64,000 bases of DNA from assembly GCA_958009085.1 (NCBI GenBank), contig OY253676.1, forward strand, positions 310,001-374,000, in the 5' to 3' direction. Under the pieces are notes generated by a model. The model did no database searches and had not been told where the DNA came from. It was given only the letters and a program-made list of their open reading frames with translations. This DNA is from Protoeuglena noctilucae. Taxonomy: Eukaryota. Of the stretch, positions 1-64,000 are shown piece after piece (positions within the stretch are counted from its first letter, which is position 1; every line of letters begins with the position of its first letter). Position numbers and translations under genes: made by a program.

Positions 1-3000
1 GTCCGCCTGCCGGCGCGACCGCTCGGCGTCGGCGACTGCAGCGTCGTGCAAGGATCCCAGCGCGGCGCAGGTCCCTTCCAGCTCCACGACCTGCACCGGG
101 GAGCGAAGGGGTCACGGCATATGGACTTAAATGACTGCAAGTGTTACTTCACTGCTCATAACGGCAGCAGAAGACCTGAACATTTTCATCGGCGCATCGC
201 TTGCGCATTCCCATTCCCCAGCCTACCTTGCGCTTGAGGTCCTCTGCCGCCGCCTCCAGCTCTGCCACTTTCATCGACCCTCCCAACGCTGCGGACTCCA
301 CGCTCGCTCGCACGCCCCCTCGGGACTCCGCCAACGCCTTGCCAGCCTCGCCGCCCTTCTTGGCACCTTCCGTGCCGCGCGAGGTGCCGCCCACGGTCCC
401 TGCACCACCAGCACTCGGCACCGTCGCCCCCGTTGCATCCCGCACCATCTCGGCCGCCAGCTCCCGCAGCTTCCCCCGCAACGCCGCGACCTCCTCGTCG
501 CGCTCCTTGAGGCGCTTGCGGAAGGCAGTCTCCGCCCGCTGGGCCGCCTCAGCAGCGGCGGCCGCAGCTATGTCCGCCGCAGACGTGCCAGTCGCGCCCC
601 CGCCCTCGCGCCCGTCCCCGCGGCCCGAGCGCCGCGCCTCGCGAGCCTTATCGGCCGCAGCCTCGAGGGCCGCGACGCGGGCCTGCGCCGCTGCGAGGTC
701 CCGCTCCAGCGCCCGTGCTTGCGCTGAGCCATCCGCAACCCCCGTCGATGACGCGGCACGCAGCGCGCCTGCAGCCGCCTCCAGAGCCCGCACGGTCGAG
801 CGCAGACGCGCGCACTCGGCCTCCGCTGCCACCGCGCGCCTGTTTGCCTCCGCGGCGTCCCCCGTTGAAGGTCCCGCGTCTGCCCCACGCACTGCCCCCG
901 ACTCCCCATCAGCCCCCACTGCCCCTTCCGCCGCCCCTTCCGCTGCGCCCTGGGGCCGGGCCGAGGCGGGCGCGCGCGGCGCTGGCATGCGGAAGGGCCT
1001 GCGGCGGATGACGCCGTCCTGCCGGGCGTGGACGTCACCTCGGCGGCAGTCACGGAAGTTGCACCCGCGCTCCTCAATGACAGCTGGCCCCCAGCACTCG
1101 AGCCCCGCCTCCCCGCAACGCGTCACGATGGTCCCCTCGAAGGCAGCCTGGCCCCCGTTGAACACGAATGCGCCGTTGCGCTGGCAGTCCACGATCTCGC
1201 TGCCGCGCATCGCGAGCCGCGTACCTTGGTTCTGCACGCTGACGCCCATGCCGCCGCTGCGGTTGCGGCATTCCCGCACCGTGCACCCCTCCACGTCCAC
1301 GTGTGCACCCCCTGCCACCATGAGACCTCCCCCCACGAGCGTGACGCCCGCCAGGCGCAGGGATGCCCCATCCGACGCCCGCACTGCAAAGGGCAGGTCG
1401 CACCGCAGCGTGCCCCCGGTCACCGTCACGGGGCCATGATCCCCGCGGACGTCGAGCGGCCGCGACAACGCCAGCTCCCGGCCACCCAGGTCGATTGCCC
1501 CGCCCCTCGATACTGCAGCTCGCAGAGACGCCTGCGCACGCAAGGAGACTGGCGATGGAAGACTGAAGCCCAGAGACGATGCATGACTTGCCAAGACTGA
1601 TACAGATAGTAACAGGAGACAGGAACAGTCACAAACAGGATCGCAGCTACTACTGATCGACATGATGCATCGACCCACCTCGTCTGCCACGGTAGCAACT
1701 GTAGCCACGCCGGAAGCTGGCCCCTCCGGAGCCCCCGCCCGCTCCCATGACGCGTCCAGAGGAGGCGTGGCGTCGTCGGCGCCTTCATCTGGCAACGCTG
1801 TGCTTCCAAACCCGGACGCTCGTCCCTCGACACCGACGCTGTCGTCACCGCCGCCATTGCTGCGTCCAGTTCCCGTAGCTAAATCGTGCCGAGACCCATC
1901 CGCGCCTGCCTGGCTCTGAAGGCTCCCCTCCTGCTCGCCCGAAGCCACCCGCTGAGCGTGCATGTCGGCAACTTCGGCGTCGCGATCCGCCAGGGCACGC
2001 TCGTACACAGCCACCGCCTCCGCTGCCGCCGTCTCCGCCGCCCCCGCCACCATCGCCGCCGCCACCGTCTCCGCCGCTCGCAACGCCGCGCCGTCCAGTC
2101 GCCCGCCCTCTCGCACCGCCTTCGCTGCCTCCGCCGCCCGCTCTGATGCCTTCTTGAGCCCCCCGCACCTCCGACTCCGCCTTGGTGGCTCTGCGAACAA
2201 GCAAGCGAGCAAGCGCGTTCTATGTGCGACTCCGCACAAGCATTTCCAAGCTGCTGCCCCTGCATCGTACCAGTGCTGCGCCCAAGCATTATTTGATCCA
2301 AACAGCCAAGCACCCCACCTCGTCTCTGCCGTGCGCAGCCGGTCCCGCGACTCCCTCAGCGCCTTCTCGGTCTGCCCGCGCTGGTCATCGGCGCGCTGGG
2401 CCCGAGTCCGCGCCGCCGCCGCCTCTCGCTCGGCCACCTCCGCCGCCCGCTCCGCCCGCTGCGCCTGGCTCTGTGCCTTCGCGGCCTGTTCTGCGCGGCT
2501 CTTGGCCTCTTCCCTCGCATCGTCCCTCTCGCGGACGGCAGCCTCTGCCTCCTGGCCCCTCCGCGCCGCGAGGGCCTCCGCGGACGCCGCCCGCGACTGC
2601 AGCGCCGCCATCGCCGGGTCGTGCTCGCTGGCGGCGCGCTCTGCCTCCGCTGCACGCGACTCGGCCGCTGCCTGGGACTGCCGCGCTGCCTCCAGCTCTC
2701 GCTTCACCGCGACAGCCTCTTCCTTAGCCACGTCCGCCTCTTTCTTAGCTGCCTCTGCAGCTTCCTTCGCTGCTCTCGCCTCCTCCCTCGCAACCTCCGC
2801 GTCTCTCTTGGCAGCGTCCGCTGCGGCCCCCGCTGCCCGCACCTCGCCCCTCGCCGCCTCCGCCTCGCGTCTCGCTCGCTCCGCCTCCTCTTTCGCAGCT
2901 TCTGCCTCCCTCCTGCGCTCCTCCGCCTCGCGCACCGCGCCCTGCCCCTCCCTCCTCGCAGACTCTGCTTCCGCCCGCGCCCCCGCCGCCTCACGCCTGG

Positions 3001-6000
3001 CCGCCTCCGCTTCGCCGCGTGCGGTCGCCGCCTCTTCCCGTGNNNNNNNNNNNNNNNNNNNNNNNNNNNNNNNNNNNNNNNNNNNNNNNNNNNNNNNNNN
3101 NNNNNNNNNNNNNNNNNNNNNNNNNNNNNNNNNNNNNNNNNNNNNNNNNNNNNNNNNNNNNNNNNNNNNNNNNNNNNNNNNNNNNNNNNNNNNNNNNNNN
3201 NNNNNNNNNNNNNNNNNNNNNNNNNNNNNNNNNNNNNNNNNNCCCGCGCCCCCTCTGCCTCCACCCGCGCCTGCGCGCACGCCGCCTCCAGCGCCGCCAC
3301 CTGCGCCCCGCGCCGCCCCCGCCTCCGCCACAGCCCTGGCCCGCGCCTCCTCTGCCCGGCGCACCGTAGCGGCCGCGTCCGAGGGCACCGTGCTCCCACC
3401 CGCCCCGCCGATCGCGGCCTCGAGAGAGCGAACCCGCTCCTCCGCGAGCTGCGCACGCGCCTCCGCCTGCGTCGCCCGCGTCAAGGCATCCTCTCCTGCC
3501 ACTGCGCGTGCTTCGGACGCACCCACCCCAGGCGCCCCGCCCCTGCCTGCACCTCCACCGCCCTGCGACCGCAACTGCGCCCTGAGAGCCTCCGCCTCCG
3601 CTTGCAGCTCCGCCACCTGCCCCCGGAGCTTCTGTGCTTCCGCTGTTGCTGATGTGGAAGACGCCCCGCCCCTCGCATCGACGCCCCGCACCCGCGACTC
3701 CGCCTCCAGCCGCGCCACCTCCGCCTGGGCATCCGCCAGCTGAGCCCGCAGCCCCCTCTCTTCACCGGCACCGGCCCCGGTCGCGTTCGACGGCGCACCT
3801 CCCGCAGCAGCGTTACTGGCAACCCTCTCGGCACGCAACTGCGCCACCTCCGCCCGAAGCCCCTCCAGCTCCGCCTCGACCGACCCTTCCCGGCCCACAC
3901 CATCTGCCCCTGCCTGTGCGGAGTCGACACCGTCACCACGGACGGCGATGCCGGGGGAACCCACGGGGCCCGCTTGCTGTGCCCCAAGGGACTGGGCCCT
4001 GGCCCTGTTGTCGTCGCGTAGAGCCTCAGCCCCCTCGCTCGCCCTGGCATCTGCCTCCAGCCCCTGCAGCGCCTCCGCGCCGCCCAGCTCCGCCAGCCGA
4101 CGCAGCGCCGCACGCAGCCGCACGCGGGTCCGCTCTGCGTCCTCTGCAGCCATTGCCGCTGCTGCCGTTGTGCCCGCTTGCGCCACCGCCGCCCACGCCG
4201 CGCCGTCCGCGCCTCCCGCTGCGCCGTTGAGCTGCAGGGCGCGTTGGGAGATGGCTCGGGAAGACGGGCCTTGAGGGGCGACCCAGCATTGAAGCTGGCC
4301 TGGCTTGTGAGGCGGGATGGAGATGCGGAGGGCGGGGCGAAGGCCGCCGTTGACGGCGTGCGCAGCGGGGGGCCCTTGACTTGGGCCCCTGGTGTGTTGG
4401 AAACGGACGTGGCGTTCTCGTCAATCACCGACGCGGGCGCCAAGGCCGCCGATGCCTCGCTGATGGCACCCGACAGCTCCACGACTTGAGCCTGCAGCGC
4501 CCGGATCGTCGCGTCTGCGGGGAGGCCGGAGATCATAAGGTTGGGTCGCTATGACAGCGACCGAGACTGACAGCGGATGAAAGAGCAGAGGACTTTGCTG
4601 TGAGAGCAACGAACAGCAGATGACGCCATCGTGGTGAATGGGACTCTATGCACGCCCTCACCCTGCTCAGCCAGCTCGGCACTGTACGCCTTGTCGAGGG
4701 CCTCAAAAGCATCGGGCGACAGACTCTCTGGCGCCTTCGTAGCCCCGCCCGCCTTCTTGGACGGAGCGGCGCTCTTCTGGGCCCCCTTGAGCTGCCCCTC
4801 CAGCTTCTGCACTTGCGTCCGCAGCTTGCGCACCTGCAGGGCGGCGGAAGGATTGCACTTGGTTTGGATCCATGCAGACCTCCACACGGATCGCACAATC
4901 ACCACCACCGTGTCCGCAAACCCCACCTGCGCCTCCGAGTCTGCGACCCGCTTGGCTGCAGCCGCGCCCCCAACGTCGGCCTTGTCCTGTGCCGCCGCCT
5001 GCAACGCCCGGTTCGCAGCGCGCACCGCCCCCAGCGCCGCCTCGGCCCTCGCAGCGGCTGCCTTGGCTGCCAGACACGCCTTCCTCTCGGCCTTCAGTGC
5101 CTCTGCCATCTCTGAAGGAGAGCCGAGCCCTGCCAGGGCGCCGCCCGCACCCTCGCCGCCCGCGCCGTCCCCCGCAGCGCCGGACGCCTCCGCGGCGCTC
5201 TGCTCCCGGTCTCGCCGCTCAACACCCACGGGACCCTTGGCCACCTCCGCTTGCCCTGAGGGCCCCGCAGCAACAGGGTCTGCTGCGAGACGCCCCGCCC
5301 ACGCCCCCTCGATCTGCCGACGCAGGGCTTCCGCCTCGGACCGAGCCGCCTCCAACTCCCCTTCGTAGATGTCACGCAAAGCATCGGCCACCGCGCTTGC
5401 CGCACCCTCCGCCGCCGACGCGGCCCCGGCCGCCGCGGGCGCAGACTTGCTCGCCGCACGCACAGTCGCGTCGCGCTTGGCGTCGCGCGTCGCGCGCGCC
5501 TGTGCCGACAGCTGCTCCCGCAGAGCCTTGTTGGTCGTCTGGGCGGCCACCAGCGCGGACTCCGCCCCAGCTGCCCGCCGCTCCATCGCACACAGCTGTT
5601 GCTCCAGGGCAGCGCGCTGCTTCGATGCAGCCTGCGGATGGGAAGAAAGTTTGACTTATAACACTGCTTTGGCCACTGCTCTCTGCTTGGCCACAACACG
5701 TCAGACGCGATGTCACACGCTGCCCTCCCCTGCTATGCAGCCCCGCAGGCACCCTCAGCGCTCGCCTGCTGCTCCTCCGCCCACGTCCCCGGCTTCTTCG
5801 CCACCTCTCCGGCCGCCCGCAACTCTCGCTCCAGCGCTGCCTTCTCCTCCATCAACGTCGCAAGGCGCCGCTCCAACGCACGAAGCTCCTCCTCCACTCC
5901 AACGGCACCCTCCCGGCTAGCCCCGTTGCCCAGCGGCGAGCTGCTCGCGCCACGGGCCCCGTCCGCGCCACCGCGCTGCGCGGTACCTGCAGCGTTGTCC

Positions 6001-9000
6001 ACAGGCCCCGCCACGCCTGGCCCAGCGTCGCCCCTGGGTCCGCTTGGCCTCTCCTCCGCTCCCAGCCCCGCACGCGATGCAGCCGTGGCTCGCTCCAGCT
6101 CCGCGCATCGCGCCTCCAGGGCGGCGTTTGCGGCACGCAGGGCCGTCACTTGCGCGTCACCGCTGCCAGTGCCGCCTGCCGCTGGCGCTTCCTTTGCGTT
6201 AGCCGTCGAGGGTCCCTTGGCACCCTTGCCCGTGCCCCGAGCTGCGCCAGTTGCAGCCTTATCCGCCTTCTTGGCTCCGGCAGCGCCCTTGGCTGGGTAT
6301 GCGTCCAGAGCAGCAGTCGCCTTGCCGGCACCTGTGCGCGTGTGAGCTGCACCGGTCGTGGCCTCCCCATCCCGGGAGCCGTCCGCGTGGCTCGCGTGGG
6401 CCGCCTGCGCCCGCAGCCCGTCCGCCTCGGCAACCAGTGCCGTATGCGTGGCCTGTAGCGCGGCGTGGGATGCTTGCAGTCCCTCCAACTCCGACTGCAC
6501 CGACGCGAGTGCCGATTGCAGCGATGCGTGCGCCGACTGCATGGCCTTGAGGTCCGCCGCGGTCGCCTCCAGCCGAGCGGTGCGGTCCTCCAGGTCCCTC
6601 TCTCGGTCCCGTGTCTCTCGGCGGCTGCGTGGGGAATCCAGACAGACCATTCCAGCCACATCGCCAGCACAAGGAAGTGCCGCAGCCCTGACTAGGCCCG
6701 TCATGGCAGCACCTGTGAGGGTGGCCAAGTGCGCAACGCGTGCCAAATCACACACCCACAGCCGCCCTCACCTGAGCTGCAGCTCCCTCTCCAGATCCGC
6801 GATCCGCTCCGCAGCACGCCCGGCCTCTTCCGCTTGCGTCGACGCCACCCCGCCCGACTGCGTGGCGGCACGGAGCGCGGTCAGGCTGCCCTCGAGTGCC
6901 GCTGCGCGCCCCTCTGCGGCCTCCAGTCGCGAAGCGCTGTCCTCTGTCGCCCTCCGCGCTTCCACCAGCTCCCGGTGCAGGCGCTCTACCTCAGCCTGGG
7001 ACGACGACAGGGACGCCTGCGGAGCATTGCACATCAATGACCACGAGGTTATGGTCCCTCAATCCACAGGGTGCAGTGCAGGGTTTCACGTCTGCACTCC
7101 CATCGCATGCCCCGCCGCTGCCACACCTGCGCCTTGCCGAGCTCGTCCTCCAGCGCAGCGGCCAGAGCGTCCGACTCCGCCACCCGCTCCTCCATCGCTG
7201 CCTGCAAACGCGCCCGCAGCGCCTCCACCCCCGCGCCCTCCCCCGCCGCCGCGACCGCCGCCGCCGCTGCGGACGCCGCCGCTGCACGGACCCTCTGCCT
7301 GGCCCGTAACGCCGCAAGCGAACCCTGGCCCCTCGCCGCCCCCGCCTCTGCCGCCCCAGAGCCCACGGGCGCTGTCTTGCGCGCCAGCTCCCTCTCGAGC
7401 GCCAGCGACCCCGCCCGCGTCTTCTCGAGCTCCTCTCGCAGCGCCTCCAGGTCCTTCTGTGCGTCCGCCAACGTCTTCTGTGCCACCTGCAGCTCGAGCC
7501 GCGTCTGGTGTGCGGCCTTGCGCTCCGCCACCAGCGTGTCCTCCCGCTGGATTAACTGACGCTGCAGCTCTGCCTCCGAGGCGGACGAACTGCGGGGGCA
7601 CAGGGGCAGAGCACGATCAGCATGTAAGGAAGAGTGCAGTGTCGTAAACGGCAGGATTGCTGGGTTTGGGCCGCATGAGCGACCACCACACAATACAGAA
7701 CAAAGGGCCTGTCAGGCACAAAATCGGCCCCTCGGGTCCCTGCGCGCTGTAAGAGGCCCCGCACCCCACGCTCGTCTGCCGGACGACCTCTGCCAGTCGT
7801 GAGGGTCGCTTGGCCAACGGCGAGGGCTTGGCCGGTGAGTTGGTCCCCGCCAGGCGCTTGCCCTGCCGTATCTCTGCCAGCTCCTCCATCGCCTTGTCCA
7901 CGTCTTCAATGTCCATCTTCTCCGACAACCGCTTCTCCAGCGCCCCGGCCTCCCTGCGGTTTCGAATGGGGTGCAAATGGTTGGGATAGAGTGCATGCTG
8001 GCCAAGTCGTGGGCAAGCCATGGACACCACACCCCTGCCCATCCAGGCACACCCCTAGCCGGTACTTCCCATGTGGCACACCTGCCGCACCCACTGCCAC
8101 CGACGGGCACCCCACGCACCTTTGGATCTGCTCAAGGTGTGCGCCGTACTTGGCAGACAGCGTCGCGTAGCTCTCCTCCAGGTCCCGGATGCGCGCCTGC
8201 AGCATCGCGATCAGACTGCTCTCGAGCTCGGCGGGGTCGTCGTCGTCATTGTCGTCACCGTCGCTGGGCCGTTTGGCATTGGCGCGGAGGCTCTCCTCCG
8301 CCTGCAAGTGCGCCGCTGCGGAGGCGAAGCGGGGGGAAAGTGGGGTCACGGCGGGGGCTAATGTTTGCGACTTGGCCCATCGACTGCGCCCTTGGCTCAC
8401 CAACCTGCTCGGTATCCTAGCTTCTAGCCACTCCATCCTAGCACTCACCAACCTGCTCCGTATCCTCGCCCCTAGCTACTCCATTCCATGGCTCACCGAT
8501 CTGCTCCATGGTCCCAGACTTGAGTCGGTGGATGACGCGTGCCTTGTTCGTGATCCTCTTCCTCAGCTCGATCAGCTGCCGGTCCTTCTCGTCCATCAGC
8601 TGCTTCAATTGCAGCAGGCGCTGCTCGGCCTTGGCACTGTCGACCTAGGGACAGCGCAGAGGGGGTACGAGTGGTGCAGAGGGCGAGGGTATGGACGGGG
8701 GTGTAAGCATGGTGGGGGCGAAGGCCGGGGAGGGAGCCCGAGCGAATAAGAAAATGAAATGGGACAAGCACGAAGCAGTACGAAGCGGGAAAGGCATGGG
8801 GTTCATAATTGCTGACGAGGTGCAGTCCACACGTGCCGTGCATAGAACGTGCTGTGGGCGCCGATGGCCCCGCACCTGCTCGATGATGCGTGCGATGAGT
8901 TGCTTGCGCAGGGTGTTGCAGAACATGAGGAGTTCCCGGATGCGGCCCTCAGAGTACTTGGCCAGCTCATCCAGGGACGCCTGCGTGGAAGACCCCGCTA

Positions 9001-12000
9001 ACCATGTTGCTGATAGGGCAAGTCGGTGCAGCTACAACTGGTGCACCAGCAGCCCAATGACCAGTCATGTCAACACCACACTGGTGCTGAGCTTTGCAAC
9101 GACCCGCAACCAGTCTCTGTGCTGCGAGCCGTGCCACCGTACCTCTGCCCTGGCCTTGTCTTCTCGTAGCAACTCCGCCTTCTTCTCCAGCGACGTCCGC
9201 ACTTCGTTGACCTCGATGCGCCGGGCCTTCACATTCTCCTGCAGCTCCCTGCGTTAATAGCGAGACTCGGCCAGATATCAGCTCTGACTTGCTTACCACA
9301 GCAGAGCACAGCGCGGGTGGCGCATGTCATGTCCTGCACACCCGATGGCGTGCCCCTGTCCTGCCAACACCCCCCACACCTCTGCAGCGACTCGGCCTTC
9401 TTCTGTGCCGCACGCAGCTCCTTCTTGGCGTCCTCCAGCGTCCGGTTCGCCTGCTTGGAAGACGCCTCCGAGTCCTCCCTGCGCTTGCGCTCACCCGCCG
9501 CCGCCTGCTCTGCCAGCTTCCACTGCTTCTCGAGCTCCCTGCGAGGCAGGGTGGGATCAAACGTAGTAACTCAGCAGCGTTGAGCGATCAGACCGCGTTG
9601 CCGTCCGGCAGGCACCCGCCCCTGGAGCCCAGCTACAACCCATACAACGGACAGAGACGGGCGCCATCGCAAGCCCCTGCTTCCACCGGCCCCGTGCCCT
9701 CACCGTATCGACGCCTGCAGGCGCTTGGTGTCCCCAGCGGCGGTCCTGGCGGCGGACAGCTCCCCCTCGAGCCGCACCCGCTCCGCAGCTGCCGCGTCCC
9801 TCTCTGCCCGGGCGGCGTCGCGCTCGCTCGCCAGCGCCGCCGCCCGCCTCTCCGCGAACGCCAGTCGCTGCTGCAGGTTCTCGCGCTCCTCGGCGTCCAC
9901 GCGGCGCTCCGACTCGAGCGCTGCGGGGAAGGCAGGCCGGGGGTGACGCGAACAGCCACGTGCCCCTCACCTGCCGCCGGCCGACGCGCCTGCCGCCCGC
10001 CCCTCACCTGCGACCCGCGCCTGGGCCCGCTGCCTGGCCAAGTCCACCGTCTCTTTCTCCTGCGACGCCTTGGCCAGCTCCGCACGCAGAGCCGCGCTCT
10101 CGCGCTCGTAGGCCTGCAGTTCTGCCACACGGGCGACCAGCGACGCGCGCTCCTCCGCCTGTCGCAGGACCTGCCCGTCTGACCGGCCCTGGGTCTTCTC
10201 GAGGGCAGCGTGGAGTGTGTCGATCTCCTCCCTGCGCGGCGCATCGAGGTGGCGGATCCACACGCATGGTCATACGCGACATGCGTGACGTGGCACGCAA
10301 CGGTCTGCCAAGGTCATACATGTGTAAGGAGCACGCGACGTTGGCAGCACAGCATGGACACGCGACGCACCTCAGGGCGTGGACCTGCGCTTCAGCCCTG
10401 TCCGCTGCCCGCCGACGCTCCTCCAGGGCCCTGTCCATCGCCTCCAGCTCCCTCCGACGCTCCTGCGCGTCGCCCTCCCACACCCTCTGCTGCCCGACCT
10501 GGCTCTCCAGCCCCCGGCACCGAGCCAGGGCCGCGTCCCTGTCCTCTGTCGCCTGGGCCAACTGCGGGAAAGCACCATGGGTCAGGGTCAGGGTTGTGTC
10601 ACCAGCCATAGAGTGGGACGTGTCACACCAGCCATAGCGTGTGCTCTCAAGCCATCCTCGTGTGTCCCAGCCCTCACCTCCTTGGTGAGCGTGGCAATCT
10701 GTGCTGCAGCGCTGGCCTCCTGCTGACGCAGGCGCGCCTCGGCCACGTCACGCAGGCCGGTGGCGGATTCCATGTCCACAGTCATCGACAGGACCTGCGC
10801 AGACTCGCAAAGAAAGCGCGTGTTGCAGCGCACAACCGACGCCATCGTGGCTGGCAGCACCTGCAGCCCCGCCGCCCTTGCCGCTCGCCTGCGATTGCAG
10901 CTGCGACTTCTCCTTGGTAAGCCGCGATATGAGGTCCGCGGCGCCGTCCAGCTCTTGCCGGACGCGCGCCAGGTCGCCAGCATGGGACTCCAGAGACTTC
11001 AGCCGCGCCCTAAGAGACTCCGCCTCGTCCTGCGGCAAGAAACCCAGGTTTCGCACACGTTCCCGGCCTTTGCTAGCGATTTGTCCCGTCGCTCCTCGGT
11101 CACGCTGAGAGCCGAGTCACAGCCTCACACACACTGCCCCAAGGTCAGCGGCCAGGAGCCCTCGCGCCTCGCCCCTCACCTGCGCCGCATCCCGCTCCCC
11201 CTCGACCTGGGCCACGAGGCGCTCGAGGTCGTGCGCCTGCGCGGCCAGCTTGTGCCGCTCCTCGTGCCTCAGCTTCAGACGGGTCTCCAGGGCAATGACC
11301 TGTGCTTCGTGGTCCTCGTTGCTCTGACGGAGACGCTGCACCTCACGCTCCAACTGGAGCACCCGGTTGCCGCGCTCCTGCGACTCCTGCAAGGGGAAGA
11401 AAACGCGCCAAGCAGCTTCAGGGACCGCCCAACCCCACCCTGGCCACCGAGAATTGCGGGAACGCATGTGGCACGAACCCAGGCGCCGGGTGCGGACGTC
11501 GCAGTGCCCCCGCGGCCTGCCCACGGACCTCGGCCACCAGCTTGAGCTCGGCATCCAGCTCCCCCGCCTCCCTCTGCAGCTGGTTATACGCCTCGGTCTT
11601 CTCAGAGAGACCATCCTCCAGGCTCCTGACCAGCGCCTGCGATTGAGAAAGACCACGACCCATCATACTGAGGGTACACGTCCGCTTTGGAGGCAAGGTA
11701 GTTGACTCGTGACCTCGCCCGCCTCCCCGCCCTCTCGCTGCACCCTGGCTGCCTCGCCTGCAGGTCCTGCACCCGCTGGCCCTGCACGTCCGCTTCCACG
11801 CGGTGCTCCTCAGCGGCGGCGGCCGTCTTCACTAACAAGTCCTGCGCGATGGCTTTGGTCGACTCGTTGCTCTCCAGGAGGCTCTGGAGCCGCTTTACCT
11901 CCTTTTCTAAAGCCGCGTTGTCCGCCCTGCGTCGCAGCAGACCCCATGGTTGGACGGTTTTGCCCAGGACCCGCACGCCCTGGCCCGCAAGTGACATGGA

Positions 12001-12119
12001 CGACGCAGACGCTCATGACAGCGGGGGCAGGACGCCATCGACACGCGCTGTCCCGAGGCAGTTGTCGACGCACTCACCGGAGGCCCTGGGCCTCCGCAGC
12101 GGCGTTCGGGCTCGTCATA
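1..12119 (-). CDS. Giant multi-exon coiled-coil protein (~3000 aa) with an internal right-handed beta-helix (pectin-lyase-like) domain; 3' end runs off the window
   Basis: Exons can be chained in frame from MTSPNAAAEAQGL(R) (donor 12077) through many E/A/R-rich heptad exons (RADNAALEKEVKRLQSLLE, ASLDELAKYSEGRIRELL, SQAEVERLHRELVEARR...) to the ORF 149..4186 and a further exon 91..1. Beta-helix rungs at ~1000-1540 (VTVTGGTL, LRLAGVTLVGGGLMV, VDVEGCTVREC, LAMRGSEIVDC, AAFEGTIVTRC). Contains N gap 3043-3242. Could be two genes. Confidence 0.7.
2690..3042 (-). repeat. Coding 7-aa (21-nt) degenerate repeat, consensus about ARREAEA
   Basis: REEAATARGEAEAARREAAGARAEAESARRE...AKKEADVAKEEAVAVKRELEA; runs into the assembly gap. 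Confidence 0.7.
3043..3242. other. Assembly gap (200 N)
   Basis: Run of N. Confidence 1.
8396..8511. repeat. 48-bp tandem repeat x~2.4 spanning an exon/intron junction
   Basis: Units start at 8396, 8444 and 8492: ctcaccaacctgctc(g/c)gtatcct..., third partial ctcaccgatctgctc. Confidence 0.85.
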
Positions 12120-13350
12120 CCGCCCGCAGAGCACGAGACGCGGCTGAACCTCGCGCTCAGCGCGCCGGATCCCTGCGCCGGGTGGTCGAGCTGTCCTATC
12201 AGTCCTATCAGTCGCATCCATGGGGCAAGCGACACTGCGTGCCCGCGCCCGTGCAATGGGTTTGAAGCCGAGCTATGCTCGTCCTCGGCGCTCTCGAAAG
12301 GATATGCAGCAGATATTGCGACCCCGCGCAGCGCGGCTGCAGAGGATGCCGCTGAGCCTTTGAACTGAGGGCCGCCCACTCACGGAGAACTCCGTGCTCC
12401 GGACGACACGAGAGGCGCTACCAGCGGGAAATATCCCAGTTGTGAATCATCAGAGCAAGAAATGGCCCTCAGAGTCGGCGTCCCTGGAGCTTGCCAGCAC
12501 CCCCGACGCCCGTCGCAGGTGTCGCGGAGTCAGGCCGACCTTAAAGCTACCGATTCCACCGAAGGTGCTCCATACACGGCGATGCATGCGTGACTGTATG
12601 CCGCAGCACCGACCACTGCTGCGGAAAGCGCCCTTCCACGCGTCCGCCCGACGCCAGGCAACCTAGGGCCTGCCCCCGAGGGCCGGTCGTCCTGACATGA
12701 CCGCGGCGTCGCTCGCCGCTGCTGGCAGAACCGCGTTAGGTAGATCTTGCGTTCTCTCGTTAGCCTGATCCCCTTGTCCGCGTCACCTCAAGCTTTCGCG
12801 TCCCTCCCACCCCGCCAAGGCCCCTCCTCTGCCCCGATTGCCGCCCCTGTATTTGTTGTCCTGAACTTGCGCTGCACAGCTGGCCAGACCGTCGTCGGAG
12901 GCCACCGCTGCGGAGGTGAGCGTGGGAGCGCGCGCAGGGCGTCCCTGGCCCTCCCCATGCCCGACTCGGGCTCTTCGGAGAGACTACGAGGTAGTCTAAA
13001 TCCCCTGATGCCGCGGGGGCGGGCGCCGCGGTCGGAGAAGGGAATCTGTCCTCGTCGCAGCGCGGGGCCGGCATTCCAGGGCAAGCCGGCTTGCCGCGTT
13101 GCCTCGGGAAGGACACAGTGGCGATTTGCCGACCGATCGCGCGCCTGCCGTCCTCGCAGGGCCCAAGAACTGGACGTGGAAGGGAACTCGCGGAATAGCG
13201 CGACCAAGGACGAGCTCGGGGCTTGTTTGAGGGGCTAAGTGGAGCAGTCCGCGTGTCCTGCGTCCGAGGCCCCGACGGGGCGGCCGCTGCGCCCTGGTGG
13301 CGCGTCTCTTGACCGCGCCTTGAGAAGCGTGGCCCCCGCCGGCCCAGACC

Positions 13351-16300
13351 ATGTCCTCCCGCGTTTTCTTCAAGCTCCGGAACCATCGCAAGCAGGAAGA
13401 GGTACTTAGGCCGCTTGCCCGCCGCGCCATGGTGCGTGACGCATGGGATGATGTGCGAGAGCCTCTCAGCAGGGACTTGCTGTGCCCTTTCTGCCCCCCT
13501 GTGTATGACCTTAAAGCTATCTATCCGAGGCGAGGTATAGGTGGGCGCCGTCCTGCCGTGCGTGCCCCGGGCCACCGCTGTGGGCGCCGCGCACGCGAGG
13601 GTGGCGAGCAACGATGCGCAGGCCTTCCAGGCAAAAAAAAAAAAAAAACAGCCTGGCAGCATGCGAGCGCCTCATCCCTCTCAGCGCGTGGCGGACTGCG
13701 TTGCGGCTGCCTCCTGGCATTTCGGCTGCCTCTTGGCTGACGGGCGCACCGGTCCGTGGGCAACAGCCGTGCTTCCTTTCCCGTGGCCCCTTTGGCCGCG
13801 TCGAGCCTTCGCGTGACGAAGCTGTTATATGCCCCTTGCTCGTTGCCAGTCGTCATGTGCCTGGTTGCTTTGCATGCGCTCCCGTTGTACGTGGCTGTGC
13901 GAGGCGTGGCGTTCAAGCAGCTCTGGGGTGCACCGTGGCACGCCTGCCTCTGTTCTCAGTCGCCAGCTCGTATCGTCCCCCCAACGCCGCCTGCAGGTCC
14001 GATTTACGGGCGGCTTCATCTCGGTGGCCGAGCTCAAGCGCTTGATTGCTGCCAAGGCGGGCTTTGGAGAAGGTGCTTGCCCTCGCCCTCCCTGTTGCTC
14101 TGCGTGTCCATGTCGTGGTGGCACCTGCGTGGGCTCGTCCACGCGGCCCGTTGCACTTTGGCGCTCACCTTGGACATCGCAAGCATTGCTCAGCTCCACT
14201 GCTGGCGCCGCTCGTACCCTGGAGCTAGTTTGCTGTTCGCCCAGCCATCCTTGGCCGGGCCTGCTAGCTCTGGCGCGTCTAGTCGCCAATGTTGGGACCG
14301 CTCTTTGCACTGTGCCGTTGCCCCTACCCACGGCGCCCTTCAACGCTACGACTCCCGCAGATGCTGCGGGTGAATTGGACCTGACGGACCCCGTGTCGGG
14401 ACGGGAGCTGCGGGACGACGCGGAGCAGCTGGCGCGCAACGCGTTGGTGGTAGTCAAGCGCGTGGCATACAAGCCCAATCAGCTGGGCGCCAAGGCAGAG
14501 CCGGACAGCGAGGCAGTCAAGGCACGGCGCCGCCTGCGACCTCCGCCGCGCATGCTATGGCTTGTGAACGTGGGGTCTCTTGCTTGCTGCTTGTGGACCT
14601 GGTTAATGACCCGTTGTCTCGATGTGAACGTGACAGCGCCCCCGTGCCGCCGGCTTCGTCGCAGCATGACGCCCCTCAAGAGCCCGCCGCGCCCGCCGTT
14701 AACGAGGAGGAGGCTTTCGGGACTGGCCTGTTCGCCCCGGCTGCGGCCGCCACCGCAGAAGACACTGCCATCCTTGACGAGCTGCAGTGAGCGGCGTGGG
14801 GCTGCCATGCAATGCCCCTGCAGTTTGGCACGCTGTCAGCCGTCGCAGCCGGTACTTGTCGGCTGCAAGAACTCACTGGCGACCACCGTGGCATGTTTAG
14901 GCGCTTAGTGCACGGAATGCGTCAGTCGGTGCCCCTCGCCCCATCCCGTATGAGCAAGCCCACGCCGCCTTGCCCCTGCAGGAAGCGTCTGCAGTCGGAC
15001 ATCAAGAGCGTGCAGCAGGCGCCGCGCTCCGTGCGGCCCAAGCGCGGCAACGTGGCCCCACAGGCAACCTACGTGTGCCCCATCTGCCAGAAAACGGGGC
15101 ACTGGGAGAAGGACTGCCCCGTGGCCAAGGACCCTTCGGTCAAGAAGGTCAAGCTGCCCAACGGCGTGCCCACTTCCGTTCTCATGCTCAACCCCGACGG
15201 GGGCCTGCTCCTTGAAGGCCAGATTGCTGTGTCAGTCGCCGACGCCCAGCGCGACATCTTGCAGGACCTCCAGGGCGGCGCTGCGAGCGCGCCGGCCCCC
15301 GCGGCTGGGGCGGAGGGCAAAGAACTGGTGGCGGCCGGGGAGGGGGGTGCGCTAGTCGCAGGTGGGGAGCAAGGGAACGCGGCGGACACGCAGGGCGCGT
15401 CCCTGATGCCAGTGCTGCAGTCGGGGACCATCCGGAGGCCGTTGCCGCGGCCGGCGGACTGGAAAGAGCGGGAGATTAAGGAGAAGGAGGAGAGGAGGTG
15501 AGCGAGAGGGCGGTGGGGTGGAGCCCAGGGGCAGGGCATGCTCAGGTGCATGCCATACCGCGGTGTGCTGAGTGTGATGGCGAGGCATTAGCGATCGGAG
15601 ACGCAATCCCTGCCATATCAGCGCCCCGCACACATTTTCATGACCGAGTATCTCTATGTGTGCAGGCGTGAAGAGGTCCGTCGTCGTTTGGAGGCTGAGG
15701 CAAAGGCAAAGGAGACAGCGGCGGCAGTGGCCATGGTGAAGGAGGCCACGCCCTCGCCCGTCAACATCCCAGCAGTGCCGCCGAAGCCGCCACCCCGGCC
15801 GAGCCAGGGTGCCAAGCCGGGGGCCTCTCAGCCCATGTCGCAGCCCATGTCGCAGACCATGTCGCAGCCTATGGTGATGGGCGGCATGATGCCGCGGCCC
15901 ATGGGACCCATGGGGCCCATGGGCATGCCGATGGGCTTTCCGATGAGCGGGCCCTTCCCGCCAGGCATGCCGATGCCGATGGGCATGCCTGGTCCCATGG
16001 GCATGGGCCCGATGGGCATGCCAGGCATGATGGGCATGGGCCCGATGATGCCAATGGGACCCATGGGCCCTGTGATGCCGATGCCAGGCCCGCTTCCCAT
16101 GGGCATGGGCATGCCGCCTCCTGGGGCCATGGGACCTCCCCAGGGACACCCCGCAGCGATGGGCCAAGCGCCGACGAGTGGGCCGCCTAACAGCACCGAC
16201 ATGCCCGCACGCCCGCCGACCATGGGACCACCTCAACAGCCCTTGCCCGCCGCGCTGCCTCAGCCGCCCCAGGTGCGTCCGCGCTGCAGCGCTGCGGCTC

Positions 16301-17816
16301 CCTTTGCTCGCCACGCCTTGTTGGTTGCTGCTCGCCACCCAGGCTTGCAGTGTGGCGTCTTTTTGCCATGTCCGACCATGCTACTGAGTATGGCTGATGA
16401 GCGCCGCCGTCGACTGCACGCAGCCCCCGCAAATCCCCGGCATCCCCGCCTCGGCCATGCCGCTTCTGCCCAAGGGCCCCGTGCCGGCGCTGCAGGAGGC
16501 GCTTCAGCCGCCCCGCCCGCTCTCCCGCGAGGAGTTCTACGTGCTCCAGTACCAGCACGGGGTGCGCCTGGGGCTTTGGGACGGCGCGGGGGGCATCGCC
16601 GAGACGGTGCGGCGCATGCGGGAGAACTGGGCTGAGGACTATGCCGACACGTATCGGTACACCGAGGAGCGGGAGAGGGAGAAGGAGCGGGAGCGGCACA
16701 GAGATCGGGATCGGGACCGGGGGCGCGACAGGGACCGGGGCAGGGACCGGGATAGGGATAGGGACAGGGATAGGGACCGAGAGAGAGAGCGGGACTCACG
16801 GAGGGACAGGGAGCGGGATAGGGACCGAGACTCAAGGAGAGACAGGGACAGGGACAGGGATCGAGACAGGGACCGAGAGGCGAGGCGACACGGGGTCAGG
16901 GACCGGGACGACCCGCGCCACCGCGGCGACTCGCGTCCCTCGTCGCGACGCCCGCGGTCCCGCTCCCGGTCGCGGACGCGTTCCCGCTCGCCCTCGCGCT
17001 CGCACCGGCGGTCGCAGGAGGGCCGGGACGCGGGGGCGGGGAGGAGCGGAGCGAGGGATTCGGAGTCGCGCCGGGACTCGCGGCGCGGGGACGGGGGCAG
17101 GCACCGCGACAGGAGGAGGTCGCAGGACTCTCACGATCGCCGGGAGCGCTCGGCGTCCCGCTCGGCGTCGCGCGCGCACGGAGAGAGCGTGGCCGACGCG
17201 GCTGCCACGACGGACCAGGCGGCGGCGGAGGTGGTGGCTGCGGAGAGCAGGGCCAAGGGAGCGGCGAGCGCCAGCAGCAGCGGGAGCGAGGGGGCCAGGA
17301 CGGGCTCGCCTGCTGTGGGGGACTACTACGCAGGGGCGGCGGGGTCGGCGGGCGGTGCTGGGACCGAGCGCGAGGGATCGCCAGTGGTTGGGGAGGGCCG
17401 CGAAGACGGGGATTCCTCACGAAGGCACGAGGATGACGCTGGAGCCGGGGGTGAGGGGCAGGGCGCAGACGCGGAGCGGGGGAGCAAGCGGGCGAGGAGC
17501 GACGAGGGCGACAGCGGTGGCGGTGGCGAAGACAGGTGCGGGGTGGGCGGGGGCTGCGTGCTTGTGGCTGGCAGCTGCATTTCGCGACGTTTCCGCGAGG
17601 CCTCTGCTTGATTGCAGGTCGGGCAAGCGCGTGCGGCAGAGCAGCCTGGATCATGGGGAGGGCGGGGGAACACCCGAGGTGAAGGGGCGAGGAGTGCCCT
17701 GTGCCCCGGGGACGGGGGCTCTTTTCCAGAAGGCGCTTCTCGGATCGCTGCCGACGAGCGACGCGGGGAGCAGCAGGCCGCACGCGGAGGCTCTGAGGCT
17801 GCCGGAGCGGCGGTGA
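13351..17816 (+). CDS. RBBP6: RBBP6/Mpe1-like mRNA 3'-processing factor (DWNN domain + CCHC zinc knuckle + Pro/Met-rich + RD/RS-rich tail)
   Basis: Spliced N-terminus MSSRVFFKLRNHRKQEE|VRFTGGFISVAELKRLIAAKAGFGE|DAAGELDLTDPVSGRELRDDAEQLARNALVVVKRV is DWNN-like; knuckle YVCPICQKTGHWEKDCP followed by KKVKLPNGVPTSVLM; stop at 17814-17816. Confidence 0.85.
16665..16880 (+). repeat. Coding RD/RE dipeptide (6-nt) low-complexity repeat
   Basis: EREREKERERHRDRDRDRGRDRDR... encoded by agggac/cgggac hexamers. Confidence 0.9.
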
Positions 17817-18237
17817 CGCGACCTTGTCGTAGGGCGGGGCAACCCCTGCCAGTCGCGCTGCGCTTCCTGCGCTTCGCATCGCTTGCCTTCGCTCATTTCA
17901 ATTGCTTAACAAACCGCTTGCAAGCCATTGAACGCCGAAGTGCTCGTGTCTTCTTCATTCCTGCTTGCCTCGTGTGCTTGCTCGGGCTTCCGATTGTGAA
18001 CTTCTCAGGGGGCGAGGAACACGGCGATACCTGTGCCGAAGCTACTTGACTCGTCTTGTGTCCTGAGGCGGCCCCGGACGACCAGATAAGAGCGCGGAGG
18101 TGAAAGCAACGCGCCACCTCGCATCGGAAGAGTCTTTTGCAAAGCAAACGCTTTCATTAGAAAACAAAGTATAACCTCCTTCCGCTATCATGGGCTGTTG
18201 CGACAACGAGCAACAAAGCGATGAACAAGGCGGGCCT

Positions 18238-18269
18238 TGTTCATGGAGCACGGTGTTCATGGAGCACGG
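18238..18269. repeat. 16-bp perfect tandem duplication upstream of the pseudokinase-exonuclease gene
   Basis: tgttcatggagcacgg x2. Confidence 0.85.
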
Positions 18270-18307
18270 TGCATGTAACCCTGGACGCACGCTCTCTTCA
18301 TCCGCAG

Positions 18308-20427
18308 ATGGCCGCTGTCGTAGAGGCGCCAACAGAGGTGGAAAAGGTCCCGTTGACGAACGCGGGCATTCCGGATTGGGGCTTGGATGCGGTGGGAGGG
18401 GAGGTCAAATTTCGCTTCAAGCTTGACCGCGACGACGAGAGCCGGGGGCAATGCGTCGTGGTGCGTGGCCATCGTAGCCTGTACATATGTGTCGGCCAGA
18501 GCACGAGCGCGTTTATGACACAGCAAAGGGTGCTTTTGCTCAGGTCAAGCAATACCGCATCGGCGACCGGGACACCAAGGACGTCAAAGCAAGTCTGCGG
18601 CAGCTGATGGCAGGACCCGGAGCAAGCTACCTTTGGCCGTGAGTCGATGCTGTCGGCCAAGCGCATGGCACCAAGCATATCCCCTGCTCTCGTTTCACGG
18701 CAGCCCACTCCACCTACCCATCCACTGCAGGATGTTGGATGTCGAAACGTCTGTTGACGGCTGCCTGTCCGTCACATCTCCCTTCGCTTTTGCTGGGTCC
18801 CTGAAGACACACATGCGTCTTGATCGGGCCGCGTTCGGGGAGGCCAACATCAACAGGTTTTTGGACTTGGCGGAGGGGCTGCTCCTTGGCCTGCAGCACC
18901 TGCACGGGCAGGGCCACGCGCACGGCTACCTGACGCCAGGGACGGTGCTTTTCAGCGATGCTAGACGGGTGAAGGTGGCGGGGTTCGAGATGGCGGTGGT
19001 ACAGCCCCTGCTGGCGGATGCGCCTCAGGTAAGCTCGGCGCAGTGGAGCAGGTCGTGGGACTGTGCAAAGCCTGAAGAGGCTTTCACGACTTAAGGGCCT
19101 TCCCTTCGTGTGATTTCAGATCACCGGGTCGACAGCTCGGCACATGGCCCCGGAGCTCTTAAGCGCAGAACCAAACGCCAAGTCTGACGTGTACTCTGTC
19201 GGCATGGTGCTGCTCCATGCGACATCGCGTGAGGAGCCTTTCGGCGAGTTTGACGACTTCATGGACGTCTGCGGTGATGCCGGGAAGTACCTGCTGAAGC
19301 TTCACTTTAAGCAATATGGGTGGATGCCAGGGCCCATTCGCACTGCCATCAACCACGCCCTGCGATCGCCAGATCGCCGCCCCTCGATCGAGGCGTTCCT
19401 GGACGCTGTCCGCCAGAGTAGGTGGGCTGTGATGCATTCGTCACCTTGCAGGGGTCCTGGGCTCAGACACCACCAATGATATCGTGCGTGCACCCTCTTC
19501 CTCAGGGCACTGCTGGGCCAGCAGGATGACGCGGCATTTGACCTGGCGGCCCTCGGGGATGCCCTGCCTATCTCGCCGACGTGGGAGGGGCAGGAGCGCC
19601 AAGGGGTCATTACATGCTCGGATTGCAAGTACTCGTCCAACTCGACAGAGTTCCCCACCTGCACGCTCCGCTGTGGGTATGACCAGTGCTCCTGGCACCT
19701 GAAGAGTCCTGCAGAGCCCAGGCTCAGGTTAACGGCGGCGCCCCAGGACCTTGTGTACATATTTTACGATCTTGAGGTCGCCTACTATGCTGCGACCGGA
19801 GCCTGCCGCAGCCGGGCGCTCTGGGAGATCGGCGCGGTCGCCGAGGACGGGCGGTGCTTCACCAAGCGCGACCTCAAGGACGCTGGGCAGGAGGCCGAGA
19901 AGGACGCCGTGCGGGCGTTCCTGCAGTGGGTGTGCGACGTGTCAAGGTCCACCCTGGCAGAGAGAGGGCGTGAGGCTGTCAGCCCCGCGCAGGTGGTGCT
20001 GGTCGCCCACAACGGCAGCAACCATGACCATCACCTCCTCCTGGCTGCGGTGGAGCGCCACGGTCTCGTCATTCCCGACTTCACTCTGGGCGACAGCATG
20101 GTTGCCATCAGAAGGAATCTCCCCAGCGGCCTGGAGAATGCCCAGTTGCCTGAGACGCTGGTGCCCCATTACTCGGGTGACATGGTGCGGGGTAGGCCCA
20201 CAAAAAAACTCATGCACCACGGGGACGTCGATAGCGTGTTTTTGGCGGCTGTGGTGATGAGGTGGGACGTGAGAGGCTGGCGCGAGGCCCTGGGCAAGTA
20301 CTGCACGAGCGTGCAGCGGTACTGGGACTCACTCGGGGACCAGTTCGAGAGGTGGTTCTCCCACAAGAAAGAACAATTTTCTCACGAGTTCGAAGTGGGG
20401 TCTTTGAGCGTTTCAGACACCTTCTAG
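18308..20427 (+). CDS. Pseudokinase - Cys/His cluster - DEDDh 3'-5' exonuclease fusion protein (589 aa, 5 exons)
   Basis: Exons 18308-18460, 18544-18638, 18731-19028, 19120-19421, 19506-20427, all GT-AG, sum 1770 nt, open frame. Kinase fold: VVVK, LQHLHGQGHAHGYLTPGTVLF, VKVAGFE, HMAPE, KSDVYSVG, RRPS. Exonuclease motifs: FYDLE, LVAHNGSNHD, HHGDVD. Confidence 0.85.
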
Positions 20428-20530
20428 TGCATCTGCTACCCGTGGCGGTAGCAGGCACGGGTCGTGGGCACATCGCCATTGAAAAGAAGAAAGCCGGACA
20501 AATACCCCTCACTGGCGACAGAGTCCCTCG

Positions 20531-21081
20531 CTATTGTTCCAACTGCTTCCGAACCTCGTCGTTCCGCGCCATGCCCCGCATCAGCATCCCCATCATCGCG
20601 TCCGCCCCCTGCCCCGCCTCCTCAAAAACCACCTCCAGCTCGTTTCCCCCGGGTGTCCCGAACGCCAACTTGCTGCGTGGCGCCACCATGTAAGACACGC
20701 CCGCCCTCAGCTCGACCCCTCCCAGGTACGTGCGAGAAGCCCTGCGTGCGGGCAGCGTGAGGCAGGTCCCTTGTTGCCCACCAAGCCATGCTGAAGGACG
20801 GGTGCATAGGGATACAAGTGCTCTTACCCGTTCAGTGCCTTCACGAAGACCCTGCCCTGCGCGTAGCGAATTTCCGCGTGCTCGTCGAACGTCTCGGGCC
20901 CCGTGATCCGAACGTCCGCCTTTTCGGCCCTCCCGACGGTGAGCTGGCCGGTGAGGGATATGGGCGGGCCCGATCCGGGACGAAGCTCCGCTGCGCCCTT
21001 CTCCGCGCGAGCTAGGACGGCTCGGCGCGACCCCCGGGCCATGCATGCCACCGAGAGGCGCGGCCGCTGGATGCACGCCAT
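20531..21081 (-). CDS. FHA-domain protein with probable organellar transit peptide (2 exons)
   Basis: LTVGRAEKADVRITGPETFDEHAEIRYAQGRVFVKALNG|ASRTYLGGVELRAGVSYMVAPRSKLAFG fits the FHA fold (GR, H, terminal FG); intron 20827-20742. Confidence 0.75.
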
Positions 21082-21272
21082 CTCGTGCAGGCAGGGGCGG
21101 CTACTGTCTCTGAGGAGTAGATCGATGCTCACAGAGACGGTGTGTGTGAGCCCATTCGGGAGAGGAGGTGCTGAGATCCTGGGAGGCCACGACCGTCGTC
21201 TGGCGTGTCATCAACACGCTGGGAAGCGGTGAAAGCCAGCCAGAACACACCGCCAGGGCAGTGACCGAGCCA

Positions 21273-21324
21273 GTTCCTGCATCAGCTAATCGGACGCGGT
21301 TCCTGCATCAGCTAATCGGACGCG
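21273..21324. repeat. 26-bp perfect tandem duplication in divergent intergenic region
   Basis: gttcctgcatcagctaatcggacgcg x2. Confidence 0.9.
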
Positions 21325-21807
21325 GCGATCATCGGCCCCGTGCATCGCGACATTCGAGGAACGGCAGTGAGGCAAGTCACGCCGGCCATTCTGCCGCATT
21401 ATGACGTGCGCAATCCTTTCCTGTTCATCATTGCAAGCCAGGGGATAGCGGACATGCGCTATGCGTTCGTCGGCGGACTGGTACAAGCCGATAAAGCCAA
21501 TTTCGACTCGATGCGACGGCGATGGGATTTGGCCCGCGTTTTAAATGCTTTGTTTTGCCGGTAATGAGGACCCGGCGTCGCAGATGGGCTCGGGACGCTT
21601 TGTGCTCGCCAGCACAGCCACACTTGCTCTCCCTCGCTCGCGCCCCGGCTCTGCTTCCCACACAAAAGCATGAGTTGGTTGTAGATGGCTAGCTAGATGC
21701 TCTCTGCGTCACTTTTGCCAACTGCATGGCCCAGGCGCGCGCTGAGGTGCTCCCTCTGGTGCCCACCCGCGCAGCGGCCCATCCGGCGAGGCGGGAGGCG
21801 GGAAGCC

Positions 21808-23046
21808 ATGGCACTTCGAGCCGCACGTCCAGTCATGATGCCGCGGTGAGGGCGCGGGGTGCCTGAGAGGCGAGACCGCGGCGCGTGGGCAACGCAGAGG
21901 GAGGCTCACACCTCGCACCCATGTTCATCCCAGGGCAGTCGTGGCGCCCCGGGCGATGTCCATCCGTCGGGGCCTGGTCGTGATGGCGGCAGGTGCGCGC
22001 GCTGTGCTAGGATGGCTTTCCATATCAGCGTTGGCCCAGGCACGGCGGTGGCAACTTCCCAGACCAACGCGAGCCATGCTTGCTCCCCCGCAGCGCCGAC
22101 CACGACCAAGATGGCGAAGGAAGCGAAGCAGAAGATGGAGGTGAGGAAGCTGGTAGAGGGTAAACATGAACCCCGCCTTCTTATCTCCTCGATGACTGCT
22201 GAGCGCTGGCGGGCGACAATGGTGTTGGGTCCAGCTGGTAGCGTCCCGGAGGTTGCCCCTGAACCACGACCGCAGAAGTCCGTGAGCAAAGTGGCGGAGG
22301 ACTTTGCGACGCTGCGTACGGGTCGCGCCGACCCCCGTATGCTGGACCGGATCGAGGTGGAGTATTACGGCGCCATGACTCCGTTGAACGGGGTGGCGGC
22401 CGTGTCGGTGGCGGACGCCACCACGCTGTCCATCCAGCCGTACGACCTGTCTGCCCTGGCGGCCATCGGTGGGTCCGCGTCGCCGAGGCTGCGGCCGTCC
22501 CGCGCCTGTGGCAGCCGCGCAACTGCCGGCCGCCCGCCATGTCTGCAGAGCGGGCCATCATGGCTTCGGACCTGGGCATCACGCCTCGCAACGACGGCAA
22601 GGTCATCCGCCTGTCCATCCCGCCCCTGACGGCCGAGCGCAGGACGGAGCTGGGCAAGCAGGCCGGCAAGGCGAGGGCCGCGGCTTGTGCCAAGCGCCGC
22701 CGAATGGTGCCGATTGCGGGAGCGGAATGCGCAACCGGTGTCTGGCTCGCAGTTCGGGGAGGAGGGCAAGGTGGCGCTCCGCAACATCCGCCGCGACATC
22801 CTCAAGCAGTTGGAGAAGGACGCCAAGTCCAAGGACAGCCCGATCTCGGAGGTGAGGGCCGGCGCAGCCTGCCGTGCGACGACACGCGCCGGCGATGGGC
22901 GGGACGCGGTCAGCGGGCATCCATCCGTGCGCCTGCAGGACGAGAAGAAGGCGATTGAGAAGGAAGTGCAGGGCGTGACGGACGAGATGGTCAAGAAGAT
23001 CGACGAGTTGGTGTCTCAGAAGCAAAAAGAGCTGGCGAAGGTCTGA
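21808..23046 (+). CDS. RRF: Ribosome recycling factor, probably plastid-targeted (7 exons)
   Basis: [84 protein letters not shown]...KQKEL; N-terminal transit-like [13 protein letters not shown]. Confidence 0.95.
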
Positions 23047-23542
23047 AGGGGGCCGCCAGGCTGTTGAAACTGACTGGGACGACACGCCCCTTGCTGGGCC
23101 GAATGAAAGACTGAGGTGCACTCTCCCTCTCTGCTAGGGCTCTCTCAGTTCATCGATGACGCATTGGGGAGTATTGTCCCTTTCTGAGCCCTCTCTGGGC
23201 CTGCGTCATTCCAGCGGGGGTAACTCAGCTAGGGGAGGGGCAACCACTTGGCATCTGCAACCCTCAGCGGCAAAAGAAGCATACACCGTCACGTAGCTAA
23301 CGCAGCGGCCGTCCCGGCGGCGCCTGTAGCTGAGAGGGCGTGCATGTGGTGACATCCCAGATGCTCACGGAATCTTCTCCCTTGCCTGCGCGTCGGACTT
23401 TTCTCTTGTTTTGCAGCACCTATCTGCGCACTCTCGCCCTGGCCCCGCTTTCCTAGAGCACACGCCACTCTCTGCCTTCATCACGCCGACCCATGCGACG
23501 GACGCCCCGCGGAACGCCCTGCGCGCGCACGTCACGGCCGGC

Positions 23543-26451
23543 ATGAAGCGTGTTCAGCCGAGCGGCGCCGGCGAGAGGGAAGATGCGACGCGCCGCGGGA
23601 CCGCCCCCGCGCCTCCCCCCGGGCTGTCGACCCTGGGCTGGCAGTCGGAGGTGGACTCGGACAAGGAAATGGAGGCGACAGTCATCGGGAGTATGCAACC
23701 TCCGAGGCATGGGAACATCGCGGTGGCGGTGAAGGTGCGGCGTGGGTGCGCACTCCTCAATTTGGGGTTCTGTCGCTGAAGTGTGTTCTCCGACCCCGTC
23801 CATCGCTCGTCCCGCAGGAATGGCACCACGCCGCCGTCACTCTAGGCATGACGACCGCGGGCGCCCCTCCGGACGCGTTGGTCAAGGCCATGGAGCGAGG
23901 CCGCCAGCGCTCCCGGTCCCGCTCCAGAGCGGGGCGCTCTCGCGCGAGCGAGGCGCCGCCGGCTGTAGAGGCGGACGCTTCCGTTGCGGACGAGGGTACG
24001 GCGGAGCTGGAGCTCGGAGTGTTCAAGCTCCCGGAGGGCGAGGGCGGCATCAGTCCTGCGACCAAGCCGCCCGGGACCCCGCTTCCGCGACCCGGGTGGA
24101 TCCACCGCGCCGTGGCGACCAGCACTCTCATCTCGCTCAAGGGCGTCAACTTCGAGCTGAACTCCAAGCTGAACTCCAAGCCGCGGATCTTCGTCTTCAA
24201 GATCGTCTCGTTCCCGTTCGTCTTCTTCGCTATATGGAACAGGTTCGTGGCCGGATCGGACCAGTGCACCCTGTCGCGGACCTGGCACGGCGCCGACGGC
24301 GTCTGCAAGAAGCACGGCGTCATCCTGACGCTGGCCCTCCTCCTCATCGTCCTGCTCATCCACGCCTACACGATTGCGATGGCCGCCTTTGCGGCGCTCA
24401 GGCACTGCCTGCGCGCCCTCCCGATCCTCACCGTGGCCGAGAACATCGTCTCCGCCCTTCTGCCCATCTCGTACGCCTGGGTGGGCGGCAGCATCTACCA
24501 GGTCCACCCCTCGTATGTCGTCACTCGGGGGATGTACATCTCCGTCCTCTACGGAGTCACGGCCTGCATCGGCATGCAGACGGGCGTCCGCGCCTCCTTT
24601 TGGTTCGAGGCTCTCCTCCTCGTAACCTGCAGCGTCATGCGAGGGGCCTCGACCGTGGCTCTGGTCCGTTCGATGGGGCCCGGCAGCACCTACGCGGCCT
24701 ACTGGGGCAGCGAGTACTCGCCGCCCTCCGCGGGCGTCTGGATCGGGGCCGCGTCGTGCTTCGTCATCTTCCCGGCCACGTACACCGTGTGCGCGCTGCT
24801 GTGCCACGGCTCCTTTGCGTCCGCCGAGAAGCAGGTGACTAGGGCCGGGGCCAGCGCAGCGGCTGCCGCTGTCGTCAGTCCGCCGGGTCGGACGAGATGC
24901 GGTTGCGCGTGGCTGTGACTGCAGAACAAGGACCGGATCGGCCTTCACCGCATGCGCTGGGCCATCGCGCACCTGGCCGCGTGGTTCTTCTTTCTGGTCT
25001 TCGTGTGTCTCTTCTGCTACCTCATCGCGGTCGCGGGCGGGTCGGAAAAGGGATCGCTGCCGACGCCCGTCGTGTCCATCTTCAGCATCACCTTCGCTGC
25101 CATCTGCGCGTTCCTTGTGCGCATGTCCACCACCCTCGCCAACTGGTCTCAGGAGATGCTGCTGAACCAGGTGACTCGCGACATCCCACGATATCCCACG
25201 CACCTGCAGCCCTGCGCCGGTGCCTCGTCAGAAGAGCAGGCTCTGTGCCAAACGTTGCCCGCGCCGACCCGCCCCACAGGTGCTGCCAGGGCCGGACGTG
25301 GCTGACATCCTCGTCATGAAGACGGCCGCCCGCGCGGTGCTCCCCATGTCTGGACCGGAGCAGGCGCCCGGGGCCGGTACTCACGACGCGTCCGGCACGC
25401 AGAGCTCCGTGCCTTACGGCGCGCGTGCTCGGATAAAGGTAACGCCCACGCTGTCGTCTGCGGCAGCTGCTGACGCGGGGATGAGCAACCCAAGCACGAC
25501 GCGTGGGCGCGGGCGGACCCCGCACCGCGAGTCCGCGGGGACGTCGACCGATGTGGCCCCCGAGAACAGCTCAGGGATGGTCCTGTGCCAGGTGTCCACG
25601 GTGACGCTCGTGGCAGTCGAGCTGCCCGGTCTTAAGGCGAGGCGCTGCGAGGCGCACCGGCGTGCGCCGCAATTGTGGACCAGCCGGCGGTGTGGGTCTC
25701 GAGTCTCTCTCGCCGACGGCCTGCGTACGTCCCCCCGTCTTCACAGAAGGTCGCGACCACGAGCCTGCCGGCTCTGGCGGTGCCGTCGCTGCTGCACCAG
25801 CTCCACGTCACCTGTGAGAATGCCGCAGCCTGCATGCCGGCGTCCTGCCCCATGCGCAAGGTCGTCGACTCTTGGGCGGCCCCCGGCACGGTGATCCTGG
25901 CGCTCGGACTCGTGCCGGGCACCGCCAGGACGCAGAGCCAGGCCACGGCGGCTGCGTCTGGGGCCGAGCAGAAGACCCCGAGGGAGCCGCCGGGCGTCGT
26001 GTCCGACGCCAGTGCTGCCATCAAGGTCGGGATGCGCATCGGAGCGGCGGTACCGACGCTCCCGGGGTGGCAGGTGGGCGCCGCGGCCGGGCATCTGTGC
26101 TGCATGGCCGCTTTGCGATGTTTATCGTGGCCTCACGCGTTACCGATCTTTCTTGCAAAGCAGGACCTCGCCGTGAAGGCCGGGTGCAAGGTGGCGGTGG
26201 TGACGGGCGAGGCGGTGGTGTCCGTGCTCGGCGTCAGCCAGCCGATGCTCTCGGTCACGGGCGCTGCGCTTGCCCAGGCCCGCTCGCTGCTGGACCGCAC
26301 GGCCGTCGACTGGCTGAGCGCGGACGAGGCGACGCTGAGGGCGGCAGGCGAGGAGCACCGCGCCGCCTTCACTGCCACCGACACGTACGTCAAAGGCCAA
26401 GGCGTCGGGACCGTGGCCATCTTCATGCGACCATTGGCGCAGGCGGAGTGA
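23543..26451 (+). CDS. Polytopic (~8 TM) membrane protein with C-terminal degenerate class III adenylyl/guanylyl cyclase domain
   Basis: Exons 23543-23734, 23818-24834, 24925-25170, 25280-25636, 25747-26025, 26164-26451. Helical linker EMLLNQ|VLPGPDVADIL; VTLVAVELPGL; VAVVTGEAVVSVLGVSQPMLSVTGAALAQARSL; YVKGQG. Confidence 0.7.
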
Positions 26452-27381
26452 GGACGGCGGGGGTCCAACAACAGCAGCGATTCCCTCTCTGTCCTCGAAG
26501 CACAGCAACAGCCGCTCTTCCCTGTTCTGTTCCCGAGTTTCCCGCTCGGCTTTCCCTTTTGCACCACGGACGCCCGCGTAGCTCCACGCACCCCACGCAA
26601 GCTCCTCGCGCCTCACACATGGCTCAGCTGCATGCGCCTTCCCTCTAGATGATGGATGATGATGCGCTGCACACCTTTTGGAGTTTCTTGCATGTAGCTA
26701 GGTCCGTCCCTGCGTACCTTTCCAGAGCAGCCAGCGTTTCCGCACGCGACGTAGCACCTTCCCTCTTCCAGCACGCGACCTGTGGCAGACCACGTGTGTT
26801 TCAGTGTTCCACGCGCGATGCCCAAAGCCTTTAACCTTCTCTCGCTTCAAGACAGAACCTGCCAGACCCTCAGGTTACAACGGCGGGGCGACAGCGCCTC
26901 AAGATGACAGGGCGCTTGAAAAGACAGTGTCAGGGAGCGGGCGTTTCTAGACCGAGCCTCTGCCAGCCTCTTCGACCATTCGCGCTCTCTTTCGTGTGGG
27001 CATCACCTGCCTGCGAACAGTGCCACGCAGAGACACCTACCACGTTTCTCACCATTCTTCTCTGCTTTGCTTCGCGAGAGCAATCCTGTCAAGCACCCGC
27101 AAACTTTTCAGCGGCTCTGTACTGTCTTGCGTGCGTCGCGGGACCGGGAGGCGCGTGCGCGCAGGCGTCGGGGTGGAACCAGCCCACACGTCGACATGTG
27201 AGGACGGAGTGGACCCGGGGTCGGCCCGGGCCTGAGCTGGGGACGTGTATTTGTGTTAATTGTGCATGTTGTGATCGGCCCGCGCCCTCACCAGGACCGC
27301 GCACGCCTGCGGCGACCTGCAGTCGTAGCCACCGTGTTGCGCAGGGACTGGACGACGGCCAGCGAGCGCGCTCGGCCAGGA

Positions 27382-28669
27382 ATGACGTCCGGCGCCCTCC
27401 CCGAGCTGTTCGCTCGGCCAGGGACGCTTCAGGCACTGCGGCCCCCGACGAGGGAGGAGAAGCAGCTGCTGAGCAACATGGATAGCCCGGGGTTCCTCGA
27501 GGTACGTGCCGCGCGCTGACGTTCTTCCCTTCTGCGATGTGTTGCGCACGTCTGCTCGCCCTGCCATGCTCCCCTGGTCGTTCAAGGGCCGCCGTGGGCT
27601 CCGTGTGCAGGTCTACCCACGCTCGGGCGACAAGCGCCCCATCCTCATGGCCAAGCTCGAAGCGATGCTGATGGAAAAGATCCGGGTCGCGGAGAGGATG
27701 GTCTCGCCGGCGTACCTTGCGCAGGAGAAGCGGGGGACCAACCGGGCGATGGGGGCGGCCAACCTGCGGCTGGACGCCCACCGACAGGTCTTCGAGGCCT
27801 TCATTCAAGCTTTCACAACCTATCGGCCTCTCTTGCGACGGATCAAGGACGAGTACGAGCAAGTGCTGGACGACGGCCTGCGGTGAGATGCGGCTCCCTA
27901 GCCGTCCCCGCGACGGCGTCCTGGCCTGCGCGGCGTCCCGAATGTGCGTTGCGGGGGCATTTTATGACCATGCTGGTTGATTTGGATGCTGGCTGGCCAC
28001 GCATTTGCTTGGGGCTCCTGTTGCTCCCAGGGCGTCCCATGAGAACATCGTGATGCGGGCAGAGCTGGCGGTGTCGGAGCAAAGGAAGCATCGGGCCGTG
28101 GAGGAGGCGCGGGCCGAGGCGGCCGCGAGCGCTGCGGCCCTGCGGGCGGAGCTCCACGCCCGCCTTATGGAGGCGGAGGAGAGGGCCAAGGTAGGCGCTC
28201 GGGCCGTGAGATGCGAGACAGAGCATCTCCTGTCCGCCGCTGGCGGTTGCGACGGCTGCCCGCGCTCCTGCCCTCGCAGAATGCAGAGTCGAGGGAAGGC
28301 GCGCCTGGAGCAGGAGCTCAACCAGATGCGGAAGACCATGCAGGCGACGCTGCAGGAGATGGCGGAGATGAAGCAAAAGTACGAGGACGTGATGAAGCTG
28401 ATGCAGGAGGAGAGCTCCTTCTCCAAGGTTAGGAGCCTTGGAGGGTCGGTCGCGACATGCGAAGGCCCACGCCAGCTGAGATGTGCGACCGTGTCGCGGG
28501 CTGGGCAGCCCCCGCGTTTCCATCGCATGAGTGAGACGCCGCTGTGCCGTTCCGTTCATTCCGTTTGCTCCGTTTGCTCCCTCAGAACGGCGCGGAGAGC
28601 CTGGCCAACCTCAAGATGGGGGGCAAGACCGCGGCCGAGGCGGCCAAGAAGCTCAAGGACGACGTGTGA
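27382..28669 (+). CDS. TSNAXIP1 N-terminal-domain-like coiled-coil protein
   Basis: RLDAHRQVFEAFIQAFTTYRPLLRRIKDEYE matches the translin-associated factor X-interacting N-terminal motif; followed by coiled coil; 5 GT-AG exons. Confidence 0.75.
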
Positions 28670-28897
28670 TAGTCTGACGCTCGGTTGGTGCGGTCCACCG
28701 CTTTTCTGAATGCCTGGTACGATTTCCCAGAAATCCATGGCCTGCCAGATCGCGAGCGTCGCCTCCGCGCTTCCGCGAGCGCCTCGCGTCGGAGAGCGGG
28801 AGAGATTGAATCGCGTCACGACCGGTCCTCCCAACGGTTGCCGAAACGAGGCATACCGCGGCTCGTCTGGCTGGGCTTCGCGGCCCCGGCGCGGCTC

Positions 28898-31491
28898 ATG
28901 CCCGGTGCCATGTACGTGAGAAGAGCGATGACGGAGGGGATGAAGGGCTCCGATTTCCTGCCCAGCCGCGAGCCCGGCAGGCTCCCGGGGACGGGGGTGC
29001 CGGCATTCCATCCAGAGGACGAGTTCGGCGGGGGGAGGGGCTTCGAGAAGACGTTTGAGGCGTCCTCCAGGCCGTTTGGGCTGTTGTCGCCTGAGGGAGG
29101 GTGAGAGGGAGCTCGGCGTGGCGCGGGAGGGCGGGACCCTCGCTGTGTCCATCGCGGTGCTGCGCCCTCCGCGCGGACGCGATCGAGCGTCGGAGGCGCC
29201 TCCCATGGGCCGCGCATGACAGCATGCCTTACGTGATCTATGTGCAGCGCCGTGGATGGCTAACGGCGACGATTTCGCGAGCTGTGCCGTCCCCGCAGGT
29301 CTGCGCTGCTCTCCAGCCTCCCTGGATACGCCGCGCTCGGGAACGCCGCGCTGGCAGTGGCCCTCGTGCTTCTGGCTCTGTCCAGCCTCTACGGGGCCGG
29401 GATGCACGCGGCGCTGCTCCTGGCCGTGCTGTGCGCTGGGGCTGCCGTGACGGGCGGGGCGTCAGCGGTGAGCGAGGGCCGGGCTCGCGCGCAAGGGTGC
29501 TTCCGCGGGCCGTGCACAGGAACTGCCTCGCACCGCAGGTGCTGCGACGCCCCAACACCAAGCTCCGGCTGGCGACGCTGGTCCTCATCGGGCTGGCGTG
29601 CGTGGCTGCCTTCAACTTCAAGACCGTCGTGGTGGTGCGTGGGCAGGGCGTTTAACGACGATGGCCCCGCTGCCTACCCGTCCCACATGGACTTGTTACC
29701 CGGCCGCTGCCTTGCCTTGCCCCATGCAATCCGTCGGCGCTCGCGCGGCTCGCAGGACGACCGCAACACGGCCTGTGCCTTCTCCGAGGCCTTCCTGCGA
29801 CTGGGCAACGTCGAGCAGGTCGTCTGGGATGACCACAACAGCGAGCTCATCCACACGCTGTTCAACAGGCAGGGAGCCGCACCCCTAGCCGCCTGTGCTG
29901 CGACGCCGCTCGCAGGTCGAGATGGGGAGAGCCGCACCCTTGCCAATCCTTCCAGCCCCAACTCCGCAGGCTCAGCGAGGTCGACTCCATGCTGAACTCG
30001 GCGCACAACGTGGCCACCATGCACATCTTCTCCGACGAGCAGGAGGGCGTCCGCAAGATGAAGTCCGTGGATGCCTCCTACCTCAAGAGCCGGCTGGACG
30101 CCGTCCGGGAGCACGCGCACCAGACCTTGACCTATCTCGAGAACCTGCACCGCAACCACACTGCGGCGAGTGCCGGGAGCGGGGTTGACGCGACGCCCTC
30201 TGCGCATGACGTCGGTCCCGTCGTGCGGCGCTGGCGATGATCTGGTCACTGCATATGCCCCTGCCCTGCAGGCCATGGATGCCGGCGTGGCCTCGAAGGA
30301 CATCCGGAGGAACGAGCGCGTGGTCCAGGCCATCGCCAGCCGCATGGACAACCGTTGAGGGGCTGAGCACACGCGCTCACGCTTCGCCACCGTCACCTGC
30401 ACACCGTGTCGCGTTTGACCTCTTCCGCTGCCGCTCACTCGCACCTCACGAAACTCCCCCACTGCGCTCTTCCCAGTTCGCGAGGTCATCGACTGGATGA
30501 ACAACCCCGAGACGAACGTCACGCCTGAAGACTACGAGCACGTCCTGGAGGTCCTCGTGGACCTGTCGGGGTTCCATCCGGACCATCTTCTCGAGGACAA
30601 CACCGTCCTGCGCCTGGCGGACACTGACCTGATGCGAAAGCTCGAGCCCGGTGAGATGGCCAAAGGGGCTTGATGAGGCGGACCAGGTTGGGCGGGCGGC
30701 CACTGCGTGTGGGTCTTCGTGCGGGTGCTCATTATTGACGGCGCTCCTGCAGTGCGGAACTCGCGATGTCTTTTTGTGCAGAGCTGCACGAGGTGCCTCA
30801 CGTCAAGGTGACCCTGGGGCGCTTCTCGAAAGATGACTACAAGTGGGAGCACGCGTTCGACAGGCAGAGGGAGGCCGCGGAGAAGCTGAACCGGGTGCGA
30901 AGCAGCGCTGGGGATGGCTGTTGAGGCTGGTGAATGAGAAGTGGTGTTTTGTGACTCGCTGGCCGTCTGTTGGTGTCAACGCCAGTGTGACCTGAAGTGC
31001 CCATTGTGCCTCTGCAGCATCAGGTGGCCAGGCTGCACAAGGCCAACTTTGAGTTCCAGAAGACCATGGAGGTGAGTCGACGCTTCTCATCTGCAGCTTG
31101 TGTGGGTTGGCCACACAGTGCGTCGCGCGCTGGCCGTGCCAGTCCTTGGCATGCTACGCCTTCCAGTCACACCCGGCACACGTCGGCGTTCGCAGAAGAA
31201 GATGGAGAAACTCCACGAGTCTTTCAAGATCGACAACCTCATCTCGCAGATGCCAAGCCACTGCGTGAATGAGAACAAGGCGAGCGGCCCCATGCTTCGC
31301 TCCGGTGCAGAGACCCACCCTGGGTGGAGCTGGGGGCCACGCTCGGCTGCCCTGTGTTTGCAATCTGTGGCGCTCTTCCACCGCAGACCATGTGGCTGTC
31401 CCAGCTCCTGGGGTGGGCGGCCATCCTGCTGCAAGGGGGCGCTGCATGGGCGATGGGCTCTGCCGTGGTGGATGACGTCAAGTCCGCGTGA
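28898..31491 (+). CDS. Unrecognised membrane protein: 3 N-terminal TM helices, long helical loop, C-terminal TM (about 11 exons)
   Basis: Frame-preserving exon chain; TMs AALAVALVLLALSSLY, AALLLAVLCAGAAVTGG, LATLVLIGLACVAAF and final WLSQLLGWAAILLQGGAAWAM; start uncertain. Confidence 0.6.
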
Positions 31492-31635
31492 GGGTATCCT
31501 TGGGCGTCGGGCCTGGCGAGCGCTGGCGAGCCAATTACTTGAATTGCTTTGTTCAGGCAGCTAGCTGACACGGTCGTACCGCAAGCAGAGCGGTGGGGAC
31601 GTGGGAAGTGAGGCGGCAACTACGCGTCACTCAGC

Positions 31636-32282
31636 TCACGGTCCGTATGCCTCCGGAGGCGGGGGCAGCATTTCCGAACCCCGCATGTCGAGCATGATTG
31701 TGAGGGCAAAGTATGCGAGGCCCAGGGCAATGGAAACTGCGCCGGTCCAGATAGCTGCGGGCAGGAACGGTGGGGTCGTGTTGATGCACGCATGGGGCCA
31801 TTCCAGGATGTCGCTGACGAGCTTGCCTGCGCCCCTCGCCACGCACCTGTGCNNNNNNNNNNNNNNNNNNNNNNNNNNNNNNNNNNNNNNNNNNNNNNNN
31901 NNNNNNNNNNNNNNNNNNNNNNNNNNNNNNNNNNNNNNNNNNNNNNNNNNNNNNNNNNNNNNNNNNNNNNNNNNNNNNNNNNNNNNNNNNNNNNNNNNNN
32001 NNNNNNNNNNNNNNNNNNNNNNNNNNNNNNNNNNNNNNNNNNNNNNNNNNNNCGTCGGCATCTCCAGGCCGTACTCGGACTTGGCAGCACGCTGCGGGGG
32101 TGCAATTCCGAGACGATGAGCGAGGCCTGGTGCGCAGGCCCGGCACTGGGAGGCTGGGGAGAGGGGCCGGCAGGCAGAGGAATGCTCACCCGACGCAGCG
32201 TCCTCCGCGAAGCCTGCCTGGGTCCGTTGGCGCCCCGGGTGCGCGGCGCCACCGCCCGCCCCGTCGGTGCGCACGCCTGCAT
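31636..32282 (-). CDS. Small single-TM protein, probably plastid-targeted; interrupted by the gap
   Basis: Arg/Ala-rich leader MQACAPTGRAVAPRTRG; last exon IWTGAVSIALGLAYFALTIMLDMRGSEMLPPPPEAYGP resembles, from memory, a small membrane protein family shared by cyanobacteria and plants. Confidence 0.55.
31853..32052. other. Assembly gap (200 N)
   Basis: Run of N. Confidence 1.
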
Positions 32283-33022
32283 GCTGCCCCTGCGTCGAGG
32301 GCGGAGTAAATGCGGCACTCCAGGGTGATATGGAATTTACAACGTCACGTCAACGCTGTCATGCCGTCACAAACGCATCAGAGCCGTGGCCGGCGCGCGG
32401 GGAGGGCAACCGGAGGTCGGCCTCCGTCATCCATCCTTGACTGCATCTTCCCCCTACCATTCCTCCGCCTACCACGCTCACCCTCCCGTGTCTCCCGGTG
32501 TCTGCCGGACGACCTGACGTGCGTGCGGCGAATGCAGGCGACGAAACGGAACTGTCGTTCATAGGGACACGCTCGACTGGATGCTTCTCGCTTGTGGGGA
32601 GAACTCCGTAAACCCTACCTGTGTCAGAACTGATGGTCTGCCTCCAACGCCGTACTTTCGGTTCCTTCCCGCCCATTTCGCCAAACCATCTACCGCTGCT
32701 GGCTTGGCGACGTGGAACCGGGTGAGCAGGTGTGGCGACGACGGGGCGGAGCCAAGAGGCCTCGGGACCGGCGATCCTGGCTGCTGCATCTTAGAAGACA
32801 AGCTGGGCGGCGTGCCCGTCGCGAGGACGGGCCCCTTGCGCGTGCTTTGTTGAAACGCTGACGTGCCGCGAGGACAGCGCAAGGCAGCTAGGAACATTGG
32901 GGGAGCCAAGCGACGCGGCTAGGCAGCGGCGGCGGGGGCGCCGGCGCGTGCGCGGGCCGCCTCGCGGTGCTGGGGGCGAGCGTGGCAGCGGCCGGGGGCC
33001 AGCTGGGCGCAGGGAAGGGGGC

Positions 33023-35502
33023 ATGGCGTTCCTCAACAGCGTGATCGCGGAGTTCCGGGACCAACTCAACGCCATCACGGTCCAGTGAGTGGGGCGCCGC
33101 GCGCTGTGCACGCTGGGGGAGCTTCCGCTTCTGCATGGTGTAAATGCGATTTCTTTGCACTGGAGGCGCGAGTGCCTTTGCGTCCCACCCTGCCTTTGCG
33201 TCACAACGCATGTGTTTCCACTGCACAGCCTCTGCGTCGATCGGGCCGCAGGGTGCGTGACATCGAGCCCCTTTCTCTGGTGGCAAAGGACATGGTGCAT
33301 TTCGCCCCAGACATCGCTGCCGCCGTCGAGCAGCACATCTTTGCTGTCAGGTGAGGAACGCCAGCGTTCCGGAACGGCCGTTTCCGCAGCCAGTTGGGAC
33401 GATCCCGGAAGCGGGTGCCCTCGATATCTTGCCGCAGGGACCTCCCAGCGCAGCGGCTCGCCTGCCTGTACCTCATCGACAACATCTGCAAGCGCGTCGG
33501 GCAGCCATACAACGAGCTCTTCTCAAAGGTAATGGAGGGCCCTAGCCCAGAGTCTCCGCTCCGCCTTGACGGCACCCGCCCAAAGTGCATGCGACGTCTC
33601 TCCGCCCCAGAACCTGCCCGCGCTCTTCCAGCAAGCGTACCGCACTCTGCCGGGTCTTCGTCACAAGATGCGCAGCCTGCTCGACGTCTGGGGACGCATG
33701 CAGCTCTTCCCGGCGGGGGTGCTCCAACACACGACGGCGCTGGCAGACGCCGAGGACGCAGCCGACGCCGCCGCCGGAGCGCAGGCGAGGCGCACTTTGC
33801 TTAGAGTCAAAACGATCCTCCGAACACGGCCTGAGCATTGGGCGCTCCCCGACAGCACCTAACGAAACGCTGCGCATTCCGCCGTGTCCCGATACAGACT
33901 GCGTGGGTGGCTCCCGGGCCCCCGTCCTTCCCCCTGCCCCCGCCGCCGCCGCGAGATGCGCGCCATGCGAACGGTGCGATGCCGCCCGCCTCGACCCCCC
34001 ACATGGTTCCAACGGTTCCCTTAGAACCGCCCCCGCCCGCCCGGCCCCTCTCGCCGCGTGTCGGGTCCCTGCCGCCCCCTCCCGCCAGCGACCTCGACCC
34101 CCCACCCCCGGCTGTCCTGGGCGCCACAGGGGCCGGCCCCAGCTCTGCGTGGTGAGCCGTGCAGCATGTTCATTGCAGACACTGGTCGCCTTAGGTGTTG
34201 CGCTGTCCGTGCGACTTCGACGCCGTTTCCTGCCGCGCAGGTCCGAAAGGCAAGGCAGCCATGGACTGGCGGGGTCGCGGGCATCGCCAGCTGCGATGGG
34301 CAGCGGCCACGACGTCTGGGGCCCGCCGGGGACCAGGCCAGGCGCATGGGAGCAGCCAGGTATGGAGGGGTGGGGTGGCAAGCGGCCAACGGAATGGGAC
34401 AGCGGGGAGGGCCCTCCCGACCCGAAACGTGCGCGGGTTGCGGAAGACGAGACGCGCGTGGCGGTGACCGACAGCCTCTTGCGCGAGCTGCTGTCAGGTG
34501 CGTGCGCCGCCGGAGCCCACCCGACGCTCGCCAGTGCATGGCGCCGACACGCAGTGACCATGCCTCGCGCGTTTCCCGCAGCGGGCGTCATCGTGCCCGA
34601 CGACAGTGCCCCTGCCGCGGCCGGCGCCGGTGCGGCTGAGGACGCAGAGCCTGGGTGGATGCCCACCGATGAGGACGTGCAGCTCAGCGCGGCCAAGCTG
34701 CGGTCCGACCCCAGCGCAGCGCTGCGCAGGCTCAAGTCGGAAAGCCAACGGACGCGTCAGACCATGCTAGACATCATCGGTGAGCTCTAGTGGCGACCAG
34801 GTTGCCGCAGGGTGCGACTCGGTAGCGTCCGACACCCAGCAGTCCTGATCGCGCTCCCCGGCTCCGTTCGCAGTGGCCCGCCGCCGCGTTCAGGAGCAGC
34901 ACCGGAAGTGGTACCCATCGGAGGCGCAGTGGCTGGAGGCCGTGGTCGACGCGCCGCCTGGGGGCGGGGCCGAGGATGATTCGGGGGCGCAGGCGTTGCC
35001 CGACCCGCAACAGTTCAAAGTCCCGCGAGACGAGTCGCAGACGACGTGCGCCGTGTCGGGAGAGCCCTTGGAGGCACAGTGGGACGAGGGCCTGCAGGGG
35101 TGGGTGTACGTGGGTGCACGGCGGCTGTGCGGGGATGAGGCGGCCTTGTACGGGGTGCCGGATGGAGCCATCGCCAAGGTCTCGTGTCTCAGGTGCGAGT
35201 CCCTGCTGCGATGGTCGATCAGAAGAGCTCCTGACAGCGACTGGCGCTTGGTCTGGTGGCGATACGACAGCCATGGCGTAACGCTCCGGTGTTTTGTGTG
35301 CAGGAACGATGGCCTGCCAGACCTCGGCCTGGCGACCGTGGAGTCCTCACGGGGCCCTCCCAGCTCCGCAGTCACCGCACCGTCGACAGATGCGCAGGGA
35401 GGAGAGCAGGGTGCTGGAGATGGCGCGGGGGCGGCAGAGGCGGAGCCGGAAGCCGCTGGCATTGCTGATCAAGTTACTGGTTTCGATGATGTCGACGTAT
35501 AA
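33023..35502 (+). CDS. PCF11: PCF11/PCFS4-like cleavage and termination factor (CID domain, C-terminal Clp1-binding/zinc-finger region)
   Basis: CID: QRLACLYLIDNICKRVGQPYNELFSK|NLPALFQQAY...MRSLLDVW..MQLFP; C-terminus RKWYPSEAQWL, VPRDESQTTCAVSGEPLEAQWDE..GWVYVGA. Confidence 0.85.
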
Positions 35503-35713
35503 TGAAGTTGTTTGCTGTGTCAGGCGGCCTGGTGCTTGAAACTTGGACATTGAAGAGCCGTCTACACAGCTCTGCACAGCTTGCTCGGCGAAGCTGACCT
35601 TGGCCAGCCTCTGATGTGTGACAGGCACAGGTTGGGAAAAGGACAAGATTGCGATGAGAGTAGCTGGTCTTCGACCCGGCCAATGATTGTGCGGACAAGA
35701 GCTGTGCTGAGTG

Positions 35714-38700
35714 ATGGGGGTGAAGGGGCTGACCACCTGGGTGCGTGGCGCGACGGTGGAACGGTGGCGGGCTAGCACTTGGGGCGCCTCGCCTGCCGCG
35801 CGAGAACGCAACGGTGGAACGGTGGCGGGCTAGCACTTGGGGCGCCGCGCCTGCCGCGCGGGAAGGGTCCGGACATCGATGTACCTGACGATCCCGTTTG
35901 CGTGAGACATCCTGCGCCTGTGACCAATCGCTCGGCCGCGCCGCGCAGGTGGGCCAGCACTACCAAGACTGCGTCGTCGACGCCACGCACGCCTCCTTCG
36001 ACCATGTGTTCGTGGACATGCCGTGCGTCTTGCACGAGACGATGCGCGCGGCATCATCATCGGACATGTTCGCCAAGCTCGTCTTTCAGCGCCTGGACGA
36101 GGCCCTGACCGTGACGCCGCCGCGCAAGAGCTTGTTCCTCGCGCTCGACGGTCCTGCACCGCTCGCGAAGCTTTTGACGCAACGCGTCAGGCGTCATAAA
36201 GAGTACAGCGTCGTGGAATCGTCAGGCGTGGACCTAGGTGCGCCCCAGGGCCCGCGTGCCGTCCTCTGTTGCGCCTCCGTCCGCCACGCCGGCCGCCGAT
36301 TGCCCCGCCAGCTGATATCCGCAGAGGACAGCACGGACTCCGAAAGCGCGGATGACGAGGACTACCTGGAAAGCGTCGCCGGGGTGGAGGAGGAGGCGAC
36401 TGGGGGTGTGGCGTCCAAGAGCGGAGGGCAGGAGGCGGGCCCGGGGCTTTCCGAGCCAGACGCCGCGGAGCTGGCGCGCCGGGCTCCGCCTCCGTCGTTC
36501 CCCGATTCGTGGTGGACCGACCCAAAGGAGAAGCGGATGCGCTCCGTGGCGCTCACGCCCGGCACGCCCTTCATGCTATGGGTCGACCACCTGCTTGAGT
36601 ACTGGGTCTATCAGCGACTCTCCAACGCCAGGTGCGTGGTGCAGGTGTCGATGCGGGTGCTGGTGTGAGTCTTGGAAGCGATGGGGGGCTTACTGTGATG
36701 GGAGAGCACTTGGCAGCCATCCTGTGCCATCCTGCGCCATCCTTAACCCCTCAAGCGTCGCCTGCGTGCCCAGGTGGTCAAATATCCTAATCGAGCTCTC
36801 ACCGTCGAGACACGCCGGCGAGGGCGAGCTGAAGCTGTTCCACCGGTGCGGCACAGCAGCGCTCCTCAGCCATGCCCCACCGCACTGCCCGCGCTAGCTG
36901 CACCCCCACACTCCCCCCGCCCACTCTGCGCCGCAGCATGCACTTTCCCATAACGTGCTCCACGATCTCGACCGGAGGCCCGCTCGAACAGGAGGGCGTG
37001 AGCCCCGCATCCAAGACCCTGCTCCGCAAGCCACAGCACCCCTCGGCGCCTTACACTCCGAAGTCCGCGCGCCTGTTTGGCGGTCGGTACCGGTCGCAGG
37101 AGACCGTGCTTGTGCTGGGGGCAGACACGGACATGCTGATGATGGCCCTCATCTCCCGCGTCCCAAACATCTTCATTCGCTCCACGTCGCGCATGTGAGG
37201 CGAAGCGCCGGGCTCACGAGCCGCCCCCTGCCCGCCCCTCCTGGGCCGCTGCGCCAGTTGCTCACCGCAGCAACGCCCGTCGCCACGCAGGCCCGCCCTG
37301 AACATCCAGCCTCGCAACAAGAAGTCGATCATCACACTGCGGGAGCACGACCCTCGGACCTTCGCCATGCGCGTCGATCCCAAGTGAGGCGGTCGCAGAT
37401 GAACGGACGCGGATTCGGATCCACTCGCCGTCGATGCCTTTGCGGGCTGCGCTGCTTGCCGCCCATCGCTGCCCATCGCCCGCCCATGGCCTCCCCGCCC
37501 CAGGGCAGTGCTGCGCCGCGGTCCCCGCTTGACGGCCGTCTCCGTGGACCGCCTCCGCGCGCTGCTCCTCGACTCTCCCGTCTGGGCCCACATCCAGCCG
37601 CTGACCCAGAGGGCCCTGCCTGTCGCCCGCCTCGACCAGCGCGACCCCACCACCAGCACCACCACCGCCACCACCACCGCCGCCACCTCAGTTTCACCAA
37701 AAGCTGGCACTTTACGGGGCCCATCTGCGAGGCCCGTTAGGGTGACGTCATCCTTGCGGGAGCCGTTAGGTGTCACGATGGACGCCAAGCGCCTGGGGTC
37801 CGCGGCGGTGTCGGCATTGGAAGCGGCGGCGATGGACCTGGCCGTGATGCAGGTCATGGCGTGCGGGAACGACTATTTGGACAAAGTCGGAGGGGCGCGG
37901 CTCGACCCCGGCAACGGTGAGTGGCTCATTCCACGCAGTGCCAAGTGGGGTGGCGGCCGTTGATTGTTACCTGCACGCCGACTGCTGCCGCCTCTCCCGG
38001 TGCTTCCTGGCCCTCCCCGGGAGTGCCGGCGCGGACCTGGCCATACCAACGCTGCCCTTTCGCATGTCCTGCCCGCAGTAATGGGCTACGACTGCAGGGG
38101 CGTCCTGGAGGCCTACGCCCTGGTGTTGGGGTCCCCGGGCATGCAGGGCCGCAGCATTGTGCTCAGCGTCGCGGGTCGCATCTGGCTCGACCTCGAGGTG
38201 ACTGCCGCTGTGCCTGACTCAGCGCAGTCACGGCGTCTACATCAGGGTGCGCATAGGGTGATGACACGCTTGTTGAGCTTTGCGCCGGCACGCATGCGGC
38301 CCCGTCGTTGCACCTCCCAGGTCCTGCGCCGTGTGTTGCTGGTGTCGCTGCACCCCACCGTCATTGCCAAGACCACCGTCGGATGGGAGTACAACCGTGG
38401 CATCTTCCCGTTCATCTTCCCCGAGCCTGAGACGGTCGTCTACCTCTTCGGCCTTCAATGGACCATCGACATGTACCGCTTCAACAGGTGACGCATTCCA
38501 ACCCTCTAAACACTTCTCAACCCATCGGGGGACCCGCAGCCCGTCCCGCGATCGTGCCACGAGTCACCCGCGCAGGGTGCTGGACGTGGGGTATAGCCAC
38601 CCCAACCACGCGGGGTTCATCGGCAACTTCATTTCGGACCTGACGCTCATGGTGGCCGCACAGAGGGACGAGAGGGGCGTTGCGAACGATGAGGCGGCGG

Positions 38701-41285
38701 ATGAGGGGATCGAGGCATTGCGGGCGGGGGGCGGGGCCGGGGCTGGGACCGAGGAGGCGGAGGGGCTTTACTTTCGTTTGAGAGACGTGGATCAGGCTGG
38801 GCTGGCGAGGGGCCGCGAGCTGCTGCAGCGATGGCGGGACATGAGCCGAGGGGTGGGCGACCCGAAGGACGAGCACACGAAGCCTCTCAAGCCCCACGCG
38901 TGTGCGATGGGTGAGAACCATAGCAGAGTGGGGTTGTGGCACAGAATGTTTGGGGCGGTGAGCGAGCGTGGCGCAGAGCGAGCGTGGCGCAGAGCACTTG
39001 GTGGCAGAGATCGACCATAGAATGGTGTGCTACCCGTCATACCGTGACCATCAGTGCCCTGTGCCCTTGCAGCGCTCCTCCCACTGGCGGCCCTGCCTGT
39101 GGCACCCCCGCCGCTGATGCCGCTAATGACTCCGGGGTCGCCTCTGTGGGACATCTACGCTCAGTGCGATGTCTGCGATGATCTCCGATCCCGAGATCGC
39201 ACAGGGAACCAGCTCAGCGCGCGTGTCAAGGTGCGGCATGCGATGGTTGTGGTATGGCGTGGACGCGCCACGCCCAATCCATGCCAAAGCCGTCCCACGC
39301 CGACTTCCTCGTTCTCTCAGACCTTGTTCGGGGCGATCGAGACGGCCCTCGCGTCCTACCCGCGGGGCCAGGCAGGGGGTGCTTGGTGGTGCGAAGGTGC
39401 GTGCTGCCCGCGACGCTGGGACACACTGCCTGCCGCCTCAGCCTGCCTCGCCACGTGGCCTCTGTGCGTGCGGCGACGCTTGAGATGGCTCCCGTTGTCC
39501 GATCCCTATCTCTGCTTCCGTCTCCGCTGCCTGCAGCCGGCGTGACCGCGGCAGTGAAGGACTTGTGCGTGCTGACGGAGCGGATGCCACCGGACGAGCC
39601 AGCCGGGGCGCGTGCCGATCTGTGGCCCGAGCTGGCGCAGGGCCAGCGCTCCGTCAGTAAAGTCGCGGAGATGGGCCGCATCTTGTCCCAGTACCTGGAC
39701 CTCTTTGAGCCGCCAACGAGGCCCCATGGGGCACCACAGGCCGGCGAGGAGGACAACGACCCAGCGGCGACGGTGCCAGAGTCTGCGCAGCGGTCCTCGC
39801 CTCGTCTGTGTGAGTCCGAGCAGCAACACCCGAGCACCTCGGGGGATGCACCGGGTGCAACCAGGGACGCAGCCGTCCGTTTGGTGGTTGCGCTGGCGGC
39901 CGTGGCGGGACAGGCCGGGCTCGCCATGTCCGCCTCGCCCCCCGCCGGGGTGGGTAGGTCGTACCTGGCCCCTTTCGCTCGCAAGCTAAGCGGGGAGGTC
40001 TCGGGTCCCGGGGAGGGCGAGTGGGACGCGCGGGGCGCTTGGGCGGCGGTGGTGGCGGAGGCGGTGGAAGCCAGCAAGGATGCTTGGGACCTGTGGCGGG
40101 TGGTCGCGGCCGTGATATGGTCTGGGAGAGTCGCCCTGCGGACGTATCTGGGGAAAGTCCAGTGAGTGCGGTGGGGCAGCCGCGGGCTGTGCTATGGGCC
40201 ACGCGCTCATGTGGCCGGCTTTCGTCGTGCTGCGACCTGGCTCGGGTCATCCTCGGCCGCTGCCCGGTCTCCGCAGTTACCTTTCCATCGACCACAAAAT
40301 CGGCGCTCACCCCTACCAGCCCTTCCCCACGGAGCGGCTACGCCAGGTGGTGGACGCGGTTCCGCCAGAGGCATATCCGCCCGAACTCCGCCCGCTCTGC
40401 TACCTGGAGCCTTCCCACGTGTACAAGGCGAGGGATCGCGAGGTCCACGTCCTTGCCCCGCAGCGCATCCCGCGCCGCGCTTGACGTGGCCCTGTGCGCC
40501 GCCCGCGCCCGCAGAGGGGCCCGGTGGTGCTGCCCAGCGGCGCGCAGGTAGCGGGGTTGGCGGGCACTAGCGGCCGCACGGAGGCGCTTCCCGGGCCCCC
40601 GACCCCGTCGTGGGCGGCGCTCCCATCTGCGGCTACCAAGGTGTCCAAGGTCTGCATCTCTTACGCCGAGTTCACCCGATCGGTATTTCCCAAGGTGAGT
40701 GCCGCAGCTCTTCGCTTCTGGGAGTCCGCAGCGTTTGCGACGATGACTTGACATGCGTCGTAGACCTGCTGTGTGCGTGGGGACGCCAGCCGGGGGACGT
40801 GCTCGCAGGGGACGGACGAGCCGTTCTACGGGAGGGTCAGGCGGGGGGCGCAGTCCGTGCGGGAGGCTGTCAAGGGCACTGGGCAGATGCGCAGGGGGCG
40901 GGGGTCCTCGCGGTCTCCGTCAGGGAGGGGTGAAGCCGGGGATGGCGAGGAGTCGGGCGCTGAGGCAGGCGAGAGACCCGGCAAGCAGGCTGGGGGCGCG
41001 CCGGGTGACGCGAGCGGGGGTGGCGGGAAGCGAAGGGCGGGGGCGACGGGGGAGCAAGCGTGGGCTGTGGGGCGCGGGCCAGCCCGCAGTGCTGCGTCCA
41101 GGAGGGGCGGGGACGTGGCCGGGGCCGCCCTTGGTGGGCGGACGAGGCTGGGGAGCGCAAGCTTATCCCAGGCCAGCAGGCGCGTGTCCGGCGTCGCATC
41201 GTTGGGGGCTCGGCCTCGTCGCGGGGTGCAGGCGGCGCGCCCGCTCAGGTCCGGCGGGGGAAGCATGCCGTTGATGCTGAAGTGA
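35714..41285 (+). CDS. Divergent XRN-family 5'-3' exoribonuclease
   Basis: MGVKGLTTW|, FDHVFVDMPCVLH, PRKSLFLALDGPAPLAKLLTQRVRR, LTPGTPFM, GEGELK, GADTDMLMMAL, GNDYL, YLFGLQWTIDMY. Confidence 0.85.
35753..35860. repeat. 58-bp-period tandem duplication inside XRN intron 1
   Basis: acggtggaacggtggcgggctagcacttggggcgcc(t/g)cgcctgccgcgcg at 35753 and 35811. Confidence 0.9.
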
Positions 41286-41808
41286 CGTGATTGAATCGAC
41301 GCGCGTGCCACAACCACCCATTCGCCGATGTCAGATGGAAAGCCCTTCGCCAGGGGGCGGGCGTTGCAACGAATTCCGCCAAGCCGCCGTCGTGGGACTG
41401 CAACTCTGCGTTTCGTAGCTCTGAAACAACGCATCGCTGACGACACCCAGCCCAGCACGCTCGAGCCTGCGGACAGCAAGAAAGAAAGCGTTGGCTTCGC
41501 GGCCCTGGCAGCCGAGCCGAGCCGGCCATGGGGCGGTGGGCCCCCCGACAGCTTCCGGTTGACAACCCTGAACGTGTTGCGCGGGTCCACGATGTGAAGT
41601 GGCGCACTATCGGGGTGAGCGGCCACGCTCCTTGTTGCCCCCGTCACGCTAGGGCCTATCCATGAGATCTTCGCCCGTAGATTTGTCTAAGTTTGTTGTC
41701 GTTGTCACCTGCGGCAAGGTCGGGGCCGGAATCGGTCGACTGTCGCCGGCTCGACTACATGCTCTCGCCTGATCGTGGGCGTGCCGTCCCTGTGCTGCCT
41801 GGTTGGCA

Positions 41809-43295
41809 ATGCTTGCGTCCCCCGCGTTCATTCGTGCGTCAGAGTCTCCGGAAACGCGATGTGCCGGCTGCCAGCCGAGGCAGCGCAAAGGGCGCCTTGT
41901 CTTCGGCGTGGCAGGGCTGCCAGCGGGCGCCTGGTCCCGTAAAAGGCCGGGCGCGCCCCTTTTCCGCCAATCACAGCTGTCATACTTCTCTGCTAACAAG
42001 CTACGGCTGCCCTGCCCCTCGCAGCTGGACTTGCAGGGGCTCGAGGCCCAGATGGCGGAGAGGCGCACGCGCGACGAGCAGGCGGCGCAGGCGGACAGAG
42101 AGGCGGCGGCGCAGGCCATCGCATGGGATCAAGAGCTGATGCGCCTGCAGGCGGAGGCACACCGGGCCCGGCGGGACTACAACAAGGCCGTGGTGCGTGG
42201 TGGGGGCATTTGGCGTGGCAAGATTGCGCTGCCACGGGCGGCCACGAACGCGAGTCTCGTCTGGCGTATCCGCAGGGAGACTTCCGCAAGACGCAGACGC
42301 TGGCGGGGACGCGGGAGTTCGACCTCAACGACCCCGACGCACTGAAGAAGGACCGGCCGGCGCGGGAGGGCGACGACGACCCGCGACTGGGCCCCGCGTC
42401 GCTGCAGAAGTTCGACGGCGAGGACCTGCAGCGCCAGGCACGCGAGGAGACGCTTCGGCAGGAGCTGCTGGACACGTGGCACGCGCAGCGGGCGGACCTG
42501 GAGGCGCGGGCACGGGCGGCGCGCGAGACGGGTGCGTCCCGCGCATCGACAGGGACGCAAGGACGCCGCGTCCCAACCTGAGGTGGCCTCACGACCGCTC
42601 CCGACGCTGCTTCCGGCCGCAGATGAGGACTACGCCAACGTGATGTCGGCACAGGCGGCTGCGCTGGGGCAGCTGGTGCGTGACGCCGAAGAGGCGCGCC
42701 GGGCCATGAACAGCGAGGTGCTCCGGCGCAACCTCGAGATGGCGGCGGAGCAGCGGGACCGCCAGTCGCACGAGCAGGCCATGGAGCAGATGACCAACGA
42801 GGCAGAGATCGACTACCACCGCAACGTGAGGGGCGCTGCGTTTGGAGGCACGCTGCTGGCCGGCGCGGACCCCGGAGTGGGGCTGAGGGGCTCTTGTCGC
42901 GGTCCCTGCAGGACCCCTGGCTGAATGAGCACCCTGGGACGACGGTGAACCCGGCGGGGACGCTGCGCAAGGACAACTACAAGGGCATGTCGCCCGAGGA
43001 GCTGCGGGCGATCCAGGAGGTGCGCGAGGTGCAAGTGCGGGCGGCGGAGGCGCGGCGGGCGGCTGCGGCGGCGGACGAGCTCGAGTACGCACGGCAGATG
43101 GTGGCTGTCAAGCGTGCGATGGACGACATGGAGCGGCGGCGTCGGGAGTTCATGGCCACGCAGAACCGCAGCATGGCCGAGTTCCAGCGCACCCAGGCCG
43201 CGGACGCGGCCGAGCGGACGAAGACGCTCAACGAGACGTACAGCAACCGCGTCACGCCCGACTACTTCCAGCAGTTCGGCCGCAGCCACCGCTGA
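41809..43295 (+). CDS. RIB43A: RIB43A-domain ciliary microtubule inner protein
   Basis: LDLQGLEAQMAERR, REFDLNDPDALKKDRPAREGDDDPRLGPASLQKFDGEDL, DPWLNEHP, RKDNYKGMSPEE, NRVTPDYFQQFGRSHR*; 5' end uncertain. Confidence 0.92.
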
Positions 43296-43455
43296 CGTGG
43301 TCGCGCATGCCCTCACTGCGGGGGGTGGTTGTGAATGGCCCATGGAGCGGGCGTGACACATCTGTTGAAGTCTCTCTTGGCAAACTTCCGCATCCTCACT
43401 CCGACTGTGCACGCTGCAGCACATCTGACACAGTAACTACCCTGGGTCTTAAGCC

Positions 43456-43612
43456 GATCATCGGGAAAACCCGGCGATTTGACGTCACTCGGATCAGAAG
43501 GATCGCGGGAATCACTGGATTCACCCCAGTGATCCCCGGGAATCGCCGGGATCATCCCCGTGATCCCGGCGATCCCCGCCACTGCCGCAGTGATCCCAGC
43601 GATCCCGGGCCG
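43456..43612 (+). repeat. Left TIR plus subterminal repeat array
   Basis: gatcatcgggaaaacccggcgatttgacgtcactcggatca followed by many gatccc/gggatc/ggaatc motifs in both orientations. Confidence 0.88.
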
Positions 43613-44150
43613 CGGCCCTGACGCGCGTGCGCGCCCCCGCGTTTGCTCAGGGGGCTCGAGAGGAGGCGGAGAGACCGCACATTTGCTAGTTGGTGCTAAT
43701 GACTGCCTCGGAGGCCCCTCTCGCGTCCTAAAGCTTGCTCCAGCATGCAGACGGGGGCCGTCGACGCATCCGGGGTCCGCTTCCCCTGCGCCGCCGCTGT
43801 TCAACGTGAGATGTCCATATCTATGCGATGAGCGGGAGCTCGCGGGCTCGCCGGGCCCCCGGGGGCGCCGGGGAGGTCCCCGTGCTCGACCAGGCCTACC
43901 GCCGCCGCGGCCGCGATCGGGCACGCAGCGCTTGGCCTATGGATTGAGGTGACCTAAATCTCGCTAGCTGCGGCGCCTTTGCCGGCTACGCCGCACGGAG
44001 GTGGCTGCTGCATGGGAGGTGAGCCGTCCCCGCCGTCATGGCGCTGCGGATGGGGGCGCGGGGCTGGCTTCGGAGAATTATCTCGATACAGATGACATCG
44101 CCGGCGTCGGGGACCTGGCACCGCGAGCATCGGGGAGCTCCTGGGGTCAC

Positions 44151-47100
44151 CTACTCCTCGCCGCCGCTGGCGTGGTGCTCCCAGACCTGCTGCACGTGGC
44201 CGCAGTGGAGAAGCTTCCCAGCAACTTTCACGGCGTGAAGCTGCCGCCGAAGGTTGCGGAGGGGCACGCACTTCAGAGCCTCGCCCTCCGCAGGCTCCAG
44301 GAGCGACAGCTGGGGAGGCTGCAGCGCTCCCAGGTTGGTGTAGAACGACAAGCACTGGTTGGACAGGTACCTCAGGTCGCATGGGGCCCTGTGCACCGGG
44401 GCCACCAGGGCGCAGAGGAAGGTCCCGGCACCGGAGCTGGTCTTCGCCTCAACCCCGCACACGACCCTGCCCGTCTGCAGCGTGCCCCTGTCCGGGAGGT
44501 ACTCGACGAAGGACAGGGTCTCGTCGGTGGCGACGATCCTGGCCCGGTCCCCGCTGGCCGTCCCGATCTCGACCGTGGAGGTCAGCGCGACCTCGCCCAA
44601 GACGTGGCAGGGAAGCCCCGCGCCCTTGAGGGCGTTCAGGAGGTCTGCCTTAGAAACGAAGTCTTCCGCGCGTCCCTCGCTGCACAGGTCGTTCTTCTTC
44701 AGGACGGTCTTCACGCCCTTCACTTGGTCCTCGGGCTGGGACGGGACCGGCTGCTCCGCCCTCGCCCGGCTCTTGATGACGGAGGCCGCCCTCTGAGAGA
44801 TGACGCTGGTGCTCGCCTGCGACAGGGCTCGGGGGTCAGTCCAGCGCGGCTCAGCATGGCACGCGGGTCGAGCGCCGTGCGACCGCATCGAGACGTGTGA
44901 GTCGCAAGAAACGCGTCCTGCGTGGGCTTCCCCGCGTCGCCTACGCTGGGCGGCGCTTCTTGCCTGTACCTGCACGTCGCCCTTGCCGTTCGTGCGCGCG
45001 TTGGCAATGGGCTTGTGCATGCGCTCGGCGTCGTTCATGCTGCCCAACATGATGGAGCCGTTCCTCGCCACCACTGCAGGGAAATGCGAAAGCGCGTGGC
45101 ACTTCTGGCTGTTCTCGATCTTGCTGAAGAGGGGCTTCTCCGTGCGGACGATTTCGTGGCCACGCAGCAGCGTCTTGAGCACGACCTGCGGCGACACGGC
45201 AGCGACAAGGCTTCCAGAGTGAGTAAGGGGCAGCGAACGATGGGGCTGGTGTTGGAGAAGGCCTCACGTGGAGGACCTTATTCAGCTGCGCGTCCGCCGC
45301 CTGCGCCCCTGCGATGGTGGCGCTCTCCAGGGACCATTCGGCATAGAGCTGAAGGCATGCCAGGGCTACGGCCACGAGCCCAACCCTCTCGTCGTGCACG
45401 TCTTTGCTGCCCGTAGGCTCTGCAAGGGATGTGGTGGTGGGGAAACACTCCCGGGGTTCCCCGGCCCGCATCGCGATACCCGCAGCTCCTCCCGATGCCC
45501 TCGCAGCGCTGACTGTCGGCCTCGCCTCGAGAGAAGAGCTCGACGAGGGCGAAAGGCAGAGCTTGGATCAAGAACCTCGCCTCGTACGCCTTTATCTTCC
45601 CAAACGGGTCCACGAGGCTCAGCACGATCTGGAAGGTCTCGCCCCACGGACGGGCGTGGATCCATGCCGGGGCCTGCGCTCCACCCACACGACGATGGAC
45701 ATGCCAGGTGAATACCGAGCAGCTGCGGCGCCACTGCAGGCAACGCACGCCATTGCCTGACCTGCAGCTCACCTTGGCATCCGCAATGATCGATGCGAAC
45801 GCAGCCAAGAGGGCGTTTGCCTTTGTCGCAGACTCTCCCGCTGCCGCGTTGTTGTAGAGGACGGTCAGTATGCAGAAGGGAACAGTCTTGCCCAACATTC
45901 CCAGTTCCACGGTGTGCATGGGGTCAGGTGCTTGGCCCTGATACAAGTCCGACCCGAACTCGTCCCAGTACGACAGGGCAGGAACCACAGGATGAATTTT
46001 GCTCTCCCTGGCTTGTTCGTTGGCCCTGGCCGTCCCCACGTCCCTCCTCAAGCGCAGGATGTGCTGCACCTGGAGGCGATGCAGCGCGACGGTGCGAGGC
46101 GTGCGGCAGTCATCCTGGAGGCACAGCGGGCACGACCTGACGGCCAGCGTGGACGAGTTGGCCATCATGTCGTTCAGCTGCGCCGCCAAGACGGGAAAGA
46201 CGATGACTCTCCCGACGTCGGGGAGGGTCATCCACACCCCACCGGACCTCGCCACGCCAATCAGCTGCCGGTCCACGGCAGCCAGCCGCCGCTGGATGGC
46301 CTCTCTGTTGTTCAGGTCTGCCTGTGACCCCGGAGTGATCCCGGACACCTGCGGGGGCCTCGAGCGACAACTCATACACGCGGCGTGGTGGTGGACGTGT
46401 GGGCTGCAACGCCGGCAATCCTCCTCTCGCCTTCATGGACTCGACGGTGGCCACGGTTCGCGGCGTCCCTGTCCTCACGGCCTTGCAAGGCGACAGGAGG
46501 TGCATGTGGATGGGCGTCGTCGATGCGCCCTTGGTCATCTCCACCCCGTTGATGCTGTACGCGACGGGCACGAGGAGCAGCCGGGCGTGCAGCTCGGGGC
46601 GGACTTTGCCAGCGACAGCCTCGGCTATGTCGCTATACCCCTTCGCCCGGGAGAAGGTGAGCTTCTCGTGGATGCTGGGATGCGTCTCATGTGGTCTCGC
46701 CCGCGCCTGGCGTGACCGTTCCCGTGCCTCGCTGAAGTCTCGCATCAACTTAACGAGCGTCTTGGGCTTGATCTGCTCCGCGTGCACCAGCATGTCCCTC
46801 AGCACCGTTATCGTTTGGTAGATGATGGTTGTGCTGCCCTCCTCTTGCAAAACCTGCAGGCCGTGCGTGCACTGGTTGGCGTCAGCCCCCTCGGCCGCGT
46901 CCGAGGCCCTCGACACAAGCGGCACCGCGGCGTGACGCACCTCGTACTGGCCATGGATGCTGTTGAGTGAGGTGTGGAACGTGCGGTGGGAGCGCCCGAG
47001 GTCGAGAAGGTCGTCGCGGATGTCGGGGCGCAGCTTCACGAAGCAATCGAAATGCGCTGCCGTCAGCGATGCCATGAACTGCGCCCCTGCTTCAAGTTGG

Positions 47101-47609
47101 CTCAGGTACTCATCGTCACTGTCCCTGCTCCTGGCCCGCCATGCCTCCAGGTCCTCCGGCAGCTTCAGCGGTTCGTACTCCCCGGGCGCAGGAAGGTAGG
47201 AGACTCCAGGAGCGTCCTCTTGGGGCGCATCATGCGCTCCGGCGCTCTCGGGCGGTTCACCCCTCTCCGAGTCAATGTCCACGTCCATGTCCACGTCCGT
47301 GTCGGCGTAGTGGAGCCACGCGAGTCCTACATCTTCGCTCTCGCCATCACTGCCCGCAGCAACGTCCGCCGTCCCGTCTTCCTCCCGCAGTTCTTGGTCT
47401 GGTCCCGCGCTGGCGCTGTCGCGTGCCAGCCCGTCCGAGCCTCGCAGAGACGGAGAGACATAGTGTTCGTGTGGGGCGGCGGGGCGGGGTGCTTCCTGGC
47501 GGCTCTCCTCGCCATATCTCCAGCCCCACAGCGCAGGGCATCTTTGCTGATGCCGGGCGAGCTTGGCCGGGGTATCGAATTGCGTTCCACACGCGTCGCA
47601 TTCGAGCAT
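44151..47609 (-). CDS. Plavaka-like DDE transposase with N-terminal C2H2-type finger (about 950 aa, 7 exons)
   Basis: Exons about 47609-46941, 46853-46431, 46348-45773, 45673-45526, 45419-45277, 45185-~44970, 44816-44151. CDACGTQFDTPAKLARHQQRC; VPVAYSINGVEM..PIHM; GRVIVFPVLAAQLNDMM..CPLC; PDPMHTVELG (DxxH); QKCHALSHFPAVVARNG..DAERMHK..RTN. Alternative start at 47654. Confidence 0.82.
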
Positions 47610-48864
47610 GGTGAGCTGCAGCGCAGGTTGCGATGCAGGGTTCAAGGCGGGCATGGTGAGGGCGTGGAAGCGGAGGTGAGGAAAGTCCAGCGCGCGCTCT
47701 GTGGGTCAGGCAGGCTCAGGGGTCGTCAGTCCTCCAGGCAAGCGGGGGTGGATTGCAGGGCTGCAGCGACAGCACCGCGCACAGGCGAGGCTCGGCGCTG
47801 CTGGTGCGAACAGCGCTGGATCATCGTCCCTCTCTAGGGTGAGAGTGCAGCCTGCTGCTGAGCCATCTGCGAGGTGTGCTGACGTGGCTGGGGAGGGGAG
47901 GGGCCAGCTCCCGTGAGGTGAGATGCAGCATACGCATGACTAGATCAGGTCGGACATTGTCGCTGTCCCCGAGGTGCGCGGTTGGTCTGCTGCGCTACCG
48001 GTGGGGTCTGGGACACGGTCAGGTGTGCAAGGGGGGGTTGGTTGGCTGGGAGGGACGAAGGGCTGGTCCGCCAGCGTGGTATCTCTGTACTTGCTAACTG
48101 TACCTGGCACCGTGCCTGCACTCTCTCACCCCGAGACTGACTCTAACTTCGCCTAACAAGCACGCAGGCGCATGTGCCACCTCGTCCCAAGTTCCGGCGC
48201 TGGTCGGGTGCTGGCCGGGCCCGCCATGGCTCGTCCGCCGACCCATGCCCCTTGTCTGTCGTCTGGCGTCCGCGGCGCCCCGCAGCGGTGGTCATCGACT
48301 CCTGGGGCGGCCGTCGGCACGGCGGAGTCGCGCACGCCACCATCTCCCGAGTGCCTGGCCCGAGTGCCGGAGCGCCGCTCCCCGATGGAGCGGCAGCGTC
48401 CGGAACAAGCGGTCGGTGCCTCTGGCGGTGGTCGCTGCGCGCTCCCGTCGCGCCTGCGGCCGCCCGAGTCCGGCTGCATGTGCGTGCATGAGTGCGTTGC
48501 CTAGAGCGTCACGGATGGTCATGTAACCTCGGCGTAGGGATTGAAATACCAATAGCTACGCTAGGGAGCGATTACGGGCCGAACGGAGCCCCCCGGGCCG
48601 CGCGGGCCCCGGAGCGCGGGTGCCCAAAAGATGCGTCCGATCGCGATCAAGATAGGTCTGATCGCGGCCGAGAAGGAAGATAGGCGGCGGGATAGCCTCG
48701 GCTAACGCTTCCGGCGCCGCTGCGCTCCCGAGTGGGCCCCGCTCCCCGCGATCCCCGACCACGACGAAATGCCGCGAAACTGCTCCCAGCGGCCTCTCGC
48801 ATCCCGGGTGCGCCGTGGCCGTAACCGCGCCGCGTAAAACGGCCTCCCCAGGGAGATCGGGCGC

Positions 48865-49034
48865 GCGGCTGGAATCACTGGGCTCAATGAGGGTTTACAT
48901 TACAGTCTGTGTCGTCAGTGGGATCACTGGGATGATCCCTCTGATACCCCGGGATCAGCGGGATGATCCCCACGATTCCTGGGTATCACGGGGATGATCC
49001 GACTGACGCCAGACTCGCGGTTTTCCCGATGATC
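48865..49034 (-). repeat. Right subterminal repeat array plus TIR
   Basis: Repeated gggatca/gggatgatccc motifs, then tgatccgactgacgccagactcgcggttttcccgatgatc. Confidence 0.88.
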
Positions 49035-49158
49035 ATGTCTTCTCGCACCAATCGCACCCGCGTTTGCCACTCTCCGGAGCCAAGGCAGTGCCTGCAGGGG
49101 CCCGTCCGAGCAGCTGCATCGCGGTTCCCTCCTGGTTCTTTCCCGCCTCGGCACAACG

Positions 49159-50690
49159 ATGGCGCGGTGGTGGTCCGGCGTGGTGGCCGCGCTGGGAGGG
49201 GGACGGGAAGATTCCAGCTCGCTTGACGCGTATGCGAAAAGGCTTGACACGCTCAGCGAAGCTATCGCGGGCGCCCAGGACAGGCTTGCGTCGCTCGAAA
49301 GCGACGCGAGATGGTTCGGTCGCGTCATTGGGTACGGGGGCTTCGTGTCCGTCGCACTGGCCGGAATTATCGCGGGCCGCGAGTTCCAGGCCGCTGCAAG
49401 GGGCCAGGTGCGCATGACTCGCCATGGGAACAAAGCACCGGCGCGAGATTCGATGCTCCCGTTCATCGCCGCGCTGCTCCGTGCCCGCAGCCGCTTTCGT
49501 GGACGTCAGTATGGCCGACCTTCTTCCCCGTCGTTGCGCTGCTCGTTGTTTGGGCAGCAGCCGTCGTGGCGCACCGCGTCGCCTTCTCCGTGCTCACAAG
49601 CGCTGCGAAGAAGCGGATCGCGCGGCTGCAGGAGGAGAAGGATGCGCAGACGGGGTCCATTGTGAAGGCGACGGCATTCGAACAAGTGCTGCAGATCCCG
49701 CTTCGCCACAAGCCCGACTCGGTGTATGCAATGCTGCGTCGTCACGGCACGGAGCTGACGGACGTAATTGAGAAGCACCTCCGCCGAGAGCCCCAGGACC
49801 CGCAGGCCGGGTTCTTCGGCAAGCTCACGGACCGCATCGACAAGTTCATGGCCTTAGAGCACATGAAGATGCAGCTGGGTGAGTGGGTGCCGGCCAACGC
49901 TTTCCACTCGCTTTGGATCCCCAGCTGCGCAGCTGGAGAGGGACCCCTGGCACCCGGCCGCGTCCGCAGAGCATCTGCAAGTGGAGAACAGCGCCCTGCG
50001 CCGCCAGATCCACATCATGGGCCAGGAGCGGGAGTACCTAGTGTCCGAGCTCTGCGTGTCGCTCGACCTCAGCCGACACCAGGCCGAGGAGCGTGTGCAC
50101 CGGCAGATGGGGCTCGTGAGCCACGAGGGCGGCCGGGGAGACGCCGAGGACGCCACGGTGAGGACGTGGCCTTGTTTGCATCGGCGACGTGGTCGTCATG
50201 GCATGTGCGATGTGGTCACGATGCCCACCTGCTCCTCGCCCCGCAGTCGGTGCTCAGCCTCGGGTTCCGTCCTGCGCCAGCGAGCGTCCAGAGCGTGCGG
50301 CCGGTGCGCGCGCGCAGCATCGTCAAGCACGCCTCTGCCGCCACTGCGGCCATGAGTGAGGCTCCCGTGTCGGTTGCCCGGGGTGGTCCGGTCGCGGTGC
50401 CCACGCGGTCCGTGGCTGGCCAACCGCCCCGCCCGCAGCGCAGCTTGTCGCGCAAGGTGGCGGGGCTGGCCGGCGGGGTCACGGCGGCTCCGTCCCAAGC
50501 ATGCGAGCTGGAGGGTAGGCCCAGCATCAGCGAGGCCGAGAGGCGCAAGGGCGAGACGAGGGTCATGGAGGGCACAGAGGATCGAACTGAGACGTGGGCC
50601 AGCGCGTGCGCAGATGGCACGGCACAAGGGGCGACGTGCCAGGACGACGACATGCTCAGCGTGGGCAGTGAGCGCAGCCCCAGCCCCTGA
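49159..50690 (+). CDS. Lunapark-like two-TM ER protein (no C-terminal zinc ribbon seen)
   Basis: YAKRLDTLSEAI coiled coil, TM hairpin, KKRIARLQEEKDAQ..IVKATAFEQVLQI..KPD, GFFGKLTDRIDKFM; layout matches the Lunapark N-terminal half. Confidence 0.5.
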
Positions 50691-50810
50691 GCCACCTGGC
50701 AGCAGCCGCGCTTCAAAAAGCTAGCGTTACTTGAAACGAACCTAGGACCCGGCAGTTGGATATAACTACGATGTTGGAGATGCAGATCTATCTATCCGTC
50801 GCCGTTCAGG

Positions 50811-53208
50811 TCACGCCGCGCGCAAGTCCTCGAAACGCCGCCTCATCGTCTCGTCGTCCACGTCCGCGCCGACTCCCCGGTCCCCCACTGCGATCACGGC
50901 GCAAGCTCGTCACGCGCCCGCCTGCCGGCCTTACAAGGGGCCTTGTGTGGTCGGTGCGGTCAGATCACAGCCATGGCACACTGCTCACCGGAGAGCATGA
51001 TGGGCTCGTTGGCGTGGCGGTCCAGCGACTGCACCTTGGCCACGAGAGAGCCGCCGCGCTGGTGCCACTCGTGCTGCCGACCGGAGTCGAGGTCCCTGCG
51101 CGCAGAGCGTGGCATAGCATGCTCAGCACATTTGCATTTATCCGGGCAACAGCCGCCTGCCGCGAGAGGAGCAGCGCGTCACCTGGCTTGCACGTGGAGC
51201 TTGGACGACTCGTCGACCCGGAACGTGATCTCGATCTGTGGTGTCCCGGCAGGCGCGGGCGGGAGGCCCAGGAGGTCGAATTGCCCAAGCACGCCGTTCT
51301 GGTGCGTCCAGGGGGAGTCGCCTTCGAGAATGGCCACGCAAACTTCGTCCTGCACAGCACGGAGGAGGCTCGCAGAGCTTCATTGGAGGCATGCGGCACG
51401 AGTCGGCTCGACGCACCAGACCTCGGCGAACGCTAGCTGCACACCTGGTTGTCGTGGGCAGTGGTGAAAACCTGGGAGCTGACGGCAGGAAGCGGGGACT
51501 CGCTGGGAATGAGGACGTAGAAGCGGCCCCCCGCCGTCTCGACGCCGATGTTTGCGCGGCGCTTGGGCAGCTGCCATCCGGCGAAGCTGTCGCGGTACGC
51601 TGCGATTGGCAGTAAGAAGCAAGGGCATTAGTCGTCGCAAGACAAAGCGCACTTGAGCCCCCAGAGGCCCCAAAGACTTTATGCCAGGGCCCAGTACCTG
51701 TGTTGTTGCTCAGCTTGTGCGGCGACGGCCGCCACTCCGCCCGCGGCGCCTCCTCCCTCGGCGGCAGCTGGTGCTGGTGGTAGTTGTCGCCGTATGTCGT
51801 GTGCCCGTCCAGCTTGTGCGGCGACTTGGTGGGTGCCGGCGGAGCGTACGGCTGCTGGGGAGGGAGGGGCTTGGCCTCAAACTCCTGCCTGTAGCTCGTC
51901 ACGCCATCCATCTTGTGTGGCGACGGCCGCCATTCCGCCCGCGGCGCCTCCTCCCTCGGCGGCAGCTGGTGCTGGTGGTAGTTGTCGCCGTATGTCGTGT
52001 GCCCGTCCAGCTTGTGCGGCGACTTGGTGGGTGCCGGCGGAGCGTACGGCTGCTGGGGAGGGAGGGGCTTGGCCTCAAACTCCTGCCTGTAGCTCGTCAC
52101 GCCATCCATCTTGTGCGGCGACGGCCGCCATTCCGCCCGCGGCGCCTCCTCCCTCGGCGGCAGCTGGTGCTGGTGGTAGTTGTCGCCGTATGTCGTGTGC
52201 CCGTCCAGCTTGTGCGGCGACTTGGTGGGTGCCGGCGGAGCGTACGGCTGCTGGGGAGGGAGGGGCTTGGCTTCAAACTCCTGCCTGTAGCTCGTCACGC
52301 CATCCATCTTGTGCGGCGACGGCCGCCATTCCGCCCGCGGCGCCTCCTCCCTCGGCGGCAGCTGGTGCTGGTGGTAGTTGTCGCCGTATGTCGTGTGCCC
52401 GTCCAGCTTGTGCGGCGACTTGGTGGGTGCCGGCGGAGCGTACGGCTGCTGGGGAGGGAGGGGCTTGGCCTCAAACTCCTGCCTGTAGCTCGTCACGCCA
52501 TCCATCTTGTGCGGCGACGGCCGCCATTCCGCCCGCGGCGCCTCCTCCCTCGGCGGCAGCTGGTGCTGGTGGTAGTTGTCGCCGTATGTCGTGTGCCCGT
52601 CCAGCTTGTGCGGCGACTTGGTGGGTGCCGGCGGAGCGTACGGCTGCTGGGGAGGGAGGGGCTTGGCCTCAAACTCCTGCCGGTAGCTCGTGACCCCGTC
52701 CATCTTGTGCGGCGACGGCTGCCACTCCGCCCGCGGTGCCTGCTCCCTTGGAGGAAGCGGCAGCGGCTGCGAGGGGCGGGTGGATAGGACTGACGTTATG
52801 AATCGTCACAGCGACGTCGATTCTTGCGCAACGCCGCGCTGGAAGCACGGGGTCTCACCCTGTATTCGTCGTCATAGGACGACATCGCATCAAACTTGGC
52901 GGGCGGCCTGAAGGCAGCTGCCTGGGACAGGAGCGTGTTCGGCATGGGTGCGCCGGGCTTTCCCGGCGTCGAGAAGCGCGGCGGCTGGGACACCCCGGGG
53001 TGCAGCTGGATCTCCCTGCCCCGCATGTGCTCGACGAGCTTCCCACGGTCCATCACGTAAGGGTTCTGGGGCCAGAGACCGGGCGGGTATGATCCCAAAA
53101 CCGGACGGTGATCCAGCGCCTCACGTGTTGCCTCAGCTTCGGGCCCGATAGTGTTCAGGGGCTCACCATGGACCCCCCCAACGAGTCGCCCAGGCCGTCC
53201 CCCGTCAT
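50811..53208 (-). CDS. SAXO/STOP-type Mn-motif repeat microtubule inner protein fused to an Hsp70 substrate-binding beta domain (FAP363-like)
   Basis: 33-aa repeats with TSYRQEF/TTYGDNY motifs, then spliced IGVETAGGRFYVLIP..SQVFTTAHDNQ|DEVCVAILEG..LGQFDLLGLPPAPAGTPQIEITFRVD..LHVQA|RD (Hsp70 SBD-beta); start uncertain. Confidence 0.85.
51714..52703 (-). repeat. Coding tandem repeat, 198 bp (66 aa) x5, near-identical
   Basis: Unit MDGVTSYRQEFEAKPLPPQQPYAPPAPTKSPHKLDGHTTYGDNYHQHQLPPREEAPRAEWRPSPHK; period 198 (gccatccat at 51903 and 52101). Confidence 0.97.
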
Positions 53209-54248
53209 CTTTCCCCAGATTGTCCTGCGCGCGCGCGGCATGGTGCTTTCCGTTCCGCTGCATATGTATCGCACGCAGGGGTCGCCAACGCGCCGGCTAC
53301 GAGGCGCAGAGGCAGCTGCATGGCACACGATATATTGCCGGGATCCCGGACGTCCCGCAAGCTAAAAAACTCCAGGTCAAGTCGCAAGCATGCAAACCGT
53401 GCGTCTATAATCGTCATGCAGCGATCGGATCCCGGAAACAGGCGACAAGCCGCAGACCGGGCTAAAACTACGCTGCCCTGGGCTACGTTGGGCCCGTGAG
53501 GGACGCGTGTGGGGAAGAAACCAACAAGAATAACTTGCACGAGGGCCCACCATCCGCATCGGTTGAGGCCAGGAAAGGGGCTGGCGACCGGGAGCGCCCA
53601 CGCGTCGAGACGGGGCCACGGGCGACGATACGGCCAGTCACGCACGGCAAAGTTGATGCAGATTACAAGGAGGGGCAAGAATCGAAGAGGCACGCACTGT
53701 CGTCGAGCAGCCAAGGGTGCCATGTCCCAGCAAGCAGCCACCTGGAAGCCCTGCGCCAGGGGTCTGGGTCACGTTCGCCAGCTCCGAGCTGACAGTCAAG
53801 GTAGATGGCAGCTGCCACAGACGCCTGCAGGTCTAGGAGGGCGCTCTGCGGCCTGCGCTACGGGCCCACGCGCCCAAGCGCAACGACCTGCGCTCGCGGC
53901 CCAGTTCGTGGCCAAACGGCAGGCTGCGGTCTTCAACTTCGCGATGTGCTTGCTTCGGCAAATGCTGGCGAGGATGCGATCGGCTTGCCTTGGCTTGCGG
54001 GCGTTCGTCGTCACCTGGCGCCAGGCGCGCCAGTGCCAGCGTGGCTGGGCCAGCGATTGCCTGCCACAAGATGCCAGGCATTCATCTTCTCGTGTTAGTT
54101 ATGCTGCCACCGCTGTTGCACGTTCGAATATCTGAGAAAGTGTTTCTTAGGGCTTCTCATCGAGCCCTAATCGAACGTGTGAGCAGTAATAGCATTTGCT
54201 CCGTTTATTAGCACCAAGCCATTCGTTTCCTCGTCGACGAGAGTGACC

Positions 54249-55828
54249 ATGGCGGCCCTAGCCCGAGATCACGCCTTCTCCCGCGCGGCGGGAGCGTCTC
54301 TTGCGCGACCCGCGGGCTGTTTGCTTGCGCACTTACGGCAACGCTGCACTCTCGTCCCGCCAGTGGGCCCAGAAGGCGTCCCGATCCGCGCAACAAGGGC
54401 GCCCTTCGTCTCCCGCGCGAAAAGGCCCTGGGAGGTGCCGGGCTCTCAGGGCTCGGATATCTGCCGAAGGCGTATGAATTCTCTGAGGCGCAGGATTGTC
54501 GTCGCCGAACCGCTGATCCCGCCTGGTAGCGCGTAGTTCCCCTAACTAACTTCTCGTGCGCTGCGCTGCTTCCAGGACGCGCTGCCCGTGAGAGACCCAC
54601 GAATCGACAACCCGGAGCATGACAAGTTCGTGGACTGGGTGTCTGGCACCTCGGACGTCGCTGACGAGGCGTCGGCGGGCCGGCCGGTCGACTTGTACCG
54701 GTGGGCAGCCGTGCCTGATTTTCAGATTTCTCCAGCCATTCCTGGGCCGCCATCTGAAAATCCGGTCGTGCCTCGCCGCAGGGACACCCCCGTGCGGTAC
54801 TGCGGCTACGCCAACGAGCTTGGCGAGGCCTTCGCGGCGTGGCTTCCGCCGGGGGGCGTACCGCTGTCGTATGCGGTGGCCATCGGATACGTGCTCGCGG
54901 ACACGCTGGACAAGACCAAGCTCGCGTACCGGGAGGCGGGACGGCAGCTGGGCCAGACAGCAGGCACGACGAAGCCCGGCCTGCAGCGCCTGGCCGCGGG
55001 GGCCGTTGCAGTCGACACCCTCCTCTGGCAGCTGGCGGCCAGCGTGGCGCTGCCGGGGTTCACGATTCACATGGTCGTGCACTTCGCCACCGAAGCTCTG
55101 CAAGCGGGCTCGGACGAGGTCCTCAAGGCATACGAGGCCCTCCACGCCCCCGGTGCCACGGCAGCGCCCTGGGCCCTCTCCGACGCCGTGGACGTGTTGC
55201 ATGGGGTAATCACGGATCCCGCGACGGGCCCCTTGCTGCTCAAGACCGTCCCCACCCTCACGGGGCTCGCGGCCATCCCGCTCATCGTCCACCCGATTGA
55301 CGCCTTCGTGCACCTCCTTCTAAACCGCACGCTGCGGCCGCGCGAGCGGGACGTCGTCTGCGATGCAGCGCGCCTTGAGGTGTGATTTCTGATCCGTCTC
55401 AGCGACGGACTGCACCTTCCCGCGGCCCGGCACCCGATCCTGCGCGCCTGCCACCCTCGTCTGCGCAGGGAGCGTCGCTGGCCATGTGCGACGTGCCCGT
55501 GGACCGCGGCTTCGAACACGAGTGGTCCAAGACGATGCTGGCGGCTGCCGAGTCGGAGGATGAGCCAGGGGCCGCGACCGCAAGGGGCGGTGTCAGGGGC
55601 GACGCCTCTGCAGATGACTCGGCACCGACACGGCCAGAGGACAGCGCGGTCGGGTCCCGGGACTGGATGGACCGAAGGAGGGAGGAGGTGCTGGCGGAGC
55701 TGGACGAATCGGATGCGTCGGCTGAGCAGCGGGCGGACCCGGGGGTGAGGTCGGACCTGCCGGCGAGGGCTCAGGCACGTGCACGCGCGGGGTCAACAGA
55801 GACACGTGAGGTGCCGTTGTCTTTGTAG
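54249..55828 (+). CDS. MTFP1: MTP18/MTFP1-family membrane protein with N-terminal extension
   Basis: DLYR|DTPVRYCGYANELGEAF, SYAVAIGYVLADTLDK, DTLLWQLAASVALPGFTIH, PTLTGLAAIPLIVHPID. Confidence 0.9.
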
Positions 55829-56149
55829 TATGACGTCAAATGCTGCCTGTGGTTCTTCCCTGGGCGCAGAAGCGCAAGCCTGGGGCATTTTCTTTGCCCA
55901 AGGACCTTCGGAAGCAGATCCTGGGGGGAAGTGACATGCGGGGGCTAGCGGATATCGAGCGCGGGCCTGACATGTGAGCTCGTATGCGCCGAAGCCCTAC
56001 CCGCCAGGAATGTGGGGTGCCACGGCGTTTTCAGCCTGGCCGTGGCGTCTCTGGAGGTAAAAGCCTGGATTTTGAAAACCGACCAGTGCCTGCGCGCCTG
56101 TTCAGGCAGCGGCTCGCGGCCTCTGAGGTCGCGGCGACTGTGCGAGGTC

Positions 56150-56994
56150 ATGGAGAAGAGGGTGGAGAAGGAGTCGCCGGTCGCGTTCAACAAGAATTGG
56201 AGCGATCGCGTGCATGCTGAATTGATAGTGAGCTGCCGTCGCGATAAGGCGTGGCCTTGCCGTGCGCGTGGGTGTCCGGACGAGGGCAAAGCGCCTTTGG
56301 GCTCTTTCGGAGCGCCAGGGAGAAACGCGTGCCTGCGTATGCTTGACTCTCGCAGAAAGCAAAGTCGTGGGAGAAGGACTGGGGCTTCCTGGCCGGGGCA
56401 AGCGACCCCAGCTCGCTCCGGGCCAAGCTCGCCAAACCCGATGCTCTGGACACGCTTCTGAAGGCGAGCTGGCGCGATTGACGAAGTATGCAAAATTGCG
56501 TAATTGGTCGCTTGGATTCGGGCGGGGGACGTCCCCCGAGGTGGAGGCGCAGCCCACGCATGCATTTCAATGCGACCAGAAAACTGCGGCGGCACGTGCA
56601 GGAGCTCAAGGTGACCACCTTCCCACTGAAAGAGCATCCGGAGAGGGCATGGAGAGCCCTGGCGCAGAAGTCCAAGAGCGCCAACGAGGCGGACATCGGC
56701 ACGGACGTCGACGAACTCCTCAACACCTTCGTCAAGACGCGCACGCCCGCCCGAAGCAACATGGTCTACTTGAACAACCCCAAGGACATCTACACGCGGC
56801 CCGTCCTGACTTCGCATGAGGTGCTCGCCCTCTTGCGTGCAGGCGGCTTGGGGCTTGGACGCCAGCATTACTCCAGGCACGTTACCAGAGTGCCCCTGTG
56901 CCCGCAGTACGGCTGGGGCAAAAGCTTGGAGGTGTTTGGGCCCCTGAAGGCGTTCACCCAGCGATTCCCGGGCCACCAGGCGTCCCGCACCTGA
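56150..56994 (+). CDS. CIMIP1/C20orf85 (LLC1)-like ciliary microtubule inner protein (4 exons)
   Basis: WSDRVHAELI|KAKSWEKDWGFL and C-terminal PVLTSHE|YGW. Confidence 0.65.
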
Positions 56995-57174
56995 TGCATG
57001 GCGACTGCTGTTTCCCAAAGCAATTATTGATGACATGTTTCACACGCTTTCCGTCCTTTTTTCTCACCGTGATGCTGTGCGCGCCCCTCAGTTCCTGCTT
57101 CTAACCGTTCCCTGCCTTCTTCTGCCTTCAACTTCTCATGGATTCGCATGCCAGTATGCCAATCGCGCCTCCGC

Positions 57175-60100
57175 TCACTCGTCCACTGCCAGAATGGAGT
57201 CGAGCACAGAGGCCGCCTCCTTGCGGTGCAAGCGCCCCATGAGAGCGCGCATGTACTCGAGAGACTCCTTCTCGATGGCCCCGGCCTTGCTGTAAAAGTC
57301 GCAGCACTTGCGTATGGCGTCTGCGGGGAGCACGGCACGTGTCACGTTCCCGTGGCTGAGGCTCGCTTGCGCGTCACCACAGTAGCCCGCAAGGACGCGA
57401 CAGGAAGCAGCACTTGCGCGGCCGCGGCGACTCACGTAACAGCGGCTGAAGGGACTGGCCGTGCATGCACGCGTTCAGCTGCTCCATGGCCAACGGCGCT
57501 GCGTCCACGACCAACCCCACCAGCAGGGCACTGCAGGCACAAACAGGTGTGAGAGATACTCAGGATTGGCAAAGGCGCCGGTGCGGCAGCGACCAGGGCA
57601 GGCTAGCGCCCAGGATGCGACAGGCCCGCGGCGAGCCCATGCAAGTAGCACATCGCCCTTACACCAGGGCACCCCTGCTCGCCTGTAGCTCTCCAGCACA
57701 GCCAGCTCTCCGGACCCCTCTTCTCGACTCAGGTCCTCCACGGTCACTTCCGCACCCTCCTCCTCCTCAGCACCGCTCGCCACCCCAGCCGCCTTGCGCC
57801 CACACTCCGTGAACACCTGCCACAGAAACTCCACCGCGTTCCGGCCCTCGCCGACGCCAGCCGCGCCCGCTTGGGTTCCCCCTAGCGGCACGGGCCTTGT
57901 GGGCGATCCCCCAGGCAAGCAGTGCGATGCTGGGCTCGGCCTGCTGGGTGTCTCGGCTTGGGGACAGGAGCTCCCAGCCCCGCCGGTCGTGTCTGACCCC
58001 CGGGCGTGGCAGAACCGCGTTGTTGCCACGGAGCGACATGGGCGGCGAGAGCTCTCGGCGAGGTTGATGAGGAGGCCCAGGACAATCGTGACGGAGGTTG
58101 CGGACGCAGACAGCGCTGCGCGAGACACCCAGGCGGCGACGGGCGACGTCGCGACAGCGAGGGCCTTCCGGGGACTTGGAGGGATCGCCAGTGCGGGCTC
58201 CGTGGCCAGAAGCGCCACTAGTGCCAGGCTGCATGGGAAGCGAGGTCAAGTGTTATTGAGAAACAAGACTTGCGGACACAGGAGCGGGTCGCAGACTTGG
58301 TTTCAAGTCTCACACCCCGGCGTGAGATTCCAGCCCACGCCAGCGACTCCTCACCCGAGCTGCACGGCCCCTGCGTCCACCATGACCTCGCAGACGTGCG
58401 GCTGGTGATGGGAGAGGTTGACGGCCAGGGCACACCCCGCGTGGAATGCCCCCCTCTCCCGGGCAGACCACGTGTCTCTCTCGAGCCCCCACGGCAGCAC
58501 CGAGACGTCCCGCCAGCCCGGTTCCTCCCCGCTGTCCCGACGCAGCTGCGCTCGTGCCGCAGCGACCCTGCTCGGGCCCGGTGCGGTGCCTGGGTCCCCG
58601 CTGCTGGGAGGCGGGGAGGCGACTGGACTGAGCCCGGAGAGAGCCGGGCCCACGCCCCGCGCCGGGGCCGGGGCCGTCGTCCACATGGACGCGAGGAGGG
58701 CGGCTAAGAAGGACTCTGGCGGGGGTCGCAGCGTCGAGTCAGGTTCCGAAACGTCAGAGGCGCCGTCGGGTGCGGAGAGCGGCATCGTCGCATCGTCCTC
58801 GTCGGATGCCGAGGCGGGGATGACGGCGCTGACGAGCGCGGCCACGTTGTCCGGGCTGACAAAGGTGGCGTGCTCCAGCACGGTGAAGCCTGCGAGGGGC
58901 AGGACAAGAGCAAGTGCCCATGAGGAAGCGAGGGCGGCGAAGCGCTGGCGGCGGTGGCGAGATGCAGGGTGGCCACCAACGCAGCGGCAGCGCAGGGCCC
59001 CAGCAAGCCTCACCGGCGCCTATCAAGTCCAAAAGCACGTCGCCGCGTGGCTCGGCCCCGTTGTCCCAGGGCACACGGCTGTCCCTGTCTTCAGCATCAG
59101 AGGAGGTCAAGCTGCCGCCGCTGTCCTCCACCAGGCCACCGCCTCCCCTGCCGCTCCCGGCCCCTCTACTGCCACCGCCAGCGCCGCTGTGCTGCTCGGC
59201 CCGAACCGCGGAGAGCTCCTTGGCCGCCACCACAGCCACCTCCGCCACGTGATGAAGCAGCCCCGAGGTGCGGAGGGCGTCCTTGAGCTGCAGAACCACC
59301 GACAGTCGGGGCCCGGCCGCCAGGAGCGGGTCGTGGGGGTTGGTCGCCTTGCTCAGTGCCAAGAGGACGAGGGCGGCGGGGCACGACACCGACTGCAGCG
59401 GCGTGAGAGTTGTGGGTCACGGGCAAGGAGCATGAGGGAGGACACTGCAACTACGCCAGCTCTGGCTAATCCCAGCGCAAAGTGGTAGAGCAGGGAGAGC
59501 GCAGCGAAGCACGGCGTGTAAGGATACCTGGTAAGCATGCAAGTCTCTTGTTGACCGCGCCGTCACCTGAGGGCTCAGGTTGCTCGGGATCACGCCCCGT
59601 GACTGCAAGGCCTCGAGCAGAGGCGTCACGGTTGCCTGCTCCCGGGAGCTGAGGCCAGGGCTCTCCACGGATTTCCGAGGGGCAGCGAGGAACCCGGACA
59701 GCACGGCAGCAGCGAGTTGGACGAAGGTGGGGACGAGTTGAAGGGACGGGCAGACCTCAGGCTGCGCGAGGCGAGGAGGCGAGGTGACGTGAGGGCCAGG
59801 AGCGTGCATCACACGGTCAAGAGCGAAAGCAAAGCCAAAACCAAGCGTGCAAGTGATTGATAAGACAAGGGGCGCGGTCGTCACACATCGTCGCGGTGGT
59901 CGCACCTGCGTCAGGCAGAGCAGGAAGCACCCTGCGCACACCAAGAAGCCCCCGCCGCGCTGTTCCCGTCCCCGGGCGGTGGCACCCGTCGCAAAGCGCT
60001 CCAGCGCCCGCGTGAGCACGTCGTTGTCGCCACGGAGCGCCAGCCGGCCCGCCCGAGAGGCGAGCGCGGACGCGACCGCGACGGCGCTGTCCAGCGCCAC

Positions 60101-62350
60101 CCCTGGCGAGAGGGACGCCAGGCCGTCCAGGGCGTAGAAGACCGACTCGGCCGCGTCGGTGCCCTCGGCGCCGATCTTGCACAGAAGGGCTCGCGGAGCT
60201 GGGGACGGTGCACTCGTTGACCGGGACAGCAGCACTGGGACGCGTGAGGCGGTGTACTGCGCATGCCAAAAGGGTGGCAGCGGATCAACAGCCATGCGCA
60301 AGATCAGGCGCTGACTGTGCGCAGCTATTGCGTGGTGAGTGGCAGGGAGCGCCACGGAGGGCAGCCGCAATGGCAACCTCTCGCGGCCGGCAGCCTGGCC
60401 CCACCTCGGGAACGCTGCCATGCTCGTCGTCCGGCGTGAACTCAAAGACCTCCGTGATCGTCGCGAACCGCACCATCTGCCTGCGCCGCCTCCCCTTGGC
60501 CTCGCTCCCTTGCCCCTCAGGCTTGACACCCGATACCGTGGGGAGCGACCGAGTGGATGTCAGGTTCTGCCGCGTCGTCGCCCTGCGCTCCTCGTCCCTT
60601 TCCTCCTCATCGTCGAAGTCCATGCTGCGCCAAGAGGAGCGCACAGCTGGTCAGCGTGTGCAGCAAGCACAACGCAGTATGAGCAGCGGGTAGCGCACGA
60701 TCCGAGCATATCTGTGCCCCGCACCTGAATGCCCCCGTGTAAGGATCCTGTGCGGCGCCCGCGGCCGTGCCTCTGCTCGCGGTGGCGGCTCGGTGATGTT
60801 GCGAGGAGGCAGCCGACACGACACCCTCCTGTGCCTGTGTGCCTGCCTTCCCTGCCCGCTGGGTGCCCCCCGCATCGCTCTCCGCCTTCTTGCTCCTCGC
60901 ATCGCTTATCGCACCGTCCCCACCAGCCCCTTCGCTCCCCGACTCTTTGCCATCGCATCCCGGCGGCTCGCCTTGAGCTCGACTCTGCACCTCCGGCCCT
61001 TGCGCTGGCTGACCCTCGCCACCCAAGTCGCCACCCCCAGATCCACCCACGTCCCGCTGTCTGCGCTTCTTCTCTACGCGTCCCTGCACCGCCGCCCCGT
61101 CTGCCCCATCCCCCACACCGCCCTGCTCGTCGCACTCCGCACCGTCACTCCCCAAGCTCTGCCTGCGCTTCCGGCCGCGCCGCACGCCACGGGACTCTGG
61201 CGTTCCCTCGGAACATGGCGGCGTCGCATCGCGGTGCCGCACCACCGTCGGCGAGCCGCCCTCCACTGCTGCTTGGCCTGTCCGAAGGAGCTCGTCCATG
61301 GAAGATGGCGGGGACAGGGCACGGTTGCGGTCACTCGCCAGAACCTCAGCCTGCCCCGACGCCGCCCTGACCGACGCCTGGGCCCCTCTGGCAGCTGAGT
61401 CGCCCCCGTCCATTCTGGCGCCATGCGCGGCACCTGGCTTGGATGTCGGCGTGGCACCCTCATCGGGCGAGTCTACTCGGCCAGCACGTGCAACTCCCTC
61501 GGTGCCGACGGGGGAGGCGGGCTCCGCCGCTCGGGAGCGGGCCGCGCCTGGCCTGAGCCCGGGTGACATGGCTGGGGTCTCCCATGCACCCAGCCTGCGC
61601 GCCGGAGATGGCCGTTGGGGAGCGGCTGCGACCGTGGCCGTGCCCGCGGCGGTAAAGGCGACATCCTGCGATGGCAAAGCGGCTGCGGTGGACCACGCTG
61701 GGGCATGCAGCAGGCCGGTCATTGCCGGAGTGGGCACTGCGGGCCTCGCCTGGACAGCGGCCTCGTGACCCTCTGGGTCGAAGGTCGCACCGCCCTCCGA
61801 GCCGCTCTCTTGGCTGCCCCGCGCGTCACCGCCGAACGCGCCGGGCTGCGCGCCGGTCAGGGGCTGCTTGGTGGCGAGCATGTAGATGAGATTGGCCTGT
61901 GCGGGAGGGCCAGCGAGCTGCGCCACCTTCCGGCCTTTCGCCTGGGATGGTTCCTTCGCCTTCTGCGGACAATGCGGCGACAGCGAGACCGTTTCAGAGC
62001 CTCAGACGACGCGCCACTAGCACAGCTCTGTGTCTCCAGCAATGCATGGGCAAGCACTGGTCACCTGGCGAATGGGTCCCGCCGAGCCCGGGGCCAGGAA
62101 CGACCTGATGTCCTGCCGCGGACCTGAGCGGGCCCCGGGCGACGTCGATGGCCTTCCGGGCGCGGGGGTGGAGGCTGCGCGGGATGCGGCCGTGCCAGGG
62201 CCGCCCTGGGAGGGCGCGGCCTCCGCTTCCCCGCCTGCGGAGCCTGGCTCGGGCTGCTGCAAAGATCCAACCGTGGTCGGCGGCTGCGTCGATGACGCGG
62301 CGGACGGGCGCACGCTGCTCAGAAACGCGGCCCAGTCATCCTGCCCCTCG
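57175..62350 (-). CDS. WAPL: WAPL (wings-apart-like) cohesin release factor with long disordered N-terminus
   Basis: ESVFYALDGL, LKDALRTSGLLHHV, VLEHATFVSPDN, LAVNLSHHQP, IVLGLLINLAE occur in the order of the conserved WAPL HEAT blocks; start codon not resolved. Confidence 0.8.
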
Positions 62351-63222
62351 TCCCTGCACCTCGGGAACCGGGGGCACGCCGTCGTGCGGCCGGCGGGTAT
62401 TCTCAGACGCTAAGAATCGTGAAAATTACGCGCAGCGATGGGAAATTGGCGGCATTCACCCGGCGCGCCCTTCCACAGGCAGCGAAGAGCCGTAGCGGGT
62501 AGCTCGGCCGCTCCCAGGCGCATCTCTTTCTGCGTGGGAAGGCAGGGAGGCGCATGTGCACGGAAATTGATTGAGTTTGGTCCAACAGGTGGGGCCCTGG
62601 GATCCTCCACAGCCGGGGTCACGCGCGGACGTGAGCGTGGCCTCCATGGCGAAGACATCGCGCAGCAGCCGGCATTCCAGGACAATCTACCGCATGAAAC
62701 TCGCCCGGGCGGTCTTGATGGACACTCGGCGAGGCCGCGGGGCCCAGCGTGCCAATCCCCGCCGAAGACCGGCGCTCGGCGCGCGCAAACGTCCGCATCC
62801 CGGCGACTCAGGTGTTCAGCCCGCCCGGACCATCTTTAATCTATAAGACCGAGGTGCAGGCCACGCCTGACAGGGAATCGGGTCTGCCGTGAACGAGCAC
62901 AGCCGAGCGGACTGCTGTACACAGCGCGAGTTCCACGCCCTCGCGCCCCCACGGCCGGCAGCAGCACAGCGCGGGCGTCGGTCGCAAGGAACGACGAAAC
63001 CCACCGCGTCGACGGGCGCATCTGCCCACTGCGAGTTCAGATCGCGACACAGAAGTCCTGCGGGCTCAAGAACCCGCAAGAACTTCGCACTTCAGCCTGA
63101 GTCTGAGCCGAGGTACATGATTGTTGGACCGTCCAGGCTGGCTGCGATCCAGGCTGCCTCATCAGGGTCCTGTAGTGAAGAGAACGCGTGTGCTACATGG
63201 ATGTACGTGAGCAAGCAGCGAG

Positions 63223-64000
63223 ATGGAGAGCCTCGTGAGCCTCGATGAGTTTGAGAGGGCTGCGGAGGATGTGATTCCTCAGATGGCACTGGACTACTAC
63301 AAGGGCGCTGCAGGTGCGGTTTGGTTGCGGGAGACGACGGACGCGTGCTCGGACCCGTGCTCGGATGCTCGGGGCGGCATCTGCGACCCGTGCGGCCACA
63401 TTCACGCATGCAGAGGGGGGAGACAGCATGAGGGAGAACAAAGCTGCCTTCTCGCGCTACAACTTCGTGCCGAGGATGCTGCGGGAGGTGGGGACGGTCG
63501 ACACCACCACTGAAGTGCTGGGAAACCGATTGAGGTGAAGAAAGGAGCGGCCTGCCGCGGGTGGCAGCGCCGGCAGTGCGTGACGCCGGCCGTTCACGGC
63601 ATCCGCAGCATGCCCGTCATGATTGCGCCCATGGCGATGATGCGGATGGCGCATGCGGACGGGGAGATCGCGGTGGCGAACGCGTCGGGGAAGCACGGGG
63701 TGTCCATGTGCCTATCGACCATGGCCACGACTTCCTTAGGTAAACGGGCGACGTGAGCTGCTGCCCGCCATAGCCGGGCTGGCAGTGCACAGCGGCTGTC
63801 AGTCACCGTGCATGCAGAGGACGTTCGCCGCGCTTTCCAGTTGAGTATGGAGGAGCACCGGCGAAAGCAGAGCAGCAGCCTACAGTCGGACATGTGGTTC
63901 CAGCTCTACGTGCTGAAAGGTGCTGCTGAGGCCGAGTGCATGGTTGCACATACCACCTTCGTCCCTCAAGGGAAGGGCCGGCTAGCGCCCGCCCGCACCC
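63223..64000 (+). CDS. FMN-dependent alpha-hydroxy acid oxidase (glycolate oxidase/HAO family), 5' part
   Basis: LDEFERAAEDVIPQMALDYYKGAA|EG..SMRENKAAFSRYNFVPRMLREV, MPVMIAPMAMMRMAHADGE, MCLSTMATTSL|EDV, WFQLYV. Confidence 0.93.

Follow-up and report, generated by a model that had tools for sequence, protein, structure and literature searches.

A single-chain pseudokinase, CCCH zinc module and predicted DEDDh exonuclease encoded by an expressed gene of Protoeuglena noctilucae

Kinase folds regulate nucleases both in cis and in trans. RNase L and IRE1 join a (pseudo)kinase fold, which acts as the regulator, to a KEN endoribonuclease within one polypeptide, while PAN3 is coupled in trans to the DEDD exonuclease PAN2. 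In PAN2-PAN3 the pseudokinase partner is reported to be required for efficient nuclease action (PMC4158885), and the exonuclease TREX1 is described as an obligate homodimer formed through an extended beta-sheet (PMC8047136).

The protein described here, encoded at 18308-20427 on the plus strand of the window (the whole 64-kb stretch of DNA that was analysed), has the same parts list as PAN2-PAN3, in which a DEDD-superfamily exonuclease works together with a pseudokinase and a zinc finger of CCCH type. It differs in that PAN2 and PAN3 are two polypeptides, whereas the window protein is one chain, and in that its zinc module lies between the other domains and is part of the exonuclease family, not of the pseudokinase. 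Because the module sits between pseudokinase and exonuclease, the three kinds of part of PAN2-PAN3 are united in a single chain. None of the PAN2 or PAN3 Pfam families matched the protein (database entry P0013) at E ≤ 1, and we do not place it in PAN2-PAN3, which is marked by a C-terminal knob on the PAN3 pseudokinase and by UCH and RNase domains in PAN2. The nuclease of RNase L and IRE1 is instead a KEN-domain endoribonuclease that has no relationship to the DEDDh fold; Pfam gave no KEN family at E ≤ 1 on P0013, the C-terminus has a DnaQ fold, and the protein is not assigned to RNase L/IRE1 either.

The locus is a real, expressed nuclear gene that encodes one chain of 589 aa. Five coding exons (Table 1) give 1770 nt with no internal stops, closing on a TAG codon at 20425-27, and the four coding introns are 83-92 nt long, all of them GT..AG. 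RNA contigs from four runs of one marine metatranscriptome study cover every joint: record 1 of run X1 crosses 18460/18544 and 18638/18731, and record 2 of the same run, a contig of 1592 nt that carries exons 3, 4 and 5 and extends to 20542, crosses 19028/19120 (present also in X2 record 5) and 19421/19506. Independent support comes from P0013: this JGI protein (589 aa, contig of 2030 nt) is identical to the spliced translation at every position. The preliminary description had deduced five canonical exons, a 589-aa frame and a single chain for kinase and nuclease. The frame and the presence of both domains on one spliced RNA are borne out by these joints and by the full-length P0013, and the exon count holds for the coding part, but the transcript also contains a sixth, non-coding 5' exon. 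The intron that follows it (joint 18097/18306, cut +2, GT..AG) is supported at a depth of 20.3 in run X1, and the ATG at 18308 begins at the first base 3' of this intron. An N-terminal extension of the protein is ruled out by an in-frame TGA at 18064-66. X1 record 1 runs on upstream into the 3' part of a neighbouring RD-rich ORF and so masks the transcription start. At the other end, the RNA contigs stop at 20542 (X1 record 2), 20557 (X4 record 12) and 20636 (X2 record 6). Contigs of runs X2 and X4 cover the gene partly, and their gaps are uninformative on expression. X4 record 9 (170 nt, depth 2.3) is unspliced, reaching from inside the intron 18639-18730 into exon 3, and is pre-mRNA or DNA carry-over; in DNA run X5 the gene stretch is unspliced and in one piece. 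A convergent minus-strand gene with an intron at 20741-20826 lies downstream of the 3' UTR. The host is a GC-rich marine eukaryote.

Table 1. Features of the gene and of the encoded protein, in window coordinates
Feature	Position	Strand	Details
Non-coding 5' exon	17700..18099	+	RNA run X1 record 1, continuous from 17700 or further upstream; 3' end at 18099 exact
5'-UTR intron	18100..18307	+	208 nt, GTGAAA..CCGCAG
CDS exon 1	18308..18460	+	aa 1-51; opens with the ATG and encodes strands of the kinase N-lobe
CDS exon 2	18544..18638	+	aa 52-83; beta3 Lys K53 at 18547-18549
CDS exon 3	18731..19028	+	aa 83-182; degenerate HGYLTPGT 18921-18944, AGFE 18978-18989
CDS exon 4	19120..19421	+	aa 183-283; kinase C-lobe: APE, SDVYSVG, RRPS
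CDS exon 5	19506..20427	+	aa 283-589 and stop; intron-less; linker, zinc module, exonuclease
3' UTR	20428..20636	+	RNA contigs end from 20542 to 20636
Pseudokinase domain	18431..19421, introns included	+	about aa 42-283; Pfam match
Linker, kinase to zinc module	19507..19593	+	aa 284-312; low confidence, pLDDT <50, exon-5 model residues 1-29
CCCH zinc-binding module	19615..19698	+	C320, C323, C344, H347
DnaQ/TREX-type DEDDh exonuclease domain	19720..20367	+	aa 355-570; fold, profile, motifs
ExoI D371-L-E373	19768..19776	+	family alignment
ExoII AHNGSNHD	20005..20028	+	D457 at 20026-28; D invariant in 17/17
ExoIII H520-x4-D525	20215..20232	+	H in 16/17 and D in 16/17 members

The N-terminal half belongs to the protein kinase superfamily. 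P0013 matches Pfam Pkinase PF00069 at E 8.7e-11 (42.1 bits against a cut-off of 31.7) and PK_Tyr_Ser-Thr PF07714 at E 9.3e-8 (32.1 bits against 23.1, aa 42-222); exon 4 by itself matches Pkinase at E 2.6e-5, a PDB sequence search returned 353 kinase sequences at E ≤ 0.01, and in the models of the binding test described below this half folds at pLDDT 77-79. The beta3 Lys K53 (VVVK), APE, SDVYSVG of subdomain IX and RRPS of subdomain XI are retained. At the catalytic positions, Tyr149 stands in place of the HRD Asp, Thr in place of the Lys of the catalytic loop, T154 in place of the catalytic Asn and Gly167 in place of the DFG Asp. Alignment with Myt1 sets H-G-Y against H-L-D, T against K, T against N and G-F-E against D-F-G, and alignment with the generic kinase P0042 likewise places an Asp at neither HRD nor DFG. 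We call the domain a pseudokinase because the HRD Asp, the DFG Asp and the catalytic Asn are all missing, and the call is robust to alignment since the catalytic-loop and DFG stretches (aa 145-157 and aa 160-176) are without any Asp. The preliminary description had predicted as much, and the motifs it listed (VVVK, HGYLTPGT, AGFE, APE, SDVYSVG, RRPS and ExoI-III) all lie where it had placed them. Nucleotide binding is doubtful because the glycine-rich loop is degenerate and an alphaC Glu is not obvious by eye in the kinase domain. Kinase matches from PADLOC and NCBIfam (MAD6, MkoA, PD-T4-6, LanL, PknB) were generic, fell far below the curated cut-offs and are no evidence of a defence role.

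For exon 5, an AF2 model built from 17 sequences was of moderate overall confidence (pLDDT 69.3, pTM 0.72), and 65 of its 306 residues fell under pLDDT 50; the model from the single sequence (pLDDT 32.9) was set aside. Weak Pfam matches of this exon to PrmC_N (0.013), zinc_ribbon_6 (0.076) and 2-ph_phosp (0.17) were dismissed as chance, and no significant Pfam family was found for the zinc module, which is modelled at pLDDT 68-75. Its four ligand columns are invariant in 17/17 aligned family members, in agreement with the Zn-binding cluster that had been proposed and consistent with a probable CCCH zinc site. The exonuclease domain retains all the DEDDh residues first noted, D371, E373, D457, H520 and D525, and thus ExoI D-x-E, the ExoII D and ExoIII H-x4-D on a DnaQ RNase H-like fold. 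Its ExoII and ExoIII align to the TREX2 motifs 'VAHNG..YDF' and 'H..A.GD'. Since Pfam RNase_T misses the domain, it is profile, fold and motif evidence, and not a match to a curated family, that carries the DEDDh assignment: PF00929 yielded no match at E ≤ 1 in the window protein, and scored 15.3 and 16.5 bits against a cut-off of 24 in two of the eight relatives scanned.

As to the profile evidence, a search of the PDB with the family profile returned ten matches at E ≤ 10, nine of them DEDDh exonucleases, including TREX-like (0.0014), TREX2 (0.0038), Pol III epsilon (0.09), DinG exo and TREX1, although sequence similarity to TREX2 and TREX1 is marginal by profile (E 0.0038-0.57) and the best match of the single exonuclease sequence reached only E 0.32. 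NCBIfam DNA pol III epsilon matched aa 444-485 at E 0.0016, Atlas features pointed towards clusters of Pol III epsilon / RNase_T type (0.84-0.90), and the PADLOC DEDDh model matched the relatives P0006 (1.5e-4) and P0034 (1.2e-3) from ExoI to ExoIII. The fold of the exon-5 model (residues 72-287) supports the DnaQ-type C-terminus that had been claimed, with VIA-align Z scores of 14-16.2 to TREX1, TREX2, Plex9.1 and Exuperantia: Exuperantia EXO-like 5l80 at Z 16.2 (rmsd 3.5, 185 aligned), TREX1 9ava at Z 15.4 (rmsd 3.0, 166 aligned) and TREX2 6a46 at Z 14.7. Foldseek returned no match at E ≤ 0.001 for this model; the best E was 1.5e-3, and the top matches, headed by TREX2, Plex9.1 and RNase T, were nearly all DEDDh or polymerase exonuclease domains. 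The window protein thus resembles TREX1, TREX2 and Plex9.1 in predicted fold (Z 14-15.4, rmsd ~3 A, 151-173 aligned) and in the five catalytic residues, with ExoII 'VAHNG..D..LL' aligning directly. Unlike the window protein, TREX is without the CCCH module and the pseudokinase, and the similarity is marginal (E 0.0038-0.32).

The sole relatives found for exon 5 are standalone CCCH + DEDDh proteins of 204-376 aa that lack a kinase. A phmmer search of 1.84e9 cluster representatives gave nine matches at E ≤ 1e-3, comprising the protein itself, seven standalone relatives of 204-337 aa (E 5e-8 to 7e-4) and one spurious low-complexity match (P0008, 1234 aa, SprB repeats) that was dropped from the alignments; a profile search added eight relatives of 302-376 aa, and in alignment A2 P0009 was replaced by P0033, a longer member of the same cluster. 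The nearest relatives share just 22-28% identity with the window protein, which we assign to this unnamed family on significant sequence similarity and on the pattern C-x2-4-C ... C-x2-H directly N-terminal to ExoI-III. Members include KAG6019468.1 of Claviceps citrina, KAF4505974.1 of Ophiocordyceps sinensis, KC359_g8911 of Hortaea werneckii and metagenomic proteins. The sources of the relatives are ascomycete fungi and uncharacterised elements, and many of the proteins sit in collinear elements that also carry genes for a family-B DNA polymerase and for an RNA-polymerase-like protein. A viral source is not shown within IMG/VR, because none of 19 pattern matches in its viral contigs was confirmed as a relative. 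Nor did a BFVD fold search give a specific viral link; it found only generic viral exonucleases, the best being a Medusavirus exonuclease-domain protein at E 1.9e-4.

The fusion is known from one species so far. No other fused kinase-exonuclease was found by phmmer in the 1.84e9 representatives; none of 5514 candidate proteins of 537-2000 aa was a longer relative of exon 5 at E ≤ 1e-3; and with the full-length query, P0042 was the sole match at E ≤ 1e-3 among 8000 candidates. The 64-kb window holds no second copy by tblastn with the spliced model (best other match E 0.95). The literature searched likewise yielded no pseudokinase-DEDDh exonuclease fusion, and the searches turned up no characterised family of this architecture, so that the earlier statement that no pseudokinase fused to a DnaQ-like exonuclease had been described stands within the representatives and publications searched.

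An in silico binding test between the kinase half and exon 5 gave an ipSAE of 0.81 in three of three runs, against 0.38 for the best control. That mark is a measure of model confidence and not of binding itself; of 78 solved complexes 51 attain it, and of 108 mismatched pairs 2 do. No alignments entered the folding, the calibration was mainly on microbes, and the test was applied here to the halves of a single chain. At least 68% of the contacts are shared between runs, partner pLDDT is at least 64, and the predicted interface joins kinase residues 35-49, 100-113 and 157-159 to exon-5 residues 111-120, 134-141 and 222-255. These models support packing of the kinase N-lobe on the exonuclease edge strand and ExoIII helix, in which the beta2-beta3 hairpin and the hinge would lie against the free edge strand (beta3) and that helix. 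In the TREX1 homodimer, by comparison, the sheet is extended by a second protomer, whereas the edge strand of the window protein, which may be the equivalent of the strand in the TREX dimer sheet, has the kinase N-lobe as its predicted partner. Coupling of the domains is the one part of the proposed function that draws support, in silico, from these predictions.

We give a probability of about 0.6 to the whole account, in which the gene expresses a pseudokinase-linker-CCCH-DEDDh chain that would act as an exonuclease with a non-catalytic pseudokinase as regulator or scaffold. Its four parts would be a kinase incapable of phosphotransfer, a flexible linker of ~30 residues, the CCCH zinc module and a TREX/DnaQ DEDDh exonuclease. 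Judged from sequence and models, the most likely function is that of a Mg-dependent 3'-5' exonuclease, which would use the two-metal DEDDh mechanism with a His base to trim DNA or RNA from the 3' end, with the pseudokinase probably serving a regulatory or scaffold role. Gating by nucleotide or by dimerisation, and an antiviral or RNA-turnover role, may be conjectured. The intron-less exonuclease exon meets the intron-bearing kinase gene exactly at an intron, which suggests that the fusion arose by exon joining.

This same coincidence of module boundary and intron position could also mark a young, lineage-specific chimera that is transcribed and spliced without a selected joint function, its halves not cooperating, and no orthologue or second fused form was found in the databases searched, the 1.84e9 representatives included. 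We nevertheless consider such a chimera unlikely: the reading frame stays open over all 589 codons, the catalytic residues and zinc ligands have been retained, RNA contigs occur in four runs (of one study), and the predicted interdomain interface exceeds its controls. GC3 is also host-like in both halves (0.75 and 0.80), and a recent arrival is therefore disfavoured. It is conceivable, if improbable, that the exonuclease-like domain is no enzyme and binds nucleic acid or protein as a scaffold, as in Drosophila Exuperantia, making the chain an adaptor of two dead enzyme folds. The catalytically dead Exuperantia domain is the best structural match, RNase_T does not recognise the domain, and relative to its family the window protein carries lineage-specific insertions that follow ExoI and precede ExoIII, and it has a deletion behind beta3. 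However, the five DEDDh residues and the ExoII H451 and G453 persist at 22-28% identity, and such retention is not automatic because several relatives have lost one or more DEDDh residues. A kinase that is active in a non-canonical way, phosphorylating the nuclease or its substrates, is very hard to credit; it would accord with the retention of K53, APE and the subdomain IX and XI motifs, but both the HRD and the DFG motif have lost their Asp, the catalytic Asn is gone too, and no compensating Asp stands nearby.

The preferred account of an exonuclease with a regulatory or scaffold pseudokinase could be carried further, though we regard the extension as speculative and doubtful as a whole. The pseudokinase N-lobe would replace the second TREX protomer, completing the exonuclease beta-sheet and adjoining the ExoIII helix, and a ligand or partner in the dead kinase cleft would turn the nuclease on or off. 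The alga would have acquired an exonuclease of replication or repair from a virus-like element with a polymerase gene and made of it a sensor-coupled effector against viruses or mobile DNA. If true, the protein would stand as a eukaryotic counterpart of RNase L built on a DEDDh nuclease.

The weight of the finding is limited because it concerns a single species and the function of the protein is a prediction. Within the proteins and literature searched, this would be the first cis fusion of a eukaryotic-type pseudokinase and a DEDDh exonuclease, and being small, soluble-looking and expressed, it offers a tractable system for the control of an exonuclease by a dead kinase. It also draws attention to an unstudied zinc-plus-exonuclease family of fungi and polymerase-encoding elements. 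As judged from sequence and models, the window protein would widen the range of (pseudo)kinase-coupled nucleases to a cis fusion with a DEDDh rather than a KEN domain.

The coding sequence was obtained by sequence reading of the region 17800–20900 and scripted joining of five exons, and amounts to 1770 nt, comprising 589 codons and a TAG with no internal stops. The five-exon, 589-aa frame of the preliminary description is thus borne out by the joining, and likewise by exon joints in RNA contigs and by an identical database protein, P0013. The four coding introns are 83–92 nt long, have GT..AG ends, and have a G+C content of 55–61%. An additional intron lies in the 5' UTR (18100–18307), with the ATG at 18308 starting at the first base 3' of it, and an N-terminal extension is excluded because a TGA occurs at 18064–66 in the joining frame. 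Three introns interrupt the kinase part, the intron at 19422–19505 falls exactly between the end of the kinase domain and the start of the linker, and the zinc and exonuclease module lies entirely on exon 5.

Coding exons of the pseudokinase-exonuclease gene (window positions)
Feature	Coordinates	Strand	Basis
CDS exon 1	18308-18460	+	sequence reading and scripted exon joining
CDS exon 2	18544-18638	+	sequence reading and scripted exon joining
CDS exon 3	18731-19028	+	sequence reading and scripted exon joining
CDS exon 4	19120-19421	+	sequence reading and scripted exon joining
CDS exon 5	19506-20427	+	sequence reading and scripted exon joining

The G+C content of the window is 58–71%, and neighboring ORFs encode ordinary eukaryotic domains (DWNN with a zinc knuckle, FHA, ribosome recycling factor, XRN_N, MTP18 and IBR), which, to judge by sequence, mark the locus as nuclear and eukaryotic. 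By GC3 (0.75 in the kinase part, 0.80 in the exonuclease part and 0.84 in the upstream ORF), neither half looks like a fresh import. A convergent gene at 20531–21207 (−) encodes an FHA-domain fragment and has its 3' end about 100 nt or less from that of the pseudokinase gene; RNA contigs confirm its intron at 20741–20826 (CT..AC on the + strand). About 15 kb downstream, a PCFS4-type zinc finger ORF (34849–35499) and an ORF fragment with an XRN 5'-3' exonuclease N-terminal domain (35889–36665, 2.3e-20) are ordinary RNA-processing genes. The G+C minimum of the window (0.584, vs 0.65–0.70 around it) lies at 30001–32000, where the ORFs had no Pfam matches.

Transcription of the gene as a single unit is indicated by RNA data. 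In a search of sequencing runs, 30–69% of the sampled words were found in four RNA runs, all from a single marine metatranscriptome study, and the complete set in four runs of "organism A". Contigs from RNA runs X1, X2 and X4 and the DNA-type run X5 were mapped onto the gene. All predicted joints, with GT..AG ends, were present in the RNA contigs, and X5 contained the entire stretch without splicing. X1 record 2 (1592 nt) joins exons 3, 4 and 5 and reaches 20542, placing kinase and nuclease on the same RNA and containing in spliced form the 19421/19506 junction for which RT-PCR had been proposed. In X1 record 1, CDS exons 1 and 2 are preceded by a 5' non-coding exon and followed by the beginning of exon 3. 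Contrary to clean splicing, one short contig (X4 record 9, 170 nt, depth 2.3) reads from within intron 2 into exon 3. P0013 (589 aa, JGI, from a 2030-nt contig), which shares a 90% cluster with the exon-5 protein, is exactly identical to the whole spliced translation; since a non-splicing gene caller can yield it from intron-less (cDNA) sequence only, it independently supports a single transcript. Upstream, an ORF at 16388–17611 encodes an Arg/Asp- and Arg/Ser-rich product with long RD/RS repeats. X1 record 1 (1501 nt) starts 787 nt before 17700 and so probably extends back into this ORF; its unbroken passage into the pseudokinase gene's 5' non-coding exon implies that the two transcripts overlap or read through.

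The N-terminal half matched Pfam Pkinase (42.1 bits against a cut-off of 31.7, aa 100–225 of P0013) and PK_Tyr_Ser-Thr (32.1 bits, aa 42–222), as well as 353 PDB kinase sequences at E≤0.01, with Myt1 at the top (1.9e-8), followed by IRAK4, CTR1 and RAF. In the catalytic loop, HAHGYLTPGTVLF of the window protein stands opposite LVHLDVKPANIFL of Myt1, so that the HRD Asp is replaced by Tyr149, the catalytic-loop Lys by Thr151 and the Asn by Thr154. Similarly, KVAGFE stands opposite KLGDFG, which puts Gly167 in place of the DFG Asp. In the alignment to P0042, a generic kinase, the DFG register is off by a few residues; this is immaterial to the pseudokinase call because Asp is absent from both the catalytic-loop and DFG stretches. 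K53 (VVVK), APE (192–194), SDVYSVG (204–210) and RRPS (268–271) are retained; on visual inspection, the glycine-rich loop (AVGGEVKF) looks degenerate and an alphaC Glu is not obvious. The half is therefore assigned by sequence to the protein-kinase superfamily, as the pseudokinase that had been predicted. A DNA contig (X5 record 14, 8447 nt) has 22 bases in common with the LQHLHGQG region (18890–18911), and beyond these its translation would be ...PVICHHDLK, with the HxD catalytic loop intact; it may represent a kinase paralog that is active and encoded at another genomic site.

The nuclease half had no Pfam RNase_T match at E≤1, and a single-sequence PDB search reached only E 0.32 (TREX2, over ExoII). 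Exhaustive phmmer against 1.84 billion cluster representatives gave 9 matches at E≤1e-3: P0001, which is the window protein itself, seven proteins of 204–337 aa (E 5e-8 to 7e-4), and P0008, a SprB-repeat protein rejected as spurious. A profile search added eight relatives of 302–376 aa. The named ones, all hypothetical proteins, come from Claviceps citrina, Ophiocordyceps sinensis and Hortaea werneckii, and none of the relatives from either search has a kinase domain. In a 17-sequence alignment of the exon-5 family (A2), the zinc ligands (C, C, C, H), the ExoII H-x-G and Asp, and a further Asp (D479) are kept in all 17 sequences, the ExoIII His and Asp in 16 each, and the ExoI Asp and Glu in 14 each. 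All of these positions are present in the window protein, upholding the complete DEDDh set noted previously, and its sequence places it in a small, unnamed CCCH + DEDDh family.

An 11-sequence profile (A1) found 10 PDB matches at E≤10, nine of them DEDDh exonucleases (best E 0.0014), and aligned ExoII and ExoIII residue for residue with TREX2. The PADLOC DEDDh model spans ExoI–III in two relatives (1.5e-4 and 1.2e-3), NCBIfam matches comprised Pol III epsilon, PolC-exonuclease and DinG-exonuclease, and language-model features likewise indicate a DnaQ-type exonuclease. The AF2 model with A2 (pLDDT 69.3, pTM 0.72) had TREX2, Plex9.1 and RNase T as top Foldseek matches, with a best E of 1.5e-3 and none at E≤0.001. 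In VIA-align, matches covered model residues 72–287 (151–185 aligned, about 3 Å rmsd), and TREX1 (Z 15.4–13.7) and TREX2 (Z 14.7–14.1) stood below the best single match, the EXO-like domain of Exuperantia (Z 16.2). The latter is a dead domain, a match that counts toward the less likely reading of a non-enzymatic exonuclease-like domain. The nuclease half has a DnaQ/TREX-like fold together with a complete catalytic set, and the DnaQ-type fold expected for the C-terminus is supported by the AF2 model, the top Foldseek matches and the VIA-align Z scores.

Relatives of exon 5 are encoded at eleven metagenome loci. Six of these (L001–L006; G+C 58–61%) are collinear across more than 10 kb by tblastx, with dense long ORFs nearly all lacking a Pfam match (e.g. 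L004:1-16027, L006:1-11620). They include a divergent family-B DNA polymerase (L004:12094-14898; PF00136, 9e-35; top PDB match archaeal PolB, 9e-27) and an RNA-polymerase-like ORF with Rpb1 domain 2 (L002:2427-4298 and L006:452-2227; 1.5e-10). Their nearest named proteins are from ascomycete fungi, and by gene content they look like an uncharacterized virus-like or plasmid-like element; no relatives of the module were found in IMG/VR. At L009 and L010, the module lies amid ordinary genes (MOSC, DNA polymerase phi). These contents indicate that the module belongs, at least partly, to the genes of an uncharacterized polymerase-encoding element, a context that hints at a nucleic-acid-processing role and a mobile origin.

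The window protein falls outside the RNase L/IRE1 family, as it has no KEN domain, and outside PAN2-PAN3, to which it shows no family matches and from which it differs in being a single chain. It shares fold and motifs with TREX, but sequence membership is not significant. No fused kinase-exonuclease relative was found in the protein searches, including the 1.84 billion cluster representatives. In the openly accessible literature searched, as judged by titles and abstracts, no report described a protein kinase or pseudokinase fused to a DEDDh/DnaQ exonuclease, and papers pairing the two domains concerned Pan2-Pan3 or unrelated topics. Within these limits, the earlier claim that no such fusion has been described holds.

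An in-silico binding test of the kinase (aa 1–283) against exon 5 scored 0.81 in 3/3 runs, compared to 0.38 for the best control; its mark is reached by 51/78 solved complexes and 2/108 mismatched pairs. Contact agreement between runs was at least 68%, and partner pLDDT at least 64. Predicted contacts involve kinase residues 35–49 (beta2-beta3 hairpin), 100–113 (hinge region) and 157–159, and exonuclease residues 111–120, 134–141 and 222–255 (exon-5 numbering). Residues 222–255 form the helix bearing the ExoIII D525, and 111–120 make up the beta2/beta3 edge of the AF2 model's central sheet; we take the TREX1 dimer to use the same edge strand as that contacted here by the kinase N-lobe. In TREX1, an extended beta-sheet links the protomers, which function across the dimer interface (PMC8047136). 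On the modeled contacts, we hypothesize that the kinase N-lobe may substitute for a TREX-type dimer partner. Both the structure and the expression of the fusion, so far confined to one species, are validated; a function as a regulated nuclease is predicted, and the protein would work like a regulated DEDDh exonuclease.

Follow-up and report, generated by a model that had tools for sequence, protein, structure and literature searches.

The segment at 43459-49031 of the window (the whole 64,000-nucleotide stretch of DNA that was analysed) is probably a cut-and-paste DNA transposon of the Plavaka lineage, within the EnSpm/Mirage/Chapaev/Transib/Plavaka (CMCT) clade, and belongs to a young family with multiple copies. 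The mobile unit is 5,573 bp long and carries a single minus-strand gene in its middle. Inverted ends and subterminal repeats were found at both ends, as listed in Table 1. The window itself reads only as DNA of a eukaryote that is rich in GC and introns and has flagellar genes; it has matches in marine metagenomes, and the green alga of the initial annotation is not supported.

Ends and flanks of the element

The bounds of the unit were set by means of the sequences next to other copies, as found in public runs. Six loose ends, each leading into a different unlike flank, were seen, at 43459 (X13, X14) and at 49031, 49033 and 49036 (X14, X3, X12, X3). The initial annotation had proposed a complete DNA transposon bounded by terminal inverted repeats, a description that stands once the unit is shortened by 3 bp at each end. 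A 16-nt perfect inverted repeat is present at 43456-43471 and 49019-49034; even when up to 3 mismatches are allowed, the window has only these two occurrences of it, with 0.30 expected. However, the outer GAT/ATC of this repeat belongs to the flank, since it lies just beyond the points at which the sequences of other copies part from the window; it consists of the candidate AT/AT duplication and a G/C pair that matches by chance. On the right side, the flank contig from X3 starts at 49002 and, with a word length that we take to be 31 letters, its first unique base is 49032.

The element starts with CATCGGGAAAACC and its 3' end is the reverse complement thereof. The inverted ends are about 38 nt long and imperfect (33 of 39 alignment columns match), with perfect pairing over the terminal 13 nt. 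The first 200 nt at the left end contain five GATCCC motifs. Since the element begins with CATC and finishes with GATG, its termini are of the 5'-CA..TG-3' type, and the AT/AT pair, seen at one locus, falls within the 2-5 bp range of duplications. Target duplications of Transib are 5 bp.

Both flanks were available together only at this locus; at this base composition, two dinucleotides would be identical by chance with a probability of 0.076. Among the other copies, whose left and right flanks are unpaired, two left flanks end in AA and most right flanks start with AT. A 2-bp duplication might be the rule for the family. The 3-bp flanks differ (GAT vs ATC) and no 8-bp direct repeat was found at the flanks (TAAGCCGAT vs ATCATGTC). 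A RIB43A gene lies on one side of the element and the next gene on the other.

Table 1. Features of the element, in window coordinates
Feature	Position	Strand	Remarks
Left copy of candidate 2-bp target-site duplication AT	43457..43458	.	Identical to 49032-49033
Left terminal inverted repeat	43459..43496	+	First 13 nt CATCGGGAAAACC; boundary from unlike flanks at 43459 in X13, X14
Left subterminal repeat region	43505..43609	+	Several GTGATCCC / GCGATCCC-type motifs, ~31-nt spacing; repeat families D1-D3, D5
Exon 6	44154..44816	-	221 aa, C-terminal domain of unknown fold; GC3 0.905; stop TAG 44151-44153
Exon 5	44970..45185	-	72 aa; H699-x3-H703 and E723 (KCHALSH ... AERMH), presumed zinc ligands and third catalytic residue
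Antisense intron	45219..45506	+	GTGAGT...GCAG, 288 nt; RNA run X12, one contig, depth 14.5, shorter side 201 letters
Exon 4	45268..45419	-	In frame, no stop; would start at 45406 under alternative intron 45407-45479
Intron 3	45420-45525	-	GC-AG in model; alternative in-frame GT-AG 45407-45479, 73 nt
Exon 3	45526..45673	-	Sequence reading, reading-frame check
Intron 2	45674-45772	-	GT-AG, 99 nt, in frame, stop-free, predicted only
Antisense intron	45708..46057	+	GTGAA...GCAG, 350 nt; X12, depth 7.56, shorter side only 27 letters
Exon 2	45773..46348	-	192 aa; D437 (LNDMM), C450-x2-C453, D519-P-M-H522; section matching Pfam Plavaka
Intron 1	46349-46478	-	GT-AG, 130 nt, predicted; alternative GC donor at 46430
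Exon 1	46479..47609	-	377 aa; N-terminal zinc finger, acidic low-complexity stretch, helical region, first catalytic position
Codon 354	46548..46550	-	AAC (Asn) here, GAC (Asp) in family; presumed first catalytic Asp (AYSIDGVEM)
Antisense intron	46657..46859	+	GTGAGC...TGCAG, 203 nt; X12, depth 25.4, side 116
Antisense intron	46972..47150	+	GTGTG...CCAG, 179 nt; X12, depth 10.5, side 26
N-terminal finger C-x2-C-x12-H-x3-C (CDAC...HQQRC)	47538..47600	-	zf-C2H2 E 0.057-0.088, below threshold
Non-coding stretch between transposase start and right subterminal repeats	47610..48867	.	~1.26 kb; presumed promoter and 5' leader
Right subterminal repeat region	48868..49012	+	Three 31-nt units and further GGGATCA / GGAATCA motifs; D1, D2, I1, I2, I5
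Right terminal inverted repeat	48995..49031	-	Alignment to left end; X3 right-flank contig starts 49002
Right copy of candidate 2-bp target-site duplication AT	49032..49033	.	Direct reading

The transposase gene and its family

The long, stop-free gene first proposed was borne out by its coding signature, although our model has six exons (2,886 nt, 962 aa) and not seven. GC1/GC2/GC3 of the coding sequence are 0.661/0.462/0.824, and the pattern GC1 > GC2 << GC3 is found in every exon. Exon 1 opens with the ATG at 47609-47607; another in-frame ATG lies upstream at 47654. The intron positions are predicted ones. For the GC-AG version of intron 1, a canonical GT donor lies in frame 48 nt upstream, and with the GT-AG alternative for intron 3 both GC-AG calls are ambiguous. 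Because the RNA-supported introns of the host flanking genes are GT-AG in 10 of 10 cases, the earlier statement that the element has GC-AG introns like those of its host is not supported. The coding signature is absent from the stretch upstream of the gene (47610..48867), where every ORF of at least 70 aa has flat GC1/GC2/GC3, and the ORF composition check found no accessory gene in the element.

Along the protein lie, in order, D354 (N in this copy), D437, C450-x2-C453, H522, H699-x3-H703 and E723. This is the order D..D..CxxC..DxxH..HxxxH..E of the CMCT clade, which is described in PMC12730594 by three catalytic residues plus two cysteines and three histidines. Our residues were matched to the published CMCT columns by order and context, not by alignment, and D354, D437 and E723 are the putative catalytic residues of an RNase-H-like DDE core. 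The motifs listed in the initial annotation are all present (N-terminal C-x2-C...H-x3-C finger, CPLC, DPMH, KCHALSH and ERMH). The finger is presumed to be a DNA-binding module.

Pfam was scanned exon by exon at E up to 10. The only transposase family matched was Plavaka (PF18759; E 0.0056-0.0072, 16.0-16.4 bits), below the gathering cut-off of 26.3 bits and over positions 198-317 only of the 325 in the profile. At E up to 10 there was no Pfam match in the part of exon 1 expected to hold the first Asp, no match to Transposase_21 (PF02992) in any exon and, in single-exon scans, none to a KDZ or CxC family. Exon 6 matched no Pfam family, and its AlphaFold prediction was unusable (pLDDT 46). The nearest named clusters to the C-terminal part carry DUF6830 and DUF4218, which are leads only. 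In the Atlas, 23 of 30 matches fell in the Plavaka set, at 0.92, with only 150-154 of 256 features shared and recognition below the 2300 mark. A phmmer search of 1.84 billion representatives with the exon 1 reading frame (531 aa) returned only the element's own family and a low-complexity match, word-indexed sequence searches found no relative, and solved structures, RAG1 included, gave no sequence match.

Taken with the CMCT motif order and the PlavakaB-like ends, the Pfam and Atlas matches agree with the initial assignment to Plavaka/EnSpm transposases. That assignment had been made to depend on similarity to DDE transposase profiles and on other copies with the same termini; we found some similarity and many copies.

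Copies of the element, codon 354 and antisense RNA

A contig from X13 differs from the window at 9 of 5,575 letters (~99.8% identity). Run X3 was recognized as DNA because its contigs run unspliced across host introns. Word depth in this run was 154.2 and 229.8 for the flank contigs and 4,144.5 for a 3,029-nt internal contig, a ratio of 18-27 that serves as a proxy for copy number and not as a count. Two ORF clusters have 28 and 16 members, with the commonest variants on 55 and 61 contigs, and at least 13 different contigs over 100 kb were present among the ORF rows listed. Insertion sites differ between environmental samples and the family includes an internally deleted derivative. The family looks recently active. 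Copies that are ~99.8% identical indicate recent amplification and say nothing about age in the lineage; with the GC-AG calls ambiguous as well, the long residence claimed for the element was not sustained.

Position 46550 is C, not the T of the window, in 100% of the depth in all four runs (4/4), and Asp occupies the site in each of the five ORF-cluster members that cover codon 354. D354N is a change private to this copy. Apart from this codon, the coding sequence differs from the family at two positions, both synonymous. The RNase H core described earlier is present in its motifs, yet has Asn at the presumed first catalytic position where the family has Asp. This structurally complete copy is thus probably unable to make active enzyme and would move only by means of enzyme from a sister copy.

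Spliced RNA from the sense strand was not seen; all four internal RNA joints listed are antisense. The contig with the 46657..46859 junction stays unspliced across predicted sense intron 1, and the same junction is carried by ORF P0008, which is on three contigs. No frame in the spliced plus-strand transcript is convincing; the longest ORFs span 169-299 aa and are rich in R, G, W and C. We regard it as distinctly doubtful that wild marine populations currently have active transposition of the family and that the plus-strand RNA, which has four canonical GT-AG introns and comes from a metatranscriptome, is more than read-through noise, namely a conserved antisense transcript restraining the transposase. 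If true, this would be an element- or host-derived layer of control not described for Plavaka or EnSpm elements.

The same RNA could be taken to mean that the real gene is on the plus strand and the minus-strand "transposase" only a frame that happens to be open antisense to a GC-rich gene. Such a gene would account for joints that all read GT..AG on the plus strand and for the contig left unspliced across sense intron 1, and at 66% GC long frames often occur on the antisense strand. Nevertheless, the lack of a convincing frame in the spliced transcript, the codon signature of every minus-strand exon, a Pfam match that is frame-specific, CxxC, HxxxH and E motifs in order, and copy differences that are synonymous in the coding part except at codon 354 make this highly improbable. 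A KDZ-type element (Kyakuja/Dileera/Zisupton) would share the cysteine-rich motifs and N-terminal finger, and PMC12730594 treats that group as historically discussed with Plavaka. It also describes Plavaka as without similarity to KDZ, and Zisupton as making 8-bp duplications; none is present here, no KDZ or CxC profile was matched in the single-exon Pfam scans at E up to 10, and we consider this identity extremely improbable.

It is unlikely, but deserves some weight, that the element belongs to the CMCT clade outside Plavaka, either as EnSpm/CACTA proper or as an unnamed lineage that resembles PlavakaB only at its ends. The Plavaka profile similarity is sub-threshold and neither phmmer nor the word-indexed searches yielded a relative. 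Moreover, in PMC12730594 the author calls relations among lineages uncertain, the divergence of the clade being so large, and three Puccinia families with Plavaka-like proteins are classed as EnSpm on their ends. Against this, the ends closely match the PlavakaB signature and are not 5'-CAC..GTG-3', there is no 3-bp duplication, and Transposase_21 was unmatched in any exon at E up to 10. EnSpm/CACTA proper was rejected on these grounds (CATCG in place of 5'-CAC(TA)..GTG-3', GAT vs ATC flanks, no PF02992 match).

Proposed mechanism and known relatives

For a Plavaka-type element, we propose that intact copies would supply a transposase of ~962 aa comprising the finger, an RNase-H-like DDE core (D354/D437/E723) and a C-terminal domain of unknown fold. 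Subterminal repeats of the GTGATCCC type and the ends themselves are the presumed targets of the finger. The enzyme would bind both ends and cut at CATC.../...GATG, and reinsertion would proceed by a 2-bp staggered cut, which may have left AT/AT at this locus. The D354N copy would be mobile only with sister-copy enzyme.

The element is well defined and fairly ordinary, and knowledge of how such elements work is unchanged by it. With it PlavakaB, a type defined until now from mushroom-forming fungi, would gain a member in a marine planktonic eukaryote. At the ends, the first dozen bases are still recognizable though the transposase has diverged past ordinary search, which can aid annotation in protist genomes, where such elements are missed. 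The family may mark strain variation because its copies are many and near-identical, with varied insertion sites and an internally deleted derivative. Given the Asp354 consensus, the element may also provide a transposase for a lineage in which genetic tools may be lacking.

PlavakaB is defined by 5'-CATCA..TGATG-3' termini and 2-3 bp duplications (Kojima 2025, PMC12730594). Among the 28 families listed from its supplement, out of 55 occurrences of the name, the consensus starts with CATC in all 28, with CATCA in 27 and CATCG in one. Judged by the ends, PlavakaB would be the closest type. A CATCnGnAAAAC-type start is common to the fungal families and the element; PlavakaB-1_RuGr (CATCAGGAAAACC) matches the element at 12 of 13 bases and PlavakaB-1_AuCo likewise starts CATCG. 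PlavakaB of Agaricomycotina also resembles the element in its CATC/GATG termini, 2-bp duplication (a candidate here), multi-kb length and single large transposase gene. The differences are a marine GC-rich flagellate as host rather than fungi, a protein too divergent for the Plavaka threshold of Pfam or for phmmer, and G as the fifth terminal base where 27 of the 28 listed families have A. Unlike PlavakaB as described there, the element has no TET/JBP passenger gene, and it is 5.6 kb long compared to ~6-24 kb for the listed fungal consensus sequences.

The earlier remark that Plavaka is known mainly from fungi is dated, as it has been reported from red algae, and an EnSpm-Plavaka family from the green alga Auxenochlorella. 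The Auxenochlorella elements, likened here by description only, are also Plavaka-type cut-and-paste elements, potentially active and with polymorphic insertions in a small algal genome (bioRxiv 10.1101/2025.02.07.637104). The giant Plavaka elements of Bostrychia, also outside fungi, were classed on the homology of the transposase, the motifs at the termini and the length of the duplication (bioRxiv 10.1101/2025.02.11.637652). As described there, they are 17-19 kb long with three accessory genes, mostly degenerate, and make up a third of the genome, whereas the present element is 5.6 kb with none and its copies are near-identical.

Compared to EnSpm/CACTA (maize En/Spm and relatives), the element lacks a CACTA terminus, a 3-bp duplication, a Transposase_21 match and a second (TnpA-like) gene, but has in common the subterminal repeat arrays, the order of catalytic motifs and the 5'-CA..TG-3' ends. 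The second His and the Glu are 20 residues apart, which we take to be the spacing in RAG1 as well.

Extent, copies and setting of the element

The initial annotation had called a complete transposon copy, bounded by terminal inverted repeats at 43456..49034. Its ends and the copies found in other sequencing runs bear out a real, complete and well-bounded element; the inverted ends stood, but the exact bounds did not, the outer three bases on each side being flank. Positions 43456-43471 and 49019-49034 form a perfect 16-nt inverted repeat, which extends imperfectly to about 38 nt (33 of 39 columns match in an end-to-end alignment) and, even with 3 mismatches allowed, has no further site in the window (chance expectation 0.30). 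Short GTGATCCC / GGGATCA-type repeats, some of them in 31-nt units, are arrayed internal to each end.

The bounds were set by comparing the region 41000-51500 with four public runs: X3, a single-organism run; X12, a metatranscriptome (RNA); X13 and X14. X3 is a DNA run, since its left-flank contig crosses the host introns unspliced, and its contigs are interrupted at the ends of the element. At least six loose ends (20 further ones in the set) carried six distinct sequences, all differing from the flanks in the window; their junctions are given in the table. The X3 right-flank contig begins at 49002, and the word length of the run contigs, which we take to be 31 letters, puts its first unique base at 49032. 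From these junctions and this contig start, therefore, the mobile unit is 43459-49031, 5,573 bp, reading CATCGGGAAAACC ... GGTTTTCCCGATG. A candidate 2-bp target duplication is formed by the AT at 43457-58 and the AT at 49032-33; the dinucleotide is palindromic and so mimics an extension of the inverted repeat, and the G/C pair outside the two copies is chance. With a chance of 0.076 for identical dinucleotides at the local composition, and a single locus, the pair is weak evidence. Among the unpaired flanks of other copies, both on the left end in AA, and of the four on the right three start with AT and one with CT. No joint spanning the element, as from an empty site, occurs among the 15 joints listed of 20; X13 and X14, with little or no flank coverage, carry no weight here.

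Coordinates of the predicted transposase exons, of the antisense introns and of the element junctions seen in other copies (window positions)
Feature	Position	Strand	Evidence
Exon 1	47609-46479	-	sequence reading
Exon 2	46348-45773	-	sequence reading
Exon 3	45673-45526	-	sequence reading
Exon 4	45419-45268	-	sequence reading
Exon 5	45185-44970	-	sequence reading
Exon 6	44816-44154	-	sequence reading
Antisense intron	45219-45506	+	X12 RNA joint
Antisense intron	45708-46057	+	X12 RNA joint
Antisense intron, 203 nt	46657-46859	+	X12 RNA joint
Antisense intron	46972-47150	+	X12 RNA joint
Element-left junctions of other copies	43459		2 loose ends (X13, X14)
Element-right junctions of other copies	49031 (X14), 49033 (X3, X12), 49036 (X3)		4 loose ends

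The element belongs to a young, multi-copy family. Word depth in X3 was 154.2 and 229.8 for the flank contigs and 3,575-4,145 for contigs within the element (4,144.5 for the 3,029-nt piece 44675-47703), a ratio of 18-27. An X13 contig differed from the element at 9 positions over 5,575 letters. Reading frames of the element form clusters of 28 and 16 members in the protein-search collection, the commonest variants occur on 55 and 61 contigs, and at least 13 distinct contigs of more than 100 kb bear them, the longest among those listed being 1.2 Mb. One X3 joint, 44578>47838, skips 3,259 nt (44579-47837) at a depth of 127.8, about single-copy, with only 29 letters on its shorter side; the joint probably marks a non-autonomous family member with an internal deletion. 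Within the window, blastn, tblastn and a search for the terminal motif found no further copy. The metagenome and genome contig collections gave no match by protein, nor did the metagenome, genome and viral contig collections match the terminal DNA pattern.

The insertion follows a four-intron RIB43A gene (E 6.7e-24; flank region 41424-43374), 163 nt from its stop. About 130 nt beyond the insertion the next gene starts, and the RNA contig of that gene begins about 50 nt beyond (flank region 49084-51444). The element occupies the short intergenic gap, so that it may contain or interrupt the promoter of this next gene. A 555-aa minus-strand frame at 51141-52805 matches SAXO1-2 (stabiliser of axonemal microtubules) weakly and repeatedly, along with other low-complexity families; it is another flagellum-related gene adjoining the insertion. 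Further genes in the window encode XRN, RRF, MTP18 and other flagellum-related domains; scans for Rfam families and tRNAs across the window found none. GC content is 58-71% in 2-kb segments throughout, with dips to 0.58 at 30001-32000 and 0.61 at 18001-20000 against about 0.66 elsewhere. Several studies contributed marine metagenomes and metatranscriptomes that contain the stretch. From these and the flagellar genes, thus, the host is a GC-rich, intron-rich marine flagellate. Pelagomonas was rejected as a candidate host, since the 0.45 introns per gene and the length peak at 210 bp published for it (PMC9481584) disagree with the 83-101-nt introns in this window.

The transposase gene and its antisense RNA

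Long minus-strand frames without stops run through the element. Joined, the six predicted exons give 2,886 nt and 962 stop-free codons, with GC1/GC2/GC3 of 0.661/0.462/0.824 and the same pattern in each exon; outside the transposase, no ORF of at least 70 aa had the coding GC pattern that a second or passenger gene would show. Predicted introns 1, 2 and 4 read GTGAG...GCAG, as in the host, and intron 5 begins GTACAG. Intron 1 has an alternative GC donor 48 nt downstream, and intron 3 may be read as GC-AG of 106 nt or as GT-AG of 73 nt. As introns 2 and 5 are themselves in frame and free of stops, they count as predictions only; for the sense introns, no RNA joint was found among the 15 joints listed of 20 from the four runs. 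In the flanking genes, all 10 RNA-supported introns are GT-AG and 9 of them measure 83-101 nt. No pair among these 10 host introns scored 18 or more for introner-like similarity. RNA contigs carry short letter insertions relative to the window at 47271-47303, within a GACATGGACGTGGAC repeat that encodes an acidic DVDMDVD stretch of the transposase. These insertions suggest that copies differ in length there.

The spliced RNA seen over the element runs the other way. Joints of X12 in the flanking genes were oriented as expected (GT..AG for plus-strand genes, CT..AC for the minus-strand gene at 50.9-51.4 kb), and all four joints listed within the element (15 of 20 joints being listed overall) were GT..AG on the plus strand, antisense to the transposase, two of them supported on their shorter side by no more than 26-27 letters. 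An ORF present on 3 other contigs carries the junction of the 203-nt intron as well. One RNA contig crosses sense intron 1 unspliced, and another starts at 47149, passes the right end and enters a flank that differs from that of the window, and thus comes from another copy. A plus-strand coding gene would account for spliced RNA of this orientation; the RNA offers no convincing reading frame, and we rejected this explanation. Cryptically spliced transcripts, from read-through or antisense transcription, are the simplest reading, and a putative regulatory role of such antisense RNA is possible.

Asp354Asn in this copy

Position 46550 is T in the window and C in all of the depth of all four runs. 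On the coding strand this changes codon 354 from GAC (Asp) to AAC (Asn) in the window copy; Asp354 is present in 5 of the 5 cluster members that cover the site, and the remaining two coding differences from the family are synonymous. Codon 354, in an S-I-D-G motif, most likely encodes the first catalytic Asp, because it precedes the second Asp and the CxxC; the stretch expected to carry the first Asp had no Pfam match at E up to 10. Judged from its sequence, this copy is probably dead. It could still be mobilised by the enzyme of sister copies, since both ends are kept.

Comparison with known transposon families

When the raw frames and the individual exons were scanned against Pfam at E up to 10, Plavaka (PF18759) was the single transposase family listed. 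Exon 2 matched profile positions 198-317 of 325 with E 0.0072 and a score of 16.0 bits (cut-off 26.3), and a 127-aa sub-piece matched with E 0.0056; the N-terminal finger gave a weak zf-C2H2 match (E 0.057). An ESM Atlas feature search with exons 2-3 placed 23 of 30 matches in the Plavaka set (0.92), a result we treat as a lead because only 150-154 of 256 features were common and recognition was 2146. With exons 5-6, all 30 matches were without a family, the nearest named clusters being DUF6830 (0.87) and DUF4218 (0.86). A phmmer search with the 531-aa exon 1 frame against 1.84 billion representatives returned the element's own family and one low-complexity match; of three word-indexed protein searches, two were empty and the third returned its own cluster. 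Exons 1, 2 and 5 had no meaningful sequence match in the PDB (best E 0.15, a designed coiled coil), and an AlphaFold model of exon 6 made without an alignment was unusable (mean pLDDT 46.2, pTM 0.38).

The motifs follow in the order SI[D/N]354G, LND437MM, C450PLC453, D519PMH522, KCH699ALSH703 and AE723RMH. By the family definitions in Kojima 2025 (PMC12730594), the CMCT clade (EnSpm/CACTA, Mirage, Chapaev, Transib/RAG1 and Plavaka) has three catalytic residues together with 2 C and 3 H, an order that these motifs match, as well as 5'-CA..TG-3' ends and 2-5 bp duplications, PlavakaA has TGT..ACA ends with 2-bp duplications, and PlavakaB has CATCA..TGATG ends with 2- or 3-bp duplications. The element departs from EnSpm proper in its ends, in its duplication length and in having no Transposase_21 match at E up to 10, and from KDZ/Zisupton in the domain and in having no 8-bp duplication. 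Among the matches listed from the supplement of that paper, where the name PlavakaB occurs 55 times, all 28 consensus starts read CATC; 27 continue as CATCA, whereas one reads CATCG, as does the element. Several of these listed consensuses share the G-n-AAAAC continuation, and the start of PlavakaB-1_RuGr, CATCAGGAAAACC, has 12 of the 13 bases of the element terminus. From its ends and motif order, and with a PF18759 match below the cut-off, we class the element as probably Plavaka-like, of the PlavakaB type.

In the literature the 13-nt terminus turns up in 4 papers, all unrelated and none dealing with transposons judged by title and abstract; a search for EnSpm in haptophytes found nothing relevant, and among the 16 papers listed, of 20 that mention Plavaka, no title concerns a marine planktonic protist. 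Beyond the fungi, there are already reports of Plavaka from red algae (bioRxiv 10.1101/2025.02.11.637652) and of an EnSpm-Plavaka family from the green alga Auxenochlorella (bioRxiv 10.1101/2025.02.07.637104). Beside these, the catalytic-site mutation private to this copy is modestly new, as is the conservation of the PlavakaB end signature in a marine protist.
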